Assembly: GCA_022710715.1 (NCBI GenBank)
Contig: JAKLGJ010000004.1
Coordinates: forward strand, 320,166-384,165
DNA: 64,000 nucleotides
Reading direction: 5' to 3'
DNA from: Candidatus Omnitrophota bacterium
GTDB taxonomy: Bacteria; Omnitrophota; Gorgyraeia; Gygaellales; Profunditerraquicolaceae
The notes under the pieces were generated by a model. The model saw nothing but the letters and a program-made list of their open reading frames with translations. It ran no database searches and was not told where the DNA came from. A program made the translations under genes and the position numbers. Numbering within the stretch: position 1 is the stretch's first letter; each line of letters opens with the position of its first letter. Positions 1 through 64,000 of this stretch are shown here, piece after piece.

Positions 1-432
1 GCCGCCGAACTGTATCCCGACGCTTCAACCGCTTCCTGCGCGCAGATCGATGCGCTCATTGCGCGGATCAAATCTTTTCTGGCAGGCGAGAAGGTCCGGT
101 TTTCCCTGCAAGGGCTGCGCTGGCAGCAGTGTTCGGCGTTCCAGCAGGCGGTTTTGCGCGCGGAATACCGGATTCCTCGCGGCAGTGTGAGCACGTATGG
201 ACGTATCGCCGAACATATCGGAAAGAATGACGCTGCCCGGGCGGTGGGAGCGGCTCTGGCGACCAACCCGTTCCCTCTCATAATCCCCTGTCATCGCGCT
301 ATTCGTTCTGACGGTTATCCGGGCGGTTTTCAGGGCGGCTCCGAGATGAAGCGGGCTTTGCTTGAACAGGAAGGGATCGTTTTCGACGATAGAGGCCGGG
401 TTTCCGGCGCTCGATTCCATTTCTCTCTATGA
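1..432 (+). CDS. ogt: methylated-DNA-[protein]-cysteine S-methyltransferase (5' end outside window)
   Basis: Frame 1 is open from base 1. Active-site motif IPCHRAI (PCHR) is present, as is the conserved winged-helix region 'VSTYGRIAEHIG...ARAVGAALATNP' typical of Ogt/MGMT. Confidence 0.85.
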   Translation, partial: AAELYPDASTASCAQIDALIARIKSFLAGEKVRFSLQGLRWQQCSAFQQAVLRAEYRIPRGSVSTYGRIAEHIGKNDAARAVGAALATNPFPLIIPCHRAIRSDGYPGGFQGGSEMKRALLEQEGIVFDDRGRVSGARFHFSL

Positions 433-481
433 AATTTATCGAACGCATCTTTAATCGTCTTTCTAAGTAAGAGGAGAGTGT

Positions 482-772
482 ATGTCTGTCTATATGATCG
501 TGGAAGCCCGAGAAGTCATGGATAAAGAAAAGTACGGCGAGTATGTACGGAAAGTGCCGGAAACAGTCAAACAATTCGGCGGAAAGTATCTGGCGCGGGG
601 CGGCCGGGTGACGGTATGCGCCGGCGATTGGAATCCGGCGCGGCTCATTATCCTGGAATTCGCGTCTATGGATGCTTACAACGCCTGGTGGCATTCGCCG
701 GAATACCGGGCAGTCGCTCCGCTGCGCGAACAATCCGCCCGGACCAATGCGATTGTGGTGGAAGGGGTTTGA
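482..772 (+). CDS. DUF1330 family protein
   Basis: 96 aa. Sequence 'YMIVEAREV..KEKYGEYVRKVPETVKQFGGKYLARGG...' matches DUF1330 small proteins. RBS GAGGAG lies upstream. Confidence 0.6.
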   Translation: MSVYMIVEAREVMDKEKYGEYVRKVPETVKQFGGKYLARGGRVTVCAGDWNPARLIILEFASMDAYNAWWHSPEYRAVAPLREQSARTNAIVVEGV

Positions 773-859
773 AGCCAAGAGAAACTCTTGAGCAAACGGA
801 TGGAAAGAGGTACAATAGTAGAAAGTGCATAGCAAGGTGTACCCGCAAGGAGGTAGAGT

Positions 860-1603
860 ATGAGGATGAAAAACGCGTGGGTGGCGGTAGCGGTTATCGT
901 GGCAACCTTGAGTTTCGTTTCTACGGTTTTTGCGAGCAATCTTCTGGAAGGCTGGAGCGGGGACATATTCCTCGGGTATAGCCAGACCAATGGCAACACC
1001 GAAAAGACCGCCGGAAGTGCGGCTGCTCAAGCATTGAAGAAATTCGATCATTCGCAACTGTTGTTCAAGGGTAATTGGCTTTACTCCGAATCGAACAACA
1101 ATATGGACGGGCAGAAATGGGACGCGCTGGGAAAGTATTCCATGGATTTCGGCAGAGATTATAAATGGTATAACTTTTACCAGGTCCTGGTCGACCACGA
1201 TTATTTCGCGGATATCGATTACCGCGTAACTCCTTCGTTCGGTATCGGCCATCATATCGCCGCCAGCGAGGATTGGACCTGGGATGCGGATGCCGGCGTC
1301 GGTTACCGCATTACCCGGCATCGGGTCAACACTGCGGAGGATGACGAGGCTCCGACGGCAATAGCCCATACTTTCATGAAAAAAAGGGTATTCGACAAAG
1401 CGTTCCTTTCCGAAGATTTGACGGTGTATCCCAGCTTCAAAAGCGAGGACGGTGTGGTGTTGCGGTCCGAGACCGCTTTTACCAATCCCCTGCGGGCCGA
1501 CCTGGATTTCGAAATAAAATATATCCTCGATTACAATTCCGAACCGAAGGGCAAGAAGAAGACCGATACGCAGCTGATTGCGGGTCTCAAATACAAATTC
1601 TGA
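860..1603 (+). CDS. DUF481 (YdiY-like) outer-membrane beta-barrel protein
   Basis: N-terminal signal peptide, alternating aromatic/hydrophilic beta-strand pattern, and C-terminal 'LKYKF' (terminal Phe typical of OM barrels). AAGGAGG RBS sits 6 nt upstream. Confidence 0.55.
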   Translation: MRMKNAWVAVAVIVATLSFVSTVFASNLLEGWSGDIFLGYSQTNGNTEKTAGSAAAQALKKFDHSQLLFKGNWLYSESNNNMDGQKWDALGKYSMDFGRDYKWYNFYQVLVDHDYFADIDYRVTPSFGIGHHIAASEDWTWDADAGVGYRITRHRVNTAEDDEAPTAIAHTFMKKRVFDKAFLSEDLTVYPSFKSEDGVVLRSETAFTNPLRADLDFEIKYILDYNSEPKGKKKTDTQLIAGLKYKF

Positions 1604-1613
1604 CGCATCCCAT

Positions 1614-2105
1614 ATGGCCGTATATGCTTTAGTGCGCGATCTGCTCGCGGGGCGCCCGTTCAGCTCGCAATGCGCTTTTACCCGGAATATGAAACTGGGT
1701 CTGGAGTATCTGGCGGATTTCGATCCGTCGTTCTTCGACGGCAAGCCGCCCGGCTTTACTGCCGGGACCGCGATCGCCGGAAAAAAGCTATACGCTGCGC
1801 ATCAGGTGTACGCTACCCGTCCGCTCTCCCGGGCCAGGTTTGAGGCTCACCGTAGATATGTCGACCTGCAGGTCGTCTGGCGCGGACAGGAGCGCATTCT
1901 CGTCGCTGCGCTCGACGGCCTGACTGTGGTTGAACCGTATGACGCCGGCAAAGATATCGTATTTTTCGCCCTGCGCCCGGCAAGCTCGTTGATCATGCGC
2001 CCGGGCATGGTCGCGGTGCTGTATCCGTCCGACGCGCACGCGCCGTGCATATCGTATGAAAACAGGCGCATTGTGGCCAAAACCGTGGTGAAGGTGCGCA
2101 TATAA
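1614..2105 (+). CDS. YhcH/YjgK/YiaL (DUF386, EbgC-like) family protein
   Basis: Sequence 'MAVYALVRDLLAG...FEAHRRYVDLQVV..GQERI...LYPSDAHAP' resembles the YhcH/TabA family. Start taken at the ATG inside the longer ORF. Confidence 0.5.
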   Translation: MAVYALVRDLLAGRPFSSQCAFTRNMKLGLEYLADFDPSFFDGKPPGFTAGTAIAGKKLYAAHQVYATRPLSRARFEAHRRYVDLQVVWRGQERILVAALDGLTVVEPYDAGKDIVFFALRPASSLIMRPGMVAVLYPSDAHAPCISYENRRIVAKTVVKVRI

Positions 2106-2120
2106 ATCCGAGGAGCAACC

Positions 2121-2603
2121 GTGGTTTGTATTTTTAGAACGCCCTGCGCAAGCGATATCGCGGTGATCAAATCGCTGCTGGAGGCGGAAAACATTCCTTA
2201 CCACATCGACAATGAGCATTTCGCCGCATTGCGCGGCGCTGCGGACAGCGTCACCGATTTTGGGGTCAATGTTCCGGATGATCTGGAAGAAAAGGCCCGG
2301 GATCTATTGGCAGAATTCATCTCGCCTGTGCAGACGAAACGGGATGGTGCCAGCGGCGTTGAAGAAGATGCCGCCTCTCTGTCATGGTTGCAGCGCAATC
2401 CATTTTTAAAATTCGGTTTTATCATCCTTGGCGTCGGGGGCATCCTGTCCGGTGGCGTGATGATTTTGTTTTCGCTGCTGTATTTCATGCGGGGAGCGCA
2501 TGCCGCCAGCAGTTACCTTTATTTCATGCTGGGGCTGGGGAGCGCGGTCGCGGGATCCATTTTTATGCGCAACGCCTCCGCGCGTGCGCGCGCCAAGCCA
2601 TAA
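2121..2603 (+). CDS. DUF2007 domain membrane protein
   Basis: N-terminal ~65 aa matches the DUF2007 (PII-like 'signal transducing') pattern 'IAVIKSLLEAENIPYHI...VNVPDDLEEKARDLLAEF'. Two C-terminal TM helices. GTG start with GAGGAG RBS. Confidence 0.5.
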   Translation: MVCIFRTPCASDIAVIKSLLEAENIPYHIDNEHFAALRGAADSVTDFGVNVPDDLEEKARDLLAEFISPVQTKRDGASGVEEDAASLSWLQRNPFLKFGFIILGVGGILSGGVMILFSLLYFMRGAHAASSYLYFMLGLGSAVAGSIFMRNASARARAKP

Positions 2604-2631
2604 GTCAGCTCAACCATAAAGGGAGGGCACC

Positions 2632-4380
2632 ATGTCTGTTATTTCGATCTTGCGCAAAACGGGTAAGGTCCTGATCATTATCCTGATCAGCCTTTTTGCG
2701 CTGTACCTTTTTATAGGCCTGGTGGTGGTCCCGGTGGGGTTGCCCTGGGCGATCCGGTCGCAGGGATCGAAAATCCTGGCGCATCCGGTGTCCGTGCGCT
2801 CGGCGTTCTTCAATCCGTTTACCCTGCGTTTGAACATCAACGGACTCGCCATACAGGATAACGACAAGCAGCTTATGCTGGGGTTCAAGAAATTCTGGGT
2901 TGATGTCAGTTTTGTGAAGCTAATGCAGAAGCAGTACCGCGTGGAATCTCTGGGTCTCGACGGATTAACCGTCAATGTCGTGCTCCTGCCGGATAGCAAG
3001 ATCAATCTGTTGAACCTGGTGCCTCAACCTGCGCAGGGCGCGCAGCAGCCCGCCGGTCAGTCCGCGGCGGGTACGTCCGTAGAGGCGAAAGCGTCAGCAT
3101 CCAAGGGGCCTGCCGCTTCGGCCTCCGCCTCCGCTACTGGCGCGCAACCTTTGCCTGACGCGGTGGTGGACGAGATTATCCTCAAGAACGGCGTGGTCAC
3201 CTTCACCGACCAGGCTATTGCCCCGGGATTCAGCACTCGATTGAGCGCGATGGACCTGCGCGTTACCGACGTTTCAACTAAACCGGATTGTCAGGTGAAA
3301 CTGGTTTTTTCCTCCAGGCTGGATGAGAAGGGCAGGATCGCTACCGAAGCCTGGGTAAAACCTTTCGTGCAACCTTTGGCTATGGAAGCGGCCTTTTCCC
3401 TGAATGATTACGCCTTGCGGGTGTTGACTCCGTATGTCGGCAAATATACCGGTCGCGCGGTTAAAGAAGGCGGCAAGCTGGATTTACACTTCACCTATCG
3501 TATTGCGGATAATAAACTCGTCGCCGGACACAAAGTGCTGGTGCAGTCGTTTGACTTCGGGGAGAAAGTGGCCAGCAAAGATGCGCTCCCGTTGCCTTTC
3601 GGCCTGGCCGTCGCATTGCTGGAAGACCCGGAGGGCCGCATCGACATTTCCCTGCCGGTTACCGGAAAAGTCGACGATCCGCAATTCGAATATTTCCATC
3701 TTCTGGGACAGGTGGCCCGGAATTTCTTCATGAAGCTGATCACCGCGCCGTTCAAAGTCCTGCTTTCTATCGTGCCTTCGAGCGGACCCGGTACCGAAGA
3801 GCTGGGCAGTCTGTCTTTCGCGCCCGGAGCGACGGTTTTGTCGGATGCGGATAAAGAAAAGGTCGGATTGCTGGTTAGCGCCATGCAGCAGCGGCCCAGG
3901 ATACTTCTGGAGATAAACGGCAGCTATGATCCGGACGTGGACTGGAAGAAGATCAAGGTTACGGCGTTCGAGAATGAGTTTGCCACGATGCGTAAAGAAT
4001 CCGTGCGCACGGATTTCCAGCTTGTTGAGGATATATACCGGTTCCGTTTCGGGGTGCGGGCTTACTGGGCCTTGAACCGCAAGTATACCCAGGGTAAGAA
4101 GACCGACGAAGCGGCGTTGAAAGTCGAAATGAAGCGCCAGATCATCGAGGAAGGTTCTCCGGACAAAACCGCCCTGAATGCGCTGGCCCGGGCGCGCGCG
4201 CAGGCGGTGTATGATCTGATCCTGAAAGCAGGACTGGACGCAACGCGCGTCAAGATCGGCGAGAATCGCGCCACCCAGTCGAGCATGGACCAGGTGCCCA
4301 TGGAATTCACTCTCACGGTTTTCGAGGATAAGGCTGAATCAAAAGAAAGCGTCGTTCCACCGGCTGACCAGGGAGGTTGA
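2632..4380 (+). CDS. DUF748 (AsmA-like) domain protein
   Basis: N-terminal TM anchor followed by a long periplasmic region. C-terminal part fits the DUF748 pattern. RBS AAGGGAGGG upstream. Confidence 0.5.
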   Translation: MSVISILRKTGKVLIIILISLFALYLFIGLVVVPVGLPWAIRSQGSKILAHPVSVRSAFFNPFTLRLNINGLAIQDNDKQLMLGFKKFWVDVSFVKLMQKQYRVESLGLDGLTVNVVLLPDSKINLLNLVPQPAQGAQQPAGQSAAGTSVEAKASASKGPAASASASATGAQPLPDAVVDEIILKNGVVTFTDQAIAPGFSTRLSAMDLRVTDVSTKPDCQVKLVFSSRLDEKGRIATEAWVKPFVQPLAMEAAFSLNDYALRVLTPYVGKYTGRAVKEGGKLDLHFTYRIADNKLVAGHKVLVQSFDFGEKVASKDALPLPFGLAVALLEDPEGRIDISLPVTGKVDDPQFEYFHLLGQVARNFFMKLITAPFKVLLSIVPSSGPGTEELGSLSFAPGATVLSDADKEKVGLLVSAMQQRPRILLEINGSYDPDVDWKKIKVTAFENEFATMRKESVRTDFQLVEDIYRFRFGVRAYWALNRKYTQGKKTDEAALKVEMKRQIIEEGSPDKTALNALARARAQAVYDLILKAGLDATRVKIGENRATQSSMDQVPMEFTLTVFEDKAESKESVVPPADQGG

Positions 4381-4381
4381 G

Positions 4382-4972
4382 ATGAGGAACAAACTGATGT
4401 TTACGGGCGTTATCGTCATGGTCGTTTGCCTTCTGTCCACCGCGGTCATGGCGGCGGATTTTTCCGCGGATATGATCAATACCGCCAGGGGCAAAGTGTT
4501 CAAGGGTAAGATCTTCATCGGTAAGGACAAGACCAGGATGGAGACTGCCGAGGGGATCACCATTACCCGTATGGACAAAAAAGTGGTCTGGATACTGATG
4601 CCCAGGGATAAGATGTACATGGAGCAGGCCTTTGACCCGAAGAAAGCGCCGGCCACGTCGGAAAAAGTGGATAATGAAGTGGAGCGCAAGCTGCTCGGCA
4701 AGGAAACCATAGACGGCAAGCCGGCGGAAAAATACAAAGTTGTGTATACGCAGAACGGCAAGAAAGAAACGATCTATCAATGGATCGCTGCCGGGTTGCA
4801 GATGCCGCTGAAAATCGCCGCCGCGGATAACAGCTGGGCCATGGAGTACAAAAATATTCAAACTGCCAAACAGCCGGATTCACTGTTCGAGATCCCGGCC
4901 GGCTATCAGAAATTCGTCATGCCCACACCCAAGGCCTCGATGAAAGATATACTCAAAGGGCTTGGTCAGTAA
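4382..4972 (+). CDS. DUF4412-like secreted protein
   Basis: Signal peptide 'VMVVCLLSTAVMAADF'. Lys-rich beta-type sequence. Start overlaps the upstream stop by 1 nt, so it is translationally coupled. Confidence 0.4.
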   Translation: MRNKLMFTGVIVMVVCLLSTAVMAADFSADMINTARGKVFKGKIFIGKDKTRMETAEGITITRMDKKVVWILMPRDKMYMEQAFDPKKAPATSEKVDNEVERKLLGKETIDGKPAEKYKVVYTQNGKKETIYQWIAAGLQMPLKIAAADNSWAMEYKNIQTAKQPDSLFEIPAGYQKFVMPTPKASMKDILKGLGQ

Positions 4973-4992
4973 GATCGAAACGGAGGTTCGCC

Positions 4993-5595
4993 ATGGATGT
5001 GTCCGCTCTACTGCAATCATCGCTGATCCTGTTCGCCATAGTCAATCCTGTCGGCAGTATTCCTATTTTCCTGCAACTCACCGCGGATTTGAGCCCGGAG
5101 CAGCGGCAGCAAGCGTTCCATACCGCAGTCCTGACCTCCTTGATCATTCTCTTCGGTTTTATTCTCGCCGGCAAAGCGATACTGACCTATTTTTTTCAGA
5201 TCCAGCTGGCTGATTTGATGGCTGCCGGCGGGTTATTGCTGCTGATCATCGCCATCGACCAGCTGGTATTCGGCGCGCTGGCCAGAAGCGTCACCCGGAC
5301 CCAGAAGCTCAACGCCTGTCAGATCGGCGCTGTTCCCATCGCTTGTCCGATAGTAGCGGGTCCGGGAGCGATGATGACCGTGTTCGTGATCTATTCCGAG
5401 CACGGTTTTTGGGTCGCCGCGGCAGCCACGCTCATCGTTATGGGGATCACCTGGCTGATCCTGCAGTTCATCACCGCGATCTACCGTTTCCTGGGAGAGA
5501 TCGTCTGTCTGGTGCTTTCCAAGATCCTTAGCCTTTTTCTCGCCGCCATCGGCATACGTCTGCTGATGCAGGGCCTGGCGCAGTATTTTAAGTGA
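4993..5595 (+). CDS. MarC family (UPF0056) integral membrane protein
   Basis: About 6 TM helices. 'NPVGSIPIFL' near the N-terminus is characteristic of MarC. Confidence 0.7.
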   Translation: MDVSALLQSSLILFAIVNPVGSIPIFLQLTADLSPEQRQQAFHTAVLTSLIILFGFILAGKAILTYFFQIQLADLMAAGGLLLLIIAIDQLVFGALARSVTRTQKLNACQIGAVPIACPIVAGPGAMMTVFVIYSEHGFWVAAAATLIVMGITWLILQFITAIYRFLGEIVCLVLSKILSLFLAAIGIRLLMQGLAQYFK

Positions 5596-7106
5596 AGATA
5601 CTGCTTTCTTCCATCTGCCTGGAAACCGGCACAGACCTGCAGCTGGCGCTGTATTATCTCAAAGGTTATCTTTTAAAGCGACGCTTCCCGGGGCTGTCCG
5701 CTGCGCATGTTGCCATCCGCGTTTTTAACGAACGGGCATCTCTTCCCGCCGTCGCCCGGACTATCCTGGAGTATAAACCCGGGATCGTCGGTTTCTCCTG
5801 TTATCTCTGGAATATCGCGGCTATACTCAAACTGTGCCGTTTACTTAAGCGGCGCGCGCCGCAGATGAAGATCGTCCTGGGCGGTCCGGAAGCCAGTCCG
5901 CGGGCGCGCGAGATCCTGGAGCGGGAAAAAACGGTTGATGCGGTAGTGCGCGGGGAAGGGGAGGCGGCTTTCGCGGAATTGGTCGAAGCTTTTTGCCGGG
6001 ATGAACGGGCGCTGGTTCAGGTGCAGGGTATTTCGTTTCGCCGCGGAGCGGGGATAATCAGCACTCCGGATCGGCGCACTATCGTTTCCCTGGGAGCGAT
6101 CCCATCCCCCTATTTATCCGGCCTGGTCGATCTCAAAGACAGAAATATCATCGATGTGCCTCTGGAAACTACCCGGGGATGCGCGCTGCGCTGCGGGTAC
6201 TGCTATTATCACAAAAATTTCCCCGCGGTGCGGCATTTTCCCTTGCGCCGGGTAGAGCGGGAGCTCAAGCTTATCCTTTCCCGTCAACCCCGGGAAGTGT
6301 ATGTGATGGACGCGACGTTCAATGCCGATCGTCGGCGGGCAATGACCATCCTGGAACTTTTTCGTAAATATAACCGGTCTTCGACCTTGCACGTGGAACT
6401 GATGGCGGAGCTGGTGGATGAGCCGATGGCCCGCGCTCTGGCCCGGGCCCGGGCGCTGAATATCGAAATCGGGCTGCAGAGCGTCAATCCGCGCACCTTA
6501 AAAGCGCTTCACCGTCCGTTCAACAAGGAACGATTCGCCGGCGGCATCGAACTGTTGAACGCGCACAAGCTTATTTATGAGATACAGCTGATCGACGCTT
6601 TGCCGTATCAGACCTATGCCCATCTGATGGAAGCGCTGGACTGGTTGTACGCTTTACATCCGGCGCGGGTGGTGATTTTAAGGCTGGCAGTGCTTGCCGG
6701 CACAGCTTTGCGTCAGCAAGCGGCTGCTTTCGGGATCGAGCATAGCGCGCAGGCGCCCTATTACGCCCGGAAAAGCCGGGTTATGTCCGCGGCGGATATG
6801 CAGAAGCTGGAACGCCTGCGTTTTGCCATGGAACGACTCTATGACAGTCAGGTGTTCCAGAAAACGCTGTACGCTTTGAAAGACGCGGCGGGCCTGAAGA
6901 TTTCTTCGGTTCTGGAAAGCTGGATTACCTGGGAAAGCCGGATACGCCGCCGGGGTTTTGACTATCCGTTGCAACTGAACCGGAAACTGCCGGAATTCCT
7001 GGAGTTTCTTTTGCGCCGGCAGAACAAAATGAGATTTTTTGAGCCGTTAGTCACGGGACTACGCCGTGAGCTGGCGGAATACCGGAAACTCTATTCCGGC
7101 GGATAA
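5592..7106 (+). CDS. B12-binding domain / radical SAM protein
   Basis: N-terminal cobalamin-binding-like Rossmann region followed by 'TRGCALRCGYCYY' (CxxxCxxC radical SAM cluster motif). GTG start overlaps the MarC TGA stop (GTGA). Confidence 0.75.
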   Translation: MKILLSSICLETGTDLQLALYYLKGYLLKRRFPGLSAAHVAIRVFNERASLPAVARTILEYKPGIVGFSCYLWNIAAILKLCRLLKRRAPQMKIVLGGPEASPRAREILEREKTVDAVVRGEGEAAFAELVEAFCRDERALVQVQGISFRRGAGIISTPDRRTIVSLGAIPSPYLSGLVDLKDRNIIDVPLETTRGCALRCGYCYYHKNFPAVRHFPLRRVERELKLILSRQPREVYVMDATFNADRRRAMTILELFRKYNRSSTLHVELMAELVDEPMARALARARALNIEIGLQSVNPRTLKALHRPFNKERFAGGIELLNAHKLIYEIQLIDALPYQTYAHLMEALDWLYALHPARVVILRLAVLAGTALRQQAAAFGIEHSAQAPYYARKSRVMSAADMQKLERLRFAMERLYDSQVFQKTLYALKDAAGLKISSVLESWITWESRIRRRGFDYPLQLNRKLPEFLEFLLRRQNKMRFFEPLVTGLRRELAEYRKLYSGG

Positions 7107-7231
7107 GAGTCTTCCCCCTTGACAAACGGGCAACTATGTGGTATCTTTAACCATTCACACGTAGCGTGTGTCAGAAGCGACCAAAGGCGTTCAACTGAAC
7201 GTCTTTTTACCTTTAAGAGCGAGGTATCCTT

Positions 7232-7729
7232 ATGTTTGTTTCCGAACTGGTTAAGCCGGATCTGGTAGAGGTGCATTTAAAATCCGTTGCCCGGGATGCA
7301 GTGCTTTCCGAGATACTCGACCGTTTGTATGCCAGGAAGAAGATCAAGAACAAGGAAGAAATACTGGCGAGTATCCTGGCGAGGGAGAAAATCGGCTCAA
7401 CCGGCATCGGTAAAGGAGTGGCGGTTCCTCACGCGCGGCTGGAGAGCTTGGAAGAAATGGTCCTGTTCGTGGGTATCTCTCAAACAGGGATCGATTTCTC
7501 CGCCCTGGACGGGGAGCCGGTGCATATCATCATGCTTCTATTGACTCCTACCAGCGAAATGGGCGCCAGTCTCAAAACGCTGGCGCATATCGCCAGGATG
7601 GTCAATGACAAACTTTTCAAGGAACAACTGCGTCAGGCTTCTACCAATGACGAGCTGTTCACTCTTCTCAAGCAAGGCAGTCTGGATAAGGAGCAGATGC
7701 TTTTGATGCGCGAGGGGGGCAAAAAGTAG
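7232..7729 (+). CDS. ptsN: PTS EIIA(Ntr)-type nitrogen regulatory protein
   Basis: PTS_EIIA_2 fold. Active-site His context 'GKGVAVPHARL' compares with the GIAIPH consensus. 165 aa. Confidence 0.7.
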   Translation: MFVSELVKPDLVEVHLKSVARDAVLSEILDRLYARKKIKNKEEILASILAREKIGSTGIGKGVAVPHARLESLEEMVLFVGISQTGIDFSALDGEPVHIIMLLLTPTSEMGASLKTLAHIARMVNDKLFKEQLRQASTNDELFTLLKQGSLDKEQMLLMREGGKK

Positions 7730-7749
7730 GCTTGCAGCGCGCTACGTTG

Positions 7750-8319
7750 TTATTTCTTTTCCTTCAAGAATTTCCTCAATTTCTCCAGCGATTCCCCTAA
7801 TTCCTTGAATTCATCGTATTGACGCAGGTGCACCGGCGGGATTTCCTTGTTTTCACTAAGCATATCGATGCTGGTCTTTAAGCGGTAGATGGGGCCGGCG
7901 ATACGGTGAGAGAAGATCAGGGACGTGACGCCGACGAAGAGCAGGATAGAGAAGATCACGAAAAGCATTCTGATCTTCAATTCCGCCCACTGACGCAGCA
8001 CGGAAGAATACGAAATTTTCGAGACCTTTTCGATGGAAATAAGCTCTTTCAACAGCCCGGCGACCGTGGTCAATTCTTCCTGGGCGAAGTTCTTCTGCTG
8101 GAATTGCTGTAACGTATCCTGGTAACGCTGGTTGACCTGGGAGATTTCGCGGGTTAATTTTGCCTGTTCTTTTTTTAAGATCAATTCCCCGCTGACAACG
8201 AGGATCTGGATGCAGAAGATGCTCATGAGCAGCGCAGGCAATACGCTCAAGGCGATATACTTGAGTTGGCTGGATGGATGGATAAAATACCTTTTCCGCA
8301 CTATTTTATTTCCTGGCAT
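7750..8319 (-). CDS. membrane protein with HAMP-like linker
   Basis: Two TM segments flank a periplasmic stretch, then 'RIAGPIYRLKTSIDMLSE' (HAMP-like). No output domain follows. Confidence 0.45.
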   Translation of the reverse strand: MPGNKIVRKRYFIHPSSQLKYIALSVLPALLMSIFCIQILVVSGELILKKEQAKLTREISQVNQRYQDTLQQFQQKNFAQEELTTVAGLLKELISIEKVSKISYSSVLRQWAELKIRMLFVIFSILLFVGVTSLIFSHRIAGPIYRLKTSIDMLSENKEIPPVHLRQYDEFKELGESLEKLRKFLKEKK

Positions 8320-8437
8320 ATGTACCTCCTATGGCCGTTCGTACAGCATAAACCCATTATATACTAAGAGGCATTCCGGGCCAATAAATTTATTTTATAA
8401 AGAAGAAAAATATGGTATAGTGAAGCAAAGGGAGGAT

Positions 8438-9298
8438 ATGAGTAAAAGAGGTTTCACTTTTCTGGAACTCGTAATCACCATAATCTGTATCGGCATACTC
8501 GTTGCCATTGCCGTGCCGCAGTTTTTGAGTTTTGCCCGCGAAGCGGTCAGGGCCGCAGAGCAGGGGAGTGTTCAGGGGATTAAAGCCGGCATTCGGATAT
8601 ACGGCATAGATTCAGTGGTGAAGAACCGCTCCCCGCAGTTCCCCGCGACCCTGGATACGGCGGGCGCCACCTACGCTTCCTATTCCAATCCGCTCTTCAG
8701 TTCAGTTCTCAAGACGCCGATTACCGAAAGCCGCTGGTTAAAGATCGACAGCACTATTTATCAGGGGCCGACCGAAACCTATTATTATTATGTTCCTGCC
8801 GCCGGATTGTTCCTCGAGTATAGCGGCAGCACCGATGTGGGCGCCAGTACCGCGCCGAGCGTTTTTCTTCCCGCGTTAGCCTTCAGCGGGTACAATACGT
8901 CGCAATGGGGAGCCGCCAACGGCGGATTATATTCGCCGTGGTCCGGTTACCCGCTGGCCATGAGCGTCAATTTTCAGCAGGGGGGGACCTATACCTTCGA
9001 TATCGCCGCGATCAATAATGCCAATCACCCGGGATTTGCCAATCCTCCCCGTACGGATTGGCATCTGCCGACCGGCTATAACACGTTCAATGTGCGCGTG
9101 CTGGTCGACGGGGTTCCGGTCGGCGGCAATGTCAATATTACCGCCAGCGACACCGATATCAACCGGGGCTCGATAAGCACCTATATCGGGGCGGGCCAGC
9201 ATACAGTCAGCCTGGTCTGGCTCAATGACGCGTGGACTCCCGCCGAGAACGGCGACGCCAACATCCAGTTTCAGGATATTATCATCCGCAGACAATAG
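8438..9298 (+). CDS. prepilin-type N-terminal cleavage/methylation domain protein (type IV pilin / pseudopilin-like)
   Basis: 'MSKRG|FTFLELVITIICIGILVAIAVPQ' is a class III signal with Gly(-1)/Phe(+1)/Glu(+5). GGAGG RBS lies 5 nt upstream of the ATG. The longer ORF 8132.. is an upstream read-through. Confidence 0.8.
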   Translation: MSKRGFTFLELVITIICIGILVAIAVPQFLSFAREAVRAAEQGSVQGIKAGIRIYGIDSVVKNRSPQFPATLDTAGATYASYSNPLFSSVLKTPITESRWLKIDSTIYQGPTETYYYYVPAAGLFLEYSGSTDVGASTAPSVFLPALAFSGYNTSQWGAANGGLYSPWSGYPLAMSVNFQQGGTYTFDIAAINNANHPGFANPPRTDWHLPTGYNTFNVRVLVDGVPVGGNVNITASDTDINRGSISTYIGAGQHTVSLVWLNDAWTPAENGDANIQFQDIIIRRQ

Positions 9299-9415
9299 TT
9301 CCTTCCTTTTGCGGTTTTTCCCGCAAGTAGAAAAAAGTCAGTAAAAAGCAGAAACCGGCCATGTTCAAAAATCATTTTTGCGGTATGCTTTAAGTGATAC
9401 CGGAAGGAGCAAACC

Positions 9416-9769
9416 ATGATGTTGACTCTGTCAATAGGGTTGCTGGTGATCGCGGCGATGTTAGGATTGGCATTGTTGCTTGCTTTCTTCGGTAAAAAAC
9501 CGATTCCTCTGGGCGCGGCGATATTGCACGGGATGTTTGCCGAGGCTGCCGCGATATTCGTTTTCGTCAAAGCGTATCAGGCGGCGTTCCAGGGAATTCT
9601 GGGAGTGGTCTTTTTATTGCTGATAGTTGCCGCTTTAGGCGGCATAAGCCTGGTGTTCCTTTATCATTTGCAGGGAAAGAAACTGCCCGCGGGCATGGTT
9701 TTTGTACACACAGGGGTGGGTGTGGTCGCCTTTCTGCTTTTGGTGTACAAAGTGTTCGCCCGCGCTTAA
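9416..9769 (+). CDS. hypothetical 4-TM membrane protein
   Basis: 117 aa with four hydrophobic helices. RBS GGAAGGAG upstream. Confidence 0.4.
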   Translation: MMLTLSIGLLVIAAMLGLALLLAFFGKKPIPLGAAILHGMFAEAAAIFVFVKAYQAAFQGILGVVFLLLIVAALGGISLVFLYHLQGKKLPAGMVFVHTGVGVVAFLLLVYKVFARA

Positions 9770-9855
9770 AAAGCAGTTTGTTAGATGCCCTCCGGACCGG
9801 ACTTCATGTCCGGTCCAGGAAGTTCCTTTGACTGACAACCGGCATAAGGGCATAG

Positions 9856-10170
9856 ATGAGCGGAAATAACTGGGTTCCGGTTATAGCGGAGAATAAATTA
9901 AAAGCAGAGAGTTCAAAGGTGGTGTTTCCCCGAGGGATAGCAGTTTTGCTTATCCGTAAGGCCGCCGATGAACTCTTTGCTGTTTCCAATAGATGCGCGC
10001 ACATGTCCTGCCCGTTGCGTGACGGAAAACTCGATGGATACGTCTTGAGCTGTCCCTGTCATGATTGGCGTTTCGATATCCGTACCGGACGATTCCTGGA
10101 TGCGCCGGAAATCGCTATCCGGGTATACGAGACCAGGATTGAAGAGGGGAACGTTTGGGTTAAACTGTAA
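9856..10170 (+). CDS. Rieske [2Fe-2S] domain protein
   Basis: 'CAHMSCPL' ... 'CPCHDWRF' are the two Cys-x-His Rieske boxes. Confidence 0.8.
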   Translation: MSGNNWVPVIAENKLKAESSKVVFPRGIAVLLIRKAADELFAVSNRCAHMSCPLRDGKLDGYVLSCPCHDWRFDIRTGRFLDAPEIAIRVYETRIEEGNVWVKL

Positions 10171-10180
10171 GGAGTCGGCC

Positions 10181-10435
10181 ATGAAAACGGTAAAAGTGTT
10201 CGCGTTAAGCACCTGTCCCTGGTGCAAGAAAACAAAGCAGTTTTTCCAGGATCGCAAGATCCCGGCAGAGTTCTTTGATTACGACCTGGCCGGCGCCCGG
10301 GAACAGGAAGAGCTTCTCGCCGAAATGGAACGCTTCGGCGGCGGCAATTCTTTTCCCCTGGTGTTGATCGGCGAGGAAGCGGTGGAAGGGTACGATCCCG
10401 ATCAGTTCTGCGACTTGCTGGAGATACCCAAGTGA
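10181..10435 (+). CDS. glutaredoxin-like protein
   Basis: 'VFALSTCPWCKKTKQFF' is a CPxC thioredoxin-fold active site. 84 aa. AAGGAG RBS upstream. Begins 11 nt after the upstream Rieske stop. Confidence 0.75.
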   Translation: MKTVKVFALSTCPWCKKTKQFFQDRKIPAEFFDYDLAGAREQEELLAEMERFGGGNSFPLVLIGEEAVEGYDPDQFCDLLEIPK

Positions 10436-10767
10436 ATCCGGCAGCGCGCAAAAAGGCTTTACGCTATTTTTTCCAGAAAGTCGTCGACCCGCTGGGCTAC
10501 AAGTTCACTCCCGATGAAGAACTGGCGGAATTCTGTCTGGAGCAGGAAGTTATTCTGGAACGGCGTTATGGAGTCCCGTTTTGCCCCTGCAAGCGCATCA
10601 CCGCCAACCGCTACGAGGATATGCAGATCGTCTGTCCGTGCATTCCGTTCCATCGGGAGCATTTCGACGCCATGAAACGCTGCTGGTGCGGTTTGTTCGT
10701 GCATAAGGATGTAGTTGATCCCGCGACACTCAAACAGGTATCCGAAAAGAAATTCAGGAAAGGCTGA
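10432..10767 (+). CDS. ferredoxin-thioredoxin reductase catalytic-subunit-like protein (FTR beta family)
   Basis: 'CPCK'...'CPCIPFHREH'...'CWCGLF' reproduces the CPC/CPC/CHC cysteine arrangement of the FTR catalytic chain. GTG start overlaps the glutaredoxin TGA. Confidence 0.65.
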   Translation: MNPAARKKALRYFFQKVVDPLGYKFTPDEELAEFCLEQEVILERRYGVPFCPCKRITANRYEDMQIVCPCIPFHREHFDAMKRCWCGLFVHKDVVDPATLKQVSEKKFRKG

Positions 10768-10768
10768 C

Positions 10769-11098
10769 ATGCTGATAGAAGTCGCCAGGGTCGCGGATAT
10801 CGCGGACGGCGGGATGATCGCCGTGAGCGTCAAAGGCAAGGAAATCGTTATCTGCAATTACGAAGGCAGGTTCTACGCGGTGAGCCGCGCCTGCGGCCAT
10901 CTCAACGCGTACCTGAACAGCGGAACCCTTGACGGCTATATCCTGACCTGTCCGTTGCATTTCGCCCAGTTCGACATTACTACCGGCGAAGCCTTGAGCG
11001 GTCCGGTGCCGCCGGATCCCGATCCGCTCCACGCCACAGCCGATCTCAAAACCTATCCGGTGCAGGTCAAGGCCGATACCATCAGTATCGATATCTGA
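10769..11098 (+). CDS. Rieske [2Fe-2S] domain protein (NirD-like)
   Basis: 'CGHLNAYL' ... 'CPLHFAQF' Rieske boxes. ATG lies 1 nt after the FTR stop. Confidence 0.8.
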   Translation: MLIEVARVADIADGGMIAVSVKGKEIVICNYEGRFYAVSRACGHLNAYLNSGTLDGYILTCPLHFAQFDITTGEALSGPVPPDPDPLHATADLKTYPVQVKADTISIDI

Positions 11099-11174
11099 CC
11101 GCTCCGCAGCCCCATTGCTTTCCTATCGTAAGAGTGCTATAATCTACCGAAATAATCAACCGGAGGAAGAAAAG

Positions 11175-12902
11175 ATGAAAATCCTTAAAATCACGCTCAT
11201 TTCCCTGCTGGCGCTGGTCGTGCTGGTTGCGCTGGCGGCGGTGATCTTTGTCGCTACGTTCGATGTCAACCGGTACAAACCCCAGATTATCGCGCAGGCG
11301 TCCGCCGCGCTGGGACGCCAGGTGAACTTTGACCGGGCCCGACTGGGTATTTCCCTGACCCGGGGCATCAGCCTCGAGATCAGCGATCTCTCCATCGCCG
11401 AGGATCCGGCTTTTGCCGCAGGCGATTTCTGCACGGTCAAAGACATTTCCCTGGCAGTGGATGCGCTGGGATTCATTCTCCGGAAAAAAGTCAACGTCCC
11501 CGGCGTGCTCATCGATACGCCGCGGATCACCATTATCCGTCAGAAAGACGGTTCGATGAATGTGATGACTATTGCCAAACCCGCGCAGCCTGCGGCTCAA
11601 CCTGTCGTTGCGGCCACCCCGCAGCCCGGGACGCCCGCGGCTTTGCCGGCGGTATTGATCACCTCGCTGCAGCTCAAAGGCGGAACCGTCACCTATATCG
11701 ATAATTCTTTCGAGCCGGCGATGAAACTGGCGGTCAATGATCTGACGGTTTCCCTCAACGGGATTTCTTTGTCCGAGGCGTTCCCTTTTGTGGTGGAAGC
11801 GGCGGTTTTGAGCGCACAGAAGAATATCCGGGCGGAAGGCAAGATCCGGCTGGACTTGAAAACCAACGCGGTGACGGTTTCCGATCTTAAATGCCAGTCG
11901 GAGCTTGCGCAGTTGCAAATGGCGCAGCTCGCCGCGGCTCTCCCCATGGTCAAAGACGCGCCTTTGCCGGACAGTCTGAAAGGACAGCTTACCCTGACGG
12001 TCGGAACATTGACTGCCGGAGCCGCCGGCCTGGGAGCGGTGACCGGGCAGGTCTCGCTGGCGGTCGGCGAGGGGATGATCACTGCGGACGGCACGCTTGA
12101 CGCCGGTCAGGCGCAGCAGAATTATGCTGTCAACGCGCAGATCAAGAATTTCAATCTGCAGGAATTCATGATCCAGAAGTCTGCGCCGGTGAAAGCTGAA
12201 GGGATTATCTCCGGCACGATGACCGCCAAAGGCGCAGGTTTTACCCCGGAAGCGATCAAAACCAATCTGACCGGCAACGCCGATATTGCCGTAACCAGGG
12301 CCCGGCTCAAAGATATCAATGTATTGAAGGCTGTCCTGGATAAAATAACCATTCTGCCCGGGCTGGCGCAGCAGGTGCAGGCGAGCCTGCCGGAGAAATA
12401 CCGGCAGAAATTTTCCCAATCCGATACGTCGTTTCTGGATATGAAACTGCCGGTGATCATCGAGAAGGGGCGGATCGTGTTGCGCGAAACTGTCCTGGGC
12501 GCGGAAGAATTCGTCTTCCAGGGCGAGGGTTCCGCCGGTTTTGACGGCAGCTACGGGATGGAAGGCGCTTTTCTGATCCCCGCGGACCTTTCCGCGGCCA
12601 TGACCGCTTCGGTTTCGCAACTGCAGTATCTGCTCAATGACCAGAAACAGATCCTCATCCCTTTGCGGATTTCCGGCGCTGCCGCCGGTAAGGTCGAGTT
12701 CAAGGTTGACGCCGATTATATCGCCAGGCGGTTACTGGAGAACCAGGCCAAGCAGCAGATCTTCAGGGCTATCGACAAAGCTTTGGGCACTGATCAGCCG
12801 GCTGCTTCCGATTCCGGCGACGGGCAGCAATCCGGCTCCGGCGAGGCTTCCTCAACCAAAGAAGCGGTGAGCCAGATCCTGGGCAACATTTTCAAAAAAT
12901 AG
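11175..12902 (+). CDS. AsmA family protein
   Basis: N-terminal TM anchor 'ISLLALVVLVALAAVIFVATFDVNRYKP' and a long periplasmic region of AsmA type. RBS GGAGGAAG upstream. Confidence 0.6.
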   Translation: MKILKITLISLLALVVLVALAAVIFVATFDVNRYKPQIIAQASAALGRQVNFDRARLGISLTRGISLEISDLSIAEDPAFAAGDFCTVKDISLAVDALGFILRKKVNVPGVLIDTPRITIIRQKDGSMNVMTIAKPAQPAAQPVVAATPQPGTPAALPAVLITSLQLKGGTVTYIDNSFEPAMKLAVNDLTVSLNGISLSEAFPFVVEAAVLSAQKNIRAEGKIRLDLKTNAVTVSDLKCQSELAQLQMAQLAAALPMVKDAPLPDSLKGQLTLTVGTLTAGAAGLGAVTGQVSLAVGEGMITADGTLDAGQAQQNYAVNAQIKNFNLQEFMIQKSAPVKAEGIISGTMTAKGAGFTPEAIKTNLTGNADIAVTRARLKDINVLKAVLDKITILPGLAQQVQASLPEKYRQKFSQSDTSFLDMKLPVIIEKGRIVLRETVLGAEEFVFQGEGSAGFDGSYGMEGAFLIPADLSAAMTASVSQLQYLLNDQKQILIPLRISGAAAGKVEFKVDADYIARRLLENQAKQQIFRAIDKALGTDQPAASDSGDGQQSGSGEASSTKEAVSQILGNIFKK

Positions 12903-12945
12903 CCGGCATGTCTTATCTGTATGCGTTTGATCTAACCGCACGCCT

Positions 12946-13311
12946 ATGCTGATACTTGCCAGATCGGTCGGTCTGTATTTCGTCGTCACCGGCGCAGCTT
13001 TCCTCGCCAATCCCGCCTCATTACATCGCTACATTATTTTCTGGTCGCAGGGAAAACGCCTGTACTGGGTGGGCGTGGGGCGCTTGGTCAGCGCCGCCAT
13101 TCTGCTGGCGGCAGCGCCGGTATGCCGGTTCCCCTGGGTAATGGCAGTGATCGGCGGATTGAACATTCTGCTGGGCATACCCTATTTCTTCCGCGGCATC
13201 GCGGGGATGAAAGCTATGGTAGCGATGTGGGAGAAACGGCCGCCGCGCGCCGTGCGTATCCTGGGAACAGCTTCGCTGGTTTTAGGAGCGATAATCATAC
13301 TCTGCGCGTAA
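12946..13311 (+). CDS. hypothetical membrane protein
   Basis: 121 aa with 3-4 hydrophobic helices. Confidence 0.35.
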   Translation: MLILARSVGLYFVVTGAAFLANPASLHRYIIFWSQGKRLYWVGVGRLVSAAILLAAAPVCRFPWVMAVIGGLNILLGIPYFFRGIAGMKAMVAMWEKRPPRAVRILGTASLVLGAIIILCA

Positions 13312-13329
13312 ATCTGTAAGGGAACGACC

Positions 13330-14802
13330 ATGCCGCAACCTGATCGTATCGATCTGCACGCCATCGCCCGCAGCGCTATGGGCCAATACGGATTCCAGCC
13401 GTTTTTTCCCAAAGCGGTGATCCGGGAAGTGGAAGCTCTGGATGAAGCCGCGGTGCTGGGTAACCCGCCTGATTCAGTGGCCGATCTGCGCGGATTGCTC
13501 TGGTCTTCGATCGATAACGCGGATTCTCTGGACCTGGATCAGCTGGAATTCTGTGAGCCGGCGGCAGGCGGGGAGATCAAGGTCAAAGTGGCGATCGCGG
13601 ACGTTGACGCCTATGTCGCGCGCGCGAGCCGGACCGATGAGCACGCCGCGAAAAACGGCACTTCGGTCTATACCGGCATCGAAACTTTTCCCATGCTCCC
13701 GCAGCGGCTTTGCACGGAATTGACTTCGTTACTCGCCGGGCAGGCGCGTCTGGCGGTGATCATCGAGTACACCGTGTTGTCCGACGGGACATGCCGTTAC
13801 GGCGCGGTGTATCGCGGGCTGGTGCGTAATCAAGCCAAGCTGGTGTATGAAGAGACCGGCGACTGGCTGGAAGGTTCGGGGGCGATCCCCGAAACGGTGC
13901 GGCGGACTGCGGGATTAGAGGCACAGTTGCGTCTGCAGGATCAGGCGGCGCAGCGGTTGCGCGCCCGGCGCCTGCGCCAGGGTGCGCTGGAACTGGAGAT
14001 TATCGAAGCCAGAGCGGTGATCAAGGATGAAACGGTGCAGGATATGATCGTGCCGAAGATAAACCGCGCCAGGCAGGTGATCGAGAATTTCATGATCGCC
14101 GCCAACGAAACAATCGTCGGTTTTCTGGATAAAGCGGATGTGCCGATGATCCAGAGGGTGGTGCGCGCTCCCAGGGACTGGCAGGGGATAGTCGCGATTG
14201 CCGCAGCTTCCGGAACATCCCTGCCAGCTGAACCTGATCCCGTAGCTCTTTCCGCGTTCCTCAAAGAGCGCAAGGCTGCGGATCCCGAACGCTTTCCCGA
14301 TCTGTCCTTAGCGGTGGTGAAACTGCTCGGTCCGGGAGAATATGCCATGCTAGCCCCCGGTCAGACTTCCGCCGGACATTTCGGACTGGCAGTTCTGGAT
14401 TATACCCATTCCACCGCTCCGAACCGCCGCTACGCGGATATGATCATTCAACGGCTGGTGAAATGCGCGATCCAGCGCAACAGCTGTCCGTATACCGAAA
14501 AGCAATTGAGCGATCTGGCGGCCCGGTGCACAGAGCGCGACAAGTTTGCCAAGAAAGTCGAACGGTTTATGCGCAAAGCCGAAGCCGCCGTGCTTTTATC
14601 CGGCCGGCTCAATGAAACTTTTGACGCCATCGTCACCGGCGCTTCCGCAAAAGGTTATTATGCCCGGATCATCGCGCCTCCGGCAGAAGGCAGGATCATG
14701 CGGGGAGGAGACGGTTTGCGCGTGGGGCAGAAGATCAGGATCCGCCTGGTGAATATGGATCCGTATAAAGGCTTTATCGATTTCGAACGGGTACATTCCT
14801 GA
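13330..14802 (+). CDS. RNB domain ribonuclease (RNase II/R family)
   Basis: 'HFGLAVLDYTHSTAPNRRYADMIIQRL' is the conserved RNB catalytic motif. 490 aa. Confidence 0.75.
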   Translation: MPQPDRIDLHAIARSAMGQYGFQPFFPKAVIREVEALDEAAVLGNPPDSVADLRGLLWSSIDNADSLDLDQLEFCEPAAGGEIKVKVAIADVDAYVARASRTDEHAAKNGTSVYTGIETFPMLPQRLCTELTSLLAGQARLAVIIEYTVLSDGTCRYGAVYRGLVRNQAKLVYEETGDWLEGSGAIPETVRRTAGLEAQLRLQDQAAQRLRARRLRQGALELEIIEARAVIKDETVQDMIVPKINRARQVIENFMIAANETIVGFLDKADVPMIQRVVRAPRDWQGIVAIAAASGTSLPAEPDPVALSAFLKERKAADPERFPDLSLAVVKLLGPGEYAMLAPGQTSAGHFGLAVLDYTHSTAPNRRYADMIIQRLVKCAIQRNSCPYTEKQLSDLAARCTERDKFAKKVERFMRKAEAAVLLSGRLNETFDAIVTGASAKGYYARIIAPPAEGRIMRGGDGLRVGQKIRIRLVNMDPYKGFIDFERVHS

Positions 14803-14865
14803 TCAGGGGGGGCACCCCATCAGAGGAACTTTTTCTCGCCCCCGGTTGTCTAAGGAGTAGAAGCG

Positions 14866-15426
14866 ATGGAAGCCATTCCCAGGGAACTCATAGAACAGGC
14901 GCAGGCCGGCGATATCGAGGCCTTTGAGAAGATATATAGAGCTGCTTCCGGCTTGGTCTATAGTGTCGCCTTGCGCGTCACCGGCAACCGTCAGGAAGCG
15001 GAAGAGATCACCCAGGACGTATTTGTAAAGATATACCGCAGCATTCGGGATTTCCGGTTCGAATCTTCTTTTAAAACCTGGGCGTACCGGATAGCCATGA
15101 ATACCGCGCTTAACGCGTATAAAAGAATGGCCAGAGATATGCATCGCAGGGAAGATTTCGATACCGTGATAGAAACCCGGGCCGCTGACACGGATACAGT
15201 GAAAGAGCTGGTCGGCCAGGAAGAACGGCAACAGCGGGAAACGCTTCTGGAATCGTTGCTCACATTGCTTAATCCCGATCAGCGGGCATGTATCGTGCTG
15301 CGGGAGATCGAAGGATTAAGCTATGAAGAGATCGCGCAGGTGTTAAGAGTCAATATCAACACGGTGCGGTCAAGATTAAAAAGGGCGCGGGAAATGCTTT
15401 TAGCCCATACCGGTACGCTGACTTGA
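14866..15426 (+). CDS. RNA polymerase ECF-type sigma factor
   Basis: Sigma-70 region 2 ('DVFVKIYR...FKTWAYRIAMNTALN') and region 4 ('LSYEEIAQVLRVNINTVRSRLKRAR'). Confidence 0.85.
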   Translation: MEAIPRELIEQAQAGDIEAFEKIYRAASGLVYSVALRVTGNRQEAEEITQDVFVKIYRSIRDFRFESSFKTWAYRIAMNTALNAYKRMARDMHRREDFDTVIETRAADTDTVKELVGQEERQQRETLLESLLTLLNPDQRACIVLREIEGLSYEEIAQVLRVNINTVRSRLKRAREMLLAHTGTLT

Positions 15427-15485
15427 GAATACCGCCCGGCGCCGGTAGAGCGCCGGAGCTCCCCTCGCGGGGAAGGAGGTTCGAT

Positions 15486-16001
15486 ATGGATTGCAAGAGA
15501 ATACAGGAATTATTGATCACCGATTATATGGACGGCGAAGCGTCCGCAGAGATCCGGCAGCAGGTTAAAGCGCATCTGGCTGTTTGCGCGCAGTGCCGCG
15601 AGTTCGAGCAGGTCTTGCGCCAGAAAGTCGCCGCGCCTTTTGAGAATCTTGAAGCGGTTAAACCGCCGGAAACCGTCTGGCAGGGGATCAAAGAAGTCAT
15701 AACCGCGGAATCTGAAGCGCAAGAACCTGTGCCGCAACAAGTTCCGGTAACTATCCAGCGGATGTTCGATTTCCTGCGTCAGAGTTTCGCGGTACGCCGG
15801 CCGGCATTCGCGCTTTCTACGGCTTTTTCCATACTATTGGTGGTTTTTCTTTTCGCGCAGGGGCCGGTACGTCGTCAGATGGCGGTTAACGACTATATTC
15901 AGGAGCAATCCACGATTATGCTCTCCTTGAATACTCCGGTAAACGGGGATCTGGACCAGGAAATCAATTTCGGCACCAGCATAGAACGATATCTATTTTA
16001 G
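15486..16001 (+). CDS. anti-sigma factor (zf-HC2)
   Basis: 'HLAVCAQCRE' is an HxxxCxxC zinc-finger. Central TM segment. GGAAGGAGG RBS. Lies directly downstream of the ECF sigma gene. Confidence 0.65.
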   Translation: MDCKRIQELLITDYMDGEASAEIRQQVKAHLAVCAQCREFEQVLRQKVAAPFENLEAVKPPETVWQGIKEVITAESEAQEPVPQQVPVTIQRMFDFLRQSFAVRRPAFALSTAFSILLVVFLFAQGPVRRQMAVNDYIQEQSTIMLSLNTPVNGDLDQEINFGTSIERYLF

Positions 16002-16051
16002 GGAACTTTTTCCCTACCACTGCTGTCTAAGGTAGTGAAAGGAGATTAAAG

Positions 16052-16510
16052 ATGAACGCGCAAGCGAAATTGGTCAGATACAGTCTGGCGGCAATGATGG
16101 TCCTGGTGTGCACAGGTCTGGCAGCGGCTCAACCGTCTGATCCCGACTCGCAGAAGAGAGAGAGAAAGCACCGGCCGCAGATCGAGGAAGTGATCAAGGA
16201 GTTGAATCTTACTCCGGAGCAGCAGCAGCAGATCACCCAACAGCGCGCCAAAGAAAAAGAACAAAGCGAGCAACTGCGTCAGAAGATCCAGGATATCCGG
16301 GCCCAGATCACGCAGGAGCTGGATAAGCCTGCTACGGACAAAGCCAAAGTCAAGGCGCTGGTCACGCAGATGAGCGGGTTGATCGCTCAACGCGTTGAAC
16401 AGAGGATCATGGGGATCGTGGCGCTGAAAGAAATCCTTACCCCGGAACAATTCAAGATGCTTAACGAAAAGACAAAAGGACATGGTCGTCGTAAAGGAGG
16501 ACAAAAATGA
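16052..16510 (+). CDS. Spy/CpxP family periplasmic chaperone (LTxxQ)
   Basis: Signal peptide plus two 'LTPEQ' motifs within an all-helical, charged sequence. Confidence 0.7.
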   Translation: MNAQAKLVRYSLAAMMVLVCTGLAAAQPSDPDSQKRERKHRPQIEEVIKELNLTPEQQQQITQQRAKEKEQSEQLRQKIQDIRAQITQELDKPATDKAKVKALVTQMSGLIAQRVEQRIMGIVALKEILTPEQFKMLNEKTKGHGRRKGGQK

Positions 16511-16953
16511 AAAGACTGGTGTTGATGATTCTCACCGCAGCGACACTGGTAATGGGCATACAGTCGGTCAGTTTGGCCAGCGACTGGGATAAAGCAGGAA
16601 AAGTTCTGGCAGCGATCGAAGGGTTGCGCGTGATCACCGGCGGCAGAGCCGATGTTATCGGTACGGTTACCGGGATCAATAAGCCGCATCAGCAGGATCG
16701 CGGTCATGCCTACGGCCGGGATTGGGACCGGGGCAGAGATCGTTATTCCCGGAGGGATTCGCATTCTACCGTGTATGTCTATAATCGTCGCCCTGATTAT
16801 TGCGAGCAGATCTGGGTGCCGCATTATGTCTGGAGAGAAAAATACGTTCCCGAGCATTATGAGCGCCGCGATGGACGGGATATCTTCATCGGCAGCCACT
16901 ACGAGCGTTTTCAGGTGGAAGAAGGCGGTCACTGGGAAACCGTCTGTAGATAA
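16507..16953 (+). CDS. hypothetical secreted protein
   Basis: Signal peptide. Arg/Asp/Tyr-rich C-terminal half. Start overlaps the upstream stop. Confidence 0.4.
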   Translation: MKRLVLMILTAATLVMGIQSVSLASDWDKAGKVLAAIEGLRVITGGRADVIGTVTGINKPHQQDRGHAYGRDWDRGRDRYSRRDSHSTVYVYNRRPDYCEQIWVPHYVWREKYVPEHYERRDGRDIFIGSHYERFQVEEGGHWETVCR

Positions 16954-16992
16954 GGGGGGACGTTCCTGAAGGTACCACCCCTGAAAAATACG

Positions 16993-17024
16993 GGGCCGGA
17001 CGAAAAGTCCGGCCCTTTTGTTTT
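16993..17024 (+). terminator. rho-independent terminator
   Basis: GGGCCGGACgaaaaGTCCGGCCC hairpin followed by TTTTGTTTT. Confidence 0.65.
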
Positions 17025-17067
17025 AACTCATTGTCAGGCAATCATCAGAGTGCTATAATTAAACCAG

Positions 17068-17102
17068 TTATCCACAGGCAGTCCCGGACGGCCTGTGGAT
17101 AA
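17068..17102. repeat. perfect 12-bp-arm palindrome containing DnaA-box 9-mers (copy 1 of conserved leader)
   Basis: TTATCCACAGGC-AGTCCCGGACG-GCCTGTGGATAA. A TATAAT hexamer sits 9 nt upstream. Conserved CTTCTC..AATAT..CTGCA..AACAGGAGGGG follows to the ATG at 17142. Confidence 0.8.
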
Positions 17103-17141
17103 CTTCTCTGAAATATCTGCAGCCAACAGGAGGGGGAGGAT

Positions 17142-19715
17142 ATGCTGATTGTATGGGCTTTGAGTGTGATTGCCTGCGTAGCGATCGCTGTCGCTAAAAA
17201 CCGGTCGTTAGTGGGCTGGTTCTTCCTGGGGCTTTTGCTGGGGCCGATCGCGGTGATTCTGGCCGTTCTGTCCCCGAAAATCGAGAAGACTGGGGCGATC
17301 AAAGTATCGGATGTCGATACTTCCGGCGATCTATCCAGCGATGCGCTCAAGAACCAGTTAACCGCGCTCAAGACCGAAGTGGAGTATCTTAATCGGCGTC
17401 TCGGTATCCTGTCGGAGAAGATCGCTTTGCTGACCCCGGAAAATATGCCTCCGGCGGAAGAAAAGATCGAACCGCCGGTTGCCGAACCGCTGCCTGCCGT
17501 CGAACCGCTGTCCGCCGCCGAACCGTTCCCTCCTGCCCAGAGCAAGGCTACCTCTGCCCAGCAGCCCGATATCGAGACGGATCTGGGTAAATTCTGGTTG
17601 AACAAGATCGGCATTATCGTGTTTTCGCTGGGCGTGGCATTTTTGTTGACCTATGCCTTCGCTCATGTCGGCCCGCTGGCCAAAATAATCTTCGGTTACC
17701 TTATTGCGGTTGGATTGTTTACCGCGGGCGCCAAACTTGAAGTCCGGGAGAAATTCTCCAACTATGGCCGGGTATTGCTGGGCGGGGCATGGGCGATCGC
17801 GTATTTCACCACCTATGCCATGTATCATTTTGAAGCATCGAAAATTCTCTATAACCAGCCTCTGGAACTGATCCTCCTGGCGGTAGTGGCGCTGGGGATC
17901 ATCGCGCATTCTTTGAAGTATAAATCGGAAAGCCTGACCGGGATCGCGCTCTTCATCGGCTACGTCACGTCGGTTATAGGCGATGTGGCGCCGTTCACGT
18001 TGATCAACGCGGGATTCCTGGCTTTGATCTGTCTGTTCCTTGTCTATAAGATGCAGTGGATCCGCTTCATTTTTGTGGGGATCGTGCTGACCTACCTGGT
18101 GCATTTTGCCTGGGTGGTCAAGCAGATCGTCGCTTCGTTCGTGCCGGTAGGCACGCTTGACGTGCAAAACGTTTTCTTTTTGTTCGACGCGGGATTCTTA
18201 AGCATTTACTGGGTGCTGTTCACTGCGGCTTTGCATTTGATAAAGCCCCGGAACGATGCGTCCCACCTGCAAAAATTAGCGATGGCTAATCTGTTGAATT
18301 TTCTGCTGTTTTTCTTCATGACCTACCCCAAATTCTACTATTTCTATCCCCATTTGAAGTTCGAAATAGTCCTGGGCCTGGGAATTGTTTATCTTGTTCT
18401 TTCTATTCTGATGAATCTGGCCAGGCGTCCGGCTCTGTTTGTCTGCGATGTGGTGGTGGGGATCAGTCTGCTGACTTTGTCCATCCCGTTAAAATTCATG
18501 CAGTATCAAACGACGGTGCTCTGGCTGATCGAATTGCCGTTTTTGCTGTTCCTGGGGTTTGTGCTGGAAAAGCGGGTTTTAAGATTCTTGAGCTTCGGAT
18601 TGGCAGTCATGTTATTCCTGAAATTCCTGGTGATGAGCGAATGGACGGGGTTCCTCTCGCTGTTCGGCGCTTTTTCTACCGCGGCCTGTTATATCCTCTA
18701 TCGCTTCGCCCACGCATCCGAGCGCTCCGAACAGTCATTGCAGAATTGCTACAGCGGTTTTTGCGTGGTTTTTGTGAGCATGTACCTGACGCAAACCCTG
18801 AACCCGTTGTGGCTGACTTTTGGACTCTCGCTGCAATCCCTGGTTTTGTTCGTCTGCGGCGTTCTCTTGTGCGACCGTTATATACGCTGGTACGCGCTGG
18901 CTGTTTCAGGGATAGCGGTGAGCAGGTACTTTTTCTATGACCGGTGCGATAGCGTGACCAATCTGCCGCAGGCGGTGATGGTCCTGGGGCCGATCTGTTG
19001 TTCTTTCGCGCAGTATTTTCTTTATCGCGCGCTGGACAAGAAACAACCATTCGGGCAAGTGGAACGTTTCATCAAGCGCCTGGTATTCTTCGCGGCAGCA
19101 TCGCAGCTCGTTTTTGCCGCGGTAGTATACATGCCCAGGATGTGGATCAGTTTAAGCCTGGCCGCGATCGCCGTTTCAGCTCTGTGGTGGGGAGGGAAGA
19201 TCGGGGATATCCCGATACGGGCCTATTCGCTGCTGGTTTTGCTGATGATGGGGCTGCGCTGCGCGTTTATCGACGATTACGCGTGGATGAGCGAAGCGGT
19301 AAAATGGTTTTTGATCTCGGCGAAAATCGCCGCTCTCTACGTTTATTATTTCGTTTTCCGTCAATTGAGAAGAAAAGCGGTCCTGCAGATGCCGGAAGTA
19401 CCGGTGGTCGATCTGCCTTTTTACGCCGGCACCGTGCTGCTCATTCTGATGATCAGCCGATTTATCAAGGACATCTGGATCTCGGTCGCGCTGGGCATCG
19501 CAGGGGTGTTGATGTTCGCGGCGGGATTTTTGCTCAAAGAAAAAATATTCCGCCACGCGGGGTTCATCCTTTTCGGGATCACTCTGGGGAAAATAGTTTT
19601 TATCGATCTTTCGGGCTTGCCGATACTATATAAGATCGTCAGCTTTATCATTATCGGCATCCTGTTCCTGGGGGTTTCCTTCATTTACACCAGGAACAGC
19701 TCGGCCCGCAAATAA
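17142..19715 (+). CDS. DUF2339-like polytopic membrane protein
   Basis: 857 aa. N-terminal TM, a coiled-coil/Pro-rich linker, then more than 20 predicted TM helices. Matches the architecture of DUF2339 proteins. Confidence 0.55.
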   Translation: MLIVWALSVIACVAIAVAKNRSLVGWFFLGLLLGPIAVILAVLSPKIEKTGAIKVSDVDTSGDLSSDALKNQLTALKTEVEYLNRRLGILSEKIALLTPENMPPAEEKIEPPVAEPLPAVEPLSAAEPFPPAQSKATSAQQPDIETDLGKFWLNKIGIIVFSLGVAFLLTYAFAHVGPLAKIIFGYLIAVGLFTAGAKLEVREKFSNYGRVLLGGAWAIAYFTTYAMYHFEASKILYNQPLELILLAVVALGIIAHSLKYKSESLTGIALFIGYVTSVIGDVAPFTLINAGFLALICLFLVYKMQWIRFIFVGIVLTYLVHFAWVVKQIVASFVPVGTLDVQNVFFLFDAGFLSIYWVLFTAALHLIKPRNDASHLQKLAMANLLNFLLFFFMTYPKFYYFYPHLKFEIVLGLGIVYLVLSILMNLARRPALFVCDVVVGISLLTLSIPLKFMQYQTTVLWLIELPFLLFLGFVLEKRVLRFLSFGLAVMLFLKFLVMSEWTGFLSLFGAFSTAACYILYRFAHASERSEQSLQNCYSGFCVVFVSMYLTQTLNPLWLTFGLSLQSLVLFVCGVLLCDRYIRWYALAVSGIAVSRYFFYDRCDSVTNLPQAVMVLGPICCSFAQYFLYRALDKKQPFGQVERFIKRLVFFAAASQLVFAAVVYMPRMWISLSLAAIAVSALWWGGKIGDIPIRAYSLLVLLMMGLRCAFIDDYAWMSEAVKWFLISAKIAALYVYYFVFRQLRRKAVLQMPEVPVVDLPFYAGTVLLILMISRFIKDIWISVALGIAGVLMFAAGFLLKEKIFRHAGFILFGITLGKIVFIDLSGLPILYKIVSFIIIGILFLGVSFIYTRNSSARK

Positions 19716-19727
19716 AGTTATGCACAG

Positions 19728-19762
19728 GGAGTCCCGGAAGGCCTGTGGATAACTTCTCGGGA
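19728..19762. repeat. imperfect copy 2 of DnaA-box palindrome / conserved leader
   Basis: TTATGCACAGGG-AGTCCCGGAAG-GCCTGTGGATAA followed by the same CTTCTC..GAATAT..CTGCA..AACAGGAGGGG leader up to the PilZ start. Confidence 0.8.
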
Positions 19763-19792
19763 ATATACTGCAACGAACAGGAGGGGAAAGTA

Positions 19793-20134
19793 ATGGTCAA
19801 AGAACGCAGATTATTCGTCAGGTTTGCCATGTCCGGTATCGTGGTGGTGCAGATCGATCCGTCGAAAAAAGACACCATTGATTGTGAGCTGTCCGATCTA
19901 AGCTACGACGGTATCGCTTTGTTTTCGCCGCAGGAATTGAAGGCCGACAGCCAGATCAAGTTCATTGTGATCAACGGGCAGTTAAATGTCAATATCGGCG
20001 GGCTGGGAAAAGTAGTTTATTGCAAGCCGGTGCTGTATAACGATAAGTCGTATTTCCGCGTCGGGATTCAATTTATGGAAGTGGACCGCGCGCAAGTCAG
20101 GACCATTCTTACCCGCGTGCGCGATATTCTGTGA
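19793..20134 (+). CDS. PilZ domain protein
   Basis: 'RRLFVRF' (RxxxR) and 'DLSYDGIAL' (D/NxSxxG) c-di-GMP binding motifs. Confidence 0.7.
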   Translation: MVKERRLFVRFAMSGIVVVQIDPSKKDTIDCELSDLSYDGIALFSPQELKADSQIKFIVINGQLNVNIGGLGKVVYCKPVLYNDKSYFRVGIQFMEVDRAQVRTILTRVRDIL

Positions 20135-20143
20135 GAAGGCCGG

Positions 20144-20929
20144 ATGAAAACAGCCATTTATTATTTTTCGGGAACGGGTAATTCCCTGGTCCTGGCCAGA
20201 GACCTGGCCGCGCAGCTGGGTGACGCCCGGATCATCCCCATAGCCAGGACGTTGATCTCCGGATGGGATGAACAGGCGGATATCGTGGGGATCGTTTTCC
20301 CCGTGTACATGTTCGGCTTGCCGCTTATCGTGGCGGATTTTCTTAAAGCGCTGAAAGTCAAGCCCGGCGCGTACGTTTTTACCGGGGCTACTCTAGGCGG
20401 GTTGCCCGGAAGAGCGCATACCCTGGCGCGTCAGATCCTCAAGCGGCGGGGCATTACTCTTGCCGCCGGTTTTTCGGTGCGCATGCCGGGGAATTACACT
20501 CCTCTGTATGAGGCGATCCCGCAGGATCAACAGGAGAAATTGTTCCGCGGGCAGAAAGAGCGGGTTAAAGAGATCGCGAGAATAGTCGAGCAGCGTAAGG
20601 GCGCCTGTAGGGAAGAGAAACCGTTATGGATCAATTCTTTGCTCTACGCCTTAGTATACAAAATCGGCATCGCGCAGATACCTCCGGCGGGAAAAGATTT
20701 CCGGGTCACTGCGGCGTGTAACAAATGCGGGTTGTGCGAAAAGATCTGTCCGGTTGCCAATATTCATCTGCGTGACGGCAAACCGGTATGGCTGCGCCAT
20801 TGTCAGCAATGCATGGCTTGCCTGCAATGGTGCCCGCAGGAAGCGATACAGTATAAACAATCGACGCAGGGACGCAAGCGCTATCGCCATCCGGAGGTAA
20901 CCGCGCAGATGATCATGGAGCAGCGATGA
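20144..20929 (+). CDS. EFR1-family flavodoxin-like protein with 2x[4Fe-4S] ferredoxin domain
   Basis: N-terminal 'AIYYFSGTGNS' flavodoxin-like P-loop. C-terminal 'CNKCGLCEKICP' and 'CQQCMACLQWCP' cluster motifs. Confidence 0.7.
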   Translation: MKTAIYYFSGTGNSLVLARDLAAQLGDARIIPIARTLISGWDEQADIVGIVFPVYMFGLPLIVADFLKALKVKPGAYVFTGATLGGLPGRAHTLARQILKRRGITLAAGFSVRMPGNYTPLYEAIPQDQQEKLFRGQKERVKEIARIVEQRKGACREEKPLWINSLLYALVYKIGIAQIPPAGKDFRVTAACNKCGLCEKICPVANIHLRDGKPVWLRHCQQCMACLQWCPQEAIQYKQSTQGRKRYRHPEVTAQMIMEQR

Positions 20930-21225
20930 CGGATAACGCCCGCCTGGTGTATTCCACCGAACAAGGCAGAATCAGGGAAAAGATCCGCCCGGCGCCGCCG
21001 GTCGGCGATGGGAAAGTGCGCCTGCGCTATGATACCAAAGGGCGTAAAGGCAAAGGGATGACCCTGATCAGCGGGTTGCCGGTTGATGCTGCGGAGCTGG
21101 CGGCGATCGCCAGGAGATTGAAACAGCGATTTGGCACCGGCGGAGCGGTCAAAGACGGCGTCATCGAGCTGCAGGGAGACGTGCGCGAGCAGGCGGCGGA
21201 AGAATTGCGAAGGTACCACCCTTGA
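20926..21225 (+). CDS. SUI1/YciH family translation initiation factor
   Basis: 99 aa. 'RKGKGMTLISGL...GTGGAVKDGVIELQGD' is typical of SUI1. Confidence 0.75.
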   Translation: MTDNARLVYSTEQGRIREKIRPAPPVGDGKVRLRYDTKGRKGKGMTLISGLPVDAAELAAIARRLKQRFGTGGAVKDGVIELQGDVREQAAEELRRYHP

Positions 21226-21239
21226 GCAGGAGAACAGCG

Positions 21240-21809
21240 ATGTTACTACTACGACAGGCACTATTCCTTATGGGTTGTTTATTGTGCGCCTCCCCGGTCC
21301 AGGCAGCCGAAAGCGGGTGGCATGAATTCACCAATACGCGCCAGGGCTATTCCGTGAGCCTGCCGTCGGAACTGCGCATGACCTTTGAGCGGCAGAATGA
21401 TCCGGAATTGTCCGCGCAGAACCTCATGCCCTTCGATTACGTCAATTTCCGCCCGGGGAAAGACGTTGCCGTCGATCTCGAACTGATAGAATTGGGCATC
21501 GGCGTGCATCACAACCGCAAAAACCGCACTGTCCGCGCATTCGCCGATAATAAGGATGTAGGCGTCAGGGCGGCGGTCAAGCAGTTCGTGACCAGACAGG
21601 CTTACGAAGTGGTCGTCGCCGGGATCAAAGGCGTGCGCGACGATTTTTCTCTGGAGAAAGAATCCGGCTGGATCAGCTATTCCCGGGTGATCATTCCTTA
21701 CCGGGATACATTTATCGTTTTCCTGTTCACTACCGGCTGGGAAACGCCGGTTCCCGCATGCGAGCAACTCTTTCAGAAAATCCTGGATAGCTTCAAGATC
21801 GGCAACTGA
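21240..21809 (+). CDS. hypothetical secreted protein
   Basis: Signal peptide 'MLLLRQALFLMGCLLCASPVQA'. AGGAGA RBS upstream of the ATG. Confidence 0.45.
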   Translation: MLLLRQALFLMGCLLCASPVQAAESGWHEFTNTRQGYSVSLPSELRMTFERQNDPELSAQNLMPFDYVNFRPGKDVAVDLELIELGIGVHHNRKNRTVRAFADNKDVGVRAAVKQFVTRQAYEVVVAGIKGVRDDFSLEKESGWISYSRVIIPYRDTFIVFLFTTGWETPVPACEQLFQKILDSFKIGN

Positions 21810-21817
21810 AAGTCCCT

Positions 21818-22210
21818 ATGGCATTTGTTATCGGACAGACCTATACCCGCCAGCAGATCTGCGAAGAGGTCGGCGGCGGCTCGGTGCACGACTACCTGCC
21901 GAACAAGGACGGTAAAGTCCTGTGCGCCTGCTTGAGTCAGGCGTACGGTGCGGATATCCCCGCGGTGATCCTGGTAGGGCAGGGGCCGGGCGTGCAGCAG
22001 CAAGCGGAGATGTTTTTCCGGCAGGCCGCGGCAGTCCCGCTATTTTATAAAAAAATGGCGAACCAGTGGGAATATGCCGGTGATTTCAAGCCGGTCAGAA
22101 GCAGCGAGGCGCCGGAGGAGATCGCCGAATTCGCGGAGGCTTCGGGCCGGCGTAATCTCACCAGGCTGATCTTTCTGGAAGCGGCTGCGCCGCCCGCTCA
22201 AGAGCGATAA
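21818..22210 (+). CDS. hypothetical protein
   Basis: 130-aa ORF in a gene-dense + strand run. No recognisable motif. Confidence 0.35.
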   Translation: MAFVIGQTYTRQQICEEVGGGSVHDYLPNKDGKVLCACLSQAYGADIPAVILVGQGPGVQQQAEMFFRQAAAVPLFYKKMANQWEYAGDFKPVRSSEAPEEIAEFAEASGRRNLTRLIFLEAAAPPAQER

Positions 22211-22368
22211 TCCTTTACTTATCAGACGGTAGTATTATACTGTAAGTGGATAAGGGCGCATTCCTTCAAGCAAGCACTACCGACACAAATCTTCATCGCA
22301 GGTAACCCGCAGGTGTTTTTTTGGCGCTGTATCGTTCCGGACGGCAGTGAACAAAACCGGGGGAAGCG

Positions 22369-22740
22369 ATGAAAAACCCCAAAAAACGCATCATGATTGT
22401 CGAGGATAACTGTATCCTGACCATGGAATTGAAAGAGACCCTGGAAGGGTTCGGTTATGAAGTGCCGGTTATTGCGTCGAGAGCTCGGGACGTGGTCAAA
22501 CAGGCCAGAGAACAAAGACCGGATCTGATCCTGATGGACATCAATCTGGAGGAAAAAGAGGACGGGATCGATCTGGCCAGGGCCATCCGGACATTCCTTC
22601 CGTCGCCGATCATTTTTCTAAGCGGCTATACCGATCCCGCGACACAGGCGCGCGCCCGGGAAGTTCATCCGTACCGCTTTATCGGTAAACCGTATGATGT
22701 CGCGCAATTGCAGTCCATAGTGAAGAGCGCGCTACCATAG
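22369..22740 (+). CDS. single-domain response regulator (CheY-like receiver)
   Basis: 'IMIVEDN', 'LILMDINL' (phospho-acceptor Asp) and 'FLSGY' receiver motifs. No output domain. Confidence 0.8.
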   Translation: MKNPKKRIMIVEDNCILTMELKETLEGFGYEVPVIASRARDVVKQAREQRPDLILMDINLEEKEDGIDLARAIRTFLPSPIIFLSGYTDPATQARAREVHPYRFIGKPYDVAQLQSIVKSALP

Positions 22741-22772
22741 CGTAGTGTTGATGCACACATCCGGGGAGGAGC

Positions 22773-23078
22773 ATGAAAAAGTGTCCGTTCTGCGCCGAAG
22801 AGATACAGGATGAGGCGATAAAATGCAGGCATTGCGGCGAAATGCTGGACAAAAAGCCGAAGGAGCCGTGGTATCAGCAAAACTCGATCATTGTGGTGAT
22901 GTTCTTGTTTGTCGGGCCCCTGGCCCTGCCGCTGGTCTGGATCAATCCGCGCTATAATCTCGCGGTCAAGATAACGGTCACCGCGCTGACGCTGGCGGCC
23001 AGCTATTACCTCTGGATCCTCTGCGCTCATTCGATGAAGTCCATTACCGCCTATTATCAGCTGCTTTCCACGCGATAG
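22773..23078 (+). CDS. zinc-ribbon domain membrane protein
   Basis: 'CPFCAEEI...CRHCGEML' is a CxxC...CxxC ribbon, followed by two TM helices. Confidence 0.55.
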
Positions 23079-23346
23079 GCGGAGAGCGCGCCGAAGAAAA
23101 CGTTTCCAAAAAAAACCCGCCATGGGCTTGAAAACCGGTAATTTTCGGGTAAACTCATACTAGAAAGTCAACCTAGAATGGAATACCCGTCTTCACCCTG
23201 TCGGTGCAGGCGGTCTACTAGAATAAGAATAACGCCACGGTTCTTAATGAATCGTGGCGTTTTCTTTTTCTAGCAGAGGGGAAATCAGAGAAACATGGGG
23301 CTTGAGCTCCACTGAGCAAAAACTCAGAAAAAAAAGGGGGAGAAGC

Positions 23347-23937
23347 ATGTTTACACAAACCAGAGGAGTTGTTGTAGTTCTTCTTGCGGTAGTATTGCTG
23401 TTGGGAACCTGTTCGAACAGTATGGCGTTTATCAGCAATCCCAACGGATGTTTCCGCTCGCCGACCAATGCCGAAGCCAGAGCAGGCCGGAGCAGTTTCG
23501 TTCCGGTCAATTGCCGCACCGGCAATGATCTGTCCAAATCCACCACCTTCAACGCCAAATCGTATTTGTTCAACACCATGCCTGCCAGAAACGTTCTTTC
23601 CACGGTCAGTTTCGATGCCAAAAAGAACCTGAATTCCTCGTTCAACTGGAAAGAATGCGGCGTGCAGTATAACCTGAACATCAAAGGTACGCCGGATGTC
23701 ACCACCAACAGCGTTTCCGGACTGCATTTCAACCAGGGGATCGCCAGCCTGAAAGTGGGCGATACGTTCAATCTGTACCAGGGCAAGGCCAACGGCACCG
23801 ACCAGTCGATCACCCGTTACGGGTTCACCATCAATGAGATCAAAACATCGGCGGACTGCAAGACTGTGGATATCACCATGACCTATGATGCCAAGACCGA
23901 GAACCTCCGGCCGCGGGTTTTTCAGCCTGCTGCGTAA
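23347..23937 (+). CDS. hypothetical secreted protein
   Basis: Signal peptide 'VVVVLLAVVLLLGTCSNSMA'. Asn/Thr-rich beta-type sequence. AAGGGGGAG RBS. Confidence 0.45.
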   Translation: MFTQTRGVVVVLLAVVLLLGTCSNSMAFISNPNGCFRSPTNAEARAGRSSFVPVNCRTGNDLSKSTTFNAKSYLFNTMPARNVLSTVSFDAKKNLNSSFNWKECGVQYNLNIKGTPDVTTNSVSGLHFNQGIASLKVGDTFNLYQGKANGTDQSITRYGFTINEIKTSADCKTVDITMTYDAKTENLRPRVFQPAA

Positions 23938-24047
23938 GCAATACGCGTTGTTGAACGTGTAAAAGTTCAAGAGTTACGACAGGAACGCCTTGATTGTCCG
24001 GCCACCCAACCGCCGGCGGATCAAGGCGTTTTTGTCGTATGCTTGTC

Positions 24048-25340
24048 TTAAACCGTTTTGAACTGCGCCGGCGCAAGGCGATGGATCACCCGCGAGGTCC
24101 AGAAGAAGATCCCGCCTTCGATGATCACGGTGGCGCAGGCGGCTCCCAGCCAGGAAAAAGCGTAGATGCAGCCGAAAATGAGCGGCAGCCCGAACAGCGC
24201 GGCGGTAATGTGTATGCGGGCATAGTTTCTGGTTTTGCCGCAGACCAGGAGAAACTGGACTTTGAAAGCGTTAGCGGCGACAAAAAGCACCGAGAGCAGC
24301 AGCAGGCGGAAAGTGAGGATGACTTCCGGGTAGGGCTTGCCGCAGATCCAGCCGGTGATCAGGCCGGCGCATACGTAGATCAGCGGTATGGAAACCGAGG
24401 AAATCCCGGTGGTGACCTGCTGGATGCGCAGCATCAGCTCCCAGGCTTTCTTGCGGTTGCGCTGGTAGATCTTGCTCAACCGGGGATAGAGCGCCTGGGT
24501 CAGCGAAGCCAGGGGGAACATCTGCACGATCTGGGCCATGCGCTCGGCGATGGAATAATAGCCGGTGAACATGTTGTTGGTCAACAGCCCGACGGCAAAG
24601 ATGCGCGTGGCGGTATACGCGTTGATGGCCACGATCGAAGAGAAAATATTCCAGCCGGATTTGATCTGCTGGCGGATGTCCGGATAAGCCTGGAAGACGA
24701 AGAACACCCCGAATTTGCGAAAGACCATGCGCAGTCCGATGATGCCGGTAATGATCGAGACCCCGGAGTAGATCACCGGGATGCGCAGGTAATCTTCCGG
24801 ACTGCTCACGAAAATGAAGATCAAAGCGGTGATGATCAGGCCGGCGATGATATTCAGCTTCGCGATGTGGCGCATGCGTTCGGTTCCCTGGTAATACCAG
24901 ACCGGAAAGAGCGTATTGCCGATGACGATGCCGAAACTCAAGACGAATACCAGCCAGTCGTGGCGAAAGCGCGGGATAAAGCGCACGATCAACAGCAGCA
25001 GCACGCAGCTGATCACCGCCAGCGCGATCTTTACCGTCATCACCGAGGAGAAAATAGCGCAGACTTTGTCGTTCTTTTCTTTGCACAGCGCGATTTCCCG
25101 GGTGGCGGAAAGATTGAACCCGTAATCGGTCAGGATCAGGAAATACTGCACGAAAGCCTGGGCGAAAGCGATCAGTCCGAATTTTTCCGGTCCGATGACC
25201 CGGATCAGATAGGGCAAGAGCAGCAGGGGAAGGACGTAATTGATCGCCTGCAGGGTGGAGAGCGACAGGAAATTGTGCAGCACCAGCCGGCGTTCGTGGA
25301 AAGAGACCATCTTGAGGATGGTTTTTATTTTTTTGATCAT
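24048..25340 (-). CDS. polysaccharide biosynthesis protein / oligosaccharide flippase (Wzx/MOP family)
   Basis: 430 aa with about 12 TM helices. N-terminus 'LSTLQAINYVLPLLLLPYLIRVIGPEKFGLIAFAQAF' is typical of Wzx-type flippases. Confidence 0.7.
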   Translation of the reverse strand: MIKKIKTILKMVSFHERRLVLHNFLSLSTLQAINYVLPLLLLPYLIRVIGPEKFGLIAFAQAFVQYFLILTDYGFNLSATREIALCKEKNDKVCAIFSSVMTVKIALAVISCVLLLLIVRFIPRFRHDWLVFVLSFGIVIGNTLFPVWYYQGTERMRHIAKLNIIAGLIITALIFIFVSSPEDYLRIPVIYSGVSIITGIIGLRMVFRKFGVFFVFQAYPDIRQQIKSGWNIFSSIVAINAYTATRIFAVGLLTNNMFTGYYSIAERMAQIVQMFPLASLTQALYPRLSKIYQRNRKKAWELMLRIQQVTTGISSVSIPLIYVCAGLITGWICGKPYPEVILTFRLLLLSVLFVAANAFKVQFLLVCGKTRNYARIHITAALFGLPLIFGCIYAFSWLGAACATVIIEGGIFFWTSRVIHRLAPAQFKTV

Positions 25341-25568
25341 GCGCGACTCCGCTTAATCTGTATTTTACTTTACTCTTGAAATGTACTCCCGTCAACAACA
25401 AAAACCCGGTTTGAAACCGTTTTCAGGATACCCCCGCCGGAGTCTTTAATTCGCCCTCTATATAAGGTATACTTATAGCGGTTGGTAACCACACACTCTT
25501 TCTATCCCTTCAATAGAGAGAGCTATTTTTTTAATCACAATCTAAACATTTTCAAAAAGCCGGAGCGT

Positions 25569-28500
25569 ATGTTTCGTAAAATCAACGCGCTGCTGATCAT
25601 TTTCTGTTTTATCTGCGAGCAAAGCGGATTTGCGCAGGTGTCGCCGCAGTCGCCGGTGCCTGCTTATTTAAGCTCGATCGCCTTGCCCCGGGACAGATTC
25701 CGCCCGCTGCATCTGCGCGGCGTAACGTTCGGCGGTGCGGATCGCGGGATGCAATTGCTTCTGGATAAAGGAGACCTGCCTTCGCCTGAAGTCGACCGGA
25801 TCAAAGAAGAGACCCGGATGTTGCTGCGCTATTTCAAGATCGGTCTGGCATTGCCCGATAGCATGTTCTGGGTGAACCTGCGTCCGGACGCGCAGGATCA
25901 GGTGATCGATCCGTATCTGGAAAAGACCGACCTGGGAAAAGTATTGCTGGAAGCCGATCTGCAACTGAAAAAAGACCTGGCGCGTTTTACCCATCCGGAT
26001 ACCCCGGAAGGCCGCAGGTACTGGGACAGATTATATCAGAAGGCCGAACAGATCTACGGGCCGCAGAATCTGACCATTCCTACCTTGACCCGCCCGTGGA
26101 TCGTGCCCGGAGAGATCGTGCTGGGCGAATCGGCTCACGGCGTCTGCATCTATAAGGCTACTTTGAAAGTGATGCTCGAGCAGGACTATCTCAACGATTC
26201 GCCGTTTTTCGCCGCACAGGACGCGCGGCAGAAAGAGCTGAACGCGTATTCTTCCGATCTTATCCGCAAGCTGATCCTGCCGAAATTGATCCGGGAAGTG
26301 AACAGTTCGAAACGGTACGCCGGCCTGCGTCAGGTATATTATTCGCTGATCCTGGCCCGGTGGTTCAAGCAGAAAGCGGCCGCCGGCGCGCCGGCGCTCC
26401 GTCCGGAATGGCAGCGGCTTATCGATTCTCGCGACCTGTCCGGTCTGACTTCCCCGGTTCCCTGGTCCAGAAAATCCTATTTCGACTCTTACCAGCAGTC
26501 CTTCCGCCAGGGAGAGTATAACAAACAGGAACAGTTCGGATTCGCCGGCGGCATGGCCAGCCGGCAGTATTTCTCCGGCGGCGTGCAGATGAACGCCGCG
26601 CTGGTTACGAACGCGGTGTCGACGCTGACTATTCCCGAAGGCTTGCCGGAATTCTTCGGTCGCATTGACGAGTTCATCCGTCTTGATCTGAACGCGGATG
26701 ACAGCATCACTACCGTGCCGCAGGAAAAAGAAGATGTGACCGGCCCGGACGGCGGATTGCCGTCTGCGGATCTTCTCAATCAAGCGCTTGATCAGGCTGA
26801 TGTGACCATATATTCCGGTCCGGCGTTGAGCCAAATGCCTGCCGGCCGGTTGGAATCACTCTGGCAGGGATATAAATCATTCATTCTGGCGCACACCCTG
26901 GCCTTGCGCATGCCGGTGCTCAAAGATTTCCGGCCGTTCCCGGATGTGGAGCGGTTCAATGAGCGTTTCGCCTACGCGCTCAAGGATTGGTTTGCCAGAG
27001 AGACCTCTTTAAGCGGCGTGCCGGTTTTCATCCTCTATGATCCGGTCAAAAAAGTGGCATACAGCCTGCCCGTCAATACCATGGGAACCTCCGCAAAAGA
27101 AATATTCCTTTATGACTTTCCGGATTTGCAGCAGGTAATGGACAACCTTCCGGCGGATGTCCGCCAGCGGTTGCAATTGCGTATCGGCTGGGGCACTAAC
27201 GGCGGGTTAAGAGGGTTTTTTATCCTGGAAAAAGACGATCAGGGTCGGCAACGCCTGGTGGAATTCAAAGGATATACCGTGAATGAAATCAAGAGCGCGG
27301 AGATCTATCGTTCCGGGGATCCTCTGTATTGTTTGAACGAGCAGGCCGGGATGAAAGAGGCCGCTGCTTTGAACGAGCTGGGAGCGGTCGACGCGGCTTT
27401 CACCCGCATCGATACCTATACGGTGCTCATGACCGGAGAAGAAATACAGGTTCCGCTGGGCCAGCTGCGCCGCGAAGGCCAGGTTACGGATTTTACTTCC
27501 CCGGTTACCAGGATGGGGCATATCGTTATCGATTCCCAGGCGCAACTGACCGCAGAGAAGCGAGCCGAACTGTTCGCCGCCGGAAAGAATATGGGCGGGC
27601 AACTGCGTTATCTGCATCAAAGGGCGCGTTTTAACGCCGGCTATAATCCGAACAATAAAATCTATGAATCTTACTGGCATGTGAATAATGTCGATTCCAG
27701 GGGCAATCTTATCGATGTCGTGCTGCGGTCATTCGAAGAGATGGCCGGCGGCAGGTATGACGATAAAAATCCGGAGCATATACAGTTGTTGTTCCAGTTC
27801 ATCCGCGGAGACCTGCGGCGATTCCTCATCGGCACGCGGTCAGGGGGTGACTTCCATGATTACGGATTGCTTAGCAGGATACAGAATAAGGAACATGTGC
27901 GGGCGTTCCTGGAAGGTTTTATAGAGGGATACCTGCCCGAAGGATCCCGGATAGAATTGGAAGAAAAAGACCTGGCGTTATTCCCGCAAAGCACTCTGGT
28001 CAGCCGCATACTTAAACCGGTTGCTCCCCAAAGGGCGCATGACCGCGAAATGAGGGAAGCACAGAGGGAGTATGATCTTGATTTCCGCCTGGCAATGGCT
28101 TTCTTTCTGGCGTTGCCGGCGTCAGCACAGCCGGATCAGCAGGGTAACACCGGCCCGGACGGCGGCAGGAGGCTGGAAAGTCTGAAAGATATGTTCCTGG
28201 ATGTCGCATCGACGGCGTTTCCCGATCTTGAGCCGGCGGCAGTCACCGGCGGAGTGGCTGCTGATCTGCGGCATATCACTGCCGAGCATTCGATTTCAAT
28301 CCCGGGATTTTCTTTCGCGACCAGCGCGATGAACGGATCGCGTCACGCAGCTTTTGAGCATGTCCGCTCTACCGGTTTCAGCGATCCCGAAATCGAAAAA
28401 GCCTGGGACAGCGCGACCACCGATCCTGCCGCGCATGATCCGGCGGCGTTCAGATATATCGTGCATGCGGTGCAATCTCCTAATTCACGGATGATGCGGG

Positions 28501-31500
28501 ATATGCTGACCCTGGAATTAGGGGTGACCGAAGATCCGAGCCGCAGCATTGATCTGACTCGTTTCCCGGATCGAATCGCGGAGAAAACGGTTATTTCAAC
28601 TTCATTCATCGATCAGGATCATCGAAAAACCTGGGCTGATTGCGGATTTATACTCAAGGTTCCGGGTCGCAATATCATTTCCACTTCACCGCAAGACGCC
28701 GGGTCGCTGTTTTGGGAAGGGATAAGCTGGGTGAAGCAGGCTTTGCGCTCGAGGATTTTGATGTCGCCTGAAGATCTTATTTCAGCAAGTGATGCATTCA
28801 CATATAACGAGGTAGTCCTTACCGGCACGCATCCGGATTTTCCGGATTCGCGGGTGGAAATAGTTGGCGTTTTCTTGAAACGGTTGGAAAACGGCGTGCT
28901 CGCGGTTCATGCCAATAATCAGGGAAGCGATCTCTGGAACTTCACCAGCGAGCGTTCGATTGCCAGTCGGCTGATGTACCAGGCCAGAGAGCATGGATGG
29001 CCGATTATCTATATCGATGAACCGATAGAGAAATATGAGGATAATGAGCCCCAATTCTGGGAATCAGTTACCGGAAATGGGACGTTTCACATTGCAGTTC
29101 ATTCGGGAGGCAAGAGGTATCTGGTCACGCGCGAAAAAGACGGAAAAGCCCGTGCATGGGTGTTTGAGCAGGGCGGAGATATTTCCAGGCGAATGAGCGC
29201 GCAGGATTTCGATCTGTGGCATTCCCTGGTATTGCCCTATGTGCAGGCGCATGGTCAGGAAATTCCGTCGGATCCGTTTTTTTCTACAAGAACAGCGGGA
29301 ACGACAGTGAACGAATTCTATGCCGCGGTCATCGGCGATGATGCGGTGAAATGTAAAAAGGAGCTTCTTGACGGCGGTAAGAAGTCGTTTACTACCATAA
29401 ATAACCTTGATCCGGTGGCCGAACAGATCAAGACTATGCCGGCCGGCGGAGTGGTTTATCTGGATGTGGATAATATTATCATCAGACATGACAGCAAGTT
29501 ATATCCCACCGATAAATTCCGCACTGTCCGTTACAACATGCTTAAGCGGGCCAATCCTGCGTTATCGATCGAAGAGGCGGCGAAAACAGTCATTCCGGAA
29601 GTCGCTTATCTGGAAATGATCGCTTTCCGGGCAGGGTTGATCAATGACGTCGAGCGGATCAGCCGGATTGTCGCTCTGGCCAAAGAGCGGAAGTTGCGGG
29701 TGGTAGTGGTAAGCAATCGCTCGCAGGATCTGGCTTCGGGAACCCGGGATATGATCGCGCAACTGGGCGTTTCCGGCATCGATGAATTTCACTTCGTGGG
29801 CAGGGGTAATGACACCAAAGCCGCGAAGATCAAGGAACTTATGGAAGCGGATAAAGTCAGCCATGCGGTTTTCGTGGACGACCTCAAAGGCAACGGCCAG
29901 GCGGTATTCGATCAGATATCGCAGCTGCCCGGGGTAGAGTCGATCAGCGTGTTCCATCTCCAGCAGCAGCGTGAAGAACGTTCTTATCAAGATTATCTGC
30001 GGTCCATAACCGTTATGCTTGCGCTAAAAGATCTGGTTGATCCCGGAGAATTCGAGCTGCTGATGGTCAGCGCCTTGCTGAAGATCAGCGAGGATCCGGC
30101 ATTGCGGGGATTGAACGAGTTGCTCGATCTGATCAGGAAAAACGGCCTGAACGCGCCGCATTTCCTGGGCCAGGGGCTGGTGGAAGAATATTTCAAAGAG
30201 TTGGGCGTGGATCTTGAGTCAGACGCTCTCGATATGGAAAAGATCCGTAAACAGGCGGAGCGGGAGGTCAAAGAAGAGGACGTGGAGGATTTCGCGCGGC
30301 TGCTGGGATTCGATGATGAAGTGATCGTGCAGGGTTTCAGCGATACGGAGCTGGCTCACTGGCACGACAAGGTGCGTCAACTGCGCCGCGCTGCTGCGGC
30401 TGCCGCAGCGAAAGCGGGTAACGCGGTATCCCTTCCCACGGACCTGACTGCGGCGGAAGTAGAGTTCTTCCTGGAGGATGCGGCGCAGCCGCCGGGGTCC
30501 GCCAGAGAGCGTACTCCCCGGAGCGTCCTGGCGCAGCGTTTCAGTAACCTGCTGGCATTCACCCTGTTGATGGCCGCCACGATCTTCTCGGGAGGATTGC
30601 TGCTGCAGCATGATGATCATCAGGATGACTTTATTACGCCGGATGACAGTCTCCCGGCCCTGACCATCAATAAGACCGCGGCTTTTAACAATCTTACCCA
30701 TTCTCCCATGGACTCGCGGTATTATGAGAATCTCAAAAACTACGGCACACCGCCCAAAGTCACCACCGAAGGCCGCAAGATATTTATCGGCGGCGTGGAA
30801 TACAAAGTACGGGCTGTCGCTTTTTCGAACGTACCGGAAGGACAGACGTTCGATGATCTCGTGCTGGATGCGGATCATTTGTCGGATCACGATCTGCAAT
30901 TGATGCAGGCGGCCGGGGTCAACACCATCAGTACCTATTATGCGCCTACCTTCGACTTCCTCGATGAGTGCATGAAATACAATATCCGGGTGATCGTGGG
31001 GATCCCGTATTACGATACGCGTATCCATCCGGGGCCGGATATCAAAACAGGCAGTTATATCGATTACATGGCGTTATACATGAACCATCCCGCGGTGCTC
31101 TGGGTCAAGCTGGGCAATGAATACAATTATCATCCTGAATGGTTCGAGGGCGACGTGGATAACTGGTATCGCGCGATGGATACCGCCGCGCTGACGCTCA
31201 AAGCCATCGATACCAACCACCCTGTTTCCACTGCCCAGGGATATGTCCCTGATATCGGCACTCTCGACAAGTTGAAAAATATCGATGTGATCGGGATCAA
31301 TGGCTATACCTTCGACGATTATTCCGGGATGATCGCCGATTTCAAGGCGAAATCGCCCAAGCCGTTCATATTTACCGAAGCCGGCACCGATTCCTATAAT
31401 ATGATCACCAACTCTCATGATGAAGCGTCTCAAGCCGTAGCCTTGAAACATATCTCGCGCAGCATCGATAATGATCCGGATTGCGCGGGCTGGACGGTAT

Positions 31501-33011
31501 TCGAATGGATCAACGAGCCGGTCAAAGGCTTCGGCGGATGGGGGAACGGGCCGATCCTGGGTCCGCTGGTGCGAAAATTCGGAGGCTCGGGGGTCTATCC
31601 CGACGATATGAGCAACGAGCGCTATTTCGGTTTGCTCACCGAAGACGGCGTTCCCAAGATGTCTTATTACGCGATAATGGAAGAATGGTCCGCAAGAGAA
31701 GTTCTTCCTATAGCTGCCGGCGAACCGGAGGGCGGCGGTCCGGACGGCGGCGCTTTTGCCCTTTCGACCATTGCTCACGCTTTGAAGAGCGATTTCTACT
31801 CGCTGTACGAAACCGCCGCAGGCGACGTGCCGGTGTATATCATGCGCGATCACGGCCTGGCGCTGGCCGGCTGGGAGCTGGCCCGTCTCAAAGGTCTGAT
31901 CTACGGCAAGAAGGAAAAACGCGCCGGAGAGAAGACCGTGCTGGTGCATTTCGATGAGCATCACGACATGTCCGACGGCCAGGCGTACGACCTTGAGCGG
32001 CCGGATCTGGCAATAATCAATCTTTACTATAACGTCAATCAGTTCATCGCGCCGGCAGTGGAGAGCGGGTTGGTCGATGAGATCTACTGGGTCGTTCCCG
32101 ATGATCAGGCGATCGATCCCGAAGACTCCATCCAGACCTATTATTCCGCCCGGTTGATCTTATCCGACGGCACCACGACGGCGTATCTGGCCCGGCAGCA
32201 ACCGACGCAGAGTTCCTATCCTGACCTGGAGCGAATCGAAAATATGCGGGAGGTCCGGGTGCAGAAGATTCATTCCCGCGCGCTGCCGGATTTGAAAGGT
32301 GCCGGTCCGGCTATCGTGGATATCGACGCGGATTACTTCGCTTTTGAACGCCGGGGCGGCGCGGAAAAAGATCCGGGCGTGATTCAGGCGCAGATCAAAG
32401 AAACGCTCGATGCGATAAAGGAAAAAGTGACGCCGGGAGTGATGACTCTGGCTATGTCTTCCGGCTATACTCCGGAAAATCATACGCAGTTGATCATGGA
32501 GAAGCTCGTTACCGGAATAACCGGTTCCGCAGATCCGCAGATCGAGCGGGCTGTGACATTGTTGAATCCCATGCTTGCGGCCTGGAAAATGCTGCACGTT
32601 CCTAACCGGCCGGATAAAGCCGCAGAAGCGCCGGCAGAGCCTGCGAGACCCGTGGATCAGGGGCAGGCCAGAGAGGGCGGCATAGATTTCCGCAGTTTGC
32701 CTTTGGCCGGCGGTCCGGCGTCGGCGGCAACGGATGTCGATCTTTTAGCGGCGCAATTGCGACAATTGGCCGCAGCTTCCAGCATCACCGATCTGGCGCA
32801 GGAATGGTCGCGCATCGAAGAACAGATCCGCACGCAGGAAGTTCCCTGGCAGCGGATCAAAGAATTCTGGGCGGTGTGCAGCCAGCGCGGGGACGGACAC
32901 CATTATAAATCCCGAGTGGTCAGTTGCATTGTCGGAATGATGCGCCTGGAGGAAGAATCGGCTGTTGCTACTCCAACGCAGCTGAAAGATCTGCTCGTTT
33001 GTATGGGATAA
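25569..33011 (+). CDS. giant secreted multidomain protein (paralog 1): shared N-module, HAD-like, clan GH-A TIM-barrel-like and UPF0489/arginase-fold-like regions, shared C-module
   Basis: Signal peptide 'MFRKINALLIIFCFICEQSGFAQV', with GGAG 5-9 nt upstream of the ATG. HAD-like motifs 'VVYLDVDNII' / 'VVVVSNRS' / 'FVDDLKG'. GH-A signatures 'KLGNEYNY' and 'IFTEAG'. 'LVHFDEHHDM' / 'IVDIDADYF' follow. The first ~380 aa and last ~100 aa are homologous to ORF 58067..61519. Confidence 0.7.
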   Translation: MFRKINALLIIFCFICEQSGFAQVSPQSPVPAYLSSIALPRDRFRPLHLRGVTFGGADRGMQLLLDKGDLPSPEVDRIKEETRMLLRYFKIGLALPDSMFWVNLRPDAQDQVIDPYLEKTDLGKVLLEADLQLKKDLARFTHPDTPEGRRYWDRLYQKAEQIYGPQNLTIPTLTRPWIVPGEIVLGESAHGVCIYKATLKVMLEQDYLNDSPFFAAQDARQKELNAYSSDLIRKLILPKLIREVNSSKRYAGLRQVYYSLILARWFKQKAAAGAPALRPEWQRLIDSRDLSGLTSPVPWSRKSYFDSYQQSFRQGEYNKQEQFGFAGGMASRQYFSGGVQMNAALVTNAVSTLTIPEGLPEFFGRIDEFIRLDLNADDSITTVPQEKEDVTGPDGGLPSADLLNQALDQADVTIYSGPALSQMPAGRLESLWQGYKSFILAHTLALRMPVLKDFRPFPDVERFNERFAYALKDWFARETSLSGVPVFILYDPVKKVAYSLPVNTMGTSAKEIFLYDFPDLQQVMDNLPADVRQRLQLRIGWGTNGGLRGFFILEKDDQGRQRLVEFKGYTVNEIKSAEIYRSGDPLYCLNEQAGMKEAAALNELGAVDAAFTRIDTYTVLMTGEEIQVPLGQLRREGQVTDFTSPVTRMGHIVIDSQAQLTAEKRAELFAAGKNMGGQLRYLHQRARFNAGYNPNNKIYESYWHVNNVDSRGNLIDVVLRSFEEMAGGRYDDKNPEHIQLLFQFIRGDLRRFLIGTRSGGDFHDYGLLSRIQNKEHVRAFLEGFIEGYLPEGSRIELEEKDLALFPQSTLVSRILKPVAPQRAHDREMREAQREYDLDFRLAMAFFLALPASAQPDQQGNTGPDGGRRLESLKDMFLDVASTAFPDLEPAAVTGGVAADLRHITAEHSISIPGFSFATSAMNGSRHAAFEHVRSTGFSDPEIEKAWDSATTDPAAHDPAAFRYIVHAVQSPNSRMMRDMLTLELGVTEDPSRSIDLTRFPDRIAEKTVISTSFIDQDHRKTWADCGFILKVPGRNIISTSPQDAGSLFWEGISWVKQALRSRILMSPEDLISASDAFTYNEVVLTGTHPDFPDSRVEIVGVFLKRLENGVLAVHANNQGSDLWNFTSERSIASRLMYQAREHGWPIIYIDEPIEKYEDNEPQFWESVTGNGTFHIAVHSGGKRYLVTREKDGKARAWVFEQGGDISRRMSAQDFDLWHSLVLPYVQAHGQEIPSDPFFSTRTAGTTVNEFYAAVIGDDAVKCKKELLDGGKKSFTTINNLDPVAEQIKTMPAGGVVYLDVDNIIIRHDSKLYPTDKFRTVRYNMLKRANPALSIEEAAKTVIPEVAYLEMIAFRAGLINDVERISRIVALAKERKLRVVVVSNRSQDLASGTRDMIAQLGVSGIDEFHFVGRGNDTKAAKIKELMEADKVSHAVFVDDLKGNGQAVFDQISQLPGVESISVFHLQQQREERSYQDYLRSITVMLALKDLVDPGEFELLMVSALLKISEDPALRGLNELLDLIRKNGLNAPHFLGQGLVEEYFKELGVDLESDALDMEKIRKQAEREVKEEDVEDFARLLGFDDEVIVQGFSDTELAHWHDKVRQLRRAAAAAAAKAGNAVSLPTDLTAAEVEFFLEDAAQPPGSARERTPRSVLAQRFSNLLAFTLLMAATIFSGGLLLQHDDHQDDFITPDDSLPALTINKTAAFNNLTHSPMDSRYYENLKNYGTPPKVTTEGRKIFIGGVEYKVRAVAFSNVPEGQTFDDLVLDADHLSDHDLQLMQAAGVNTISTYYAPTFDFLDECMKYNIRVIVGIPYYDTRIHPGPDIKTGSYIDYMALYMNHPAVLWVKLGNEYNYHPEWFEGDVDNWYRAMDTAALTLKAIDTNHPVSTAQGYVPDIGTLDKLKNIDVIGINGYTFDDYSGMIADFKAKSPKPFIFTEAGTDSYNMITNSHDEASQAVALKHISRSIDNDPDCAGWTVFEWINEPVKGFGGWGNGPILGPLVRKFGGSGVYPDDMSNERYFGLLTEDGVPKMSYYAIMEEWSAREVLPIAAGEPEGGGPDGGAFALSTIAHALKSDFYSLYETAAGDVPVYIMRDHGLALAGWELARLKGLIYGKKEKRAGEKTVLVHFDEHHDMSDGQAYDLERPDLAIINLYYNVNQFIAPAVESGLVDEIYWVVPDDQAIDPEDSIQTYYSARLILSDGTTTAYLARQQPTQSSYPDLERIENMREVRVQKIHSRALPDLKGAGPAIVDIDADYFAFERRGGAEKDPGVIQAQIKETLDAIKEKVTPGVMTLAMSSGYTPENHTQLIMEKLVTGITGSADPQIERAVTLLNPMLAAWKMLHVPNRPDKAAEAPAEPARPVDQGQAREGGIDFRSLPLAGGPASAATDVDLLAAQLRQLAAASSITDLAQEWSRIEEQIRTQEVPWQRIKEFWAVCSQRGDGHHYKSRVVSCIVGMMRLEEESAVATPTQLKDLLVCMG

Positions 33012-33029
33012 TTTCAGATTAAGGGGCGC

Positions 33030-33105
33030 CCGGAACTGGTTACCAACCAAACGACCAGCCGATACCCAATCGTATTTCCGGCGCCCCTTATTTTTTTTTC
33101 ATTCC
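33030..33105 (+). terminator. large-loop rho-independent terminator
   Basis: AAGGGGCGCC ... GGCGCCCCTT inverted repeat followed by a T10 run, directly after the giant ORF stop. Confidence 0.6.
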
Positions 33106-33115
33106 TGCCGATAAG

Positions 33116-33125
33116 CATGGTATAA
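33116..33125 (+). promoter_or_regulatory. putative extended -10 promoter element (TGgTATAAT)
   Basis: 'atggtataat' lies about 50 nt upstream of the 33172 start. Confidence 0.35.
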
Positions 33126-33171
33126 TACAAAAAATTGTGGATTTTCGGTCAACTACCCCGAGTTACGCTTT

Positions 33172-36100
33172 ATGTCCGGAATAAAAATAGATCGGAACAC
33201 ATTACTCATCGCTGCCCTCGGTCCAGCGCTCTGGTTGCTGGACGGGTTGTTGATGTCGGTACTGTTCAAAGAGAATCTTCTCCGGCAATTATTTCTTCCC
33301 AAAGGGCCGGATTTCATCGTCAACCTGCTTTTGTTCTTCCTGCCCGGAGCTCTGGCTGTGGTCTTCACCCGCGACAGCGGCGAAACCCCGCCCTCCCCGC
33401 CCAAACCCGCTTTTGACCTGACAAAAGGCAACGCCATACTTATCGACGGATCCGGCAAGATCATCGAAGCCAACGATAATATTTTGGCTCTGCTCGGCCA
33501 TACCCAGGAGCAGCTCGCCGGTTCGGAGATCACTCAAATCTGCGGCAAAACCGATCCGCAGAAAGTATTCGCGTTTATCGCGGAAGTCCTGGAGCATAAA
33601 GACGGCATACTCGATAATATCGCGGTGTTCGGCAAGAGCAAGGTCATGCGCGCGGATATCCGCGGCAGGCTGATCAAGAATTTCCGGCGGGATATACCCC
33701 AAGCCATTTTGTTGGAACTGGCGCCGCGCCTTCCGGCTGCCGCCGCGCAAGTTCCGGCCGCGCAAGCTCCGGCTGCCCAGGCAGGGTCTGTAACTCCGGC
33801 AGCGCAACCGCAGCCTGCAGTTTCGCCTCAACCGCAACATCCGTCGCTCAAAGACATCATTGCCGCCATTGTCCCTGCGCAGCCGCAGCAGGCGTCGTCA
33901 TCGCAGTCGCAATCGCCGCAGTCGCCGTCTCCGCAGCCGCCGCAACAGCAGGAATCTCCGGCGAAATTTGATCAGGAGCGCAGGAAGATCGAAGACGCGG
34001 TCCGGACACAGGAGCAGAAAAAAGCGCAGGAACAGATCCAGGCTCTGGAGCAGAAGCACGCCCGGGAAATGGTCGAGAGAATGACCCAGGAACGCAAACG
34101 CATGGAAGTGGCTTTCCAGGAACAGGCCCGCAAGCTGCTGGAAGAAGAGCGCAAGCGTCTGGAAGATTCCATCCGCAGGCAGGAACAGAACGCTGCCCAG
34201 GAAAAGATCCGGGCGCTGGAGAGCCGGCAGGCGCAGGAGTTAAGCGTCAGGCTGGCCAATGAGCGCAAACGTCTGGAACTGGCTTTGCGCGAAGAAGAGC
34301 AGCTCACCACCACGCGCATCGAAGATTCCCTGAAGAAAAAATTCGAGCAGCAGCTGCGCGCGCAACTGGATGAAGATCGTAAACATTGGGAAGCCACCAC
34401 GCGGCAACTGGAGAAGACTCTGGAACAGCAGATGGAACGCCAGGTCCGGTTGCGCGTTGAAGATGAACGCAAGCGCCTGGAACAATCCGTGCGCCACGAA
34501 GAGCAGAAAAAAGCCCAGGAACAGGTGCAGGCGGTGACCAAACATTTTTCCGAAGAACTGAACCAGAAGCTTACCGAAGAGCGCAAGCGGCTGGAGCCGA
34601 TCATTCGGGGAGAAGAGCAGAAGAAAGCCGAAGAGAGCCTGCGCACCCTGGAGAACCGGCACGTGCAGTCGCTGGGAGTCAAGATCGCCGAGGAACGCCG
34701 GCGCACCGAAGAAGCCGCGCGCAAGGAAGAGCTCAAGAAGCTGCAGGAAACCGAAGCTTTTCTCGCCAGGCAGCATGAGACGGAGACGCGGCAGCGCCTG
34801 GAAGAAGAACGCCTCCGGGTGGAAGCAGAGATCCGCGGCCAGGAACGCGCGCGGGCGGAAGAGCAGCTCGCATTGCTTAAAACCCGGCATGCCGAAGAAT
34901 TGGCTTTGCGCATCGAAGAAGAAAAGAGCCGGGTTGAAGCCCAGGTGCGCCAGCAGGAGCGCCAGGCCGCGCAGGAGCAAATCTTCGTTCTGAAAAATCA
35001 GCAGGCCCAGGAACTCTGGGTTAAGATCGCCGAGGAGCGCAAGCGTCTGGAAGATACGGTCCGGACCGAAGAACGCAAGCGCGCGCAAGACGTGGTCCGC
35101 CTGGAAGAGCAAAGCAAGGCCCAGGAGCAGATCCGGCTGCTGGAGAATAAATTCGCCGTTGAGCTGGGGCAGAAGATCGCGGAAGCCAGGAAGCAGATCG
35201 AAGAAGCTGTCCGGCAGGAAGAGATCAAGAAAGCCCAGGAGAATCTGCGTCAGATCAACACCGAGCATGCCGAAGAAACCTGGCGTAAATTGAACGAGGA
35301 ACGCGCGCGGGCTGAAGAAGCCACGCGCCGGCAGGAAGAGGAGAAGCATCTGCGTTTGCTGGAGGAGCTGAAAGCTACTTACGCCCGGGATCTTGCCGCT
35401 AAACTGGAGCAGGAACGCAAGCGCATCGAAGAAACCGTCCGCCAGGAAACCGAACACGCCCTGCAGGAGCGCGTGCGTAACCTTGAACAAACCCAGGCCC
35501 GGGAATTCACCGCGCAGATGGCTGAAGAACGCCGGCGCCTGGAACAGCTCATCCGCCAGGAAGAACAAAAGAAGCGGGAAACGCTGGAGGCAATGCTCAA
35601 GAAACAATACGTCGACGAATTGCAGCAGCAACTGGCAGAGGAGCGGCGTAAGGCGCAAGAGTCTCTCCGTCAGCAGGAGGGGCAGACATTTCGCCAGCAG
35701 CTGCAGGAAGTCGACCAGAAATACGCGCAGGATCTTAACGCGAAACTATCCCTGGAACGCCAGAAATTCGCAGATCAGCACGCGTTGCTGGAAGTGCAGA
35801 TCCGCCAGCAGGAGCAGCAGAAACTTCAGCAGCAGATCATCGACCTGGAGAATAAACACGCCGCGTATATGGCCGGCAGGATCGCCGAGGAGCGCAAACA
35901 GGTGGAAGCAGCGGTGCGTCAGGAAGAGCGCAAGAAAACCGAAGAAACGATACAGGCGTTAAAAGCGCTCTACGCCCAGGAGGCGAAAGCCGCCCAGGCG
36001 CAACAGACGCCGCAGCCCGCGCCTGTCGCCGCGCCGGCGATTATTTCCGCCGAGCAGCGCAAGCAGATAGAAGAAACTGTGCGCCAGGAAGAGCGCAAGA

Positions 36101-36957
36101 AAGCCGAAGAAGCAATCCAGGCGCTCAAAGCGCTCTATGCCCAGCAGTCTAAGGAGCTCGCCAAGCTCCCGCAGGCCAAGCCCCTGCCGGCAGCGGCCCC
36201 GGCGGTTCCGCCTGCCGCCCCGCAACCCGTCGGCGCAGCCAGGCCCGCGGCGCAATCCGCGAATGTGCGTATCCCGGGCATGGGCAAGATCGTTACCGGC
36301 CTGTCCCAGGAAATTCTCAACCCCTTATCCGCGGTGTTGAATAACGTCAAGCTGGTCAAGATCAAATTGATGCAGGAAGCCGGTCCCAAGAATACCGAGC
36401 TGAAGAATTCCATCGATCTGATCGAGGATAACGCGCTGCTGTGCAAGAATATCCTTTATTCGCTTTCCGATCCCACGCGCGCCGTGCAGGCCTCATTCAA
36501 GAGCCTCTCGCTTAACGACACTATCGCCAAAGTGGAAACCCTGTTCGGTTATGAGCTGAAGCTGCAGAACATTTCCCTGCAGAAACAACTGCAGGCGAAC
36601 CTGCCGGATGTCAGCGGCGACCCGCTGCTTCTGATGCAGGTTGTCTTCAATATCATCGCCAACGCCAAATGGGCGATCAAGAACAATCCCTATGTCAGCG
36701 CAGGCACCATCCACATCGTCACCCAGGCCACCCAGAACGACGAAGTGGAGGTCATCATTACCGATAACGGCATCGGGATATCCCCGGAGCATATGTCGCA
36801 TCTCTACGAACCGTTCTTTACCACCAAGACCGACGGGCTGGGATTAGGCCTGGCAGTCGCCCGGAACATCATGCAGGAGCACAAAGGCACGATCGAAATA
36901 GTCAGCAAAGACGGCAAAGGCGCCACCGTCACCCTGCGCTTCCCCACAGCGAAATAA
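33172..36957 (+). CDS. PAS - extended coiled-coil repeat - histidine-kinase-like protein (H-box His replaced by Gln)
   Basis: N-terminal 2 TM plus a PAS-like segment ('ILIDGSGKIIEANDNILALLGHTQEQLAGSEI'). About 900 aa of ~38-residue repeats follow ('ERKRLE..VRQEEQKKAQEQI.ALE..HA.EL..KIAE'). C-terminal HisKA-like 'LSQEILNPLSAV' and an intact HATPase_c ('NIIANAKWAI', 'DNGIGI', 'GLGLGLAVAR'). Confidence 0.75.
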   Translation: MSGIKIDRNTLLIAALGPALWLLDGLLMSVLFKENLLRQLFLPKGPDFIVNLLLFFLPGALAVVFTRDSGETPPSPPKPAFDLTKGNAILIDGSGKIIEANDNILALLGHTQEQLAGSEITQICGKTDPQKVFAFIAEVLEHKDGILDNIAVFGKSKVMRADIRGRLIKNFRRDIPQAILLELAPRLPAAAAQVPAAQAPAAQAGSVTPAAQPQPAVSPQPQHPSLKDIIAAIVPAQPQQASSSQSQSPQSPSPQPPQQQESPAKFDQERRKIEDAVRTQEQKKAQEQIQALEQKHAREMVERMTQERKRMEVAFQEQARKLLEEERKRLEDSIRRQEQNAAQEKIRALESRQAQELSVRLANERKRLELALREEEQLTTTRIEDSLKKKFEQQLRAQLDEDRKHWEATTRQLEKTLEQQMERQVRLRVEDERKRLEQSVRHEEQKKAQEQVQAVTKHFSEELNQKLTEERKRLEPIIRGEEQKKAEESLRTLENRHVQSLGVKIAEERRRTEEAARKEELKKLQETEAFLARQHETETRQRLEEERLRVEAEIRGQERARAEEQLALLKTRHAEELALRIEEEKSRVEAQVRQQERQAAQEQIFVLKNQQAQELWVKIAEERKRLEDTVRTEERKRAQDVVRLEEQSKAQEQIRLLENKFAVELGQKIAEARKQIEEAVRQEEIKKAQENLRQINTEHAEETWRKLNEERARAEEATRRQEEEKHLRLLEELKATYARDLAAKLEQERKRIEETVRQETEHALQERVRNLEQTQAREFTAQMAEERRRLEQLIRQEEQKKRETLEAMLKKQYVDELQQQLAEERRKAQESLRQQEGQTFRQQLQEVDQKYAQDLNAKLSLERQKFADQHALLEVQIRQQEQQKLQQQIIDLENKHAAYMAGRIAEERKQVEAAVRQEERKKTEETIQALKALYAQEAKAAQAQQTPQPAPVAAPAIISAEQRKQIEETVRQEERKKAEEAIQALKALYAQQSKELAKLPQAKPLPAAAPAVPPAAPQPVGAARPAAQSANVRIPGMGKIVTGLSQEILNPLSAVLNNVKLVKIKLMQEAGPKNTELKNSIDLIEDNALLCKNILYSLSDPTRAVQASFKSLSLNDTIAKVETLFGYELKLQNISLQKQLQANLPDVSGDPLLLMQVVFNIIANAKWAIKNNPYVSAGTIHIVTQATQNDEVEVIITDNGIGISPEHMSHLYEPFFTTKTDGLGLGLAVARNIMQEHKGTIEIVSKDGKGATVTLRFPTAK
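33970..36145. repeat. degenerate ~114-bp tandem coding repeats (about 20 copies) encoding the coiled-coil units
   Basis: Periodic recurrence of gag/gaa-cgc-aag-cgy-ctg-gaa ... cag-gaa-gag-cag-aag-aaa-gcc-cag-gag-cag. Confidence 0.7.
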
Positions 36958-36989
36958 GCCCCTGCCGGAGAAAAGAATTAGCTTGTCAA

Positions 36990-37177
36990 AAAAGGCCATA
37001 AATACTACAATATGATACACTGCGCCCGTGGCTTAGCGAGGCTTGTGCAGGCGGGTATTTGCAGAATAGCGGTAGAAGTAGAAAGCCGAGCGTATCCTGT
37101 ACGATGCAAGGAGATCCCGAAGGGATCGACGCAGCGGTTATCGTACAGGACAACTGGATAGATAGAGTGCAATTTTT
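36990..37177 (+). pseudogene. disrupted tRNA-Arg 5' fragment with ~150-nt structured insert
   Basis: GCGCCCGTGGCT (acceptor/D-stem of the downstream tRNA-Arg) at about 37013, then about 150 nt including CCTGTACGAT...ATCGTACAGG and GATCCCgaagGGATC hairpins, then CAACTGGATAGATAGAGTGC (D-loop-like), AATTTTT, and the intact tRNA. Confidence 0.4.
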
Positions 37178-37251
37178 GCGCCCGTGGCTCAACTGGATAG
37201 AGCACTAGCCTACGGAGCTGGTTGTTGGTGGTTCGAATCCACCCGGGCGCA
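37178..37251 (+). tRNA. tRNA-Arg (anticodon ACG)
   Basis: Hand-folded cloverleaf: acceptor GCGCCCG/CGGGCGC, D-arm GCTC-AACTGGATA-GAGC, anticodon stem CTAGC/GCTGG with loop CT-ACG-GA, T-arm GGTGG-TTCGAAT-CCACC, discriminator A. Confidence 0.85.
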
Positions 37252-37297
37252 TTAAATTTCCCCGAAGACCCGGTCATGCGATCGGGTTTTCAAGCAT

Positions 37298-37768
37298 ATG
37301 GCGATGAAAAAACTCGACGAATTGTTCATGGCGCAGGCGATCAAAGAAGCAGCCAAGGCTTTTGAGAAGGATGAGGTGCCGGTGGGTTGCGTGATCGTGC
37401 ACAAAGGCAAAGTGATCGCCAAAGGCCACAATCAGGTGGAGATGCTCAAAGATCCCACCGCGCACGCCGAGATGCTGGCTTTGACTTCCGCCGCCAACGC
37501 GCTGGGCTCAAAGTGGTTGAACGGCGCTTCGATCTATGTTACAATTGAACCTTGTAGCATGTGCGCCGGGGCGTTAGTGCTCGCCCGGATCAAAGAGATC
37601 GTTTTCGGCGCTCCGGACCCCAAAACCGGCGCCTGCGGTTCGGTATTCGACATCGCCAACTGTAAAAAGCTGAATCACCGCATCCAGGTGCGCTCCGGCG
37701 TGCTGGAAGCGGACTGCGCGCTGCTGTTGAAAGAGTTCTTCCGCAAGAAACGCGCGAAAGAGAATTAA
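37298..37768 (+). CDS. tadA: tRNA-specific adenosine(34) deaminase
   Basis: 'HAEMLAL' and 'PCSMCAGAL' are the CDA zinc-ligand motifs (H-A-E, PCxxC). 156 aa. Confidence 0.85.
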   Translation: MAMKKLDELFMAQAIKEAAKAFEKDEVPVGCVIVHKGKVIAKGHNQVEMLKDPTAHAEMLALTSAANALGSKWLNGASIYVTIEPCSMCAGALVLARIKEIVFGAPDPKTGACGSVFDIANCKKLNHRIQVRSGVLEADCALLLKEFFRKKRAKEN

Positions 37769-37795
37769 GATTGGGGGAAGCCCCGTTAAATTTGG

Positions 37796-37884
37796 GGAGA
37801 GGTGGCAGAGTGGTCGAATGCAACTCACTGCTAATGAGTTATCTGGGGAAACCTGGATCCTGGGTTCAAATCCCAGCCTCTCCG
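37796..37884 (+). tRNA. tRNA-Ser (anticodon GCT)
   Basis: Acceptor GGAGAGG/CCTCTCC, anticodon stem AACTCA/TGAGTT with loop CT-GCT-AA, long variable arm, T-arm CTGGG-TTCAAAT-CCCAG, discriminator G. Confidence 0.85.
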
Positions 37885-37897
37885 AAATTGCAACCCA

Positions 37898-37950
37898 TTC
37901 GAACCTTTGCGCTCATCGTCTAAGAGCGCGATGGTTCGAATTTTGCTTTT
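37898..37950 (+). terminator. rho-independent terminator after tRNA-Ser
   Basis: TTCGAACCTTTGCGCTC ... GAGCGCGATGGTTCGAA hairpin followed by TTTTGCTTTT. Confidence 0.55.
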
Positions 37951-38064
37951 AGCCACGCAGCAAGGCTTAAAATCCCGCTCATTTCCTTCAAGAAGCTGGT
38001 AAAAGTCAGCTTCCTTCGTTAAGCAGTCTGCAATGCTCGTCGAGATTTCGAAATGGGAGGATAA

Positions 38065-38391
38065 ATGACAGCAAACAAATTTACTGCCAACGCGTCGGCC
38101 CTTTCGGATTTACTGAATTATCAGACTGATTCGATTGTTAGTCAAGAGATCGTGAAGAAAAGCTCCGGCACGGTAACGTTATTCGCTTTTGACAAAGGAC
38201 AGGGTTTAAGCGAGCATACCGCTCCTTTTGACGCTCTGGTTTATATCGTTGACGGGAAAGTTGAAATTACGATCTCCGGCAAACCCTTGATCGTTAAAAA
38301 AGGCGAAATCATCATTATGCCTGCGAATAAGCCTCATGCCTTGAAAGCGGTGCAGAAATTCAAGATGCTTTTGGTTATGATGAAAAGGTGA
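38065..38391 (+). CDS. cupin domain protein
   Basis: 108 aa. '[27 protein letters not shown]...[14 protein letters not shown]' is a cupin two-motif beta-barrel pattern. Confidence 0.65.
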
Positions 38392-38395
38392 AGAG

Positions 38396-38749
38396 ATGAT
38401 AAAAACAAAAAGAATTTACAACGGTCCCGCAAGAGGCGATGGTTTGAGAATCCTTGTGGACAGGCTCTGGCCGCGAGGCATAAGCAAAGAGGAGGCGAAA
38501 ATCGACCTCTGGCTCAAAGACATTGCCCCCAGCGACGGCCTAAGAAAATGGTTTGCGCATGACCCGGCAAAATGGTCTGTATTTAAAGAAAAGTACTTTT
38601 CTGAGCTCGGCAATAAAAAAGCTCTCATTGGCGAAATTATGAAGAAAGCGAAAGGCGACGTGACACTGTTGTATGCCGCCAAAGACGAACAGCATAATAA
38701 CGCGCAGGCGTTAAAAGAATATATTGAAAACAAGGAGGTGGTATCATGA
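38396..38749 (+). CDS. DUF488 family protein
   Basis: 'IKTKRIY..P...[18 protein letters not shown]...W.K..APS..LR.WF' matches DUF488 (YeaO-like). Confidence 0.65.
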
Positions 38750-39336
38750 AGAGCAGAAAGATAAATAAATTTTTCTTGTTTCTGCTTAGCGCAGCGGCTG
38801 TCTTGTCTATTGGAAGGGGTGAACTGTTTGCGCACTGCGACACTTTGGATGGCCCTGTGATTCAGGATGCACGAACAGCTTTAGAGAAGGGTGATGTTAC
38901 GCCGGCGCTCAAATGGGTCAAAAAAGACGCTGAGCCGCAGATCCGCGCTGTCTTCGATAAGACGATCGCCGAGCGCAAGTCAAATAAAGATGCCGCTGAT
39001 ATGAAATTCTTTGAGACGCTGGTGCGTATTCATCGCGCAGGAGAAGGCGCGTCTTTCACCGGCCTTAAGCCAGGCGGTTCTGTCGAGACTATTGTCGCCG
39101 GAGCGGATAAAGCATTGGAAACCGGCTCCCTTGATGCTTTGACTCAAGAAATGGCAACGCATCTTACAAGTGGCGTTAAGAAACGCTTCGAGCGTGCGTT
39201 TGCATTGAGGAAGCATAAAGACGAAAGCGTTGAGGCCGGACGTGAATATGTGGAGGCTTATGTCGAATACGTGCATTACGTGGAAGGATTGCACGATATG
39301 ATAGGGGGCAAGGGTAGCCATAATCACGAAGAATAG
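38746..39336 (+). CDS. hypothetical secreted protein (DUF6448-like)
   Basis: Signal peptide, then '[15 protein letters not shown]' and a helical remainder. Confidence 0.4.
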
Positions 39337-39376
39337 CGCCTGCTTATTCGTAAAAAATAAAATTTCGGGAGATTCT

Positions 39377-39757
39377 ATGAGCGGAGGGAAAATACTCAAG
39401 AGAAGAATTCAGGAGTATTTTTTCAAAGAAGAACGTATTATATTCCATGTTTTTCGCGGTATTTTTCGAAGCTTGATCCTTATCCTCAGTTTTTTGATGA
39501 TAGGGATATTCCTTTTCATGAAAACAGAAAAACTTGGTTTCCATGATTCTTTATACGAGACCGCGATGATCATGACGGGCATGGGGCCAGCTATCGAATT
39601 GCAAACAAATAGCGGAAAAATCTTTGCGTCTATTTTTGCTATGGTATCGGTAGGGGTGGTTATTTCTTCAATCACTTTTGTCTTCGGCCCTATTTATAGA
39701 CGATGGCATAAGAAAATGCATATTGAAATCCAGCAAAAGACAGGCGGTAAAGAATAA
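39377..39757 (+). CDS. two-TM ion-channel-like protein (pore-loop 'TGMGP')
   Basis: TM1 - pore helix 'YETAMIMTGMGP' - TM2 architecture. No K-selective TVGYG filter. Confidence 0.4.
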   Translation: MSGGKILKRRIQEYFFKEERIIFHVFRGIFRSLILILSFLMIGIFLFMKTEKLGFHDSLYETAMIMTGMGPAIELQTNSGKIFASIFAMVSVGVVISSITFVFGPIYRRWHKKMHIEIQQKTGGKE

Positions 39758-39766
39758 TCGAGGTTT

Positions 39767-40441
39767 ATGCAAATGCGCATACTATTAGTAGAGGATGAAA
39801 TAAGAATGGCCAGTTTTATTGTGCGCGGCCTGAGAGAAGAGGATTACGTGGTTGACGTGGCCAATGACGGAGAAAAGGCTTTATTCCAGGCCGAAATTAA
39901 TCCGTATGATCTTATAATCCTTGATATTATGCTGCCGGTTAAAGACGGCATTACTGTCTGTCGGGAACTCCGGAGCAAGAAGATAAACGTTCCTATCTTG
40001 ATGCTTACATCCAAAGACAGGGTGCGAGATAAGGTTTTAGGCTTGAATTCAGGCGCCGATGATTATCTGGCTAAACCATTTGCTTTTGAGGAGCTGATAG
40101 CCAGAATTAGCGCCTTATTACGGCGGGATAAAACAGATAAAACCGGTATTATTAAAGTCGCAGACTTAGAGCTGGATCAGCTCAGGCATGCAGTTACGCG
40201 GGCCGGGAATGAAATCCAGCTAACCAGCAAAGAGTTTGCCCTTTTGGAATACCTTATGCTTAATGCCACTCACGTCGTTACCAGGACAATGATTTCAGAA
40301 CACGTATGGCATGAAGATTTCGACAGTTTGACGAACGTCATTGATGTTTATATGAATTTCTTGCGCAATAAGATCGATAAAGGGCACAAAAAACGGCTTA
40401 TCCATACCATCCACGGCAAAGGGTATGTTTTAAAGGAATAA
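39767..40441 (+). CDS. OmpR-family response regulator (CusR/CopR-like)
   Basis: Receiver ('LLVEDE', 'LIILDIMLP') plus winged-helix trans_reg_C. Close paralog of 52483..53151. Confidence 0.85.
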
Positions 40442-40443
40442 CT

Positions 40444-41472
40444 ATGCTCGCCCAAACAATCAAATCAAAGGTTTGCATACTATACGCCTCTCTATTAGGC
40501 GTCGTGTTGTCTCTCTATGTCGGTCTGCTGCTTTTTATGCCCGCGGATTTATTGCAGAGGAATAAGCTGTTTTATATATTGATCCCTATCCCCCTGACGT
40601 TATTATTCGGTTATTTTATCGGGCATGTGATTATAACAAGAATTCTAAAGCCGATTAAAAAGATGACCGACACAGTAAAAAATATTACTCATGAAGATTT
40701 GAGTCTAAGAGTTCAGGCAGAAAACGTGGATGAGGAGTTGAGACGTTTGATCGAAGCTTTTAACGATATGGTTTCGCGGCTGGGGGAGTCATTCGAGTAT
40801 ATTACAGACTCAAGTTCGTATATCGCCCATGAGCTTAAAACCCCGATAGCCATCATCAGGGGGGAGTCGGAATTCGCATTAAAAAAAGAACGGGAGAAGG
40901 AAGAATACCAGAGAGTCATCAGCGTGAGTTTGGAAGAAACCAAGAGAATGCTTAAAATTATCGAGGATTTATTGTTTTTGACCAAAATGAATTACCAACC
41001 CGATGTTTTGAAATTCGAGCAGATTGATCTGACGCAGTTTATCCGTATAATTTACGAACAGGCAAAGATGCTGGCATCCAAAAAGAACATAACGGTCAAC
41101 ATAAATATCCCCGAAGAACCCGGTATGGTTAATGCGGATGATCTGCACCTGCGGCGCTTATTCTTTAACTTAATAGATAATGCAATAAAATTTACCCCCG
41201 CAAGCGGCAGTATAACGATAAATTTACGATATGAAGATCAAAAGGGAGCAGTTTCTATTATTGATTCGGGAATCGGGATTGAGGAAGAGAACATGCCGAA
41301 GCTTTTTGATAAGTTTTTCCGCATCGACGGAACGATTAAAGACACTTCTCCCAGCAGTGGATTAGGTTTAAGCATCGCCCAATCGATAGCCCAGTTGCAT
41401 AAGGGCAATATTTCGGTAACGAGCCGCGTTGGGCAAGGAACAAACTTTACCGTATCCCTCCCCGTTTTATAA
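40444..41472 (+). CDS. sensor histidine kinase (CusS-like)
   Basis: Two TM helices, a HAMP-like region, H-box 'AHELKTPIAII', N-box 'NLIDNAIKFT', 'DSGIGI' and 'GLGLSIA'. Confidence 0.85.
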   Translation: MLAQTIKSKVCILYASLLGVVLSLYVGLLLFMPADLLQRNKLFYILIPIPLTLLFGYFIGHVIITRILKPIKKMTDTVKNITHEDLSLRVQAENVDEELRRLIEAFNDMVSRLGESFEYITDSSSYIAHELKTPIAIIRGESEFALKKEREKEEYQRVISVSLEETKRMLKIIEDLLFLTKMNYQPDVLKFEQIDLTQFIRIIYEQAKMLASKKNITVNINIPEEPGMVNADDLHLRRLFFNLIDNAIKFTPASGSITINLRYEDQKGAVSIIDSGIGIEEENMPKLFDKFFRIDGTIKDTSPSSGLGLSIAQSIAQLHKGNISVTSRVGQGTNFTVSLPVL

Positions 41473-41662
41473 TCAACACATCTCCGCTCAGATTCTTTCC
41501 AGCTATCCAATCATTAAAAATTTTAATTCCTTTTTAACACTTCTTTAATCGCGAGTATGTTATATTGTCTGCCGATGAGGGAAAAAAATTACGGGTGGCT
41601 GCGGAGATCTGTTAAGCAGTGGAAGTTCACTCTGCAGCCGCCCGCAGAATTAAGGAGCGACA

Positions 41663-42391
41663 ATGACAAGAATACTTATTATTGAAGACGAAGAGAAGGT
41701 GAGAAGAATGTATAGCACGATGTTTAAGAACGAAGGGTTTGACGTCATTGAAGCGCCCGATGCGATTCAGGCGTCCTGTATACTCAACAAAGAGTACATA
41801 GATATGATCCTGCTTGATATAAAAATGCCGCAAGTTTATGGCAGCGTGTTTTACGATATTATGAAAATTTCTCACAAAAAGGTTAAAGTCATTGTGGCGA
41901 GCGTTTATTCCATCGAAGAGCAGAAAAAAATGATTCAGGGCGCCGATGATTATTATGATAAAGCGCATGGCCTTGATTTATTGCTGGAAAAAGTCAAGAA
42001 GGTGGAGCGGGGCATAAAACAACAGACGAGCATACTGGTTATTGATGATGAGCCCCGGATCAGGAAGATTTACCGCCATTATTTGCAAGAAAACGGATAT
42101 CGCATCATTGAGGCTCATGATGGCAACGACGGTTTAGATATATTAAGGAAGAGCAATGAAATCGCTTTGGTAATTCTTGATCTTGCCATGCCTCAAAAAA
42201 GCGGGTTCGAGATTCACGAACAGATGAAAAAAGAATTCCCGGGCATAAAGATATTGATCGCCAGCGTTTTTAACCAAAATGACCAGAAATTCCTGCTTCC
42301 CAACGCGGATGATTATTACGATAAATCAGAAGATGCGTCCAGGATGATCCAGAAGATCGAAAAGCTGATACATACAGATTGTCCCGCATGA
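41663..42391 (+). CDS. tandem double-receiver (REC-REC) response regulator without output domain
   Basis: Two receiver domains: 'ILIIEDEE...ILLDIKMP' and 'ILVIDDEP...VILDLAMP'. Confidence 0.75.
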   Translation: MTRILIIEDEEKVRRMYSTMFKNEGFDVIEAPDAIQASCILNKEYIDMILLDIKMPQVYGSVFYDIMKISHKKVKVIVASVYSIEEQKKMIQGADDYYDKAHGLDLLLEKVKKVERGIKQQTSILVIDDEPRIRKIYRHYLQENGYRIIEAHDGNDGLDILRKSNEIALVILDLAMPQKSGFEIHEQMKKEFPGIKILIASVFNQNDQKFLLPNADDYYDKSEDASRMIQKIEKLIHTDCPA

Positions 42392-42442
42392 CGAACAATT
42401 GCCCATGGAGGCAAAACGCCAGGGGGACAAAGGAGGTCAATT

Positions 42443-42637
42443 ATGTGCCCTTATTTCAATTATTCAAAATGCCAGAGTCTGTGTCTCTGCTATCCCGGGA
42501 GCCTGTTCTGTCCGAGTATCCAAAGACGGAAAGATTTTTGTTATAACAAATTCTGGGATTGCACGTATTTTAAGATAGAGACATCAGCAACCATTGAACC
42601 GGCTCAAGGCGAAGATTGTTTGCCTGTATTCGAATAA
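42443..42637 (+). CDS. small Cys-rich protein, MCP[YF]F family (copy A)
   Basis: 64 aa 'MCPYF...CQSLCLCYPGSLFCP...RKDFCYNKFWDCTYF'. AAAGGAGG RBS. Paralog of 43248..43439. Confidence 0.5.
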   Translation: MCPYFNYSKCQSLCLCYPGSLFCPSIQRRKDFCYNKFWDCTYFKIETSATIEPAQGEDCLPVFE

Positions 42638-42697
42638 TCCCGAGCGGTCTAATACATCTTTTTGCAGCCATATAATTATTTAAAGGAGTGATTTCCT

Positions 42698-43234
42698 GTG
42701 CAGTTATATATACCTCAAAACATTTTTGTTCAAATAACGATTCCTCTCTTGATCTTTCTTGCCCGGGCAGCGGATGTAAGCATGGCGGCAATGAGGATTA
42801 TTTTTGTTACTCGCGGCATAAGGGCGCTGGCCGCCATGATAGGTTTTTTTGAAATGTTGATTTGGCTTATAGGCATCACTCAAATAATGCAGAATTTAAA
42901 CAACCCTGTTAATTATTTAGCCTTTGCGGCCGGGTTCAGTATGGGAACTTTCGTCGGCATCACCATAGAGAGAAAAATTGCCATTGGCAATCTGGCGATC
43001 CAGCTCATTACGGGCAAGGATACATCCGGATTATTGACATATTTCCGCGCTAACGGATACGGCGCAACTGCTATTGATGCGCAGGGGACTTCCGGCCCGG
43101 TCAAGATTATTTATATCATCGTCAGGCGCAAGTTGGTGGACAAGGCGCTGGATATAATAACAAAATTTGATCCGGATGCTTTCTATATTATGGGAGACGT
43201 TCAGGTGGCAGCTCGTCTTGGCCCGGCAATCTGA
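42698..43234 (+). CDS. DUF2179 domain membrane protein (UPF0316/YitT C-terminal-like)
   Basis: Three or four TM helices followed by a PII-fold-like DUF2179 segment 'GATAIDAQGTSG..KIIYIIVRRKLVDKALDIITKFDPDAFYIMGDV'. Confidence 0.5.
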   Translation: MQLYIPQNIFVQITIPLLIFLARAADVSMAAMRIIFVTRGIRALAAMIGFFEMLIWLIGITQIMQNLNNPVNYLAFAAGFSMGTFVGITIERKIAIGNLAIQLITGKDTSGLLTYFRANGYGATAIDAQGTSGPVKIIYIIVRRKLVDKALDIITKFDPDAFYIMGDVQVAARLGPAI

Positions 43235-43247
43235 GAGGGAATGAACA

Positions 43248-43439
43248 ATGTGCCCTTTTTTTATTACAATACGACCAATCGGCCATTGCGGCTGTTATGG
43301 AGACGGTTCATTTCATCCGAACGCCAAACGTAAAAAGAAGTACTGCGCCGGGAAATTCAGGGACTGCTTATTCTATCAATGGGAAATGAAGCCGATTATT
43401 ATCCAATCGGCGCCGGGGTTGAAAAGTAATGAGATATGA
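43248..43439 (+). CDS. small Cys-rich protein, MCP[YF]F family (copy B)
   Basis: 63 aa 'MCPFF...HCGCYGDGSFHP...RKKKYCAGKFRDCLFY'. GAGGG RBS. Confidence 0.5.
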   Translation: MCPFFITIRPIGHCGCYGDGSFHPNAKRKKKYCAGKFRDCLFYQWEMKPIIIQSAPGLKSNEI

Positions 43440-44107
43440 ACATTTTAGTCTGGTTATCGCGCAATTATGGGATTGATATGAAAAACATTCCAATAGCGGA
43501 TATTGAGAGAGAGCTTGAGAAATTTACCTGTGATTTGCTGAGAATATGCCGTTTAACGCAGGAGGCGATCAACAAAACATCCTGTGTCCTTCTGTGTTCT
43601 GACGTCTTCAAGATGCAGGAGATTATAGATCACAGCAAAAGAATAGGGGCTCTGTGTGTTGCTTTCGAGGAATATCTTGACGATATCTTGACATGGTATC
43701 GGCCCGAGGGCAGCGTTTTGAAACTCATCTCTTCAAGCATAAACGTTATTATTGAATTAAAGCAAATTGCGGACTTGACTGTGGGTATTGCGGAAAGCTT
43801 ATTAAATTTTAATGCAGATATCCCTGAGAGGTATAAGATCAATATCGCTCAATGCGCTAAAAATTATAAAAATATTGTCTGGGATTCCACCATCTCCTTT
43901 TTAAGACAGGACGCGGAGTTAGCGAAGAAGACTATCGTAGCAAGCCTGGAGCTGAAAAAGATATGCAGCCGCATGCAGGAAGGCGTCATAGAAGCGAATA
44001 AAACAGTTGAATCGGCGAAAAGAGACGAATCTATTGTATTGTTTATTATCCAGAGCGTAGGAGATATTTCCGATCATGCAGTCGCTATCGCCCGATCCGT
44101 TATCTGA
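43436..44107 (+). CDS. PhoU-domain protein
   Basis: Two repeated helical PhoU-like halves with Asp/Glu-rich motifs. Start could instead be the internal ATG at 43478. Confidence 0.45.
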   Translation: MNILVWLSRNYGIDMKNIPIADIERELEKFTCDLLRICRLTQEAINKTSCVLLCSDVFKMQEIIDHSKRIGALCVAFEEYLDDILTWYRPEGSVLKLISSSINVIIELKQIADLTVGIAESLLNFNADIPERYKINIAQCAKNYKNIVWDSTISFLRQDAELAKKTIVASLELKKICSRMQEGVIEANKTVESAKRDESIVLFIIQSVGDISDHAVAIARSVI

Positions 44108-44136
44108 ATATAAACCGAAGAAATCAAGGAGCAGAA

Positions 44137-44655
44137 ATGAAAGATAAAAAAATTTATATCACGCGATCGGATTTCTACCGTCTCCGTGAAACGATCAAAG
44201 CTATGAAGTCCAGCCGGGAGATTGACAGGAGGTCTCTTGATGAACTGGAACACAGCTTTAACTCGCGGAATGAATTGAGATTGCTTCAAGAAGTAAGGAG
44301 GATAAACAGCTCAAAAAACGACGCGGAATGGGCGCCGATTATAGAGCTTGAAGCCGAATTGGACAGGGCAATCATCGTTGATGCCGATAAAATCCCTTCC
44401 GGTGTTATTACGATGAACTCGAAGGTCTGTCTTAAGGATATGGACACGGGGAAGGACGAATTCTATCAACTGGTATATCCCGAAGACGCGGATATTGAGC
44501 AAAACAAAATCTCCGTTTTAGCTCCTATCGGCACGGCGATACTGGGATATAAGGTGGGAGATGTAATCGAATGGAAGGTCCCGGCAGGCTTACGGAGGCT
44601 TAAAATTAAGAAAATATTGTATCAACCTGAAACAGCCAGAGATTATTATCTCTAA
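44137..44655 (+). CDS. GreA/GreB-family regulator (Rnk-like)
   Basis: C-terminal FKBP-like Gre domain 'ISVLAPIGTAILGYKVGDVIEWKVPAG' and an N-terminal coiled-coil. Confidence 0.65.
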   Translation: MKDKKIYITRSDFYRLRETIKAMKSSREIDRRSLDELEHSFNSRNELRLLQEVRRINSSKNDAEWAPIIELEAELDRAIIVDADKIPSGVITMNSKVCLKDMDTGKDEFYQLVYPEDADIEQNKISVLAPIGTAILGYKVGDVIEWKVPAGLRRLKIKKILYQPETARDYYL

Positions 44656-44668
44656 CGAGAGGTCAAGG

Positions 44669-44962
44669 ATGTTCAAACTGATAATGGCTATACTTCCGAA
44701 AGGGAAAATTAAGGCAGTAATGCCGGTTCTTAAAGACGCCGGTATTTTTGGCGCTACCATGTTTCCCGGAAAAGGGATGTGTACGGCAGAGGGCCGACGC
44801 GCGCTCGGCTTGCGTATTAACTCATCGAGAGAAATCCTGATGCTGCTCACCCTGGATCGCAATAAAGATAAGCTCATCACATTGCTGGAACACCACGGCA
44901 CATTAAAAGATCCGGGCCAGGGTATTGTTTTTGTGATGGATATCAGTCAAGTTATCGGATAA
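44669..44962 (+). CDS. P-II family protein (short, divergent)
   Basis: 'LIMAILPKGKIKAVMPVLKDAGIFGATMFPGKGMCTAEG' and C-terminal 'GQGIVFVMDISQVIG' parallel the GlnB T-loop and C-terminal regions. Confidence 0.5.
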   Translation: MFKLIMAILPKGKIKAVMPVLKDAGIFGATMFPGKGMCTAEGRRALGLRINSSREILMLLTLDRNKDKLITLLEHHGTLKDPGQGIVFVMDISQVIG

Positions 44963-44977
44963 ACGTAAGGAGGAGCC

Positions 44978-45439
44978 ATGGCAATAAACGTGTTTGTGAG
45001 TTTTAACCAGACTGATCTGAAGCAATGCGAAGCCTTCAATGTCCTTAAAGATCAATCAAAGCATGCATTTGAGGCTTGCGATCATAGTTTAAAAGAAATA
45101 TCAACTGACGGGATCGAGCAATTGATACAGTGCCGGCTGAATGAGGGCCGTTCAAAAGCATTACGGGAAGAGATTATCAAGAAATTTGAGCAGTGTGCCA
45201 AATTAGTCGTTTTAATCGGAAACGAGACTTTTAAGAATGAATGGGTGGAGTGGGAGGTAAATAATTTTTATAAAATGAAAAACGCGCTTTTGCCGGGGAA
45301 AGCGTGGATGAGTATTCGCGGCATGTTCCTTGAGGGTTGCGAAAAAGCAACAGAGCCGAAGGCCCTGGAATGCAGATCGACAAATGGCCTGGTATGGGAC
45401 CCCGAGGCTTTAGAGAAATGGATAGAAGCAGGATCCTGA
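44978..45439 (+). CDS. TIR-like domain protein (DUF1863 / ThsB-like)
   Basis: 'AINVFVSFNQTD' (compare VFISFxxxD) and 'CAKLVVLIGNETFKNEWVEWEV' (compare CDGVIVLLSKNTWKSxWVxWEI) match the MTH538/ThsB TIR-like pattern. 153 aa. Confidence 0.5.
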   Translation: MAINVFVSFNQTDLKQCEAFNVLKDQSKHAFEACDHSLKEISTDGIEQLIQCRLNEGRSKALREEIIKKFEQCAKLVVLIGNETFKNEWVEWEVNNFYKMKNALLPGKAWMSIRGMFLEGCEKATEPKALECRSTNGLVWDPEALEKWIEAGS

Positions 45440-45493
45440 GACGCTTTCCCCTGGACAAAATTTTTTGCAGGCAAGTAGACCCACCGTAAGCCA

Positions 45494-45528
45494 AAAGGCG
45501 GCTACTTTTTAAGTAGCCGCCTTTTCCG
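45494..45528. terminator. strong bidirectional rho-independent terminator
   Basis: AAAAGGCGGCTACTTtttAAGTAGCCGCCTTTT perfect hairpin with flanking A/T runs. Confidence 0.8.
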
Positions 45529-45686
45529 TTTCACATGAAATACCCTTGCGACTCATCCGCCCAGGTGTTATAATTATCTCATATTAAGGAGTTGGAGGAT
45601 GAGCAGGTCAGAATGGATTCGATAACCTGGAGGTGGCTTTTTGTCTCCGGGTTTTTTGTTTGACAATCACATTTAATAGGAGACGC

Positions 45687-46088
45687 ATGTTAAGATTTGA
45701 ATATGACCCGGATAAGATTTTCACTAGAATTATAAGCCTTGCATGTGAGATGGCAATCGATTGCATTCCTGATTACGACGATGACGATTTCGAATGTTTC
45801 TTCCCTCTTGCATCTAAATGTCTATCGAAGGACATGGTGAGGAAAACACTGAAAGAATTGAAGAAAAAGAATGAAGATTCCCATCTCTGGGTATTGAACG
45901 ATTATCATTATAGTCTGCTATATGACTTGTTGAGGGCGTTTTGCGGTGTCCAGAATGATATAGCTAAAGAATCTAATGAGCCTATCTTGAAAATCGACGG
46001 ATCAAAAATATATGAGATCGATTTTGATGAAATAGTCGAGCATTACTTCTATGATCTGGATTTCCTTTTGCCTAAAAAATATTCTTAA
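45687..46088 (+). CDS. hypothetical protein
   Basis: 133 aa, acidic ('DYDDDDFECFF'). TAGGAGA RBS. Confidence 0.35.
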   Translation: MLRFEYDPDKIFTRIISLACEMAIDCIPDYDDDDFECFFPLASKCLSKDMVRKTLKELKKKNEDSHLWVLNDYHYSLLYDLLRAFCGVQNDIAKESNEPILKIDGSKIYEIDFDEIVEHYFYDLDFLLPKKYS

Positions 46089-46090
46089 AT

Positions 46091-46273
46091 ATGACTGAAG
46101 AGCATAAAGAACAAATGGGTTTCGCTGAAGGGACCTTCGGAGTGATCATAGGATTGAAAGCGCATCCTGATGAGCTTAAGATGGAACTGTTCGATAGGAA
46201 AAAACACATTCCCGGCGCGCCCGACAATTCTTTATATGAAAAAGGTTCGGAAATATATCCCGGTCCAGTGTAA
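46091..46273 (+). CDS. small hypothetical protein
   Basis: 60-aa ORF immediately downstream of the preceding gene. Confidence 0.25.
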   Translation: MTEEHKEQMGFAEGTFGVIIGLKAHPDELKMELFDRKKHIPGAPDNSLYEKGSEIYPGPV

Positions 46274-46335
46274 TATGGCGGGGATCTGCCGCAAGGATCC
46301 TGCGATCCGCGTTGTTGTATTAAGGAGGATGCGAT

Positions 46336-46998
46336 ATGAGTTTCGCCGGAGATTGGTTGAAGAAAGAAAACGAGGCGTATGTCAGCTCGATTGCCGGGCT
46401 TCTGGCGGCGCTGGTTTTCACTGCGGATAAAAAGGCATATATCTGTCAGCAGCCGTTCGATTTCAACGTTTCGCTGGTGCTGTTTGTTTTCGTCGCGCTC
46501 CTGCGGTTGAAAGTCCATGTTTGTGAAACGCGGCTGGAGGGGTTTTCCCGGAGGCTGACTGTTGAGAATCTGGGAAAACTTGGGATGGCTCGGCTTACTG
46601 TCCGGGGGGATATATATCTATTTGCTCTCACGTTATTAAGCCTGGCAGTGATGCATGTTTATTTATTCCTGCCGGCGATGATGTTTTTTGTGATTACGGA
46701 TATCATCAGCTGTGCTGTCTCCTTGAAATATCTGGAGAAAATCGGCACGGATTGGGCAGAAGGCGTGTTCGATCCGTATCGATTATTCAGAGGTTGGATC
46801 GCTTTAGGTGTTATCAATGTGATTGGAATTATTCTGCTGGTGATAATGTCTTTATTTTTTGTCGCGGACATCAGGGTCGCTTTGGTCGAGTACTTTGCCT
46901 TTTGGCTCACGGGACTGGACATATTCGCGGACTTGATGATTGGCAGAGATTTTTATTTCAATTATTATTACCATGCCGAAGCAGAGCCCAAGCATTAA
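46336..46998 (+). CDS. hypothetical polytopic membrane protein
   Basis: 220 aa with about 5 hydrophobic helices. AGGAGG RBS. Confidence 0.45.
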   Translation: MSFAGDWLKKENEAYVSSIAGLLAALVFTADKKAYICQQPFDFNVSLVLFVFVALLRLKVHVCETRLEGFSRRLTVENLGKLGMARLTVRGDIYLFALTLLSLAVMHVYLFLPAMMFFVITDIISCAVSLKYLEKIGTDWAEGVFDPYRLFRGWIALGVINVIGIILLVIMSLFFVADIRVALVEYFAFWLTGLDIFADLMIGRDFYFNYYYHAEAEPKH

Positions 46999-47881
46999 AA
47001 TAGTCGATCTGGTAGAAGTGTGTCGGCAGGACCGGCATAAGTTCGAGCGTCTGTTTAAACAAGCGCAGAAGATTTATCATGCATCTTTCCGTTCTGAAGA
47101 GAAGGAGAGCACTGCGTGCATCCGCAGGTTCATCTGGGACGCGGCACGGGATTCCGGGGATGGCAGCGGCTATCGTTTCTGCTATCTGATTCCTCTTCTG
47201 GGCAAGCGTGTTGGCGGGATGTTTATGTTCGAAATGATCCCTCTGCCGGGTAAGAGCCTTATGGCTTTTTTAGGGTATATCGCTGTTGACCGGTCTCTTC
47301 GCGGAATGGGGATTGCCAAAAGGCTCATCCAGGAGTTTCGGCGGTTTTTTTTAGCGCAAGCGAAGCAATACAAATTGAAACCTTTGGGTGGTTTCGGCGA
47401 GGTGGAAAAACCGGATCTGTCCGTAGCTGACGATTTGAGGAATAAAATTCGTCCGGGATTCCATCATAATGTCTGCAATTTCGGGGTGATGACGGTATTG
47501 ACAGCGGGAAATCGTTTTAAGATCCTGCCGTATTTTCAGCCGGGTATTTCCCGGAATAGGGGCGCGATCGAACCGCCGGTGCCGTTTTTGCCCTGTATCA
47601 TGAGGGTTTTCGGGAAAACATTCCGAAAATTGCCGGTGGGGGCGGGGAAGGTGGTTGATCACGCGGGTCAATTGAAACTCCCGATAAAAAGCTTACCTGT
47701 CATGAATAGCGCTGTTGCTTTGCAAATGATCCACGGAGTGTATAATTCTTACCGGGAAGGCGCGGAATACAGCAAGAACCAGATAGATAAACTTGAAGAC
47801 AATATTCGGCGTAATCTGGAGGGGTATCGTAAAGTATATATTGTGCCTATCCCGGATACAGCTTACATTCCTTTGAAATAG
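46973..47881 (+). CDS. GNAT family N-acetyltransferase (extended C-terminus)
   Basis: 'FLGYIAVDRSLRGMGIAKRLIQEF' is GNAT motif A (acetyl-CoA binding R/QxxGxG/A). Start is uncertain. Confidence 0.5.
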   Translation: MPKQSPSIKIVDLVEVCRQDRHKFERLFKQAQKIYHASFRSEEKESTACIRRFIWDAARDSGDGSGYRFCYLIPLLGKRVGGMFMFEMIPLPGKSLMAFLGYIAVDRSLRGMGIAKRLIQEFRRFFLAQAKQYKLKPLGGFGEVEKPDLSVADDLRNKIRPGFHHNVCNFGVMTVLTAGNRFKILPYFQPGISRNRGAIEPPVPFLPCIMRVFGKTFRKLPVGAGKVVDHAGQLKLPIKSLPVMNSAVALQMIHGVYNSYREGAEYSKNQIDKLEDNIRRNLEGYRKVYIVPIPDTAYIPLK

Positions 47882-47943
47882 ACAGTGATGTGTTTTAAAT
47901 GGATGCTCCCCGGTAGGGCCCGGGAAGCATCCCTTGATTCTTT

Positions 47944-49266
47944 CTACTCGACTATACCCCAGGGGGCGGGTTCGGATTTCTGCATGTTCTGGTGATGTCT
48001 TTTCCAGAACTCGCACCACCAGTGCGGCGGCTGGATCTTGTCGCCGGTGTATTCCGTAGGCCTGCGGGTTTCTCCGCCGCATACCAGGCTGCCTACGTAA
48101 TCCGCCTGCGCATAGACTTTCTCGATCTGCTGGGATATCTCGCGCATGTCTTGGTCTGATACCACGCCGTTGGAGGTGGCTTTGTAGAATTGCACGGTCA
48201 CCCGGATGGGGAAGGCCGGGTCGCGTTCGATCGCCAGGTGGTCGATCTCGGTGAAGGGGCCTTCGACTTTTCCGTGGCCGATGACCGCGTTTTCCACGTC
48301 GCTTTTGGATTCGGCGCATTTTTCTTTCATCATCCCGAGGCTGTCATATGCGGCCGGATATTCCGCGTAGAGATGCCGCATGGGTTTTCTTTGTTTCAGC
48401 GGGACCTGGATCAGAAGCACCATGTTCAATCCGGCTTTTTCGTCAGCGGCAGCGCTGCGGCGAATGGTCTGCGGATCTGCGCGGAAATCGCTGATCCTCT
48501 GTCCGGTGAGGCTGGCCCGTTCGCCGTTCTGATTGAAGAAAAGCCGCTGTCCCCAGCTGCGGCCCGCCTGGAATGCGTCGCGGGTGTTGTCGATCACGGT
48601 CACGCTGGTGCCTTCGCGGGTGGCGACGATGGTCAGCACCGCCGGGTCGCCCTGGGTGGACTGGTAGTTGAAGAGCACCGGGTTGAATTCGGCTATCCCG
48701 TCTTCAGGGATAGGCAGGAAGCAGGCCTGCGCGCTTACCAGAGCGTGCGAGTCGCGGGGAGCCAGCAGGGAGGTGCGATTGCCTTTCCAGGAACCCGGCT
48801 CGCTTAAATAAGAGCGGATATCGCCTAAGAATTCTTTCAAAGTAACGCGTTTCAAGTTCCGGCCTTTTTCATTTCCCACCAGGATATAGAATTTATCCAG
48901 AGGCACGTCTCCGGTTTTGTCCGAGAAATTCGCGTAACGGATCACCGGCATGCAGAAAAGGTCATAATTGCCGGTGCGGGGATCCTGGCGCTGCACCTGT
49001 ATGGTCATATCGCTGATGTTCGGGCCTACGCTTGAGCCTTTGTATCTGCCGGTATCTTCCCAGGTCAGGTCCAGGATGGAAAGCCCGTATCTGCGCGCCA
49101 GCTCCCGGGCTAATGGCTGATGCACCATGCCCACGGTTTCCTGAATGACTGTTCTATACGGATCGTATCCGCAATCGATCTCGCGGCTGTAGCCTGCCGC
49201 AGGCAGGAGAACGATTTCCAGGACCCAACACACCGCTAACAGTACCCGCATGACCTTTGTATCCAT
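47944..49266 (-). CDS. hypothetical secreted protein
   Basis: Signal peptide 'MRVLLAVCWVLEIVLLPAAGYS'. AAGGAGG RBS on the minus strand upstream of the ATG at 49266. Confidence 0.5.
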   Translation of the reverse strand: MDTKVMRVLLAVCWVLEIVLLPAAGYSREIDCGYDPYRTVIQETVGMVHQPLARELARRYGLSILDLTWEDTGRYKGSSVGPNISDMTIQVQRQDPRTGNYDLFCMPVIRYANFSDKTGDVPLDKFYILVGNEKGRNLKRVTLKEFLGDIRSYLSEPGSWKGNRTSLLAPRDSHALVSAQACFLPIPEDGIAEFNPVLFNYQSTQGDPAVLTIVATREGTSVTVIDNTRDAFQAGRSWGQRLFFNQNGERASLTGQRISDFRADPQTIRRSAAADEKAGLNMVLLIQVPLKQRKPMRHLYAEYPAAYDSLGMMKEKCAESKSDVENAVIGHGKVEGPFTEIDHLAIERDPAFPIRVTVQFYKATSNGVVSDQDMREISQQIEKVYAQADYVGSLVCGGETRRPTEYTGDKIQPPHWWCEFWKRHHQNMQKSEPAPWGIVE

Positions 49267-49491
49267 GTTGCCTCCTTGTGTAGAGACACAACACCGGCGC
49301 AATTCCGATTTGCGCCGGGTGTATCTTGTTATGGTTGATTTTCCCTTCTCACTTCTTTAGACAGGAAAAAGGGGATTTTGTTCCCAAAATCTTTTGCGCT
49401 TTAATTGGCTTGAGTTTTCCCGGGCGTGTACTATCATATAGGAAGAATATCTTCAATTATCCGGGAACTTTCAGCCTTAAAACTTGTCTAA

Positions 49492-50031
49492 ATGAGTGAA
49501 AACCAGGATTTCAATGAGTTGGTCCTGAAATACCAGGACCGCGTATTTAATCTTTGTTACCGCTTCATGGGTAATTACGAAGAGGCGGATGACTGCGCGC
49601 AGGAAGTGTTCCTGAAAGTGTACCGCTCGTTAAAAGATTTTCGGGGAGAATCGTCCTTAAGCACCTGGGTTTACCGCATCGCGGTGAATACCTGCAAGAA
49701 CAGGTTGATGTCGCGGGAATACCGCGAGCGCAAGCGAACCATCAGCATAGACGCGCCGGTGCAGACCGAAGAGGGCGAGGTCGGCCTGGAGATAAAAGAC
49801 GAATCGCGCTCTCCTGCGCGCGAGCTGGATGCCAGGGAGAAAGATGCTTTGATCCAGGAGGCGATTGCCGCTTTGCCGGAGGATCAGCGGCAGGTCGTGG
49901 TTTTACGGGATATCGAGGCGCTTTCGTACGAGGAAATTGCCGGGATCACCGGCTTGAACATCGGTACGGTCAAATCCAAACTTTCCCGCGCGCGCCAGGC
50001 GCTGTGCGAAAAGTTAAGGAGGCTGATATAG
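49492..50031 (+). CDS. RNA polymerase ECF-type sigma factor
   Basis: Region 2 'EVFLKVYR...LSTWVYRIAVNTCKN'. Region 4 'LSYEEIAGITGLNIGTVKSKLSRAR'. Confidence 0.85.
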   Translation: MSENQDFNELVLKYQDRVFNLCYRFMGNYEEADDCAQEVFLKVYRSLKDFRGESSLSTWVYRIAVNTCKNRLMSREYRERKRTISIDAPVQTEEGEVGLEIKDESRSPARELDAREKDALIQEAIAALPEDQRQVVVLRDIEALSYEEIAGITGLNIGTVKSKLSRARQALCEKLRRLI

Positions 50032-50033
50032 CT

Positions 50034-50876
50034 ATGGAATGCCCGCAAGCGAAAGAATTATTATCGCAATACCTGGACGATATGCTCGAGCCGCAGGAGA
50101 AAGCGCAGTTGGAGCAGCATCTGGAGGCGTGTTCGGCCTGCAAAGATAAGCTGGCCCAACTCAAGCGCTATGCCGGGACTATGGCTGCTCTGCCTAAGGT
50201 CAAAGCGCCGGCGGATTTTCTGGAAAAAGTGCAGGAGCGCATCGAGCGCAGGTCCGAATTCGAATCCGTGATCCGGGGATTCTTCAAACCTTCGCCGATG
50301 AAGACTAAAGTCGCGGCGCTGGCGATGGTGATGTTCGCGATGATCGCGGTTTATAAGATGATCGCGCCGGAGTTTACGGCATATAAACTTTCGCCGGCAG
50401 TAGAGAAGCGCAAAGCGCTCGGATCAACCGCGTCTGAAGAGGTCTTTAAATCAACCGCGCCGGTAGTGGCTGATGCAGCACCCAGGGCGGAAAGTCGCGC
50501 ATTTACGGCAGAAAAAGAAGCTGTTTCGGCGTATAGCGATACGCTCGGTTTGACTGCGTCGGCGGCGGCAAACGCCGTGGAGCTGCAGGCAACTTTGACC
50601 GCGCTTGACGCGCAAGGCAGAGTGCTATCTTTAAATGAGGTTATCGATGTCGTAACCCGGATCATCGGGAGCGTCGAAGGCCAGTTGATCGAGTTGACCC
50701 GGGATAGTGACAACCAGGCTCGCTTCACCTTCAAAATCCCCGCTATTGCCTATCCCGCAGTGGTCAAACAACTGGAGCAATTAGCCGCAGTCAGCGCTGC
50801 GCCTGACGCGCCGGCCGTTGACCAGGGCTGGGTAGAGGTTATTCTTTCCCTGATCCGGCCGCTGGTCGTGGAATAA
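50034..50876 (+). CDS. anti-sigma factor (zf-HC2)
   Basis: 'HLEACSACKDKL' zinc finger and a central TM helix. AAGGAGG RBS. ATG lies 2 nt after the sigma factor stop. Confidence 0.65.
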   Translation: MECPQAKELLSQYLDDMLEPQEKAQLEQHLEACSACKDKLAQLKRYAGTMAALPKVKAPADFLEKVQERIERRSEFESVIRGFFKPSPMKTKVAALAMVMFAMIAVYKMIAPEFTAYKLSPAVEKRKALGSTASEEVFKSTAPVVADAAPRAESRAFTAEKEAVSAYSDTLGLTASAAANAVELQATLTALDAQGRVLSLNEVIDVVTRIIGSVEGQLIELTRDSDNQARFTFKIPAIAYPAVVKQLEQLAAVSAAPDAPAVDQGWVEVILSLIRPLVVE

Positions 50877-50877
50877 T

Positions 50878-51042
50878 TTATTTCTCTTTAGGTTTGCCGG
50901 GCGTGCGCACGAATACCGCCCACTCGTGTAATTCATCGACTTCTTTCTTGAGATCTTCGATCGCGGAGTTGAGTTGCCGGTAACGGATCTCGAAGCCGAG
51001 CAGAATGAATAAAGCGCAGATGGTTATATAGATCACATTCAT
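50878..51042 (-). CDS. possible small membrane protein (54 aa, below ORF-track cutoff)
   Basis: Translates to 'MNVIYITICALFILLGFEIRYRQLNSAIEDLKKEVDELHEWAVFVRTPGKPKEK'. GGAGGG RBS lies 6 nt upstream on the minus strand. TM helix plus amphipathic helix. Confidence 0.35.
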   Translation of the reverse strand: MNVIYITICALFILLGFEIRYRQLNSAIEDLKKEVDELHEWAVFVRTPGKPKEK

Positions 51043-51158
51043 GGTCCCTCCGGTTTGCCGGGTATATGCATATTATCGGCTGAAAAAGTCCAAGCTGTGG
51101 GAAAATAATCAAACAGAGGCGAAGTTCCTCGAAAGCAGATAGAAGGAGGGCAGCGAAC

Positions 51159-51848
51159 ATGGAAGAATTTTGCAGAAAATTTCCCCTGATGTGGGGCGTG
51201 TATATGCGCAAAGCGATAATCCTGGCGGCGGTGGTGCTGTGGTGTGTTTTGTGGGGCAGCGCGGCCGGCGCGGCGCAGCTTCCGAAGGTTATTTCTCTGC
51301 CGGCGCCCAGGACTCAAGGCGGTATGCCGCTGATGCAGGCGTTGAAGCAGCGCAGCAGCAACAGGGACTATAGCTCGAAAGAGCTTTCTTTGCAGACTCT
51401 TTCCGACCTGCTCTGGGCAGGATTCGGCGTCAGCCGCCCTGACGGCAGGCGCACCGCGCCTTCCGCGGCGAATGTGCAGGAGATTGATATTTATGTGGCT
51501 AAAGCTGACGGATTGTTCCGCTATAACGCGCAAGCGAATGCCCTGGAGTTGATCGTTGCCGAGGATATCCGCGCATCTACCGGGAAACAGCCGTTTGTGC
51601 AGAGTGCCGCGGTCAATCTGATCTATGTCGCGGATTTCTCCAGGCAAGGAAGATTCGGAACGCAGAAAGATTCCTGGGCGGCGATGGATGCGGGATTTAT
51701 CGCGGAGAATGTGTATCTGTTCTGCGCTTCCGAAGGATTGGCTACGGTGGCAAGGGGATTGTTCGACGCGGAGCTGCTCGCCAAAAACATGAAACTGCGC
51801 GCTGATCAGAAAGTTGTGCTTACGCAGTCTATCGGTTATCCGCAATAA
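51159..51848 (+). CDS. nitroreductase family protein (SagB-type dehydrogenase-like)
   Basis: 'LQTLSDLLWAGFGVSRPDGRRTAPSAANVQEIDIYV' is the nitroreductase core. AGGAGGG RBS before 51159. An internal ATG at 51204 is an alternative start. Confidence 0.65.
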   Translation: MEEFCRKFPLMWGVYMRKAIILAAVVLWCVLWGSAAGAAQLPKVISLPAPRTQGGMPLMQALKQRSSNRDYSSKELSLQTLSDLLWAGFGVSRPDGRRTAPSAANVQEIDIYVAKADGLFRYNAQANALELIVAEDIRASTGKQPFVQSAAVNLIYVADFSRQGRFGTQKDSWAAMDAGFIAENVYLFCASEGLATVARGLFDAELLAKNMKLRADQKVVLTQSIGYPQ

Positions 51849-51968
51849 GGCCAGTGGCCTCTTTTTAGGTAGATAAAAGTCAATAAAAAGTGTGCTTAGC
51901 CCATGTGCAGTTATGGGTTAATGCGGTACTATACAGTGGAGTGCCGTATTCCTAAAAGGAGGTGGGCC

Positions 51969-52355
51969 ATGAAACAGCGGATTTTAATGATCGCGGTAAT
52001 GCTTTTGATCGTGCTGTTGAGCTTTGTTTTCGCCCAGGAGAATACCCAGAACCAGACTCAAACCCAATCGCAATCGGGTATGATGGGACAGGGCATGATG
52101 GGGCAGGGCATGATGAACAGGAAGATGATGGACCGGGACATAATGAGTTCGATGATGGAAAAGAAAATAGTGGCTACCAACGACGGCGGCGTGGTGGTAT
52201 GGATCGGGAATAAGCTTTTCAAATACGATAAAGAACTTAAGCTGGTGAAGGAAACCGAGATCAAGATCGATATGCCAAAAATGCAGGAGAAGATGGGCTG
52301 CGCCGGCGGAGAATTCCAGCCTCCGGAGCGGTATCATCAATCCCAGGGGTATTAA
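51969..52355 (+). CDS. Met-rich periplasmic protein (putative copper-binding)
   Basis: Signal peptide followed by 'SGMMGQGMMGQGMMNRKMMDRDIMSSMM', an MxxMM-type Cu(I)-binding-like run. Confidence 0.5.
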   Translation: MKQRILMIAVMLLIVLLSFVFAQENTQNQTQTQSQSGMMGQGMMGQGMMNRKMMDRDIMSSMMEKKIVATNDGGVVVWIGNKLFKYDKELKLVKETEIKIDMPKMQEKMGCAGGEFQPPERYHQSQGY

Positions 52356-52482
52356 GAAGTCGGCCAGCAGATTTTCGCTGTTTGTCCGCGGCGCCGGAGG
52401 AACCCGGCGCCTTTTTTGTTGAGGTGAGGCCGGCGGGGCGGTATAATCATAATAGAAGACAAGGTAAGGCGCAAGGAGACAG

Positions 52483-53151
52483 ATGAGAATTTTGCTGGTG
52501 GAAGATGAGGAGCGGATCGCGTCGTTCGTGGCGCGCGGATTGAAAGAAGCCCATTATGTGGTGGATGTCGCCCACGATGGGGAAAAAGGGCTTTTTATGG
52601 CCGAGGTCAACGAGTACGATCTGGTCATTCTCGATATCATGCTTCCCGGGAAAGACGGTATTTCGGTGTGCCGGGAATTACGCGCTAAGAAGATCGACAC
52701 CCCGATCCTGATGCTTTCCGCAAAAGACACCACGGACGATAAAGTCAGAGGCCTGAATTTCGGCGCGGACGATTACCTGGCCAAGCCGTTCGCTTTCAAA
52801 GAGCTTCTCGCCAGGGTGCAGGCGCTGTTGCGCAGAAAAGCGCCGGAAAAGGGGGGCGTCCTGCACGTGGGCGATCTGGAATTGAATCAGCTTACCCATA
52901 AAGTCATCCGCGCGGGAAAAGAAATAGAGCTGACCAGCAAGGAATTCGCGCTGCTGGAGTATATGATGCTCAACGCCGGCAAGGTTATTACCCGCACCAT
53001 GATCTCCGAACACGTCTGGCATGAGGATTTCGATTCTTTCACCAATGTCATCGATGTCTATATGAATTACCTGCGCAACAAAGTGTGCAAGGGATTCAAA
53101 AAACCGCTTATTCAAACCGTCCGCGGCTCGGGATACATAATCCAGGACTGA
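52483..53151 (+). CDS. OmpR-family response regulator (CusR/CopR-like)
   Basis: Receiver plus winged-helix. High identity to 39767..40441. Confidence 0.85.
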
Positions 53152-53155
53152 TTTC

Positions 53156-54643
53156 ATGAAATTCAATTCCATCCGCTTCAAGATCAGTATTTTTTATACG
53201 GGCATACTCGCGTTGATCCTGGTATTCTATTCGGCGATCAATTATTACAATCTGCGTTACGCGCTCTACCGGGATCTGGATAACGAGGTCCTGGTCAAAG
53301 CGCAGGAGATCTCGACCGCGATCAATTCGTACCTGGAGCCGCTGGGAAACGACCAGCGGGCGTTCGATTTCGCCGTGCGCCGGGTGATCAGGCTGGAAGG
53401 TATGCATCCGAATCAGGTCAAGGTGGACGCGATAGAGCGCGCATGGCTGGAGAAGAGAGTGAAGCAGAATCTTGCCGACGCTTACATCAATCTGGCCAGC
53501 GCTGACCGGACGGAAGCGATCGTCAGTTCCGCCAATATGACCCAGCCGATGATCGCGGGGTTTTTGTCGGGGATAGCCGCGTCGCGCAAAAAAGCGCTCT
53601 CCTACAAAGACGTGAATCTTGATAACCGCCAGTTGCGCGTGGTGACCATCCCGTTTTATTCGAATTACCGCAAAAAACAGGCGCTCCTGCTGCAGGTCGG
53701 GGTGTCGCGCCAGCCGGTATTCATCATTCTCTACGGGCGGTTGATCTTCGCCGCTTTGACCATTCCGCTCATCCTGCTGATCGCGGGATTTTTCGGCGGG
53801 GTGATTACCGCCAGAGTTCTGCGGCCGATCATGGAGGTTACCTGGGTCGCCAGCAACATCACGCACAAGGATTTGAGCGTGCGGGTGGAAGCCAAGCGCG
53901 GCGAAGAAGAGCTGAAATATCTGGTCAACGCGTTCAATGAGATGATCTCGCGGCTGGATAAGTCGTTCCGCTATATCGCCGAGTTCAGCTCGAACGTCGC
54001 GCACGAGCTGAAAACCCCCCTGACGATCATCAAAGGGGAATCGGAGCTGGCGTTGATGAAAGAGCGCGATCCCGCGGAGTACCAGCGCGTGGTCAAAGTG
54101 ACCCTGGAAGAGACCGAGGGGATGCTGCGGGTAGTTGAAGATCTGCTGCTGTTGAGCCGGCTGGAATATCAACCTTCGGCTTTTCATTTCGAGCCGTTCG
54201 ATCTGAACAGTCTTATCGATGACGTCGCCGAGCTCGCTAAAAAGATGGCGGCTGCGAAAAATATCGCCGTTAAGCTCGGGCGTCTCGATAAACCGGTAAT
54301 TATCCGCGCCGACGCTCCGCACATCAGACGGATGTTCCTCAATCTGGTGAGCAATGCCGTCAAGTTTTCCCGCCTGGGAGGCGAGATCGATCTGAAAGTC
54401 CAGAGCGACGGGAAAACCGTTTCGGTTTCCGTGGCGGATAACGGCGTGGGGATCCCTCCCGGGAACATTAACAAGATATTCGACCGTTTCTTCCATGACG
54501 ACTATCAGGGGCATTCCGGCGAAAGCGGCACCGGGTTGGGGTTGAGTATCGCCCGGTCCATCGCCAGGATCCATGGAGGAGACATCTCCGTTCAAAGCCA
54601 GCTGCACAAAGGTTCCGCCTTCACCGTAGCCCTCCCGCTGTAG
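53156..54643 (+). CDS. sensor histidine kinase (CusS-like)
   Basis: Periplasmic sensor between two TM helices, HAMP, H-box 'AHELKTPLTII', N-box 'NLVSNAVKFS', 'DNGVGI' and 'GLGLSIA'. Confidence 0.85.
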   Translation: MKFNSIRFKISIFYTGILALILVFYSAINYYNLRYALYRDLDNEVLVKAQEISTAINSYLEPLGNDQRAFDFAVRRVIRLEGMHPNQVKVDAIERAWLEKRVKQNLADAYINLASADRTEAIVSSANMTQPMIAGFLSGIAASRKKALSYKDVNLDNRQLRVVTIPFYSNYRKKQALLLQVGVSRQPVFIILYGRLIFAALTIPLILLIAGFFGGVITARVLRPIMEVTWVASNITHKDLSVRVEAKRGEEELKYLVNAFNEMISRLDKSFRYIAEFSSNVAHELKTPLTIIKGESELALMKERDPAEYQRVVKVTLEETEGMLRVVEDLLLLSRLEYQPSAFHFEPFDLNSLIDDVAELAKKMAAAKNIAVKLGRLDKPVIIRADAPHIRRMFLNLVSNAVKFSRLGGEIDLKVQSDGKTVSVSVADNGVGIPPGNINKIFDRFFHDDYQGHSGESGTGLGLSIARSIARIHGGDISVQSQLHKGSAFTVALPL

Positions 54644-54744
54644 ATTAGAAAATTTAATCATTATTTAATCTTCTTCTAATCCTTGATTTGCTATAGTGCC
54701 GGGCGTAAACACCGGGGGCGGATCAGTCAAACAAGGGGGAGCGC

Positions 54745-54897
54745 ATGAAAAGAGAGCTCGAAAAAGAAGATGATAAATATGAGATCGTCATCCGAAAGAT
54801 CGGGCGGCGGATTCCGGTAGAAACGGATATCATGAATGATCGGGAGATCCAGGCGGTTTTGTATTTTATCGGGATGTTGAATGTGCGGAATTCGTAG
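54745..54897 (+). CDS. possible small protein (50 aa, below ORF-track cutoff)
   Basis: 'MKRELEKEDDKYEIVIRKIGRRIPVETDIMNDREIQAVLYFIGMLNVRNS'. AAGGGGGAG RBS 6 nt upstream. Followed by a hairpin and T7 run. Confidence 0.3.
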   Translation: MKRELEKEDDKYEIVIRKIGRRIPVETDIMNDREIQAVLYFIGMLNVRNS

Positions 54898-54908
54898 GTT
54901 ATTTTAAG

Positions 54909-54967
54909 GGGCGGTTCTCTATTGCCTTTATCGGGGTGAAATACTAAAGAGAACCGTCCCTTTTTTT
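54909..54967 (+). terminator. large-loop hairpin + T7 (terminator-like)
   Basis: GGGGCGGTTCTCT ... AGAGAACCGTCCC followed by TTTTTTT. Confidence 0.5.
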
Positions 54968-54983
54968 GTGCTATAATATCGTC

Positions 54984-55394
54984 ATGGTGTGTCATTTGAT
55001 CGAAGAAGCCGGGAAAGGGACGCTGGATTGGCAGACGATCAAGGAGACGGTCGTCGTGGATGAAAACGCGCATCTGGCGGATTCCGACAAATTCGATGTC
55101 AGTATCGGCGCGTGCAAGGTGTGCGGCCAGAAGTATATCGTTTGTTTCAGGGAATTCAATTCTGCGAAATTCGAGGATTTCTACTGGAATTTCTGGATCC
55201 CGATCAGGGAGCAGGAGATCGCGGCGTTCAAACAGACGGAAATGACCTATCCATTGATGGCAGCGATCGTGGGCAATACGCCGCATATCTGCCGGGGGGA
55301 TAAGAAAACGGTGTACTGGTGCGCGCAGGGCAATCCTCTGGCGTCGACTATCTTCTCGCCGCCTTATATGGTCGATTATCCGGATGTGTCATGA
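54984..55394 (+). CDS. hypothetical Cys-containing protein
   Basis: Start taken as the ATG at 54984, 7 nt downstream of a TATAAT hexamer. No SD sequence. The minus-strand ORF 54723..55286 is rejected as antisense. Confidence 0.4.
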   Translation: MVCHLIEEAGKGTLDWQTIKETVVVDENAHLADSDKFDVSIGACKVCGQKYIVCFREFNSAKFEDFYWNFWIPIREQEIAAFKQTEMTYPLMAAIVGNTPHICRGDKKTVYWCAQGNPLASTIFSPPYMVDYPDVS

Positions 55395-55413
55395 TTGAAG
55401 TATCGGAGGAATA

Positions 55414-56238
55414 ATGATCACGATCGCGGTGGACAAAAAAATATGCAAGGGCGACGGCAGGTGCGTGGAGATCTGCCCGATGCAGATACTCAAGATGAAC
55501 GCGCAAAAGCAGATCCCGGAGTTCATTGACGGCGGCGGGGAGATGTGCATTAATTGCGGCCATTGTTTCGCTGTCTGTCCGCATGGGGCGATCCGGCTTT
55601 CCACGATGGGCGTCGAGGATACCGCGCGGCTTGATTATGCCGCGCTGCCCGGGCCCGCACAGGTGGAGCTGCTGCTCAAGGGGCGGCGCTCGATCCGGTC
55701 ATATACGGATGAGCCGGTGTCAAAGCCGTCGGTGGAAAAGCTGCTGGATATCGCCCGGTACGCACCTTCCGGGATAAATCGTCAGCCGGTAAACTGGGCG
55801 GTGGTGCTGGGTAAAGAACGGGTGCAGACACTGGGAGCGCTGACGGCGCAGTGGATGCAACAGCTTATCGCGGCGAAATCTCCCATGGCCGAATCGCTGC
55901 GCTTTGACCGGCTGGTCGCGGCCCGGGAACAAAGCAAGGATCTGATCTGCCGCAATGCGCCCTGCATGATCATTGCCTACGGTCTTAAGGACGATCCGAT
56001 GGTCCCGCAGTCCTGCACGATTGCCGCGACGTATCTGGAGCTGGCGGCATTCGGTTCGGGGTTGGGCGCCTGCTGGGCGGGGTATGTGAATATGGCGGTG
56101 AATATGTCGGAAGTCGCGCGCAAATTCGTCGGCATTTCCGCGCACGCGCAAGCCGGCGCCGCGATGATGGTCGGGTACCCCGAATATCGTTACAGCCGGA
56201 TCCCGGCGAGAAATCCCGCCAGGATCATCTGGAAATAA
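55414..56238 (+). CDS. 4Fe-4S ferredoxin domain + nitroreductase family protein
   Basis: N-terminal 'CKGDGRCVEICP' and 'CINCGHCFAVCP' cluster motifs, followed by a nitroreductase fold ('RRSIRSY'). Confidence 0.75.
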   Translation: MITIAVDKKICKGDGRCVEICPMQILKMNAQKQIPEFIDGGGEMCINCGHCFAVCPHGAIRLSTMGVEDTARLDYAALPGPAQVELLLKGRRSIRSYTDEPVSKPSVEKLLDIARYAPSGINRQPVNWAVVLGKERVQTLGALTAQWMQQLIAAKSPMAESLRFDRLVAAREQSKDLICRNAPCMIIAYGLKDDPMVPQSCTIAATYLELAAFGSGLGACWAGYVNMAVNMSEVARKFVGISAHAQAGAAMMVGYPEYRYSRIPARNPARIIWK

Positions 56239-56247
56239 GGAGATAGC

Positions 56248-56676
56248 ATGGATCAGGAAAAAGTGAAAATGGCTTCGCCGTGCGGGGTGGACTGCGCGGA
56301 TTGCATCGCGCATCTGGCGAAAGAGCATACCGCGGAAAAAAGAAGGCTGGTTTCTGCCGGGTTCAAAGAAGAAACGCTGCCCTGCCCGGGGTGCCGGCCG
56401 TTAAAAGGCAAATGCCCGGTTATCGGCGGCTCCTGCGATACGTATGCCTGCTTCGAGAAGAAAGGGATAACCTTCTGTTTCGAGTGCGGGGAATTCCCCT
56501 GCGATAAATTGATCCCGGCCGCGGACAAAGCGGACCGCGCGCTGCATAATCTCAAAGTGTTCAATCTGTGCTGTATACAGAAACAGGGCCTGGAAAAATG
56601 GCTGGCCAGGGCTAAAGACGCCAAGAGGAAATATTTTAAAGGGAAGCTCGATTACGGCAAAGGGCCGGTAGAGTAG
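56248..56676 (+). CDS. DUF3795 family Cys-rich protein
   Basis: 'CGVDCADC...CPGCR...C..C..YACFEKKGITFCFECGEFPCDKL' matches the DUF3795 cysteine pattern. Confidence 0.6.
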   Translation: MDQEKVKMASPCGVDCADCIAHLAKEHTAEKRRLVSAGFKEETLPCPGCRPLKGKCPVIGGSCDTYACFEKKGITFCFECGEFPCDKLIPAADKADRALHNLKVFNLCCIQKQGLEKWLARAKDAKRKYFKGKLDYGKGPVE

Positions 56677-56696
56677 GGATAGCCGGATACCGGGAA

Positions 56697-57638
56697 ATGA
56701 TACGTAAGCTATTAGAGAGATTCGCGAAATTGCTGGTAGTCTGGGTGGTTCTGGCTGCGGGCGTGGGGTATGCTTTTCCGCAGGCGCTGGTGCCGCTTAA
56801 GCCGTATACCGACTGGCTGTTCGGGTTCACCATGTTCGGGATCGGCTGTTTGCTTTCCGAAAAAGATTTTATTCCTATCCTGGAGAAACCCAGGCTCGTT
56901 TTCCTGGGGACCGCGGCGCAGTTCGTGATCATGCCGGTTCTGGCTTTTTGTATCATCAAATTCCTGGGGCTGGGTCCGGCGCTGGCCGTGGGGTTGATCC
57001 TGGCTGCGGCTGTTCCGGATGCCATGGCCGCGGGAGTAATGTCGTATCTGGCGGAAGCTGACGTGGCTTTTTCCGTGGCCCTGACCACCGCCACCACGCT
57101 GATCTCGCCGGTAGTCACGCCGGCTTTGACCTATTTTCTGGGACGCCAGTATATCTCGATACAGTTCTGGCCGATGATGCAGAGTATCATGATCATGGTG
57201 ATCCTGCCGCTTTTGCTGGGATTGTGGGTCCAGCATCGGTTTCATGCGTTTACCACCCGGATCAAGCCGGTGTTCCCGGCGCTCTCGGCGTTGTTCATCG
57301 CTTTCATCTGCGGCCTGGTGGTGGCGTTGAACAGGAACGCTCTGGGTAAAGTCACCGGGCTGGTGTTCGTCGCGGTGATCAGCCTGAATGTCCTGGGGCT
57401 TATCTTCGGGTATCTCGCGGGCAAGGCGTTCCGGTTCGATCTCGCGCAGCGTCGCACGCTGGCGATCAATGTCGGGATGCAGAACGCGGGCATGGGAGCG
57501 GTGCTGGCGATCAAGCATATTTCCGCGGAAGCCGCGATCCCCAACGCGCTTTTCGCCACCTGGTGCATTGTCAGCGCGGCAGTGCTTGCCGGGATATGGT
57601 CGGCGAAGAAGACCGCCGCGCCCGGCAAAGAGAAATAG
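56697..57638 (+). CDS. bile acid:sodium symporter (BASS) family transporter
   Basis: About 9-10 TM helices. 'INVGMQNAGMG' is the conserved BASS/Acr3-like crossover motif. Confidence 0.7.
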   Translation: MIRKLLERFAKLLVVWVVLAAGVGYAFPQALVPLKPYTDWLFGFTMFGIGCLLSEKDFIPILEKPRLVFLGTAAQFVIMPVLAFCIIKFLGLGPALAVGLILAAAVPDAMAAGVMSYLAEADVAFSVALTTATTLISPVVTPALTYFLGRQYISIQFWPMMQSIMIMVILPLLLGLWVQHRFHAFTTRIKPVFPALSALFIAFICGLVVALNRNALGKVTGLVFVAVISLNVLGLIFGYLAGKAFRFDLAQRRTLAINVGMQNAGMGAVLAIKHISAEAAIPNALFATWCIVSAAVLAGIWSAKKTAAPGKEK

Positions 57639-57669
57639 TCTCGTGCGCTGCGCGCTATAAAGGAAATCG

Positions 57670-57885
57670 ATGGAATTCAAACTGCGAACCGAGTTTATCG
57701 AACTGGATAATCTGCTCAAGGCTTTGAGATTGGTCAGCGGCGGTACAGAAGCCAAGCAGTGTATTCAGGCCGGCCAGGTCAAGGTTAACGGCGAAGTGGA
57801 GATGCGCGTGCGGCGGAAAGTGCGGGCAGGAGATGGTGTGGAGTTCGTCAAAGACGGCGCAGCGCAGTCTATAACCGTCGCGTAG
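57670..57885 (+). CDS. S4-domain RNA-binding protein (YbcJ-like)
   Basis: 71 aa. 'IELDNLLKALRLVSGGTEAKQCIQAGQVKVNGEVE...RRKVRAGDGVEF' matches the S4 fold. Confidence 0.7.
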   Translation: MEFKLRTEFIELDNLLKALRLVSGGTEAKQCIQAGQVKVNGEVEMRVRRKVRAGDGVEFVKDGAAQSITVA

Positions 57886-57927
57886 GGGCGGCCGGAAAAT
57901 TTTCCCTCCCTGCCTTGAAAAAGACGG

Positions 57928-57936
57928 ATTATATGG
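57928..57936 (+). promoter_or_regulatory. putative extended -10 element (TGGTATACT)
   Basis: 'tatatggtatactcc' lies about 130 nt upstream of the 58067 ATG. Confidence 0.3.
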
Positions 57937-58066
57937 TATACTCCTTTTGTTAATAGTTGAAATGTGAGTTGTACCGGAGTTTGCCACGGTTTATGAAAAG
58001 CGAGGGAGCTTTTCATCGATCGTGGTTTTTTTTGTGTCCAAGCTTTGGGGAAAGCAAGGGGGGAGC

Positions 58067-61000
58067 ATGCGTTTTTTCAAGAGATGTGTCGCTTTTTGTA
58101 TTGTTTTTTGTTTAGCTTTCGAACAATCAGGATTCGCGCAGGTAGCGCCTCAAATGGGCGTGCCGGCATACCTGGCCGGGCTCCTCGCGCAGGACCGGTA
58201 CCGTCCGGTACATCTTCGCTCGATCTCGATCGATCCGCAGACGGATCGTTACGTTATCCTGCTGGATAAAGGCGACAGCAGGGATCTTAAAGCCCCGGAG
58301 ATCGAAGCGACCACCAGAAAATTACTGGAATATTTCAAGATCGGCGTAGCTTTGCCCAACAGCATGTTCTGGGTGAACCTGCGTCCGGATTCGGACGCGA
58401 ATATCATCGATCCGTATCTGGAACGCACAGATATGGGTAAGGTGTTTTTGGCCGCGGATGTGCAGCTGAAAAAAGACCTGGCCCGGTTCACTTCCCCGGA
58501 TACCCGGGAGGGCAGGGAGTACTGGAATAAGCTTTACGCCCGGGCAACGGAGCTTTTCGGTGCGCAGGGAAATGTTACCATCCCCACGGTCGCCCGGCCC
58601 TGGATCGTGCCGGGAGAAATTATCCTGAAGCAGACGCTTCAGGGCGCTTATGTGCATAAAGCGGTGATGAAAGTGTGCCTGGAGCAGGATTGGATCAAGG
58701 CGCAGACTGCCACCAACGGCCTCCCGGAGCAGGGTGTTGCTGTGCCCGCTGACGCCCGTTTTCAGACGCTCAACGCTTACTCTGCACAGCTGCTGCGCGC
58801 GTTGATCATCCCCAGGCTTACCCGCGAAGTCAATTCTTCCCAAAGATATTCCGCACTGCGTCAGGTATTCTATTCGCTGGTGCTGGCGCAGTGGTACAAG
58901 GCCAGCCGCAGCGCTGCCGGCGCGGCCGTTGATCCCGGACTGCTCATGGATTCGAAGGACCTGACCGGGCTGACTTCACCGCAGTCCTGGTCGAAGCAGG
59001 ACTATTACCGGGACTACCGCAGATCTTTTCAGGAGGGCGAATATAATAAACAGGAACAGGTGCGCGCGCAGGGCGGCATCGCGATCCGCCGGTATTTCAG
59101 CGGCGGAGTTGCGGGGGCGATCGATCCTTCCTCAATAATCGTACTGCAGCAGCGCGGCAATAGTAATGGGTTCCAGGTTACGCCCGCGACGGTCCGCGTC
59201 GAAGTCTCACCGGAAGGAATAACGGCGCAGTTACCCGACGGCGGCGCCAATCTTGACGAGCAGCAGGATGCTTTATTGCAACCAGCGCGTGACCGGGTCG
59301 TTGCTGCCCTCGATCAAAGGATCGCCGGCGGGAAAAGAGCGCGTAACGCGGCTTTTATTTCGATGGCGATCTCCGGGATTTTTCTTGCCGCATCGTTCTA
59401 TCTTAATTTTTCCACTACCGTGACATTGGTCGGTTCGGCGTTCGCCGCGCTGGTAACGTTTGTATCGGGTATGAACTCCAATGTGTATGTCGATCACTAC
59501 CAGCGGGCGCGTAAGAGGGCGCAGGCCGCGGAAACGCTGATCCCGCAGGATGTGATCAGGATCGCGCAGCCATTCGGGGATTTTCACGGGATCGCGGCGA
59601 CTCCTTTTGCCATTGTGCTGGGCGCAATGACGGCGTCCTTGCTGCGCCACGGGGCGTACCTGCTGTTCAATCCGTTTTTTTTCTCGGCGTATATCTCTGC
59701 GGCCGCGATCACCGGATTGTTGGCATACAAGCTCTGGGATGAATCGAAGGCAGAAGAGCATCTGGAAAATGAAACCGATGAAGTGGTGGCGGAGGCTTCC
59801 GGGGATAAAGAAAAGGCGTACCGCAATGCCGTTGCGGCAGCCCGGCAGCTCATCGCTTCCGGCGATAATTACAGCGCGGAAGATCTGGAAAAAGAAACGA
59901 ACGTCCTGTACTTGCAGGAGTTGATCGCGCAAATCGACGCTCTGGCAGACAGCCGCGGCGCATCCGGCCTGGCGTATCGCGAGAGCGATATTAAAGCGAT
60001 GGCCCAGCGCCGTTTGCTGGCCAAACTGATTTCGAATCGCTATACCCGGGATCCGGTGCCGTTCTCGGAGGAGTATCGCCGCTTTAAATGGAGGAGCGCC
60101 ATATTCCACGCCATGTACCTCGACCACGACGGCACGAAGAAGAAGGCCTTGCGCAGCCCCTACTGGGATACGGTGGGGATCGATCTAAGCGGAGTCGGCA
60201 TTCTCACGGAGTTTGATCTGGACAGGATAACGGAATCGATCATCGCATCCACCAGGGAAGAACAGGACGGCGGCACCGGGGTTGCTCGAGCAGGGATGGT
60301 GCTGGACGTGGCTGAAATACGGGAGGCGCAGCGCAGAACTGCGGTATTGGCGCAGATTGCCGATATCCTTCTCCATGGCGGCGGGACGAACGGAGAGCGG
60401 CTCTATAAGGCGAGCCAGCTGCTCCAGGAAACCGGCCTGTCCCGGGACCGGGATTTCATGAAGCGGGTGCACCGCATCCTGGATGAGCGCGACCGGCAGC
60501 GGAGCGAGGAAGGGCTGGACGGCGGGAGTGAGAAGGGAAATGAGAATATCAAGAAGATCGATAAAGAGATCAAAGAGATCGATGACTATCTTGAGAGGGT
60601 GCCTGTGCCTATGTGGACGCGCGACAGGTTGCTGCGCGAGAGGAAAGATTTAGTCAACGAACGTACGGTGGAAGCTATCGGCGGCCCGGAGATCAAGGAA
60701 ATTGTCCGGATGAAAGAGATCCTTGACGGCCCAGGCCTCTTACCACTCAATAGATGGCAGTATCTGAACGAGGAAATAAAGTTCCAAGAAGTACGAATGG
60801 GCAGAGATAAGGATCGGAAAGCCCGATATGAATCTTATATGAAAGAACACGACGGCGGCAAGGTCTCTCGGGACGAAATGAATGACAACGACGGCGGGAT
60901 CAATGACTTCAGTGAATCGGGCTGGAGAGATTATCAGGCGCAGCGGGCGCGCGATGAATTCGAACGCGAAACCTATGAGCGGGAATTGAGAACGGTGGAG

Positions 61001-61519
61001 AGGGAGAGGTATTTTTCTTCCGGTGACCCGGATAAAGATAGAGCTATAGCCGAAAGAATAGCGCGGGAGCGGACGGACGAGATAATGAGGCATAACCCGG
61101 CGAGCGCATTCAGGGATAGCGACGGCGGCGCGGCAAAAATAGACGACGCGAAAAAAGCCGGCAGGATCGGCGATGAATTGAATGACAAGGATGACGGCGT
61201 TGAGCCGGTCGGCGGTATCGATTTCAGGGCTGTTCCGGTCGTTCCGGCAGCGCCGGCCGCGATACCGGCGCTTGCTGCGCATCCGGCGACTCTGCGGCAA
61301 CTGGAGCGGGACTGGGATACCATTTCCCGCAAGCTGGAGCAGGGCGAGGTTCCCTGCGCTGCATTGAAGGAGTACGCAGCCGCCTGCGTGGCGCATAAGG
61401 ATGCGCGGAAACAGTTGCTTGCAGTTTCCGCCTGTATCGACACTATCCTGCGCATGGAGGAAGATGCTGCGGTAGTCACGTCGGCAGAGATGAAGGAGAT
61501 CCTGGCGATTATCGGTTGA
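58067..61519 (+). CDS. giant secreted/membrane protein (paralog 2): shared N-module, TM segment cluster, highly charged central region, shared C-module
   Basis: Signal peptide 'MRFFKRCVAFCIVFCLAFEQSGFAQV'. The first ~380 aa align residue-by-residue with 25569..33011 (for example 'FKIGVALPNSMFWVNLRPD', 'PWIVPGEII', 'TREVNSSQRY', 'QEGEYNKQEQ'). Hydrophobic helices sit at about aa 430-560. C-terminal 'GGIDFR...RMEED' module is shared with paralog 1. Confidence 0.7.
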   Translation: MRFFKRCVAFCIVFCLAFEQSGFAQVAPQMGVPAYLAGLLAQDRYRPVHLRSISIDPQTDRYVILLDKGDSRDLKAPEIEATTRKLLEYFKIGVALPNSMFWVNLRPDSDANIIDPYLERTDMGKVFLAADVQLKKDLARFTSPDTREGREYWNKLYARATELFGAQGNVTIPTVARPWIVPGEIILKQTLQGAYVHKAVMKVCLEQDWIKAQTATNGLPEQGVAVPADARFQTLNAYSAQLLRALIIPRLTREVNSSQRYSALRQVFYSLVLAQWYKASRSAAGAAVDPGLLMDSKDLTGLTSPQSWSKQDYYRDYRRSFQEGEYNKQEQVRAQGGIAIRRYFSGGVAGAIDPSSIIVLQQRGNSNGFQVTPATVRVEVSPEGITAQLPDGGANLDEQQDALLQPARDRVVAALDQRIAGGKRARNAAFISMAISGIFLAASFYLNFSTTVTLVGSAFAALVTFVSGMNSNVYVDHYQRARKRAQAAETLIPQDVIRIAQPFGDFHGIAATPFAIVLGAMTASLLRHGAYLLFNPFFFSAYISAAAITGLLAYKLWDESKAEEHLENETDEVVAEASGDKEKAYRNAVAAARQLIASGDNYSAEDLEKETNVLYLQELIAQIDALADSRGASGLAYRESDIKAMAQRRLLAKLISNRYTRDPVPFSEEYRRFKWRSAIFHAMYLDHDGTKKKALRSPYWDTVGIDLSGVGILTEFDLDRITESIIASTREEQDGGTGVARAGMVLDVAEIREAQRRTAVLAQIADILLHGGGTNGERLYKASQLLQETGLSRDRDFMKRVHRILDERDRQRSEEGLDGGSEKGNENIKKIDKEIKEIDDYLERVPVPMWTRDRLLRERKDLVNERTVEAIGGPEIKEIVRMKEILDGPGLLPLNRWQYLNEEIKFQEVRMGRDKDRKARYESYMKEHDGGKVSRDEMNDNDGGINDFSESGWRDYQAQRARDEFERETYERELRTVERERYFSSGDPDKDRAIAERIARERTDEIMRHNPASAFRDSDGGAAKIDDAKKAGRIGDELNDKDDGVEPVGGIDFRAVPVVPAAPAAIPALAAHPATLRQLERDWDTISRKLEQGEVPCAALKEYAAACVAHKDARKQLLAVSACIDTILRMEEDAAVVTSAEMKEILAIIG

Positions 61520-61554
61520 TGTGTTGAGAGAGAGTTGAGTTTTCTTTCCGCGCA

Positions 61555-61586
61555 AGGGGCTGGAAATTTCCAGCCCCTTTTTTTCG
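61555..61586 (+). terminator. rho-independent terminator
   Basis: GGGGCTGGAAATTTCCAGCCCC hairpin followed by TTTTTTT. Confidence 0.8.
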
Positions 61587-61613
61587 CTATTTTCAGGGCT
61601 GATTTTTGCTATA

Positions 61614-62036
61614 ATGGAGTGTATGAACAAAACATGCATTAATTGCGCGGAATATAAACGCTGCCGGGAAAGTTCGCTTTCCTGGGTGTTTTTCATTATC
61701 GGGATGATCGCCACGATAGCCTTGCGCGTGGTCACGGTGCTGGCGCATTTTGACCCCGTCTACGGTCAGATCGCCTGGTATATCGGCGTGGCCGGTTTCT
61801 TTATTTTCTTCATTTACAAATATCGCGTCGACCGGGCGCGGTACCGGCTGATCCAGCGCAGCCGGCTTACGGAAAAGCTTGGACAGAAAGGCGATCTGGA
61901 TGCCGATGATCGCCGGCTGGTAGGGTCCATTCTCTGCGCGCTCAGCTCGAACAAGGACCGGATCAATTATCTGCTGATCTTTGTTACTTCCGCCCTGGCG
62001 CTTTTAATCGCTTTCTATTACGACTTTTTAAAATAA
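61614..62036 (+). CDS. hypothetical membrane protein with N-terminal CxxC..C motif
   Basis: 'CINCAEYKRC' followed by 3 TM helices. Start could be 61614 or 61623. A TATAAT hexamer overlaps 61610-61615. Confidence 0.4.
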   Translation: MECMNKTCINCAEYKRCRESSLSWVFFIIGMIATIALRVVTVLAHFDPVYGQIAWYIGVAGFFIFFIYKYRVDRARYRLIQRSRLTEKLGQKGDLDADDRRLVGSILCALSSNKDRINYLLIFVTSALALLIAFYYDFLK

Positions 62037-62061
62037 GAGGGCATGTTATCAAGGAGGATGA

Positions 62062-62994
62062 ATGAGGGTATTTGAAGATATCACCAGGACTATCGGGAAT
62101 ACGCCTCTGGTCAGGTTCAACCGGATCGCTTCCGGCGCCGGCGCGACAGTGCTCGCCAAACTGGAATCGTTCAATCCGCTGGGTTCGGTGAAAGACCGTG
62201 TCGGCGTAGCATTGATTGCCGATGCCGAGAAGCGCGGCGCGCTGAAAAAGGATTCGGTGATCATCGAACCGACCAGCGGCAATACCGGGATCGCTCTGGC
62301 CTTTGTGGCTGCTTCGCGGGGGTATCGTTTGATCCTGACTATGCCCGATACGATGAGTATGGAACGCAGGCAGCTTCTGGCTGTGCTGGGCGCGGAACTG
62401 GTTCTCACTCCCGGGGCCGAAGGGATGACCGGCGCGGTTAAAAAAGCTCAAGAGATGGTTGCGCAGACGCCCGGCGGAATTATGCTCGATCAATTCGCCA
62501 ATCCGGCTAATCCCGGGATACATCGCCAGACCACCGCATTGGAGATCTGGAAGGATACCGGCGGCAAAGTAGATATATTCGTGGCCGGCGTAGGCACCGG
62601 CGGCACGATCACCGGAGTGGGCGAAGTTCTGAAAAAGAAGAAAAAGTCCGCTAAGATCATCGCAGTCGAACCGGATGGTTCGCCGCTTTTGTCCGGGGGC
62701 AAGGCCGGCGCGCATAAGATCCAGGGGATAGGCGCAAATTTTATTCCCCGGGTGCTTAATCGTCAGATCATCGATGAAGTGATCCGGGTCAAAGATGACG
62801 ATGCCGGAGATACCGCCCGTAAGCTCGCGCGGCAGGAGGGGATACTGGCCGGCATATCCGGCGGCGCTGCAGCCTGGGCTGCGCTGGAAGTGGCTAAACG
62901 CAAAGAGAATAAAGGTAAGCTCATCGTGGTGTTGTTGCCGGATAGCGGCGAACGGTATTTATCAACCTGGTTGTTCAAAGATGTTGTACGGTAA
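62062..62994 (+). CDS. cysK: cysteine synthase A (O-acetylserine sulfhydrylase)
   Basis: PLP lysine motif 'NPLGSVKDR', '[10 protein letters not shown]' and '[10 protein letters not shown]' glycine-rich loop. Confidence 0.9.
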
Positions 62995-63018
62995 AAATGC
63001 GATGGAGGGAGGAAGCGT

Positions 63019-63834
63019 ATGGTCTTTAAGGATATTCCCGCGCATCTGCTTCTGCGCAAGGTAAAAGAGGAACAGCCGTTGGTGCATCATATCACCAACT
63101 GGGTCACTATCTATGATTGCGCTACGGTGGTCAAAGCTTTCGGCGCTTCTCCGGTCATGGCTCACGCGCCGGAAGAAGCGGCGGATATGGCCGGCATCGC
63201 CTCGGCGGTGGTTTTGAATATCGGGACGCTGACCGTGGAACTGGTCGAAGCGATGAAGCTCGCGGCAGCGGCGGCGAACAAAAAGGGCATCCCGGTTATC
63301 CTCGACGTCTGCGGCGCCGGCGCGACCCGGCTGCGAGACGAAAAATGTTTCGAGTTGCTTAAGTCCGTCAAGATCGACGTGCTCAAAGGCAACGCGTCGG
63401 AGATCGCGCGTATCGGCGGAGAACAGGTGCGGACCAAAGGCGTCGATACCGCTGAAGTGGAGAAGAATCTGGTTGAGGTGGCGCGGCATACCGCGGAGCT
63501 CTACAATTGCACGGTGGTGATCACCGGTCCGGAAGATATCGTGGTCAACGCCGGTTCCGGGTATCTGGTCAAGAACGGTCATCCTTTGCTGGGCACGGTG
63601 GTGGGGACGGGCTGTCTGGCGGGGTCAGTGATCGGGATTTTCTGCGCGGTGGAAAAAGATTATGCAGTAGCCGCGGCCGCCGGGTTATCCTGTTTCGAGA
63701 TCGCCGCGGAGATCGCGGTTAAAGGCTCGAATGGCCCGGGAACGTTCAAAGAACAGCTTATCGATTGCGTCTACAATCTTGATGAGAAGACGGTTAAGAC
63801 CAAGCAGAAGGTTGAACAGATCAAAAAGGCTTGA
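63019..63834 (+). CDS. thiM: hydroxyethylthiazole kinase
   Basis: 'PLVHHITNWVT..CATVVKAFGASPVMAHAPEE' and 'DVLKGNASEI' are typical of ThiM. Confidence 0.85.
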   Translation: MVFKDIPAHLLLRKVKEEQPLVHHITNWVTIYDCATVVKAFGASPVMAHAPEEAADMAGIASAVVLNIGTLTVELVEAMKLAAAAANKKGIPVILDVCGAGATRLRDEKCFELLKSVKIDVLKGNASEIARIGGEQVRTKGVDTAEVEKNLVEVARHTAELYNCTVVITGPEDIVVNAGSGYLVKNGHPLLGTVVGTGCLAGSVIGIFCAVEKDYAVAAAAGLSCFEIAAEIAVKGSNGPGTFKEQLIDCVYNLDEKTVKTKQKVEQIKKA

Positions 63835-63836
63835 AA

Positions 63837-64000
63837 TATGGCATTGACCAAGAAACAGGCGGTGGCATTGCTGATCGCAGACGACCCGCGGCTCATCGCG
63901 GGTTTGTTGCGTCAGGCTGACGCGGCGCGCAAGAAATTCATGGGCGATGCCGTGCACGTGCGCGGGGTGATCGAATTTTCCAGTTACTGCCGGCGCAATT
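63837..64000 (+). CDS. radical SAM enzyme (ThiH/BioB/HydE-like), 3' end outside window
   Basis: N-terminal 'VRGVIEFSSYCRRN' precedes the expected CxxxCxxC motif, which is cut by the window end. Adjacent to thiM. Confidence 0.4.

Follow-up and report, generated by a model that had tools for sequence, protein, structure and literature searches.

A conserved Rieske/glutaredoxin/FTR-type gene cassette in Omnitrophota and a putative Rieske-fed route into disulfide reduction

The window analysed here, a 64,000-nucleotide stretch of a contig of Candidatus Omnitrophota, carries at positions 9856–11098 of its forward strand four small genes. They encode, in this order, a Rieske protein (Rieske-1, R1), a glutaredoxin-like (Grx-like) thioredoxin-fold protein with a CPWC motif, a homologue of the catalytic subunit of ferredoxin:thioredoxin reductase (FTRc) and another Rieske protein (Rieske-2, R2). 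The four open reading frames described in an earlier note on this DNA are all present. R1 (9856..10170, +; 104 aa) and the Grx-like gene (10181..10435, +; 84 aa) are separated by 10 nt, with the stop codon of the former at 10168–10170 and the ATG of the latter at 10181. The FTRc-like gene (10432..10767, +; 111 aa, GTG start) shares a 4-nt GTGA overlap with the Grx-like gene and is followed, after a gap of 1 nt, by R2 (10769..11098, +; 109 aa). Of the spacings previously given as 11, −4 and +1 nt, the last two are right, but the first is one nucleotide too long. Shine-Dalgarno-like motifs (AGGAG, GGAG and AGGAAAGG, read off the sequence) lie ahead of genes 2–4, and a terminator scan found no terminator-like site at any of the three junctions. 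Within the cassette, the terminator consensus is matched only once, by a 5-bp stem in the FTRc coding sequence (10679–10692) that is not stronger than chance matches in shuffled sequences.

It should be pointed out that the segment 9785..9853 (+), between an upstream membrane-protein gene and R1, is predicted to form a structured 5′ leader. In this leader, a candidate part of the system, a perfect 9-bp GC-rich hairpin (9794–9816) is enclosed by an outer stem (9785–9791 with 9847–9853) that ends right before the R1 start codon. The calculated RNA fold of 9770–9858 has an energy of −33.1 kcal/mol, corresponding to z = −3.4 relative to shuffled sequences. A scan for sigma-70-type promoters found none at the locus, the consensus carrying little weight for this phylum, and Rfam and tRNA scans gave nothing relevant there.

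The product of the third gene had been proposed to be an FTR catalytic-subunit homologue, and the profile search bears this out: it matches PF02943 (FeThRed_B) at 6.4e-26, with 90.9 bits (cut-off 22), over profile positions 4–103 of 106. In the window it is a stand-alone 111-aa domain, with no fused rubredoxin or Grx. Its cysteines are arranged as C51-P-C53 ... C68-P-C70 ... C84-W-C86, that is, CPC-x14-CPC-x13-CWC, and this motif and its spacing are identical in 79 of 80 FTRc orthologues, among which R75, H77, D79 and H91 are likewise invariant. From this pattern we infer the cofactor content, the six cysteines presumably providing a [4Fe-4S] cluster and a redox-active disulfide. Sequence comparison with the PDB gives matches to 4tpu (2.2e-11) and 7pwe (8.4e-9), and to classical FTRc chains at about 1e-3. 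The AF2 model (pLDDT 93.4) superimposes in the same manner, with Foldseek TM-scores of 0.70–0.71 to 7pwe and 4tpu and of 0.55–0.60 to classical FTRc, and its best 13 Foldseek PDB matches are all FTRc or FDR chains. The protein is nearer to the FDR type than to the chloroplast-type FTR. Across domains of life the FTRc sequences are 63–75% identical, which points to strong constraint combined with lateral spread.

The second gene was correctly described as encoding a CPWC glutaredoxin-like protein: PF00462 is matched at 3.7e-10 (40.3 bits, cut-off 22.9), and the active site reads C12-P-W-C15, the CPWC motif being found in 71 of 81 orthologues. The YruB-family model TIGR02196 scores 43.7 bits, with an equivalog cut-off of 88.55. 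Among solved structures, the protein is closest to the archaeal Grx-like proteins 3nzn, 5cax and 3ic4, and a further match is to the N-terminal domain of the Grx/FDR fusion 7pwe. The Grx-like protein is presumed to be the direct dithiol/disulfide partner of FTRc.

The two Rieske proteins are of different types. R1, a soluble [2Fe-2S] protein as proposed, matches PF00355 (2.4e-19) and PF13806 (1.2e-16), with cluster ligands C47/H49 and C66/H69, and it has in addition the cysteine pair C52/C68 of the bc1/b6f type (CAHMSC...CPCH). The complete motif C-x-H-x-x-C...C-x-C-H is found in 79 of 79 R1 orthologues, and 14 of 15 additional archaeal R1-type copies also have the extra pair. The R1 sequence CPCHDWRF is without Ser/Tyr hydrogen-bond donors; in the corresponding bc1 motif, CPCHGSHY, such donors raise the potential. 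No signal peptide is visible on inspection of the R1 sequence, and among solved structures R1 is closest to dioxygenase Rieske ferredoxins, for example CarAc (1vck). R2, a soluble [2Fe-2S] ferredoxin, matches PF00355 (2.4e-16) and PF22543; its ligands are C42-G-H44 ... C61-P-L-H64, and the extra cysteines are absent from it as from all 62 R2 orthologues examined. The ligand motifs CxH...CxxH are kept in every R1 (79/79) and R2 (62/62). The earlier note had called R2 NirD-like. That R2 belongs to the Rieske family stands, but it is closer to dioxygenase ferredoxins than to NirD: its top PDB match is the naphthalene dioxygenase ferredoxin 2qpz (3.6e-18), and its best NCBIfam scores are to HcaC-type (dioxygenase ferredoxin) models, though under their cut-offs. 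With the NirD model TIGR02378 (cut-off 74.65 bits), R1 scores 63.4 bits, which is its best NCBIfam score, and R2 31.6 bits, the label thus suiting R1 more than R2. NirD typically lacks the four Rieske cluster ligands. Assignment of the two proteins to nitrite reductase was rejected, since both scores are under the cut-off, the four ligands are kept and no NirB was found in the window flanks or among 144 neighbours of the related loci.

To see how far the arrangement extends, we compared 80 related loci, drawn from genomes of many bacterial phyla, of Methanosarcinales and Bathyarchaeia and from one Asgard MAG. The order R1-Grx-FTRc is kept in all 80, that is, in bacteria and archaea of over 10 phyla, so the Rieske–FTR adjacency claimed for the window recurs in its relatives. 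An R1 homologue is directly upstream of the Grx-like gene in 79 loci, and the full set including R2 is found in 60. R2 is missing in Methanosarcinales and some Bacillota, where the Rieske proteins are R1-type only. The junctions are mostly between −4 and +12 nt, and that between R1 and Grx is among the relatives usually a −4 overlap, indicative of translational coupling. Since the same order is found in 80 of 80 loci of different phyla, the arrangement is far beyond chance. All-against-all clustering of the open reading frames of these loci limits cross-phylum sharing outside the cassette to the nitroreductase family. As nothing else is shared across phyla, the module is self-contained, and its flanks in the window, a gene for a 117-aa membrane protein and AsmA, are not part of it.

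Natural fusions provide a link of a different kind. FTRc and Rieske domains are fused in at least 15 loci. Two of these proteins (P0133 and P0141) are collinear and 49% identical to each other, and a metagenome scan (L087–L104, including contigs of 1.59 Mb and 236 kb) gave 13 more loci matched over essentially the full length; in 14 scan loci the two domains are in one reading frame. In P0133, P0141 and L087–L100 the Rieske domain is C-terminal and has the R2-type cysteine pattern. A Grx gene is directly upstream of the fusions wherever the contig leaves room, and this lineage has Grx but not R1. The complementary fusion, Grx to FTRc, is found in P0122, with R1 and R2 genes on either side. These two kinds of fusion constitute independent support for a Rieske–FTRc–Grx link. 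Fusions of rubredoxin to FTRc also exist in the same CWC-x13 clade, one of them with an adjoining Grx gene, which suggests that Rieske and rubredoxin are interchangeable one-electron modules. In five further candidates (P0123, P0124, P0127, P0129 and P0131) the sequence is garbled or incomplete; these were taken for frameshift or assembly artefacts at the closely set gene junctions and are not counted.

The surroundings of the cassette were examined by a Pfam search of the cassette and its two window flanks, and through 144 neighbours of the related loci. We found no gene for a ferredoxin, FTR variable subunit (FTRv), NirB or oxygenase in the cassette, nor any among its nearest neighbours. Specifically for FTRv (FeThRed_A), there is no match in the cassette and the two flanks, nor in the top families of the 144 neighbours. 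The Rieske proteins are the only candidates for electron donor or acceptor in the operon, as had been claimed. What does recur is a number of flavoprotein and antioxidant genes. A nitroreductase family adjoins the cassette in 27 of 80 loci, and in Methanosarcinales, where R2 is missing, a gene of this family overlaps the FTRc stop codon. An FMN_red gene is near the cassette in Nitrospirae and Ca. Ferrigenium and a FAD enzyme gene in Thermoleophilia; in about 12 Thermoleophilia loci R2 is directly followed by an Fe/Mn SOD gene, and in one lineage (L106–L108) a peroxiredoxin gene is 20 nt upstream of R1. These associations are lineage-restricted, and between archaea and Thermoleophilia the nitroreductases share only 25% identity. 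In the window itself, no flavoprotein, SOD or peroxiredoxin gene adjoins the cassette. A nitroreductase homologue at about 55675–56232 of the window was considered as a partner, but it is some 45 kb away and 25–33% identical over most of its length, and is uninformative. Charge complementarity among the four proteins was also considered and set aside, the pI values being suggestive in the window and inconsistent across orthologues.

On balance, and in line with the relay suggested in the earlier note, we favour the reading of the cassette as a Rieske-fed, ferredoxin-independent FDR-type operon, which would reduce the Grx-like protein that it encodes, probably to the benefit of antioxidant clients. 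Which way the electrons run, which enzyme reduces the Rieske proteins and which client is served are inferred from the comparisons above. In the FTRc-like protein, the [4Fe-4S] cluster would be located beside the redox-active disulfide, which by analogy with Synechocystis FTR would be C53–C86. Two successive one-electron transfers from a Rieske protein to FTRc would then result in the two-electron reduction of the CPWC disulfide of Grx. R2 is probably the proximal partner, since it is the R2 type that is fused to FTRc. Together, the Rieske proteins would fill the role thought to belong to the fused rubredoxin domain in Methanosarcina FDR. Their own electrons probably come from a flavoprotein (nitroreductase-family, FMN_red or FAD enzyme), and the Grx-like protein, once reduced, would probably be used by thiol-dependent clients, for example peroxiredoxin, in oxidative-stress defence.

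Some of the observations do not fit easily into this scheme. Where classical FTR has its catalytic His (CHC), the FTRc-like protein has a Trp, the window lacks the adjoining flavoprotein and antioxidant genes, and a reductive relay does not account for two different Rieske types, each conserved on its own. Also the energetics have to be considered. For Rieske ferredoxins, midpoint potentials are usually about −170 mV or above, and for Grx/Trx disulfides typically −200 to −300 mV. Electrons would thus have to run uphill to reduce the disulfide, unless the Rieske pool is kept highly reduced or an irreversible sink pulls the flux. If the electrons instead follow this difference in potential, the enzyme would be a dithiol:Rieske oxidoreductase, in which FTRc oxidises the Grx-like protein, and thereby cellular thiols, and hands the electrons singly to the Rieske proteins, which in turn pass them to a flavoprotein, an O2-detoxifying enzyme or a nitro compound. 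The cysteine pair present in every R1 is typical of the high-potential bc1/b6f Rieske proteins, and the neighbouring nitroreductase-family and FMN_red flavoproteins are equally plausible as acceptors. However, the characterised FTR and FDR enzymes are disulfide reductases, as the names of the PDB entries also indicate, the nearby peroxiredoxin and SOD suit a reductive antioxidant role, and R1 is without the potential-raising donors of the bc1 motif. We consider the reverse direction unlikely.

The extra pair of R1 could also have another meaning, namely that R1 is the client, with C52/C68 as a regulatory or catalytic disulfide that is reduced via R2, FTRc and Grx, thereby switching or repairing R1. 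The pair is specific to R1 and its archaeal copies. With no visible signal peptide, R1 would reside in the cytoplasm, where a structural disulfide is not what one would expect in an anaerobe. In addition, R1 is usually coupled to Grx while R2 is the FTRc-fused type. R1 cannot be the sole client, because the lineage with the FTRc–Rieske fusion has Grx without R1. Moreover, in the Methanosarcinales and Bacillota that lack R2, the R1-type proteins are the only candidates for the one-electron carrier besides a flavoprotein. A client role for R1 appears doubtful to us, and it could coexist with the Rieske-fed relay. A far more conventional arrangement would be a ferredoxin-dependent FTR/FDR with its Grx, the Rieske genes being bystanders or NirD subunits in a shared operon. 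Ferredoxins are usually encoded elsewhere, and their absence from the operon proves little; the best NCBIfam score of R1 is moreover to NirD. That score is nevertheless under the cut-off, both proteins keep the four ligands, NirB is absent from the window flanks and from the 144 neighbours, and bystander genes are incompatible with the synteny in all 80 loci and the in-frame fusions, which makes this arrangement highly improbable.

Going beyond the Rieske-fed relay itself, it is conceivable, and put forward here tentatively, that the cassette represents a third, so far unrecognised electron input of the FTR family, besides ferredoxin and fused rubredoxin, in the form of dedicated Rieske proteins on a horizontally mobile cassette of bacteria and archaea. 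As parts of the same tentative proposal, R2 would feed or drain the FTRc cluster, and R1 would be a second site combining a cluster with a redox disulfide, acted on by the Grx-like protein. Alternatively, the whole module may be reversed and operate as a thiol:Rieske oxidoreductase.

FTR-type enzymes are textbook converters of one-electron iron–sulfur chemistry to two-electron disulfide reduction. To our knowledge, their physiological donors and clients outside photosynthetic organisms are mostly undescribed. The present cassette looks like an unstudied route for electrons into protein-disulfide reduction, and it offers a defined Rieske/FTRc/Grx donor–substrate set that can be reconstituted directly. 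Its hosts include strict anaerobes largely without glutathione (methylotrophic methanogens, Omnitrophota, Bathyarchaeia) and also the usually aerobic lineages Thermoleophilia and Vicinamibacterales; among the cultured carriers are Methanolobus halotolerans SY-01 and Methanolobus sp. ZRKC2. If Rieske proteins indeed drive or drain an FTR-type enzyme, soluble Rieske proteins would have a role in oxygenase-free organisms, and oxygen-tolerant thiol repair may exist without the need for a low-potential ferredoxin. We found no description of the Rieske–FTR link in the searchable full-text literature; the gene context is possibly mentioned in Balsera et al. 2013 (Planta) or Wei et al. 2015 (Biochemistry).

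Finally, the cassette can be compared with known systems. Classical FTR (FTRc plus FTRv; 1dj7, 2pvo, 7bzk) shares the Pfam family, the six cysteines and the core fold, and presumably the chemistry, with two one-electron inputs and one disulfide reduced. In sequence and fold it is the more distant relative (about 1e-3, TM 0.55–0.60), its motif being CHC with x16/x8 spacing rather than CWC with x14/x13. It needs FTRv, a plant-type [2Fe-2S] ferredoxin as donor and thioredoxin as substrate, in place of which the cassette supplies Rieske proteins and a Grx-like protein. An FDR/NrdH-like system reportedly feeds the class III ribonucleotide reductase (RNR) of Methanosarcina barkeri. There, as is proposed for the cassette, an FTRc-family enzyme reduces an adjacent dedicated Grx/NrdH-like redoxin with a specific client. 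That operon names its client (NrdD), whereas the cassette has no adjacent RNR gene and its electron input would be a Rieske protein.

The closest relative among solved structures is the Methanosarcina acetivorans FDR (4tpu; 2.2e-11, TM 0.70), which shares the CPC...CPC...CxC scaffold, including an aromatic residue in its final motif, lacks an FTR variable subunit, and has an extra one-electron iron centre coupled to the FTRc core. This centre is a fused C-terminal rubredoxin, whereas the cassette has one or two separate Rieske proteins, fused in a sister lineage; in addition, the FDR-like family representatives belong to the x12-CYC/CFC class and the cassette FTRc to x13-CWC. The Grx/FDR fusion of Desulfotalea psychrophila (7pwe) shows an FDR-type enzyme with a Grx-like domain as built-in partner, the N-terminal domain corresponding to the window Grx and the C-terminal one to the window FTRc, with P0122 as the equivalent fusion in the same clade. 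It is of another motif class than the cassette FTRc and has no Rieske domain on the chain itself. For the Rieske proteins, the nearest counterparts are in the three-component Rieske oxygenases, in which electrons pass from NAD(P)H through a flavoprotein reductase and a Rieske ferredoxin to the terminal enzyme. It is the ferredoxins of these chains (CarAc, NDO ferredoxin, TodB, BphF) that R1 and R2 resemble most, and flavoprotein genes recur beside the cassette; but while those chains end in an oxygenase, the terminal enzyme here would be an FTR-type disulfide reductase.

The four genes of the cassette (9856-11098) all lie on the forward strand and encode Rieske-1 (R1, 9856-10170, 104 aa, CAH...CPCH), a glutaredoxin-like protein (Grx, 10181-10435, 84 aa, CPWC), a homologue of the catalytic subunit of ferredoxin:thioredoxin reductase (FTRc, 10432-10767, GTG start, 111 aa, CPC...CPC...CWC) and Rieske-2 (R2, 10769-11098, 109 aa, CGH...CPLH). 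Pfam backs all four assignments, with PF00355 for R1 and R2 and PF00462 for the Grx-like protein, and the FTR identity proposed in the earlier note is borne out by a PF02943 score of 90.9 bits (cut-off 22). None of the four proteins receives an equivalog-level NCBIfam name; the top match of R1, the NirD model, scores under the cut-off. The spacers are, in order, 10 nt, a 4-nt GTGA overlap and 1 nt, the last two as the earlier note had them and the first in place of its 11 nt. Genes 2-4 are each preceded by a Shine-Dalgarno-like motif, and a consensus scan gave no terminator-like site at any of the three junctions, the sole match within the cassette being a weak 5-bp stem inside the FTRc coding sequence (10679-10692).

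The cassette is flanked by a 117-aa membrane protein without family and, according to Pfam, an AsmA-family protein. The leader 5' of R1 (9785-9853) has a stable fold (-33.1 kcal/mol, z = -3.4), in which a perfect 9-bp GC hairpin (9794-9816) is enclosed by an outer stem pairing the bases directly 5' of the start codon; this could serve either to terminate the upstream gene or to control translation. The forward-strand ORF at 8132-9298, 5' of the small membrane-protein gene, has, deep within its longest frame, a segment (KRGFTFLELVITIICIGILVAIAVPQF) that resembles a type IV pilin N-terminus. Translation probably begins close to the methionine of MSKRGFTF, and the ORF is unrelated to the cassette.

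We now turn to the conservation of this arrangement. A scan at one genome per species yielded 127 FTRc relatives, of which the best 80, 63-75% identical, were analysed with tblastn using the four window proteins. The order and orientation R1-Grx-FTRc are kept in 80/80 loci (one contig ends before R1), so the objection raised in the earlier note itself, that the Rieske-FTR adjacency might not be conserved in related genomes, fails decisively. The full R1-Grx-FTRc-R2 architecture occurs in 60 of these best 80 loci, while 12, all from Methanosarcinales, carry one or two additional R1-type genes upstream and lack R2, six have R1-Grx-FTRc only (at least one, L007, ends at a contig edge) and two are truncated or frameshifted. 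Junctions are for the most part -4 to +12 nt. Omnitrophota are nearest (75% identity); the other bacteria among the best 80 are Nitrospirota, Acidobacteriota, Vicinamibacterales, Thermoleophilia and other Actinomycetota, Myxococcota, 'delta proteobacteria', Elusimicrobiota, Spirochaetota, Chloroflexota, Bacillota and Ca. Ferrigenium, and the archaea are Methanolobus, Methanomethylovorans, Methanococcoides, Bathyarchaeia and one Promethearchaeota MAG.

The orthologues also have fixed signatures. FTRc has CPC-x14-CPC-x13-CWC in 79/80, with R75, H77, D79 and H91 also invariant, and Grx has CPWC in 71/81. R2 has CxH...CxxH without extra cysteines in 62/62 and looks, from its sequence, like a dioxygenase-type Rieske ferredoxin. 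R1 has C-x-H-x-x-C...C-x-C-H in 79/79, that is, the four cluster ligands and an extra cysteine pair, which in bc1/b6f-type Rieske proteins forms a loop-bridging disulfide; the extra archaeal copies are of this type in 14 of 15 cases.

Fusion proteins provide further evidence that these activities belong together. A HMMER search over 1.84 billion cluster representatives gave 287 family clusters, the long ones of which were scanned with Pfam. P0133 and P0141 are FTRc::Rieske fusions with a linker of ~15 residues, and since they are collinear over their full length at 49% identity, they are not frameshift artefacts. In a metagenome scan (L087-L104), 13 further loci aligned over near-full length and 14 loci had FTRc and Rieske in a single frame, the contigs that carry two of the fusion loci being 1.59 Mb and 236 kb long. 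Wherever upstream sequence is available, the Grx gene is directly 5' of this fusion and a separate R1 gene is absent. P0122 is a Grx::FTRc fusion (55% identity to the window FTRc) whose gene is flanked by those of R1 and R2. The fusions, differing by lineage, thus join the three activities pairwise. Others are Trx::FTRc (P0158, 201 aa, last motif CCC), FTRc::rubredoxin of the FDR (ferredoxin:disulfide reductase) type (P0168, P0196, P0200) and rubredoxin::FTRc (P0174, P0267), the last within the same CWC-x13 motif class as the window FTRc. Rieske and rubredoxin modules hold equivalent places around the FTRc core.

Some representatives are of a different kind. P0218 combines Grx::FTRc with a long C-terminal region in which Pfam detects DUF3422, and P0226 and P0237 have Grx and FTRc at a similar length (all three 623-648 aa). 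P0123, P0124, P0127, P0129, P0131, P0148 and others are chimeric 50%-identity representatives, e.g. half FTRc and half Rieske or Grx; they apparently come from metagenome assemblies with frameshifts at the overlapping junctions between genes, and they make the family look more diverse in clustered databases.

Outside the cassette, no gene is conserved across phyla at the 80 loci, and ferredoxin, NirB, RNR and oxygenase genes are absent from the recurrent neighbours. Nitroreductase-family genes are nearby in 27/80; in most Methanosarcinales loci they start -3 to +12 nt past FTRc, in the slot of the bacterial R2, and in Thermoleophilia they are upstream of R1. An NADPH-dependent FMN reductase follows R2 in one Nitrospirae MAG and Ca. 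Ferrigenium, and six actinobacterial loci, most of them from Thermoleophilia, have a divergent FAD-dependent oxidoreductase gene upstream. A gene for Fe/Mn superoxide dismutase is found 13-74 nt 3' of R2 in most of ~12 Thermoleophilia loci. A peroxiredoxin (AhpC-TSA) gene is found 20 nt 5' of R1 - Grx::FTRc - R2 in L106 (2056-2667), and also in L107 and L108; as its peroxidatic Cys codon is an in-frame TGA (FYPADFTFV-TGA-ATE), it is probably a selenocysteine enzyme, and gene callers split it into 57-aa and 142-aa products. In the Methanosarcinales locus L021 (6977-12296, reverse strand), 3-4 consecutive paralogous ORFs of 319-499 aa, with N-terminal sequences that look nitrogenase-component-1-type (NifD/K/E/N-like), follow the cassette and nitroreductase on the opposite strand, with similar runs in L027, L028, L037, L045, L051 and L061.

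The best-supported reading of the cassette is a Rieske-linked disulfide reductase of FDR type. Electrons would pass from a presumed flavoprotein to the Rieske [2Fe-2S] cluster, from there to the [4Fe-4S]/disulfide centre of FTRc, then to the CPWC of the Grx-like protein and finally to thiol-dependent clients, for which the gene context suggests antioxidant enzymes. R2 is probably the proximal partner of FTRc, since it is the R2 type that is fused to it; where R2 is absent, R1-type proteins must be able to act alone. Another possibility is that the invariant cysteine pair of R1 forms a redox-active disulfide of its own, on which the Grx-like protein acts, but R1 cannot be the sole client, as the fusion lineage lacks it.

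The main caveat on a reductive relay is thermodynamic. With potentials that are usually no lower than about -170 mV, Rieske ferredoxins lie above Grx/Trx couples, and the relay would therefore require a strongly reduced Rieske pool and an irreversible sink such as peroxide; alternatively, the module works in the thiol-oxidising direction. The bc1 Rieske motif is CPCHGSHY, whose Ser and Tyr raise the redox potential. Both are missing from the CPCHDWRF of R1, the potential of which cannot be predicted from sequence. The rubredoxin domain of FDR poses the same thermodynamic puzzle.

No account of a Rieske-FTR association turned up in the searchable full-text literature, whose coverage misses the likeliest sources, and public annotations name the enzyme merely 'ferredoxin-thioredoxin reductase catalytic chain/domain'. 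R1 is uncalled in Ga0116241_10000002 (JGI 3300010429, 1.62 Mb) at L084:5425-5751, the same DNA as 9856-10170, where an 89-aa reverse-strand ORF is annotated in its place, and in L085 the gene call yields a truncated product of 74 aa. Surveys that rely on annotation would thus miss part of the cassette, which is widespread and open to direct testing.

Finally, the cassette can be placed among known systems. By sequence, the nearest solved structure to the window FTRc is the M. acetivorans FDR (4tpu, 2.2e-11), followed by the Desulfotalea psychrophila Grx/FDR fusion (7pwe, 8.4e-9), while classical FTRc matches merely at ~1e-3. The AF2 model (pLDDT 93.4) points the same way: in Foldseek, 7pwe and 4tpu align to it with TM-scores of 0.70-0.71, compared with 0.55-0.60 for classical FTRc. 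The nearest solved relatives of the Grx-like protein are the archaeal Grx-like proteins 3nzn, 5cax (M. acetivorans methanoredoxin) and 3ic4, a further match being the Grx domain of 7pwe; those of both R1 and R2 are dioxygenase Rieske ferredoxins. Within a set of 150 family representatives, x13-CWC is the signature that delimits the window clade, whereas FDR-like clades have x12 spacing with CYC, CFC, CHC or CLC. We regard the cassette as a member of the FDR/FTR family whose dedicated electron-transfer partner is new.

Follow-up and report, generated by a model that had tools for sequence, protein, structure and literature searches.

The region described here lies in a 64-kb window (the whole stretch of DNA that was analysed) of a Candidatus Omnitrophota genome, where a gene for a DUF2339 membrane protein is followed on the same strand by a gene for a PilZ-domain protein, each of them preceded by a copy of one and the same leader (Table 1). 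Both protein identities had been proposed in a first reading made from the letters alone (hereafter the sequence-only reading) and were confirmed by Pfam. The DUF2339 protein is 100% identical to a protein (P0001) from a Candidatus Omnitrophota MAG, and the PilZ gene heads a PilZ-Fer4-SUI1 block that shows conserved synteny in relatives. Given the tight spacing or overlap with the preceding genes, the 4Fe-4S and SUI1/YciH-like genes probably belong to the same operon. Upstream, an operon encoding an ECF sigma factor, an anti-sigma factor, an LTXXQ protein and a hypothetical protein is closed by a predicted intrinsic terminator, which isolates the predicted DUF2339 transcription unit.

Table 1. 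Features of the DUF2339-PilZ locus, in coordinates of the window
Feature	Position	Strand	Details
Intrinsic terminator	16992..17016	+	10-bp stem, 8 GC pairs, then T-run
Predicted sigma-70-type promoter	17031..17059	+	TTGTCA-17 nt-TATAAT; 11/12 consensus
Copy 1 palindrome/hairpin	17066..17104	.	39 nt, near-perfect; two convergent consensus DnaA boxes
Rest of leader 1	17105..17141	+	CTTCTCTGAAATAT, variable stretch, then SD AGGAGG (17128-17133), 8 nt ahead of the DUF2339 ATG
DUF2339 membrane protein gene	17142..19715	+	857 aa; PF10101, E = 1e-44
Copy 2 palindrome	19716..19754	.	begins 1 nt past the DUF2339 stop codon
Rest of leader 2	19755..19792	+	SD AGGAGG (19779-19784)
PilZ-domain protein gene	19793..20134	+	113 aa; PF07238; ATG at 19793
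4Fe-4S protein gene	20144-20929	+	domain assignment
SUI1/YciH-like gene	20926-21225	+	domain assignment

The predicted promoter of DUF2339 has an extended -10 element (TTGTCA-17-TGcTATAAT, with TG at 17051-17052 and TATAAT at 17054-17059). Applying the usual spacing of about 7 nt to the -10 hexamer, the transcription start is predicted at about 17066, which is the first base of the copy 1 hairpin, 7 nt past the hexamer. The palindrome consists of a left arm TTATCCACAGGC (17068-17079), a spacer AGTCCCGGACG (17080-17090) and a right arm GCCTGTGGATAA (17091-17102). These 12-nt arms and the 11-nt spacer had been described in the sequence-only reading, all of whose quoted strings were found in the sequence, but the dyad is longer than it had recognised: the perfect arms measure 14 nt (17066-17079 / 17091-17104), and with 95% complementarity the overall arms extend to 19 nt with 1 nt between them (17066-17084 / 17086-17104). 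The dyad symmetry runs through the spacer, which is self-complementary at 5/6 (p about 0.005), and 2 nt past the boxes described below. Within the window, perfect inverted repeats whose arms measure 12 nt are found at two loci only, copy 1 and a terminator at 45493; shuffled sequences give a mean of 0.1. Copy 1 itself is not an intrinsic terminator; CTTCTCTG and CTTCTCGG lie downstream of the two hairpins, with no U-run, and the terminator scan lists neither hairpin.

The entire leader of about 77 nt, from the palindrome through the Shine-Dalgarno sequence (SD) up to the start codon, is repeated at 19716-19792 between the DUF2339 stop codon and the PilZ start codon, and the duplicated unit corresponds exactly to the stretch from the predicted +1 to the start codon. 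Aligned over 80 columns (17066-17144 against 19716-19795), the two leaders show 11 substitutions and one gap (85% identity), and the 29-mer AGTCCCGGANGGCCTGTGGATAACTTCTC occurs twice against 0.00 occurrences expected in the 64-kb window, so the duplication that had been suspected is genuine. The second palindrome had also been rightly noticed, albeit at 19728..19762, 10 nt too high; its left arm TTATGCACAGGG lies at 19718-19729 and its right arm at 19741-19752, and its loop differs from that of copy 1 by a C to A change. The promoter scan found nothing above its threshold for copy 2, the best match by eye being TAAAGT, which has no -35 element. We found no third copy of the leader in the window and no trace of the element in the leaders of orthologous DUF2339 and PilZ genes, and the proposed regulon is therefore not borne out. 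A dispersed repeat of the REP or MITE type seems unlikely, with two copies only in the 64-kb window, and neither this nor a mobile-element origin gains support from plasmid and phage sequences, which showed no similarity.

The same two-leader arrangement is present in independent assemblies (L245, L246, L247 and L253), and copy 2 is found in a sister species (L248) as well, which excludes an assembly artefact. L253 represents the same strain and has an identical leader 1, and the contigs of L254 and L255 end short of the leader. The leaders at five orthologous DUF2339 loci (50-55% protein identity) have no sequence or structure in common with this one, synteny is not conserved and the neighbouring genes are unrelated. 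The element is likewise absent from the leaders of more distant Omnitrophota PilZ orthologs, where PilZ-Fer4-SUI1 is kept but preceded by other upstream genes and by TATAAT promoters of its own. Both the DUF2339-PilZ adjacency and the leader are confined to this species-level lineage; the element, though real, is young. Between this genome and the sister species, which diverge by about 9% at third codon positions, copy 2 differs by 5 substitutions in 67 nt and a 10-nt indel (a deletion between hairpin and SD in the sister species). This comparison of copy 2, resting on three sequences, suggests that it evolves at about the neutral rate, with no detectable constraint. The fallback offered by the sequence-only reading, a recent local duplication, is largely supported by this near-neutral rate and by the restriction to one species-level lineage.

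Canonical DnaA boxes had been reported in every arm. Exact TTATCCACA boxes are found in three of the four, at 17068-17076 (+), 17094-17102 (-) and 19744-19752 (-), while the left arm of copy 2 carries TTATGCACA at 19718-19726 (+), which fits the relaxed consensus TTWTNCACA, so that all four arms contain a DnaA-box motif in the strict or the relaxed form. This C to G change is the only box change in this genome and falls on the single degenerate position of TTATNCACA; in E. coli, TTATGCACA is a DnaA-bound variant at polA and nrdA (PMC11317965). Both copy-2 boxes are perfect in the sister species. Furthermore, an extended 12-mer, CCTGTGGATAAC, recurs without change in three arms, both of copy 1 and the right one of copy 2, and the calculated chance of a perfect box in a given 13-bp arm is about 4e-5. 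We counted 7 relaxed boxes in the window against 3.1 expected, 4 of which belong to the two copies.

Each site has two boxes in convergent orientation, with 17 bp between the 9-mers, and those of copy 1 lie at +3..+11 and +29..+37 relative to the predicted start. There are no additional DnaA boxes within 150 nt of either copy, which argues against reading this as a replication-linked locus, and neither copy has a box cluster of the B. subtilis, oriC or datA type (several within about 100-200 bp). Neither copy forms an E. coli-type double box (same orientation, 2-3 bp apart; PMC11317965); on direct reading no tandem partner lies beside the arms, the 9-mers 2-3 bp upstream matching the consensus at 3-4 of 9 positions.

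The idea of an operator-type or 5'-UTR element is a reasonable one, given that the hairpin starts at the predicted transcription start and that its motifs are exact DnaA-box 9-mers. Our preferred reading, which we hold tentatively and with a probability of roughly 0.4, is that the convergent box pair at +3 to +37 is a DnaA operator or roadblock that can also fold as a 5' hairpin. The element would then be a lineage-specific leader cassette, duplicated once, and is probably an ordinary promoter-proximal control or stability element and not a new RNA class. According to this predicted scheme, from the transcription start through DnaA binding to the effect on expression, DnaA would occupy the high-affinity boxes of copy 1 and hinder promoter escape or elongation, and expression of the DUF2339-PilZ-Fer4-SUI1 operon would be tied to DnaA availability. 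Copy 2, placed between DUF2339 and PilZ without a recognisable promoter, could act as a second roadblock within the operon. As RNA, copy 1 would form a hairpin right at the 5' terminus of the mRNA, which may help to protect the transcript against 5'-end-dependent decay.

Both the sequence, with its exact boxes in three of four arms, and the location suit such a role: a palindrome spanning +1..+39 of a promoter that matches 11/12 of the consensus lies where RNA polymerase would be expected to be blocked by a bound protein. We know of no replication link for the DUF2339, PilZ, Fer4 and SUI1 genes, which counts against DnaA. In E. coli and B. subtilis, DnaA is well established as a repressor of initiation and as a roadblock to elongating polymerase (PMC11317965, PMC2533591), and in the DnaA-regulated genes of these species (E. 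coli dnaA, nrdAB, mioC, guaB, polA and purH; B. subtilis dnaA, ywlC and yydA) consensus TTATCCACA boxes lie at the promoter and in the transcribed region, as they do here; the g/c flanks of the E. coli sites are also seen around our boxes. Unlike those genes, however, the present locus has convergent boxes 17 bp apart with a palindromic spacer, target genes with no replication link, and putative DnaA binding. In vivo, E. coli DnaA recognises double boxes arranged in tandem at a distance of 2-3 bp, and of the consensus single boxes it occupies only 13/32 (PMC11317965); B. subtilis DnaA binding needs dense box clusters (PMC2533591). The convergent layout with a 17-bp gap matches neither. A pair of boxes could do without the self-complementary spacer of copy 1, whose presence suggests that a hairpin was selected for or that an inverted duplication took place recently. 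Likewise, the apparent lack of constraint on copy 2 and the absence of the element from distant PilZ and DUF2339 orthologs speak against a DnaA site.

The main rival, possible though on balance rather unlikely, is that the element functions only as RNA, forming a 5'-terminal stem-loop for stabilisation or processing, its DnaA-box sequence being coincidental or historical. The transcript would start at the first base of the hairpin, which would shield the 5' end from decay of the RppH, RNase E or RNase J type, and a cut in the AU-rich AAAUAAA that immediately precedes copy 2 would give a processed PilZ-Fer4-SUI1 mRNA headed by the same hairpin, so that the processed downstream genes would differ in stability from DUF2339. 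This would account for the position of the hairpin at the predicted +1, for a dyad that covers the spacer and 2 nt outside the boxes, and for a duplicated unit that runs exactly from +1 to the start codon. The predicted fold of copy 1 is very stable (-26.8 kcal/mol, z = -7.85, P(unpaired) of the arms 0.02) and the SD is largely unpaired (mean P(unpaired) 0.57 in copy 1 and 0.70 in copy 2), i.e. the stable hairpin and accessible SD of a stabiliser are both present.

Stabilisers of this kind are known from the 5' stem-loop of ompA and from processed papA mRNA, for which the review PMC3997798 cites Emory 1992, Bouvet and Belasco 1992, and Bricker and Belasco 1999. The likeness lies in a stable hairpin at the predicted first nucleotide with an accessible SD downstream and, as in papBA, in a second copy where processing of a polycistronic RNA could expose the hairpin (PMC3997798). 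In contrast to ompA and papA, the stem here is much longer than needed (17/18 pairs) and is made of DnaA boxes, copy 2 has a decaying stem, and the 5' ends, like the processing site, are predicted. A stabilising role leaves the presence of an exact DnaA box twice in the stem unexplained. Moreover, all three stem substitutions in copy 2 relative to copy 1 break pairs, which weakens the fold to -16.5 kcal/mol (z = -3.2), and the stem changes in the sister species are non-compensatory, its loop-side G to T change adding one isolated pair only. A hairpin at +1 is also not a consistent feature of PilZ orthologs, being small in L249 and missing in L250 and L251.

We consider it unlikely that copy 2 is an essentially neutral and recent by-product of the rearrangement that placed DUF2339 before the PilZ operon, with no regulatory effect, in which case only copy 1 would be functional, if either is. 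The restriction of adjacency and leader to one species-level lineage fits this explanation, as do the separate promoters and upstream genes of distant PilZ orthologs and the unrelated neighbours and leaders of DUF2339 orthologs; so does the roughly neutral drift of copy 2, in which a 10-nt deletion was tolerated and the stem is decaying. Against it, both boxes and the SD of copy 2 are intact in two species, and over its first 51 nt the inferred ancestral copy 2 departs from copy 1 at 2 positions only, although with three sequences the statistical power of this comparison is very low.

Another protein could bind the palindrome. An operator for a different dimeric transcription factor, repressing the promoter from +1 to +39, seems improbable to us, even if dyad symmetry and a promoter-proximal place are typical of repressor operators. 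In Micrococcales the same 19-mer, GCCTGTGGATAACTTCTGC, keeps a constant distance of 31-32 nt to the start codons of genes that are unrelated, suggesting that this sequence can be tied to promoters outside oriC. However, the element has no regulator gene next to it: the ECF sigma/anti-sigma operon upstream is ended by its terminator, and PilZ, Fer4 and SUI1 follow downstream. In addition, a 39-bp dyad far exceeds typical operators, and the window contains no other site.

A riboswitch, attenuator or other structured cis-regulatory RNA spanning the whole leader, which the sequence-only reading had entertained, is extremely improbable: the element does lie in the 5' UTR, the duplication does reach the SD, and CUUCUCUG in the sister species can pair with the SD region, but there is a single hairpin with no U-tract, leader peptide or conserved alternative fold, SD pairing is predicted in neither copy of this genome, and the non-compensatory stem changes and the 10-nt change in hairpin-SD spacing in the sister species argue against any such RNA. 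Rfam at gathering thresholds matched two tRNAs only in the whole window, and searches at E up to 10 added sub-threshold chance matches only, a weak suhB-like match among them being the terminator upstream of DUF2339.

Several other identities were considered and dropped. A CsrA site (GGA in the loop and ACAGGAGG at the SD) showed sequence resemblance only, and an anti-SD pairing of CUUCUC with GAGGGG is predicted only in the sister species. The ends GTTATCC and GGATAAC, read directly, do not fit the RYYYAAC / GTTRRRY of an integron attC site, and parS was rejected on sequence.

If DnaA does bind, the locus would be a first indication that Omnitrophota, an uncultured phylum, have a transcriptional regulon under DnaA, and a PilZ (c-di-GMP) signalling operon would be connected to replication status. 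Convergent, widely spaced box pairs, of which metagenomes contain many, would also be shown to be capable of function outside the tandem double-box rule of E. coli. Should the element be no more than a 5' hairpin or a young duplication, the leader would be an ordinary one, specific to its lineage and of no wider consequence; under either reading it is not a new riboswitch-like RNA.

We give little credence to a broader proposal, namely that isolated convergent pairs of extended boxes (GTTATCCACAGG-N9-17-CCTGTGGATAAC, with copy 1 as a fully palindromic example) constitute an unrecognised class of DnaA control site, here coupling the operon of a c-di-GMP effector (PilZ) to the replication-initiation state, or that the element is a chromosomal counterpart of the A-site, a DnaA hairpin that would serve to load helicase once it is extruded or single-stranded. 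Work on the A-site and the ABC-primosome hairpin is said to go back to Masai 1990 and to Carr and Kaguni 2002. There too a DnaA box (of the R1 type) forms a duplex stem, a feature seen in the copies here; the A-site, however, loads DnaB onto plasmid or phage DNA in single-stranded form (PMC6127211), whereas the element described here belongs to a chromosome, lies within a gene leader and shows no sign of priming. High-affinity boxes outside oriC, with two sites within 2.7 kb, also recall datA and DARS. Those loci combine 3-5 boxes with IHF sites in specific arrangements, and nothing comparable is seen in the present sites, which have only two boxes each.

In favour of our preferred reading, a DnaA operator or roadblock, convergent box pairs are common elsewhere. 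The pattern TTATNCACAGG-N9-17-CCTGTGGATAA matches at least 119 stretches of metagenome DNA, with 83 different sequences among those read, and 74 stretches of viral contigs; by a rough estimate, 21-22 specified bases would be expected by chance about 2 times per 10^12 bases. Among the matches listed, which do not include the source contig and inform on the motif in general only, 47 of the 83 metagenome pairs have no other box within 150 nt, most spacers are non-palindromic, and ORFs of 100 aa or more contain only 29% of the pairs but 72% of random positions. Pairs far above chance, mostly with non-palindromic spacers and mostly outside ORFs, point to a selected DNA-level motif and not to hairpins. 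The metagenome palindromes listed show no enrichment of a -10 hexamer at a fixed distance upstream. A scan of genome contigs with GCCTGTGGATAACTTCT, which says nothing on copy number, returned no Omnitrophota among the matches listed; these came from Actinobacteria and Pseudomonas and have a DnaA-box-like 17-mer alone in common. A self-complementary spacer like that of copy 1 occurs in none of the 40 viral pairs and in 3 of the 85 metagenome entries listed, one of which is copy 1 itself.

The feature is real. Its best description is a leader cassette close to the promoter that was duplicated recently and contains a 39-nt palindrome made up of two convergent consensus DnaA boxes. It belongs to already known kinds of element. 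Re-reading the window bore out the description of the palindrome given by the sequence-only reading, and the second copy it had placed before the PilZ gene exists, albeit 10 nt lower than proposed. Overall, the arms of copy 1, the palindrome before DUF2339, are 19 nt long with 95% complementarity around a single central base (inverted-repeat search); the window has just one further locus, a terminator, where inverted repeats reach perfect 12-nt arms (0.1 expected). From the palindrome's first base to the start codons the two leaders share 85% identity (11 substitutions and one gap in 80 columns), the coding sequences flanking them are unrelated to each other and the 29-mer common to both copies has 0.00 occurrences expected by chance in the window. 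Three stem positions differ between copies 1 and 2, every one of them pair-breaking; one converts the left box of copy 2 to TTATGCACA, a change falling on the only degenerate position of the DnaA-box consensus.

Features of the two leaders and the upstream region (window positions; box positions relative to the palindrome's predicted +1)
Feature	Position	Remarks
Terminator of upstream operon	16992-17016	clear; terminator scan
Promoter TTGTCA-17-TGcTATAAT	17031-17059	11/12 consensus score, extended -10
Copy 1 palindrome	17066-17104	perfect arms 14 nt; inverted-repeat search
DnaA boxes of copy 1	+3..+11 and, opposite strand, +29..+37	consensus TTATCCACA
Copy 2 palindrome	19716-19754	begins 1 nt past DUF2339 stop
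Start codons	DUF2339 17142; PilZ 19793	

The upstream operon encodes an ECF sigma factor, an anti-sigma factor, an LTXXQ protein and a hypothetical protein. Given the usual 7-nt distance from the promoter, transcription would start at the first base of the palindrome (~17066), so that copy 1 is predicted to span +1 to +39; a promoter scan found no consensus promoter upstream of copy 2. Pfam confirmed the identities of DUF2339 and PilZ, and PilZ is followed by genes for a 4Fe-4S protein and a SUI1-like protein, the four together looking like one operon. The same arrangement is present in independent assemblies, and the leader arrangement is therefore no assembly artefact.

We favour, tentatively and with a probability of roughly 0.4, a DnaA operator or roadblock in the DNA, the transcript of which would unavoidably carry a 5' hairpin. 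DnaA represses promoters and blocks elongating polymerase (PMC11317965, PMC2533591), and by our calculation the chance of a perfect DnaA box within a 13-bp arm is ~4e-5, which counts for a DNA-level site. Convergent pairs of the extended motif were found in at least 119 metagenome stretches; 47 of the 83 distinct sequences read have no other box within 150 nt, and the pairs listed lie mostly outside ORFs, with mostly non-palindromic spacers. In viral contigs, 74 stretches with convergent pairs, 34 with divergent and at least 120 with tandem ones were counted; the motif thus shows clustering in all orientations, like DnaA boxes. However, the boxes that E. coli DnaA occupies in vivo are tandem ones with 2-3 bp between them, most single consensus boxes staying unbound (PMC11317965), and B. 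subtilis DnaA needs dense box clusters (PMC2533591), whereas each site here has just two boxes, convergent and with a 17-bp gap, which counts against such a site; no tandem partner box is recognisable beside either arm.

The main alternative, less likely than the DnaA reading, is a hairpin that works only as RNA, in stabilisation or processing. In its favour, the stem begins exactly at the predicted +1 and the dyad runs through the spacer (5/6 pairs, p about 0.005). Such a paired spacer is rare among the listed metagenome pairs (3/85 entries, including copy 1 itself) and occurs in 0/40 viral pairs. As RNA, copy 1 is predicted to fold at -26.8 kcal/mol (z = -7.85), leaving the SD mostly unpaired, and copy 2 at -16.5 kcal/mol (z = -3.2). 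5'-terminal stem-loops are established stabilisers, as in the processed papA mRNA (PMC3997798), which offers a fitting parallel for copy 2. The ABC primosome's A-site is likewise defined by a hairpin with a DnaA box in its stem (PMC6127211), but nothing here suggests priming.

The window comes from a Candidatus Omnitrophota MAG (source contig JGI 3300010429 Ga0116241_10000002, 1.62 Mb). Both the element and the adjacency of DUF2339 and PilZ are young and lineage-specific, because they are kept in the sister species L248 and absent from more distant orthologs. L248 (98% PilZ identity, ~9% third-codon divergence) retains DUF2339, leader 2, PilZ, Fer4 and SUI1. PilZ orthologs at 59-68% identity lack the palindrome and keep PilZ-Fer4-SUI1 behind different upstream genes and their own TATAAT promoters, and the nearest DUF2339 homologues, at only ~55% identity, have other neighbours and unrelated leaders. 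Pattern search, blastn-short and nhmmer found no third leader copy within the 64-kb window, no Rfam family matched the leader and no sequence resembling the element was found in plasmid and phage collections.

Copy 2 of L248 reads AGTTATCCACAGGGAGTCCCGGAATGCCTGTGGATAACTTCTCTGAAAT, a 10-nt deletion, then GAACAGGAGGGGGAAGTAATG, and over 67 aligned bases it has, besides the indel, 5 substitutions (7.5%) relative to copy 2 of this genome, which is about the neutral rate between the two species; both its boxes are perfect. That copy 2 is a neutral relic of a rearrangement seems to us improbable. The duplication is not much older than the species split, because over its first 51 positions the inferred ancestral copy 2 (copy 1 as outgroup) shows just 2 differences from copy 1. 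L253 is the same strain, with an identical leader 1; the further cluster members L254 and L255 end before leader 1. The comparison covers three sequences. Another dimeric regulator binding the palindrome is more improbable still, and the riboswitch or attenuator that had also been proposed can practically be set aside, given the variable hairpin-to-SD distance, the non-compensatory stem changes and the absence of an Rfam match.

Several minor observations were made. The near-identical strain L253 (GCA_035914815.1; 0-0.4% divergence from the window) has at 2626-2637 a 12-nt in-frame insertion, AGCGATCTATCT, relative to window 17336/17337 in the N-terminal region of DUF2339, with no other difference in the 1.3 kb compared. 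The PilZ-Fer4-SUI1 block (19793-21225) is conserved among the Omnitrophota relatives L248, L249, L251 and L252, down to 59% PilZ identity, while the gene upstream varies (DUF2339 in the window, DUF748/OmpA-like in L252). An IS200/IS605-type Y1 transposase gene (L003/L004, 2315-2809) is found on another Omnitrophota contig, immediately upstream of a DUF2339 ortholog and in divergent orientation to it.

The extended DnaA box TTATCCACAGG is paired 9-17 nt apart far above chance in metagenomes (L126-L244) and IMG/VR (L256-L429), many of the convergent pairs being solitary and intergenic, the nearest 150 nt free of other boxes. Among the Micrococcales matches listed, including Arthrobacter, Pseudarthrobacter, Paenarthrobacter and Microbacterium (L009, L027-L029, L033, L036, L042-L044, L071, L082, L096, L115-L121 and others), the 19-mer GCCTGTGGATAACTTCTGC precedes the start codons of unrelated genes at a constant distance of 31-32 nt; judged by N-terminal sequence, these genes resemble Ser/Thr kinases, an LPPWLADS-motif family and lipoproteins. 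With a -10-like hexamer immediately before the ATG, it looks like a conserved promoter-linked motif containing the DnaA-box sequence, probably leaderless. In the window, too, the distance from this 19-mer position to the DUF2339 ATG is 32 nt, an agreement that is probably coincidence.

A suhB/mmgR sRNA candidate at 16958-17030 was rejected (Rfam 25.8 bits, below the gathering score of 41), the terminator hairpin and U-run explaining the match; the window's only gathering-level Rfam matches are two tRNA genes (37178-37251 and 37796-37884). The long hairpin between convergent genes at 23975-24039, imperfect (82% complementarity over 28-nt arms) and with a T-run behind it, resembles a bidirectional terminator of the usual kind.

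Follow-up and report, generated by a model that had tools for sequence, protein, structure and literature searches.

Omnitrophota are uncultured, host-dependent nanobacteria whose long multi-enzyme proteins are unexplained. One such protein, of 2480 aa, is encoded in a 64,000-nt stretch of DNA from a Candidatus Omnitrophota bacterium (GCA_022710715.1, JAKLGJ010000004.1:320166-384165; hereafter the window), next to a divergently oriented flippase gene. What this protein is composed of, on which side of the membrane its parts would work, and whether the flippase gene has a share in its function are the questions addressed here. A preliminary description of the sequence had read a HAD-phosphatase-like, a clan GH-A and a UPF0489/arginase-deacetylase-like region in the center of the protein, and had proposed a secreted, multi-activity enzyme acting on an exported glycan or envelope polymer. 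Our analysis favors, with a probability of roughly 65%, a Sec-targeted mosaic from an Omnitrophota-specific capped family, which would combine three enzymes with two uncharacterized modules in extracytoplasmic polymer processing, without a Wzx partnership.

Table 1. Coordinates of the 2480-aa protein, its parts and two further genes, counted from the first nucleotide of the window
Feature	Residues (aa)	Position (nt)	Strand	Basis or remark
Mosaic protein gene (paralog 1)	1-2480	25569..33011	+	ORF list and translation; stop codon 33009-33011
Signal-peptide-like N-terminus	1-23	25569..25637	+	MFRKINALLIIFCFICEQSGFA, predicted cleavage before Q; hydropathy scan and family consensus ...F.LIFEQ.GFAQVA
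Family-defining N-domain	24-~390	25638..26738	+	homolog alignments, AF2 model
DGG junction 1	394-396	26748..26756	+	end of N-domain; disordered model tail, pLDDT < 50
Module A	397-842	26757..28094	+	common only to P0002 and P0005
Short hydrophobic signal-peptide-like segment	841-853	28089..28127	+	LAMAFFLALPASA, followed by Q; hydropathy
DGG junction 2	864-866	28158..28166	+	between modules A and B; gap between P0002 blocks 1-842 and 908-1251
Module B	867-1267	28167..29369	+	common to P0002 only, 45% identity over aa 908-1251
DGG junction 3	1268-1270	29370..29378	+	start of HAD module
HAD-superfamily phosphatase-like module with helical tail	1271-1560	29379..30248	+	alignments, profiles, AF2 model
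Charged Ala-rich linker	1561-1660	30249..30548	+	read from translation
Strong hydrophobic helix	1661-1683	30549..30617	+	LLAFTLLMAATIFSGGLLL...; highest hydropathy in the protein
Clan GH-A (β/α)8 glycoside-hydrolase module	~1735-2045	30771..31703	+	homologs, PDB matches, invariant columns
DGG junction 4	2059-2061	31743..31751	+	between GH and UPF0489 modules; UPF0489 alignments start at aa 2053-2071
UPF0489/peptide-arginase-like binuclear-metal hydrolase module	~2087-2335	31827..32573	+	NF052474, PF12640, 8brp
Family-defining C-domain	~2369-2480	32673..33008	+	GGIDFR..LP ... EW ... C ... C ... EEE ... LK..L
Paralogue 2		58067..61519	+	same signal peptide, N-domain and C-domain; tblastn, hydropathy, DGG list
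Wzx/MOP polysaccharide flippase gene, divergent neighbor		24048..25340	-	PF01943, E 6e-53; context only

The 2480-residue protein and its capped family

The open reading frame extends over 25482..33011 (+ strand), and translation from the ATG at 25569 gives the 2480-aa product. All nine motifs quoted in the preliminary description were recovered in place within this single frame. An assembly or frameshift artefact was ruled out, because the identical protein is on record in several independent sources (NCBI HOW42388.1 and HRZ14726.1, JGI, ENA and Logan), where it is listed as a hypothetical protein of a Candidatus Omnitrophota MAG. Domain calls alone would amount to routine annotation of such an entry; the superfamilies concerned are already known. 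The N-terminus resembles a signal peptide, with a FEQSGFAQ stretch that is unusually conserved across the family, and a Sec-type signal peptide directing export is plausible.

A family search returned 569 matches, the best 119 of which have only the terminal caps in common. The N-domain, marked by the motifs FWVNLRPD, TRPWIVPGE, LRQVYYSLILAQWFK, GEYN and YFSGG, is common to 119 of the 120 best homologs at 46-62% identity, and the C-domain to more than 100 of these 120 as well as to paralogue 2. No Pfam or NCBIfam entry matches the N-domain sequence, and its AF2 model (pLDDT 80.8, pTM 0.80) has no significant counterpart in PDB or BFVD; the C-domain profile likewise found no match in PDB or NCBIfam. 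The centers of the family members hold HEAT, PGM, GNAT, ROK, metallophosphoesterase, HATPase, transketolase and other domains. Hundreds of Omnitrophota proteins, 1.3-4.3 kaa in length, belong to this large, module-swapping group, a membership that the preliminary description had overlooked. About half of the family has no internal helix.

The MAG itself holds at least four paralogues (P5110_00560, P5110_01130, P5110_04370 and paralogue 2 of the window). Paralogue 2 matches paralog 1 only at the two ends, over 339 N-terminal residues (54% identity) and 111 C-terminal residues (31%), which agrees with the earlier labeling of the three enzyme-like regions as the center of paralog 1; its own center differs, with four hydrophobic helices and six DGG motifs. 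Judging from these alignments, the proteins form an unnamed Omnitrophota family with a conserved signal peptide, an N-domain of ~370 aa, a C-domain of ~110 aa and swapped cargo. Mid-sized multi-enzyme proteins of this phylum are in this way shown to form a coherent family. Within the cargo of the 2480-aa protein, neither module A nor module B has a Pfam, NCBIfam or PDB sequence match, and the linker at aa 1561-1660 has no homologs among the family matches.

Enzyme modules and membrane topology

The first enzyme module carries VVYLDVDNII at aa 1295 (nt 29451), VVVVSNRS at aa 1378 (nt 29700) and AVFVDDLKGN at aa 1433 (nt 29865). Its HAD residues are D1299/D1301 (motif I), S1382 (motif II), K1417 (motif III) and D1437/D1438 (motif IV). 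D1299 and D1301 are invariant in 7 HAD modules and at least 90% conserved in 27 aligned ones, while the motif II position (S1382; Thr in most homologs), K1417 and D1437, which D1438 follows, are invariant across the 27 sequences. Motif I reads DVDNI instead of the usual DxDxT, with Ile rather than Thr/Val at the fifth position. The query segment scored at best 15.5-16 bits against Pfam (DUF2608, HAD_SAK_2), under the curated cutoffs, and a word-indexed homolog search with the segment alone found nothing; its homologs were reached by an exhaustive profile search. All seven homologous modules match Pfam HAD families (PF03767, PF00702, PF12710), at E values down to 1e-7, and a profile built from them matched the class C acid phosphatase P4 in PDB (E 1e-3). 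Among 1.84 billion representatives, a profile search found DUF2608 and Acid_phosphat_B proteins as distant stand-alone relatives. The AF2 model of the module (pLDDT 89.2, pTM 0.85) has the Rossmannoid α/β core, and its top 50 Foldseek matches are all HAD structures with probabilities of about 1.0, the best being class B AphA (E 1e-5), with class C P4 lower. A weak profile match (E 0.03) between the helical tail and the N-terminal domain of spidroins was judged to be due to chance. Alignment and predicted fold together confirm the module as a phosphatase-type member of the HAD superfamily with conserved catalytic residues. It would be a phosphatase closest to the periplasmic classes B and C, in which D1299 would carry the aspartyl-phosphate, D1301 would act as general acid/base, and Mg2+ would be required.

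The GH motifs lie at aa 1748 (RAVAFSNVPEG), 1783 (GVNTISTYY), 1847 (KLGNEYNY) and 1934 (IFTEAG). We found 448 homologs of the module (best E about 4e-57, 35-41% identity), and the stand-alone ones pass the Pfam PF02836 threshold; with the query, no GH model exceeded its curated Pfam or NCBIfam threshold. The closest solved structure is GH158 (9oro), matched at E 2e-8 by the single sequence (36.8 bits) and at 2.6e-15 by the profile, followed by many GH2 barrels at 1e-13 to 1e-8. Of the earlier reading as a GH5/GH72-like barrel, the clan and both catalytic residues stood, and the family did not: GH5 gave no Pfam match, and GH72 (PF03198) reached E 0.058 with the whole protein and 0.0036 with the segment, at 13-17 bits over ~70 residues against a cutoff of 25.9. 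The acid/base E1851, in an invariant GNEYNYHPEWF, and the nucleophile E1937, in TEAG, are both invariant in 20 sequences. With a constant numbering offset they align with Glu143 and Glu229, the catalytic residues of GH158(Pro) (PDB 9ORO; PMC13195107). The alignments thus confirm a predicted clan GH-A barrel with GH158 as its closest solved relative. The enzyme would be a retaining β-glycanase with a double-displacement mechanism, in which E1937 would act as the nucleophile and E1851 would be the acid/base.

In the third enzyme module, LVHFDEHHDM starts at aa 2125 and IVDIDADYF at aa 2249. Pfam UPF0489 (PF12640) was matched at E 5e-5, with 24.1 bits against a gathering threshold of 27, which the homologous modules of P0003, P0004 and P0010 pass (29-31.6 bits). 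The NCBIfam peptide arginase model (NF052474) gave E 3e-12, at 46.6 bits far from its cutoff of 350, and the OspR structure (8brp) aligned motif by motif at E 2e-3. H2095, D2129, H2131, D2133, D2253 and D2255 correspond to H12, D39, H41, D43, D165 and D167 of OspR, which are its six Mn ligands (PMC10028609), and all six are conserved in the modules of P0003, P0004, P0010 and P0081. By this alignment the metal site is of the binuclear-Mn ureohydrolase (peptide-arginase-like) type and not of the deacetylase type, which leaves the UPF0489/arginase part of the earlier assignment in place. The module may work like an arginase, though we do not file it in the FlmR/OhkR family (NF052474). It would hydrolyze a guanidino group through a metal-bridged hydroxide at an OspR-like binuclear-Mn site.

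The query falls below the Pfam and NCBIfam cutoffs for the three families; the module assignments rest on profiles, homologs and fold. The catalytic residues singled out in the preliminary description (the Asp pair of HAD, the Glu pair of GH-A, and the His and Asp residues of the metal site) are kept in homologs, and the three modules look catalytically competent.

The helix at aa 1661-1683 is flanked by an Arg-rich N-side (four Arg) and an acidic C-side (six Asp), and in the alignment it coincides with the signal peptides at the N-termini of the stand-alone GH homologs. These homologs carry signal peptides or T9SS sorting domains and are therefore taken to be secreted. We interpret the helix as a signal anchor or transmembrane segment preceding the GH module, which seems to have been acquired along with this signal-anchor helix of its own. 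The protein illustrates how a secreted glycanase was inserted between existing modules, apparently bringing its signal sequence with it. The preliminary description had passed over this strong helix between the HAD and GH modules; its presence implies that the whole protein may not lie on one side of the membrane.

A cleaved signal peptide followed by a single transmembrane helix would place the GH module in the cytoplasm, whereas the charges around the helix and the secreted GH relatives both indicate the outside. In a split topology, which we consider possible but tentative, the N-domain and module A would lie outside, aa 841-853 would return the chain, module B and the HAD module would be cytoplasmic, and aa 1661-1683 would export the GH, arginase-like and C-domains; enzymes would therefore be present on both membrane sides. 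The positive-inside rule predicts an N-in/C-out orientation for aa 1661-1683, the GH module would be outside like its secreted relatives, and both caps would share one side, as in paralogue 2 with its four helices and in the helix-free half of the family. The segment at aa 841-853, a weak candidate for a second membrane segment, ranks third in hydrophobicity within the protein and resembles a signal peptide whose last residues are ASA, before Q. However, with only ~13 residues it is under the standard length of a transmembrane helix, the class B/C relatives would lead one to expect the HAD module outside the cytoplasm, and the hydropathy scan is crude.

The DGG junction motif, possible processing and gene neighborhood

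The tripeptide DGG is the most enriched in the family, with 467 occurrences against 82 expected (5.7-fold). As controls, the stand-alone GH proteins have none against 14.9 expected, and permuted tripeptides occur at 0.65-0.85-fold. None of 39 DGG sites falls inside a recognized domain (15.4 expected, P about 2e-9), every Pfam domain of P0016 and P0031 lies between successive DGGs, and in both AF2 models (HAD and N-domain) the motif lies in linkers predicted with low confidence. At junction 3, aa 1268 is the exact starting point of four among the six BLAST alignments with homologous HAD modules, and the homologs read DGG[YF]K[TS][IV] there. On these sequence statistics, DGG delimits the modules of the capped family. 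It provides a rule for cutting capped proteins into modules for structure prediction, and a testable cleavage-site hypothesis. A literature search on the motif strings found nothing relevant.

At the nucleotide level, all 10 DGG sites of the two window paralogues read GACGGCGG, an octamer that occurs 14 times in the window, where 3.4 copies would be expected, and P0063 uses GAC at 17 of its 17 sites. A nucleotide signal was nevertheless rejected, as codon context explains most of this excess (GAC for Asp before Gly in 10 of 14 cases, GGC for the first Gly of Gly-Gly in 41 of 48); low-GC relatives use GAT.

The junctions raise an unlikely alternative in which the protein is a polyprotein precursor cut at (K/R)DGG, so that the HAD, GH, arginase-like and other modules are released separately. 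A double-glycine (C39-type) or a basic-residue-specific (S8-type) peptidase could be the cutter, and the only role of the caps would be in targeting or processing. The enrichment and linker position of DGG, its median spacing of 222 aa and the K or R that precedes it at 52% of the 467 sites are in line with such cleavage. In Omnitrophota giants, West-Roberts et al. (2023, 10.1101/2023.11.21.568195) observed C39 and S8 peptidase domains and put forward cleavage, though they had nothing on where the cuts would lie. However, in the 2480-aa protein DGG is preceded by P or L and not by K/R, the low-GC relatives L001-L007 keep the same architecture with 0-1 DGG, the N-terminal boundary of the GH module is without DGG, and no peptidase gene was found among the ~30 window ORFs scanned. 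The motif could also be a mere structural linker or N-cap. Equally doubtful is an extension in which (K/R)DGG is a processing signal and the N- and C-domains form an export or processing carrier that releases interchangeable enzymes at the cell surface or in prey. If true, it would be the first concrete cleavage-site hypothesis for long and giant Omnitrophota proteins, with cargo that includes enzymes cytoplasmic in other bacteria; the N-domain would then be a secretion or translocation module of a new type, in keeping with a model that lacks a PDB match.

The Wzx/MOP flippase gene noted earlier is real, divergent and 228 bp upstream of the mosaic gene. The partnership built on it, in which the secreted protein would act on a glycan or envelope polymer exported by the same cell, for instance by trimming or modifying an exopolysaccharide or a chain like the O-antigen, appears improbable. 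The predicted signal peptide would suit it, and a phosphorylated glycan would in principle be a possible substrate for a glycanase combined with a phosphatase. Yet when Wzx and the remaining neighbors were searched by tblastn against eight other family loci, no homolog of Wzx, histidine kinase, response regulator or PilZ came up within ~8-10 kb, and paralogue 2 lies between unrelated genes for a bile-acid/Na+ symporter and a PLP enzyme; the Wzx adjacency therefore looks incidental. Glycosyltransferase, Wzy and Wzz genes were likewise absent among the flanking ORFs scanned, and the many paralogues per genome with interchangeable cargo also count against a dedicated partner. Still less probable is a reading of the modules as inactive relics that act as binding domains or scaffolds in a surface protein resembling an adhesin: an adhesin function is often proposed for the giant proteins of Omnitrophota and the query scores are under the family cutoffs, but the catalytic and metal-binding residues tested are all kept in the three modules and form the most conserved alignment columns.

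For the Sec-targeted mosaic with three enzymes, the most likely role is to process polymers, or the products of their breakdown, outside the cytoplasm; it would fit the multi-enzyme long proteins proposed for this host-dependent or predatory phylum. Should these enzymes work extracellularly, the degradation of β-glycans, phosphorylated compounds and arginine-containing peptides would be part of this lifestyle.

Comparison with known systems

The HAD module shares the Rossmannoid fold with DUF2608 (PF11019) and with class B/C acid phosphatases (AphA, PDB 1Z88/2B82; P4/lipoprotein E, PDB 3OCY; PF03767), which are themselves periplasmic or surface enzymes. The DxD nucleophile, the (S/T)NR motif II, Lys of motif III and Asp of motif IV are common to the module and these phosphatases. 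In contrast to them, it has Ile for Thr in motif I, ~12-15% identity, an extra helical tail of ~90 aa that is conserved within the Omnitrophota modules, and a location embedded in a giant protein. The GH module belongs with GH158 (BuGH158; GH158(Pro)) and the GH2-type barrels (PF02836) to the same (β/α)8 clan, and shares with GH158 the acid/base Glu after Asn (GNE) and the nucleophile in TE-x-G. Unlike GH158, it falls into a distinct, uncharacterized subfamily with the invariant GNEYNYHPEWF and members of ~335 aa. Identity to the nearest characterized GH158 is ~25-30%, and the C-terminal Ig-like domain of GH158 is missing, with no room for it between aa 2045 and the DGG at 2059; a β-1,3-glucan specificity is thus only a guess.

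Peptide arginases are cytoplasmic RiPP maturases. The UPF0489 module has the arginase fold in common with them by homology within PF12640 (OspR, PDB 8BRP; FlmR/OhkR, NF052474), and keeps the EEH-like His motif (as RDH), DxHxD, DIDxDYF and the six Mn ligands. In contrast to peptide arginases, it scores far under the NF052474 cutoff, has no RiPP-type precursor or maturase genes among the scanned neighbors, is probably extracytoplasmic, and is fused to other enzymes.

At the level of the whole protein, the nearest counterparts are the long and giant proteins of the same phylum, described as Archaeovorins (West-Roberts et al. 2023, 10.1101/2023.11.21.568195) and as multi-enzyme metabolic clusters (Nielsen & Lui 2026, 10.64898/2026.06.07.730766). 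The giants studied have at least 10-30 kaa, compared with 1.3-4.3 kaa in the capped family; Archaeovorins and other giants also have many transmembrane helices, whereas the 2480-aa protein has one strong internal helix. Conserved N- and C-terminal caps and a DGG junction motif were found in neither report in the sections covered. The giants and the capped family both show signal peptides and/or transmembrane helices and strings of unrelated, normally stand-alone enzyme domains, drawn from a similar repertoire of HAD, HATPase, PGM, ROK, GNAT, HEAT and other domains. HAD, HATPase, PGM and ROK are among those named for the multi-enzyme metabolic architecture. A role in handling host or prey material has been proposed for such long Omnitrophota proteins.

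Enzyme modules of the mosaic protein

The ORF listing contains one long ORF of 25482..33011 (+), which from the ATG at 25569 encodes the 2480-aa mosaic protein, beginning with MFRKINALLIIFCFICEQSGFAQ. An assembly artifact is ruled out as the source of this ORF, because the identical protein is on record in NCBI (HOW42388.1/HRZ14726.1), JGI, ENA and Logan, with contigs of up to 1.6 Mb. The NCBI entry is a 'hypothetical protein' from a Candidatus Omnitrophota MAG (locus P5110_04370). All nine motifs that the preliminary description had read from the DNA (9/9) are present in the translated ORF where they had been placed, and the observation of three catalytic regions, namely a HAD-phosphatase-like, a GH-A-like and a UPF0489/arginase-like one, is confirmed.

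The region aa 1268-1560 was confirmed as a HAD module. Direct Pfam and NCBIfam scans of the whole protein gave no match in this region, and a word-indexed homolog search with the HAD segment as query found none. Homologous modules were detected in six other proteins of the family, and the resulting alignment of seven sequences has invariant D1299 and D1301 (motif I), (S/T)NR (motif II), K1417 (motif III) and D1437 (motif IV), which correspond to the HAD catalytic set. Weak-to-moderate Pfam HAD matches were obtained for all seven modules, including PF03767 in 7/7 (best 1e-7) as well as PF00702 and PF12710, while the profile matched the Haemophilus P4/lipoprotein E class C acid phosphatase in PDB with an E-value of 1e-3. 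When the profile was run exhaustively against 1.84 billion representatives, 17 modules scored at E < 1e-10, most of them within long proteins, followed by ~70 short proteins, of which the ten looked at were DUF2608 or Acid_phosphat_B proteins. The best 50 PDB matches of an AlphaFold2 model built from 27 sequences (pLDDT 89.2, pTM 0.85) are exclusively HAD-superfamily enzymes (50/50); AphA, a class B acid phosphatase, ranks first (E 1e-5), and P4, phosphoserine phosphatase and plant VSP are among the others. The nearest relatives of the module are periplasmic or surface acid phosphatases.

For the glycoside-hydrolase segment (aa ~1735-2045), 448 homologs were found. Among the best 120, most are stand-alone proteins of ~320-430 aa, with E-values down to 4e-57 and 35-41% identity across 85-90% of the query; those with a named source belong mainly to Bacteroidota, with one from Sumerlaeota. 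Many of the stand-alone homologs carry a T9SS sorting domain, and these homologs exceed the Pfam threshold of the GH2 TIM barrel PF02836. The closest solved structure is the GH158 beta-1,3-glucanase 9ORO (E 2e-8 for a single-sequence query, 2.6e-15 for the profile), after which many GH2 barrels are ranked. An alignment of 20 sequences shows no variation in GNEYNYHPEWF or at the nucleophile Glu; the catalytic residues had been assigned correctly. The GH barrel itself stands, but the proposed GH5/GH72 subtype was dropped because GH72 scores below threshold (E 0.004-0.06); judging by these comparisons, the module should be labeled GH158/GH2-like. Among the top matches, no other long protein of the family has this module. 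P0010, a 1660-aa homolog of the mosaic protein, has HAD (aa 387-669) and UPF0489 (aa 917-1171) modules in the same order with no GH module between them, and the GH module of the mosaic protein therefore looks like an insertion between these two.

The UPF0489 module (aa ~2087-2335) matches the NCBIfam peptide arginase model (E 3e-12), the Pfam UPF0489 model (E 5e-5; 24.1 bits for the mosaic protein versus a GA of 27) and the OspR structure 8BRP (E 2e-3). The Mn ligands of OspR, His12, Asp39, His41, Asp43, Asp165 and Asp167 (PMC10028609), align to H2095, D2129, H2131, D2133, D2253 and D2255, and all six are kept in four homologous UPF0489 modules, which upholds the earlier reading of an arginase-like metal region. 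By this alignment, the predicted metal site is that of a binuclear-Mn ureohydrolase. Membership in the FlmR/OhkR peptide-arginase family was rejected (46.6 versus 350 bits). The recurrence of HAD and UPF0489 is listed for P0010 and for two further homologs, P0003 and P0004; the UPF0489 modules of these three proteins exceed the Pfam threshold.

Shared caps and the DGG motif

When the whole mosaic protein was used as query, 569 matches were obtained. The best 119 are proteins of 1.3-4.3 kaa, and all those with a named source come from Candidatus Omnitrophota/Omnitrophica. What they share is confined to the two ends, ~350-390 aa at the N-terminus (46-62% identity) and ~110 aa at the C-terminus; the centers in between are highly variable and carry HEAT repeats, phosphomannomutase, GNAT, ROK kinase, metallophosphoesterase, HATPase, transketolase/transaldolase, enolase, M48 peptidase and other domains. 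These terminal caps, the N-domain and the C-domain, had zero matches in Pfam, NCBIfam and PDB sequences, and the model of the N-domain (pLDDT 80.8, pTM 0.80) had no significant structural neighbor in PDB or BFVD. The signal-peptide region (…F.LIFEQ(S/A)GFAQ(V/I)A…; 25569-25637) is almost invariant across the N-termini of the 119 homologs. Ordinary Sec signal peptides are not known to show comparable conservation, and this region may be a specialized sorting or anchoring signal.

At least four family members occur in the same MAG as the mosaic protein. Paralog 2 resembles it in two stretches only, with 54% identity over aa 1-339 and 31% over aa 2370-2480. Its signal peptide, N-domain and C-domain are the conserved ones of the family; the center of this 1150-aa protein shows four hydrophobic helices at aa ~430-550 as well as a long charged region, and no enzyme domain is recognizable there.

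The tripeptide DGG occurs four times in the mosaic protein (aa 394, 864, 1268 and 2059; 0.95 expected), each time where two independently homologous blocks meet. Across the 119 homologs it is the most enriched tripeptide, with 467 occurrences versus 82 expected (5.7-fold), whereas its permutations reach 0.65-0.85-fold and the stand-alone GH controls contain none versus 14.9 expected. The median spacing in these homologs is 222 aa, and K or R precedes DGG at 52% of the sites. In six proteins, none of 39 sites fell inside a recognized domain versus 15.4 expected (P about 2e-9), and in the homologs P0016 and P0031 all Pfam domains fall between successive DGGs. (K/R)DGG is listed as the mark of the module junctions in this family, also for the homologs P0003, P0016, P0031, P0055 and P0063. 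The sites share a striking nucleotide identity, GACGGCGG, which was rejected as a nucleotide-level signal since a codon-context effect accounts for most of it. For this reason, and because DGG is scarce in low-GC relatives, the motif is read from sequence as a lineage-restricted feature at the protein level. (K/R)DGG may be a processing site.

Topology and genomic surroundings

Besides the signal peptide, the mosaic protein has one strong hydrophobic helix (aa 1661-1683), preceded by four Arg and followed by six Asp. If the signal peptide is cleaved and this helix is the sole membrane span, the GH and arginase-like modules and the C-domain would lie in the cytoplasm. The bias in charge around the helix points the other way, as do the relatives of the GH module, which are secreted. 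Topological parity might be restored by a short stretch resembling a signal peptide, aa 841-853 (28089-28127; LAMAFFLALPASA-Q, the dash marking a putative AxA cleavage site), which lies just before the second DGG junction. The signal peptides of the stand-alone GH homologs align with the helix at aa 1661-1683, which suggests that the GH module was captured along with its own signal sequence; the two segments together suggest the same for modules more generally. In a crude hydropathy scan, about half of the family showed no internal helix.

From the position beside the Wzx flippase gene, the preliminary description had proposed a secreted multi-activity enzyme acting on an exported glycan or envelope polymer. 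This interpretation is borne out in part: all three enzymes hold up and secretion is plausible, but a functional link to Wzx is not supported, as the adjacency is not conserved at eight other family loci and the neighbors of paralog 2 are unrelated.

Coordinates of features in the window
Feature	Position	Strand	Remarks
Two AsmA/DUF748/YhdP-like genes	2632-4380; 11115-12902	+	outer-membrane lipid-transport type
Gene with type IV pilin-like N-methylation motif	8132-9298		
DUF2339 membrane-protein gene, then small PilZ-domain gene	17142-20134	+	few kb upstream of mosaic gene
Wzx/MOP flippase gene	24048..25340	-	upstream of mosaic gene; PF01943, E 6e-53
Mosaic gene (paralog 1)	25569..33011	+	2480 aa
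DGG sites, paralog 1	26748, 28158, 29370, 31743	+	motif listing
Histidine kinase gene	33172-36957	+	1261 aa, directly downstream of mosaic gene; PAS N-terminal, HATPase C-terminal
tRNA-Arg(ACG), TadA-like deaminase gene (37298-37768), tRNA-Ser(GCT)	37177-37884		grouped
Paralog 2	58067..61519	+	
DGG sites, paralog 2 (six)	59237, 60266, 60518, 60851, 60890, 61121	+	motif listing
Antisense long ORFs	23994-25379 (+), 23254-23937 (+), 30219-31964 (-)		up to 461 aa

The AsmA/DUF748/YhdP-like and pilin-like genes point to a diderm cell envelope that includes components of a pilus or T2SS. Degenerate coiled-coil repeats rich in E/R/K/Q (…EERKRLE..VRQEEQKKAQEQI.ALE…) take up ~700 aa of the histidine kinase; they account for the AT skew (0.44 at 34-36 kb) and are too diverged at the DNA level for Tandem Repeats Finder. 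TadA-type deaminases are the enzyme family that edits tRNA-Arg(ACG). After tRNA-Ser, ~9.5 kb (38000-47500) have 41-47% GC versus about 55% elsewhere and contain a DUF6448 gene; this stretch is probably a genomic island inserted beside the tRNA-Ser gene. The antisense long ORFs oppose the well-supported Wzx and mosaic genes, had no family matches and are most likely not genes.

Comparison with known Omnitrophota proteins

In the passages covered of West-Roberts et al. (bioRxiv 10.1101/2023.11.21.568195), PilZ genes adjoin giant Omnitrophota genes, and peptidase domains are reported in the giant proteins. PilZ was found beside none of eight other loci of the present family (0/8). The reported peptidase domains would fit a putative DGG cutter of the double-glycine (C39) or basic-residue (S8) type. 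The mosaic protein can be classed with the multi-enzyme long proteins known from Omnitrophota, as a variant whose individual modules come from known superfamilies. The passages covered of the papers on such proteins make no mention of the caps, and the proteins they describe have at least 10-30 kaa, in contrast to 1.3-4.3 kaa in the present family. The features that appear to be undescribed are the family's capped architecture and its punctuation by DGG.
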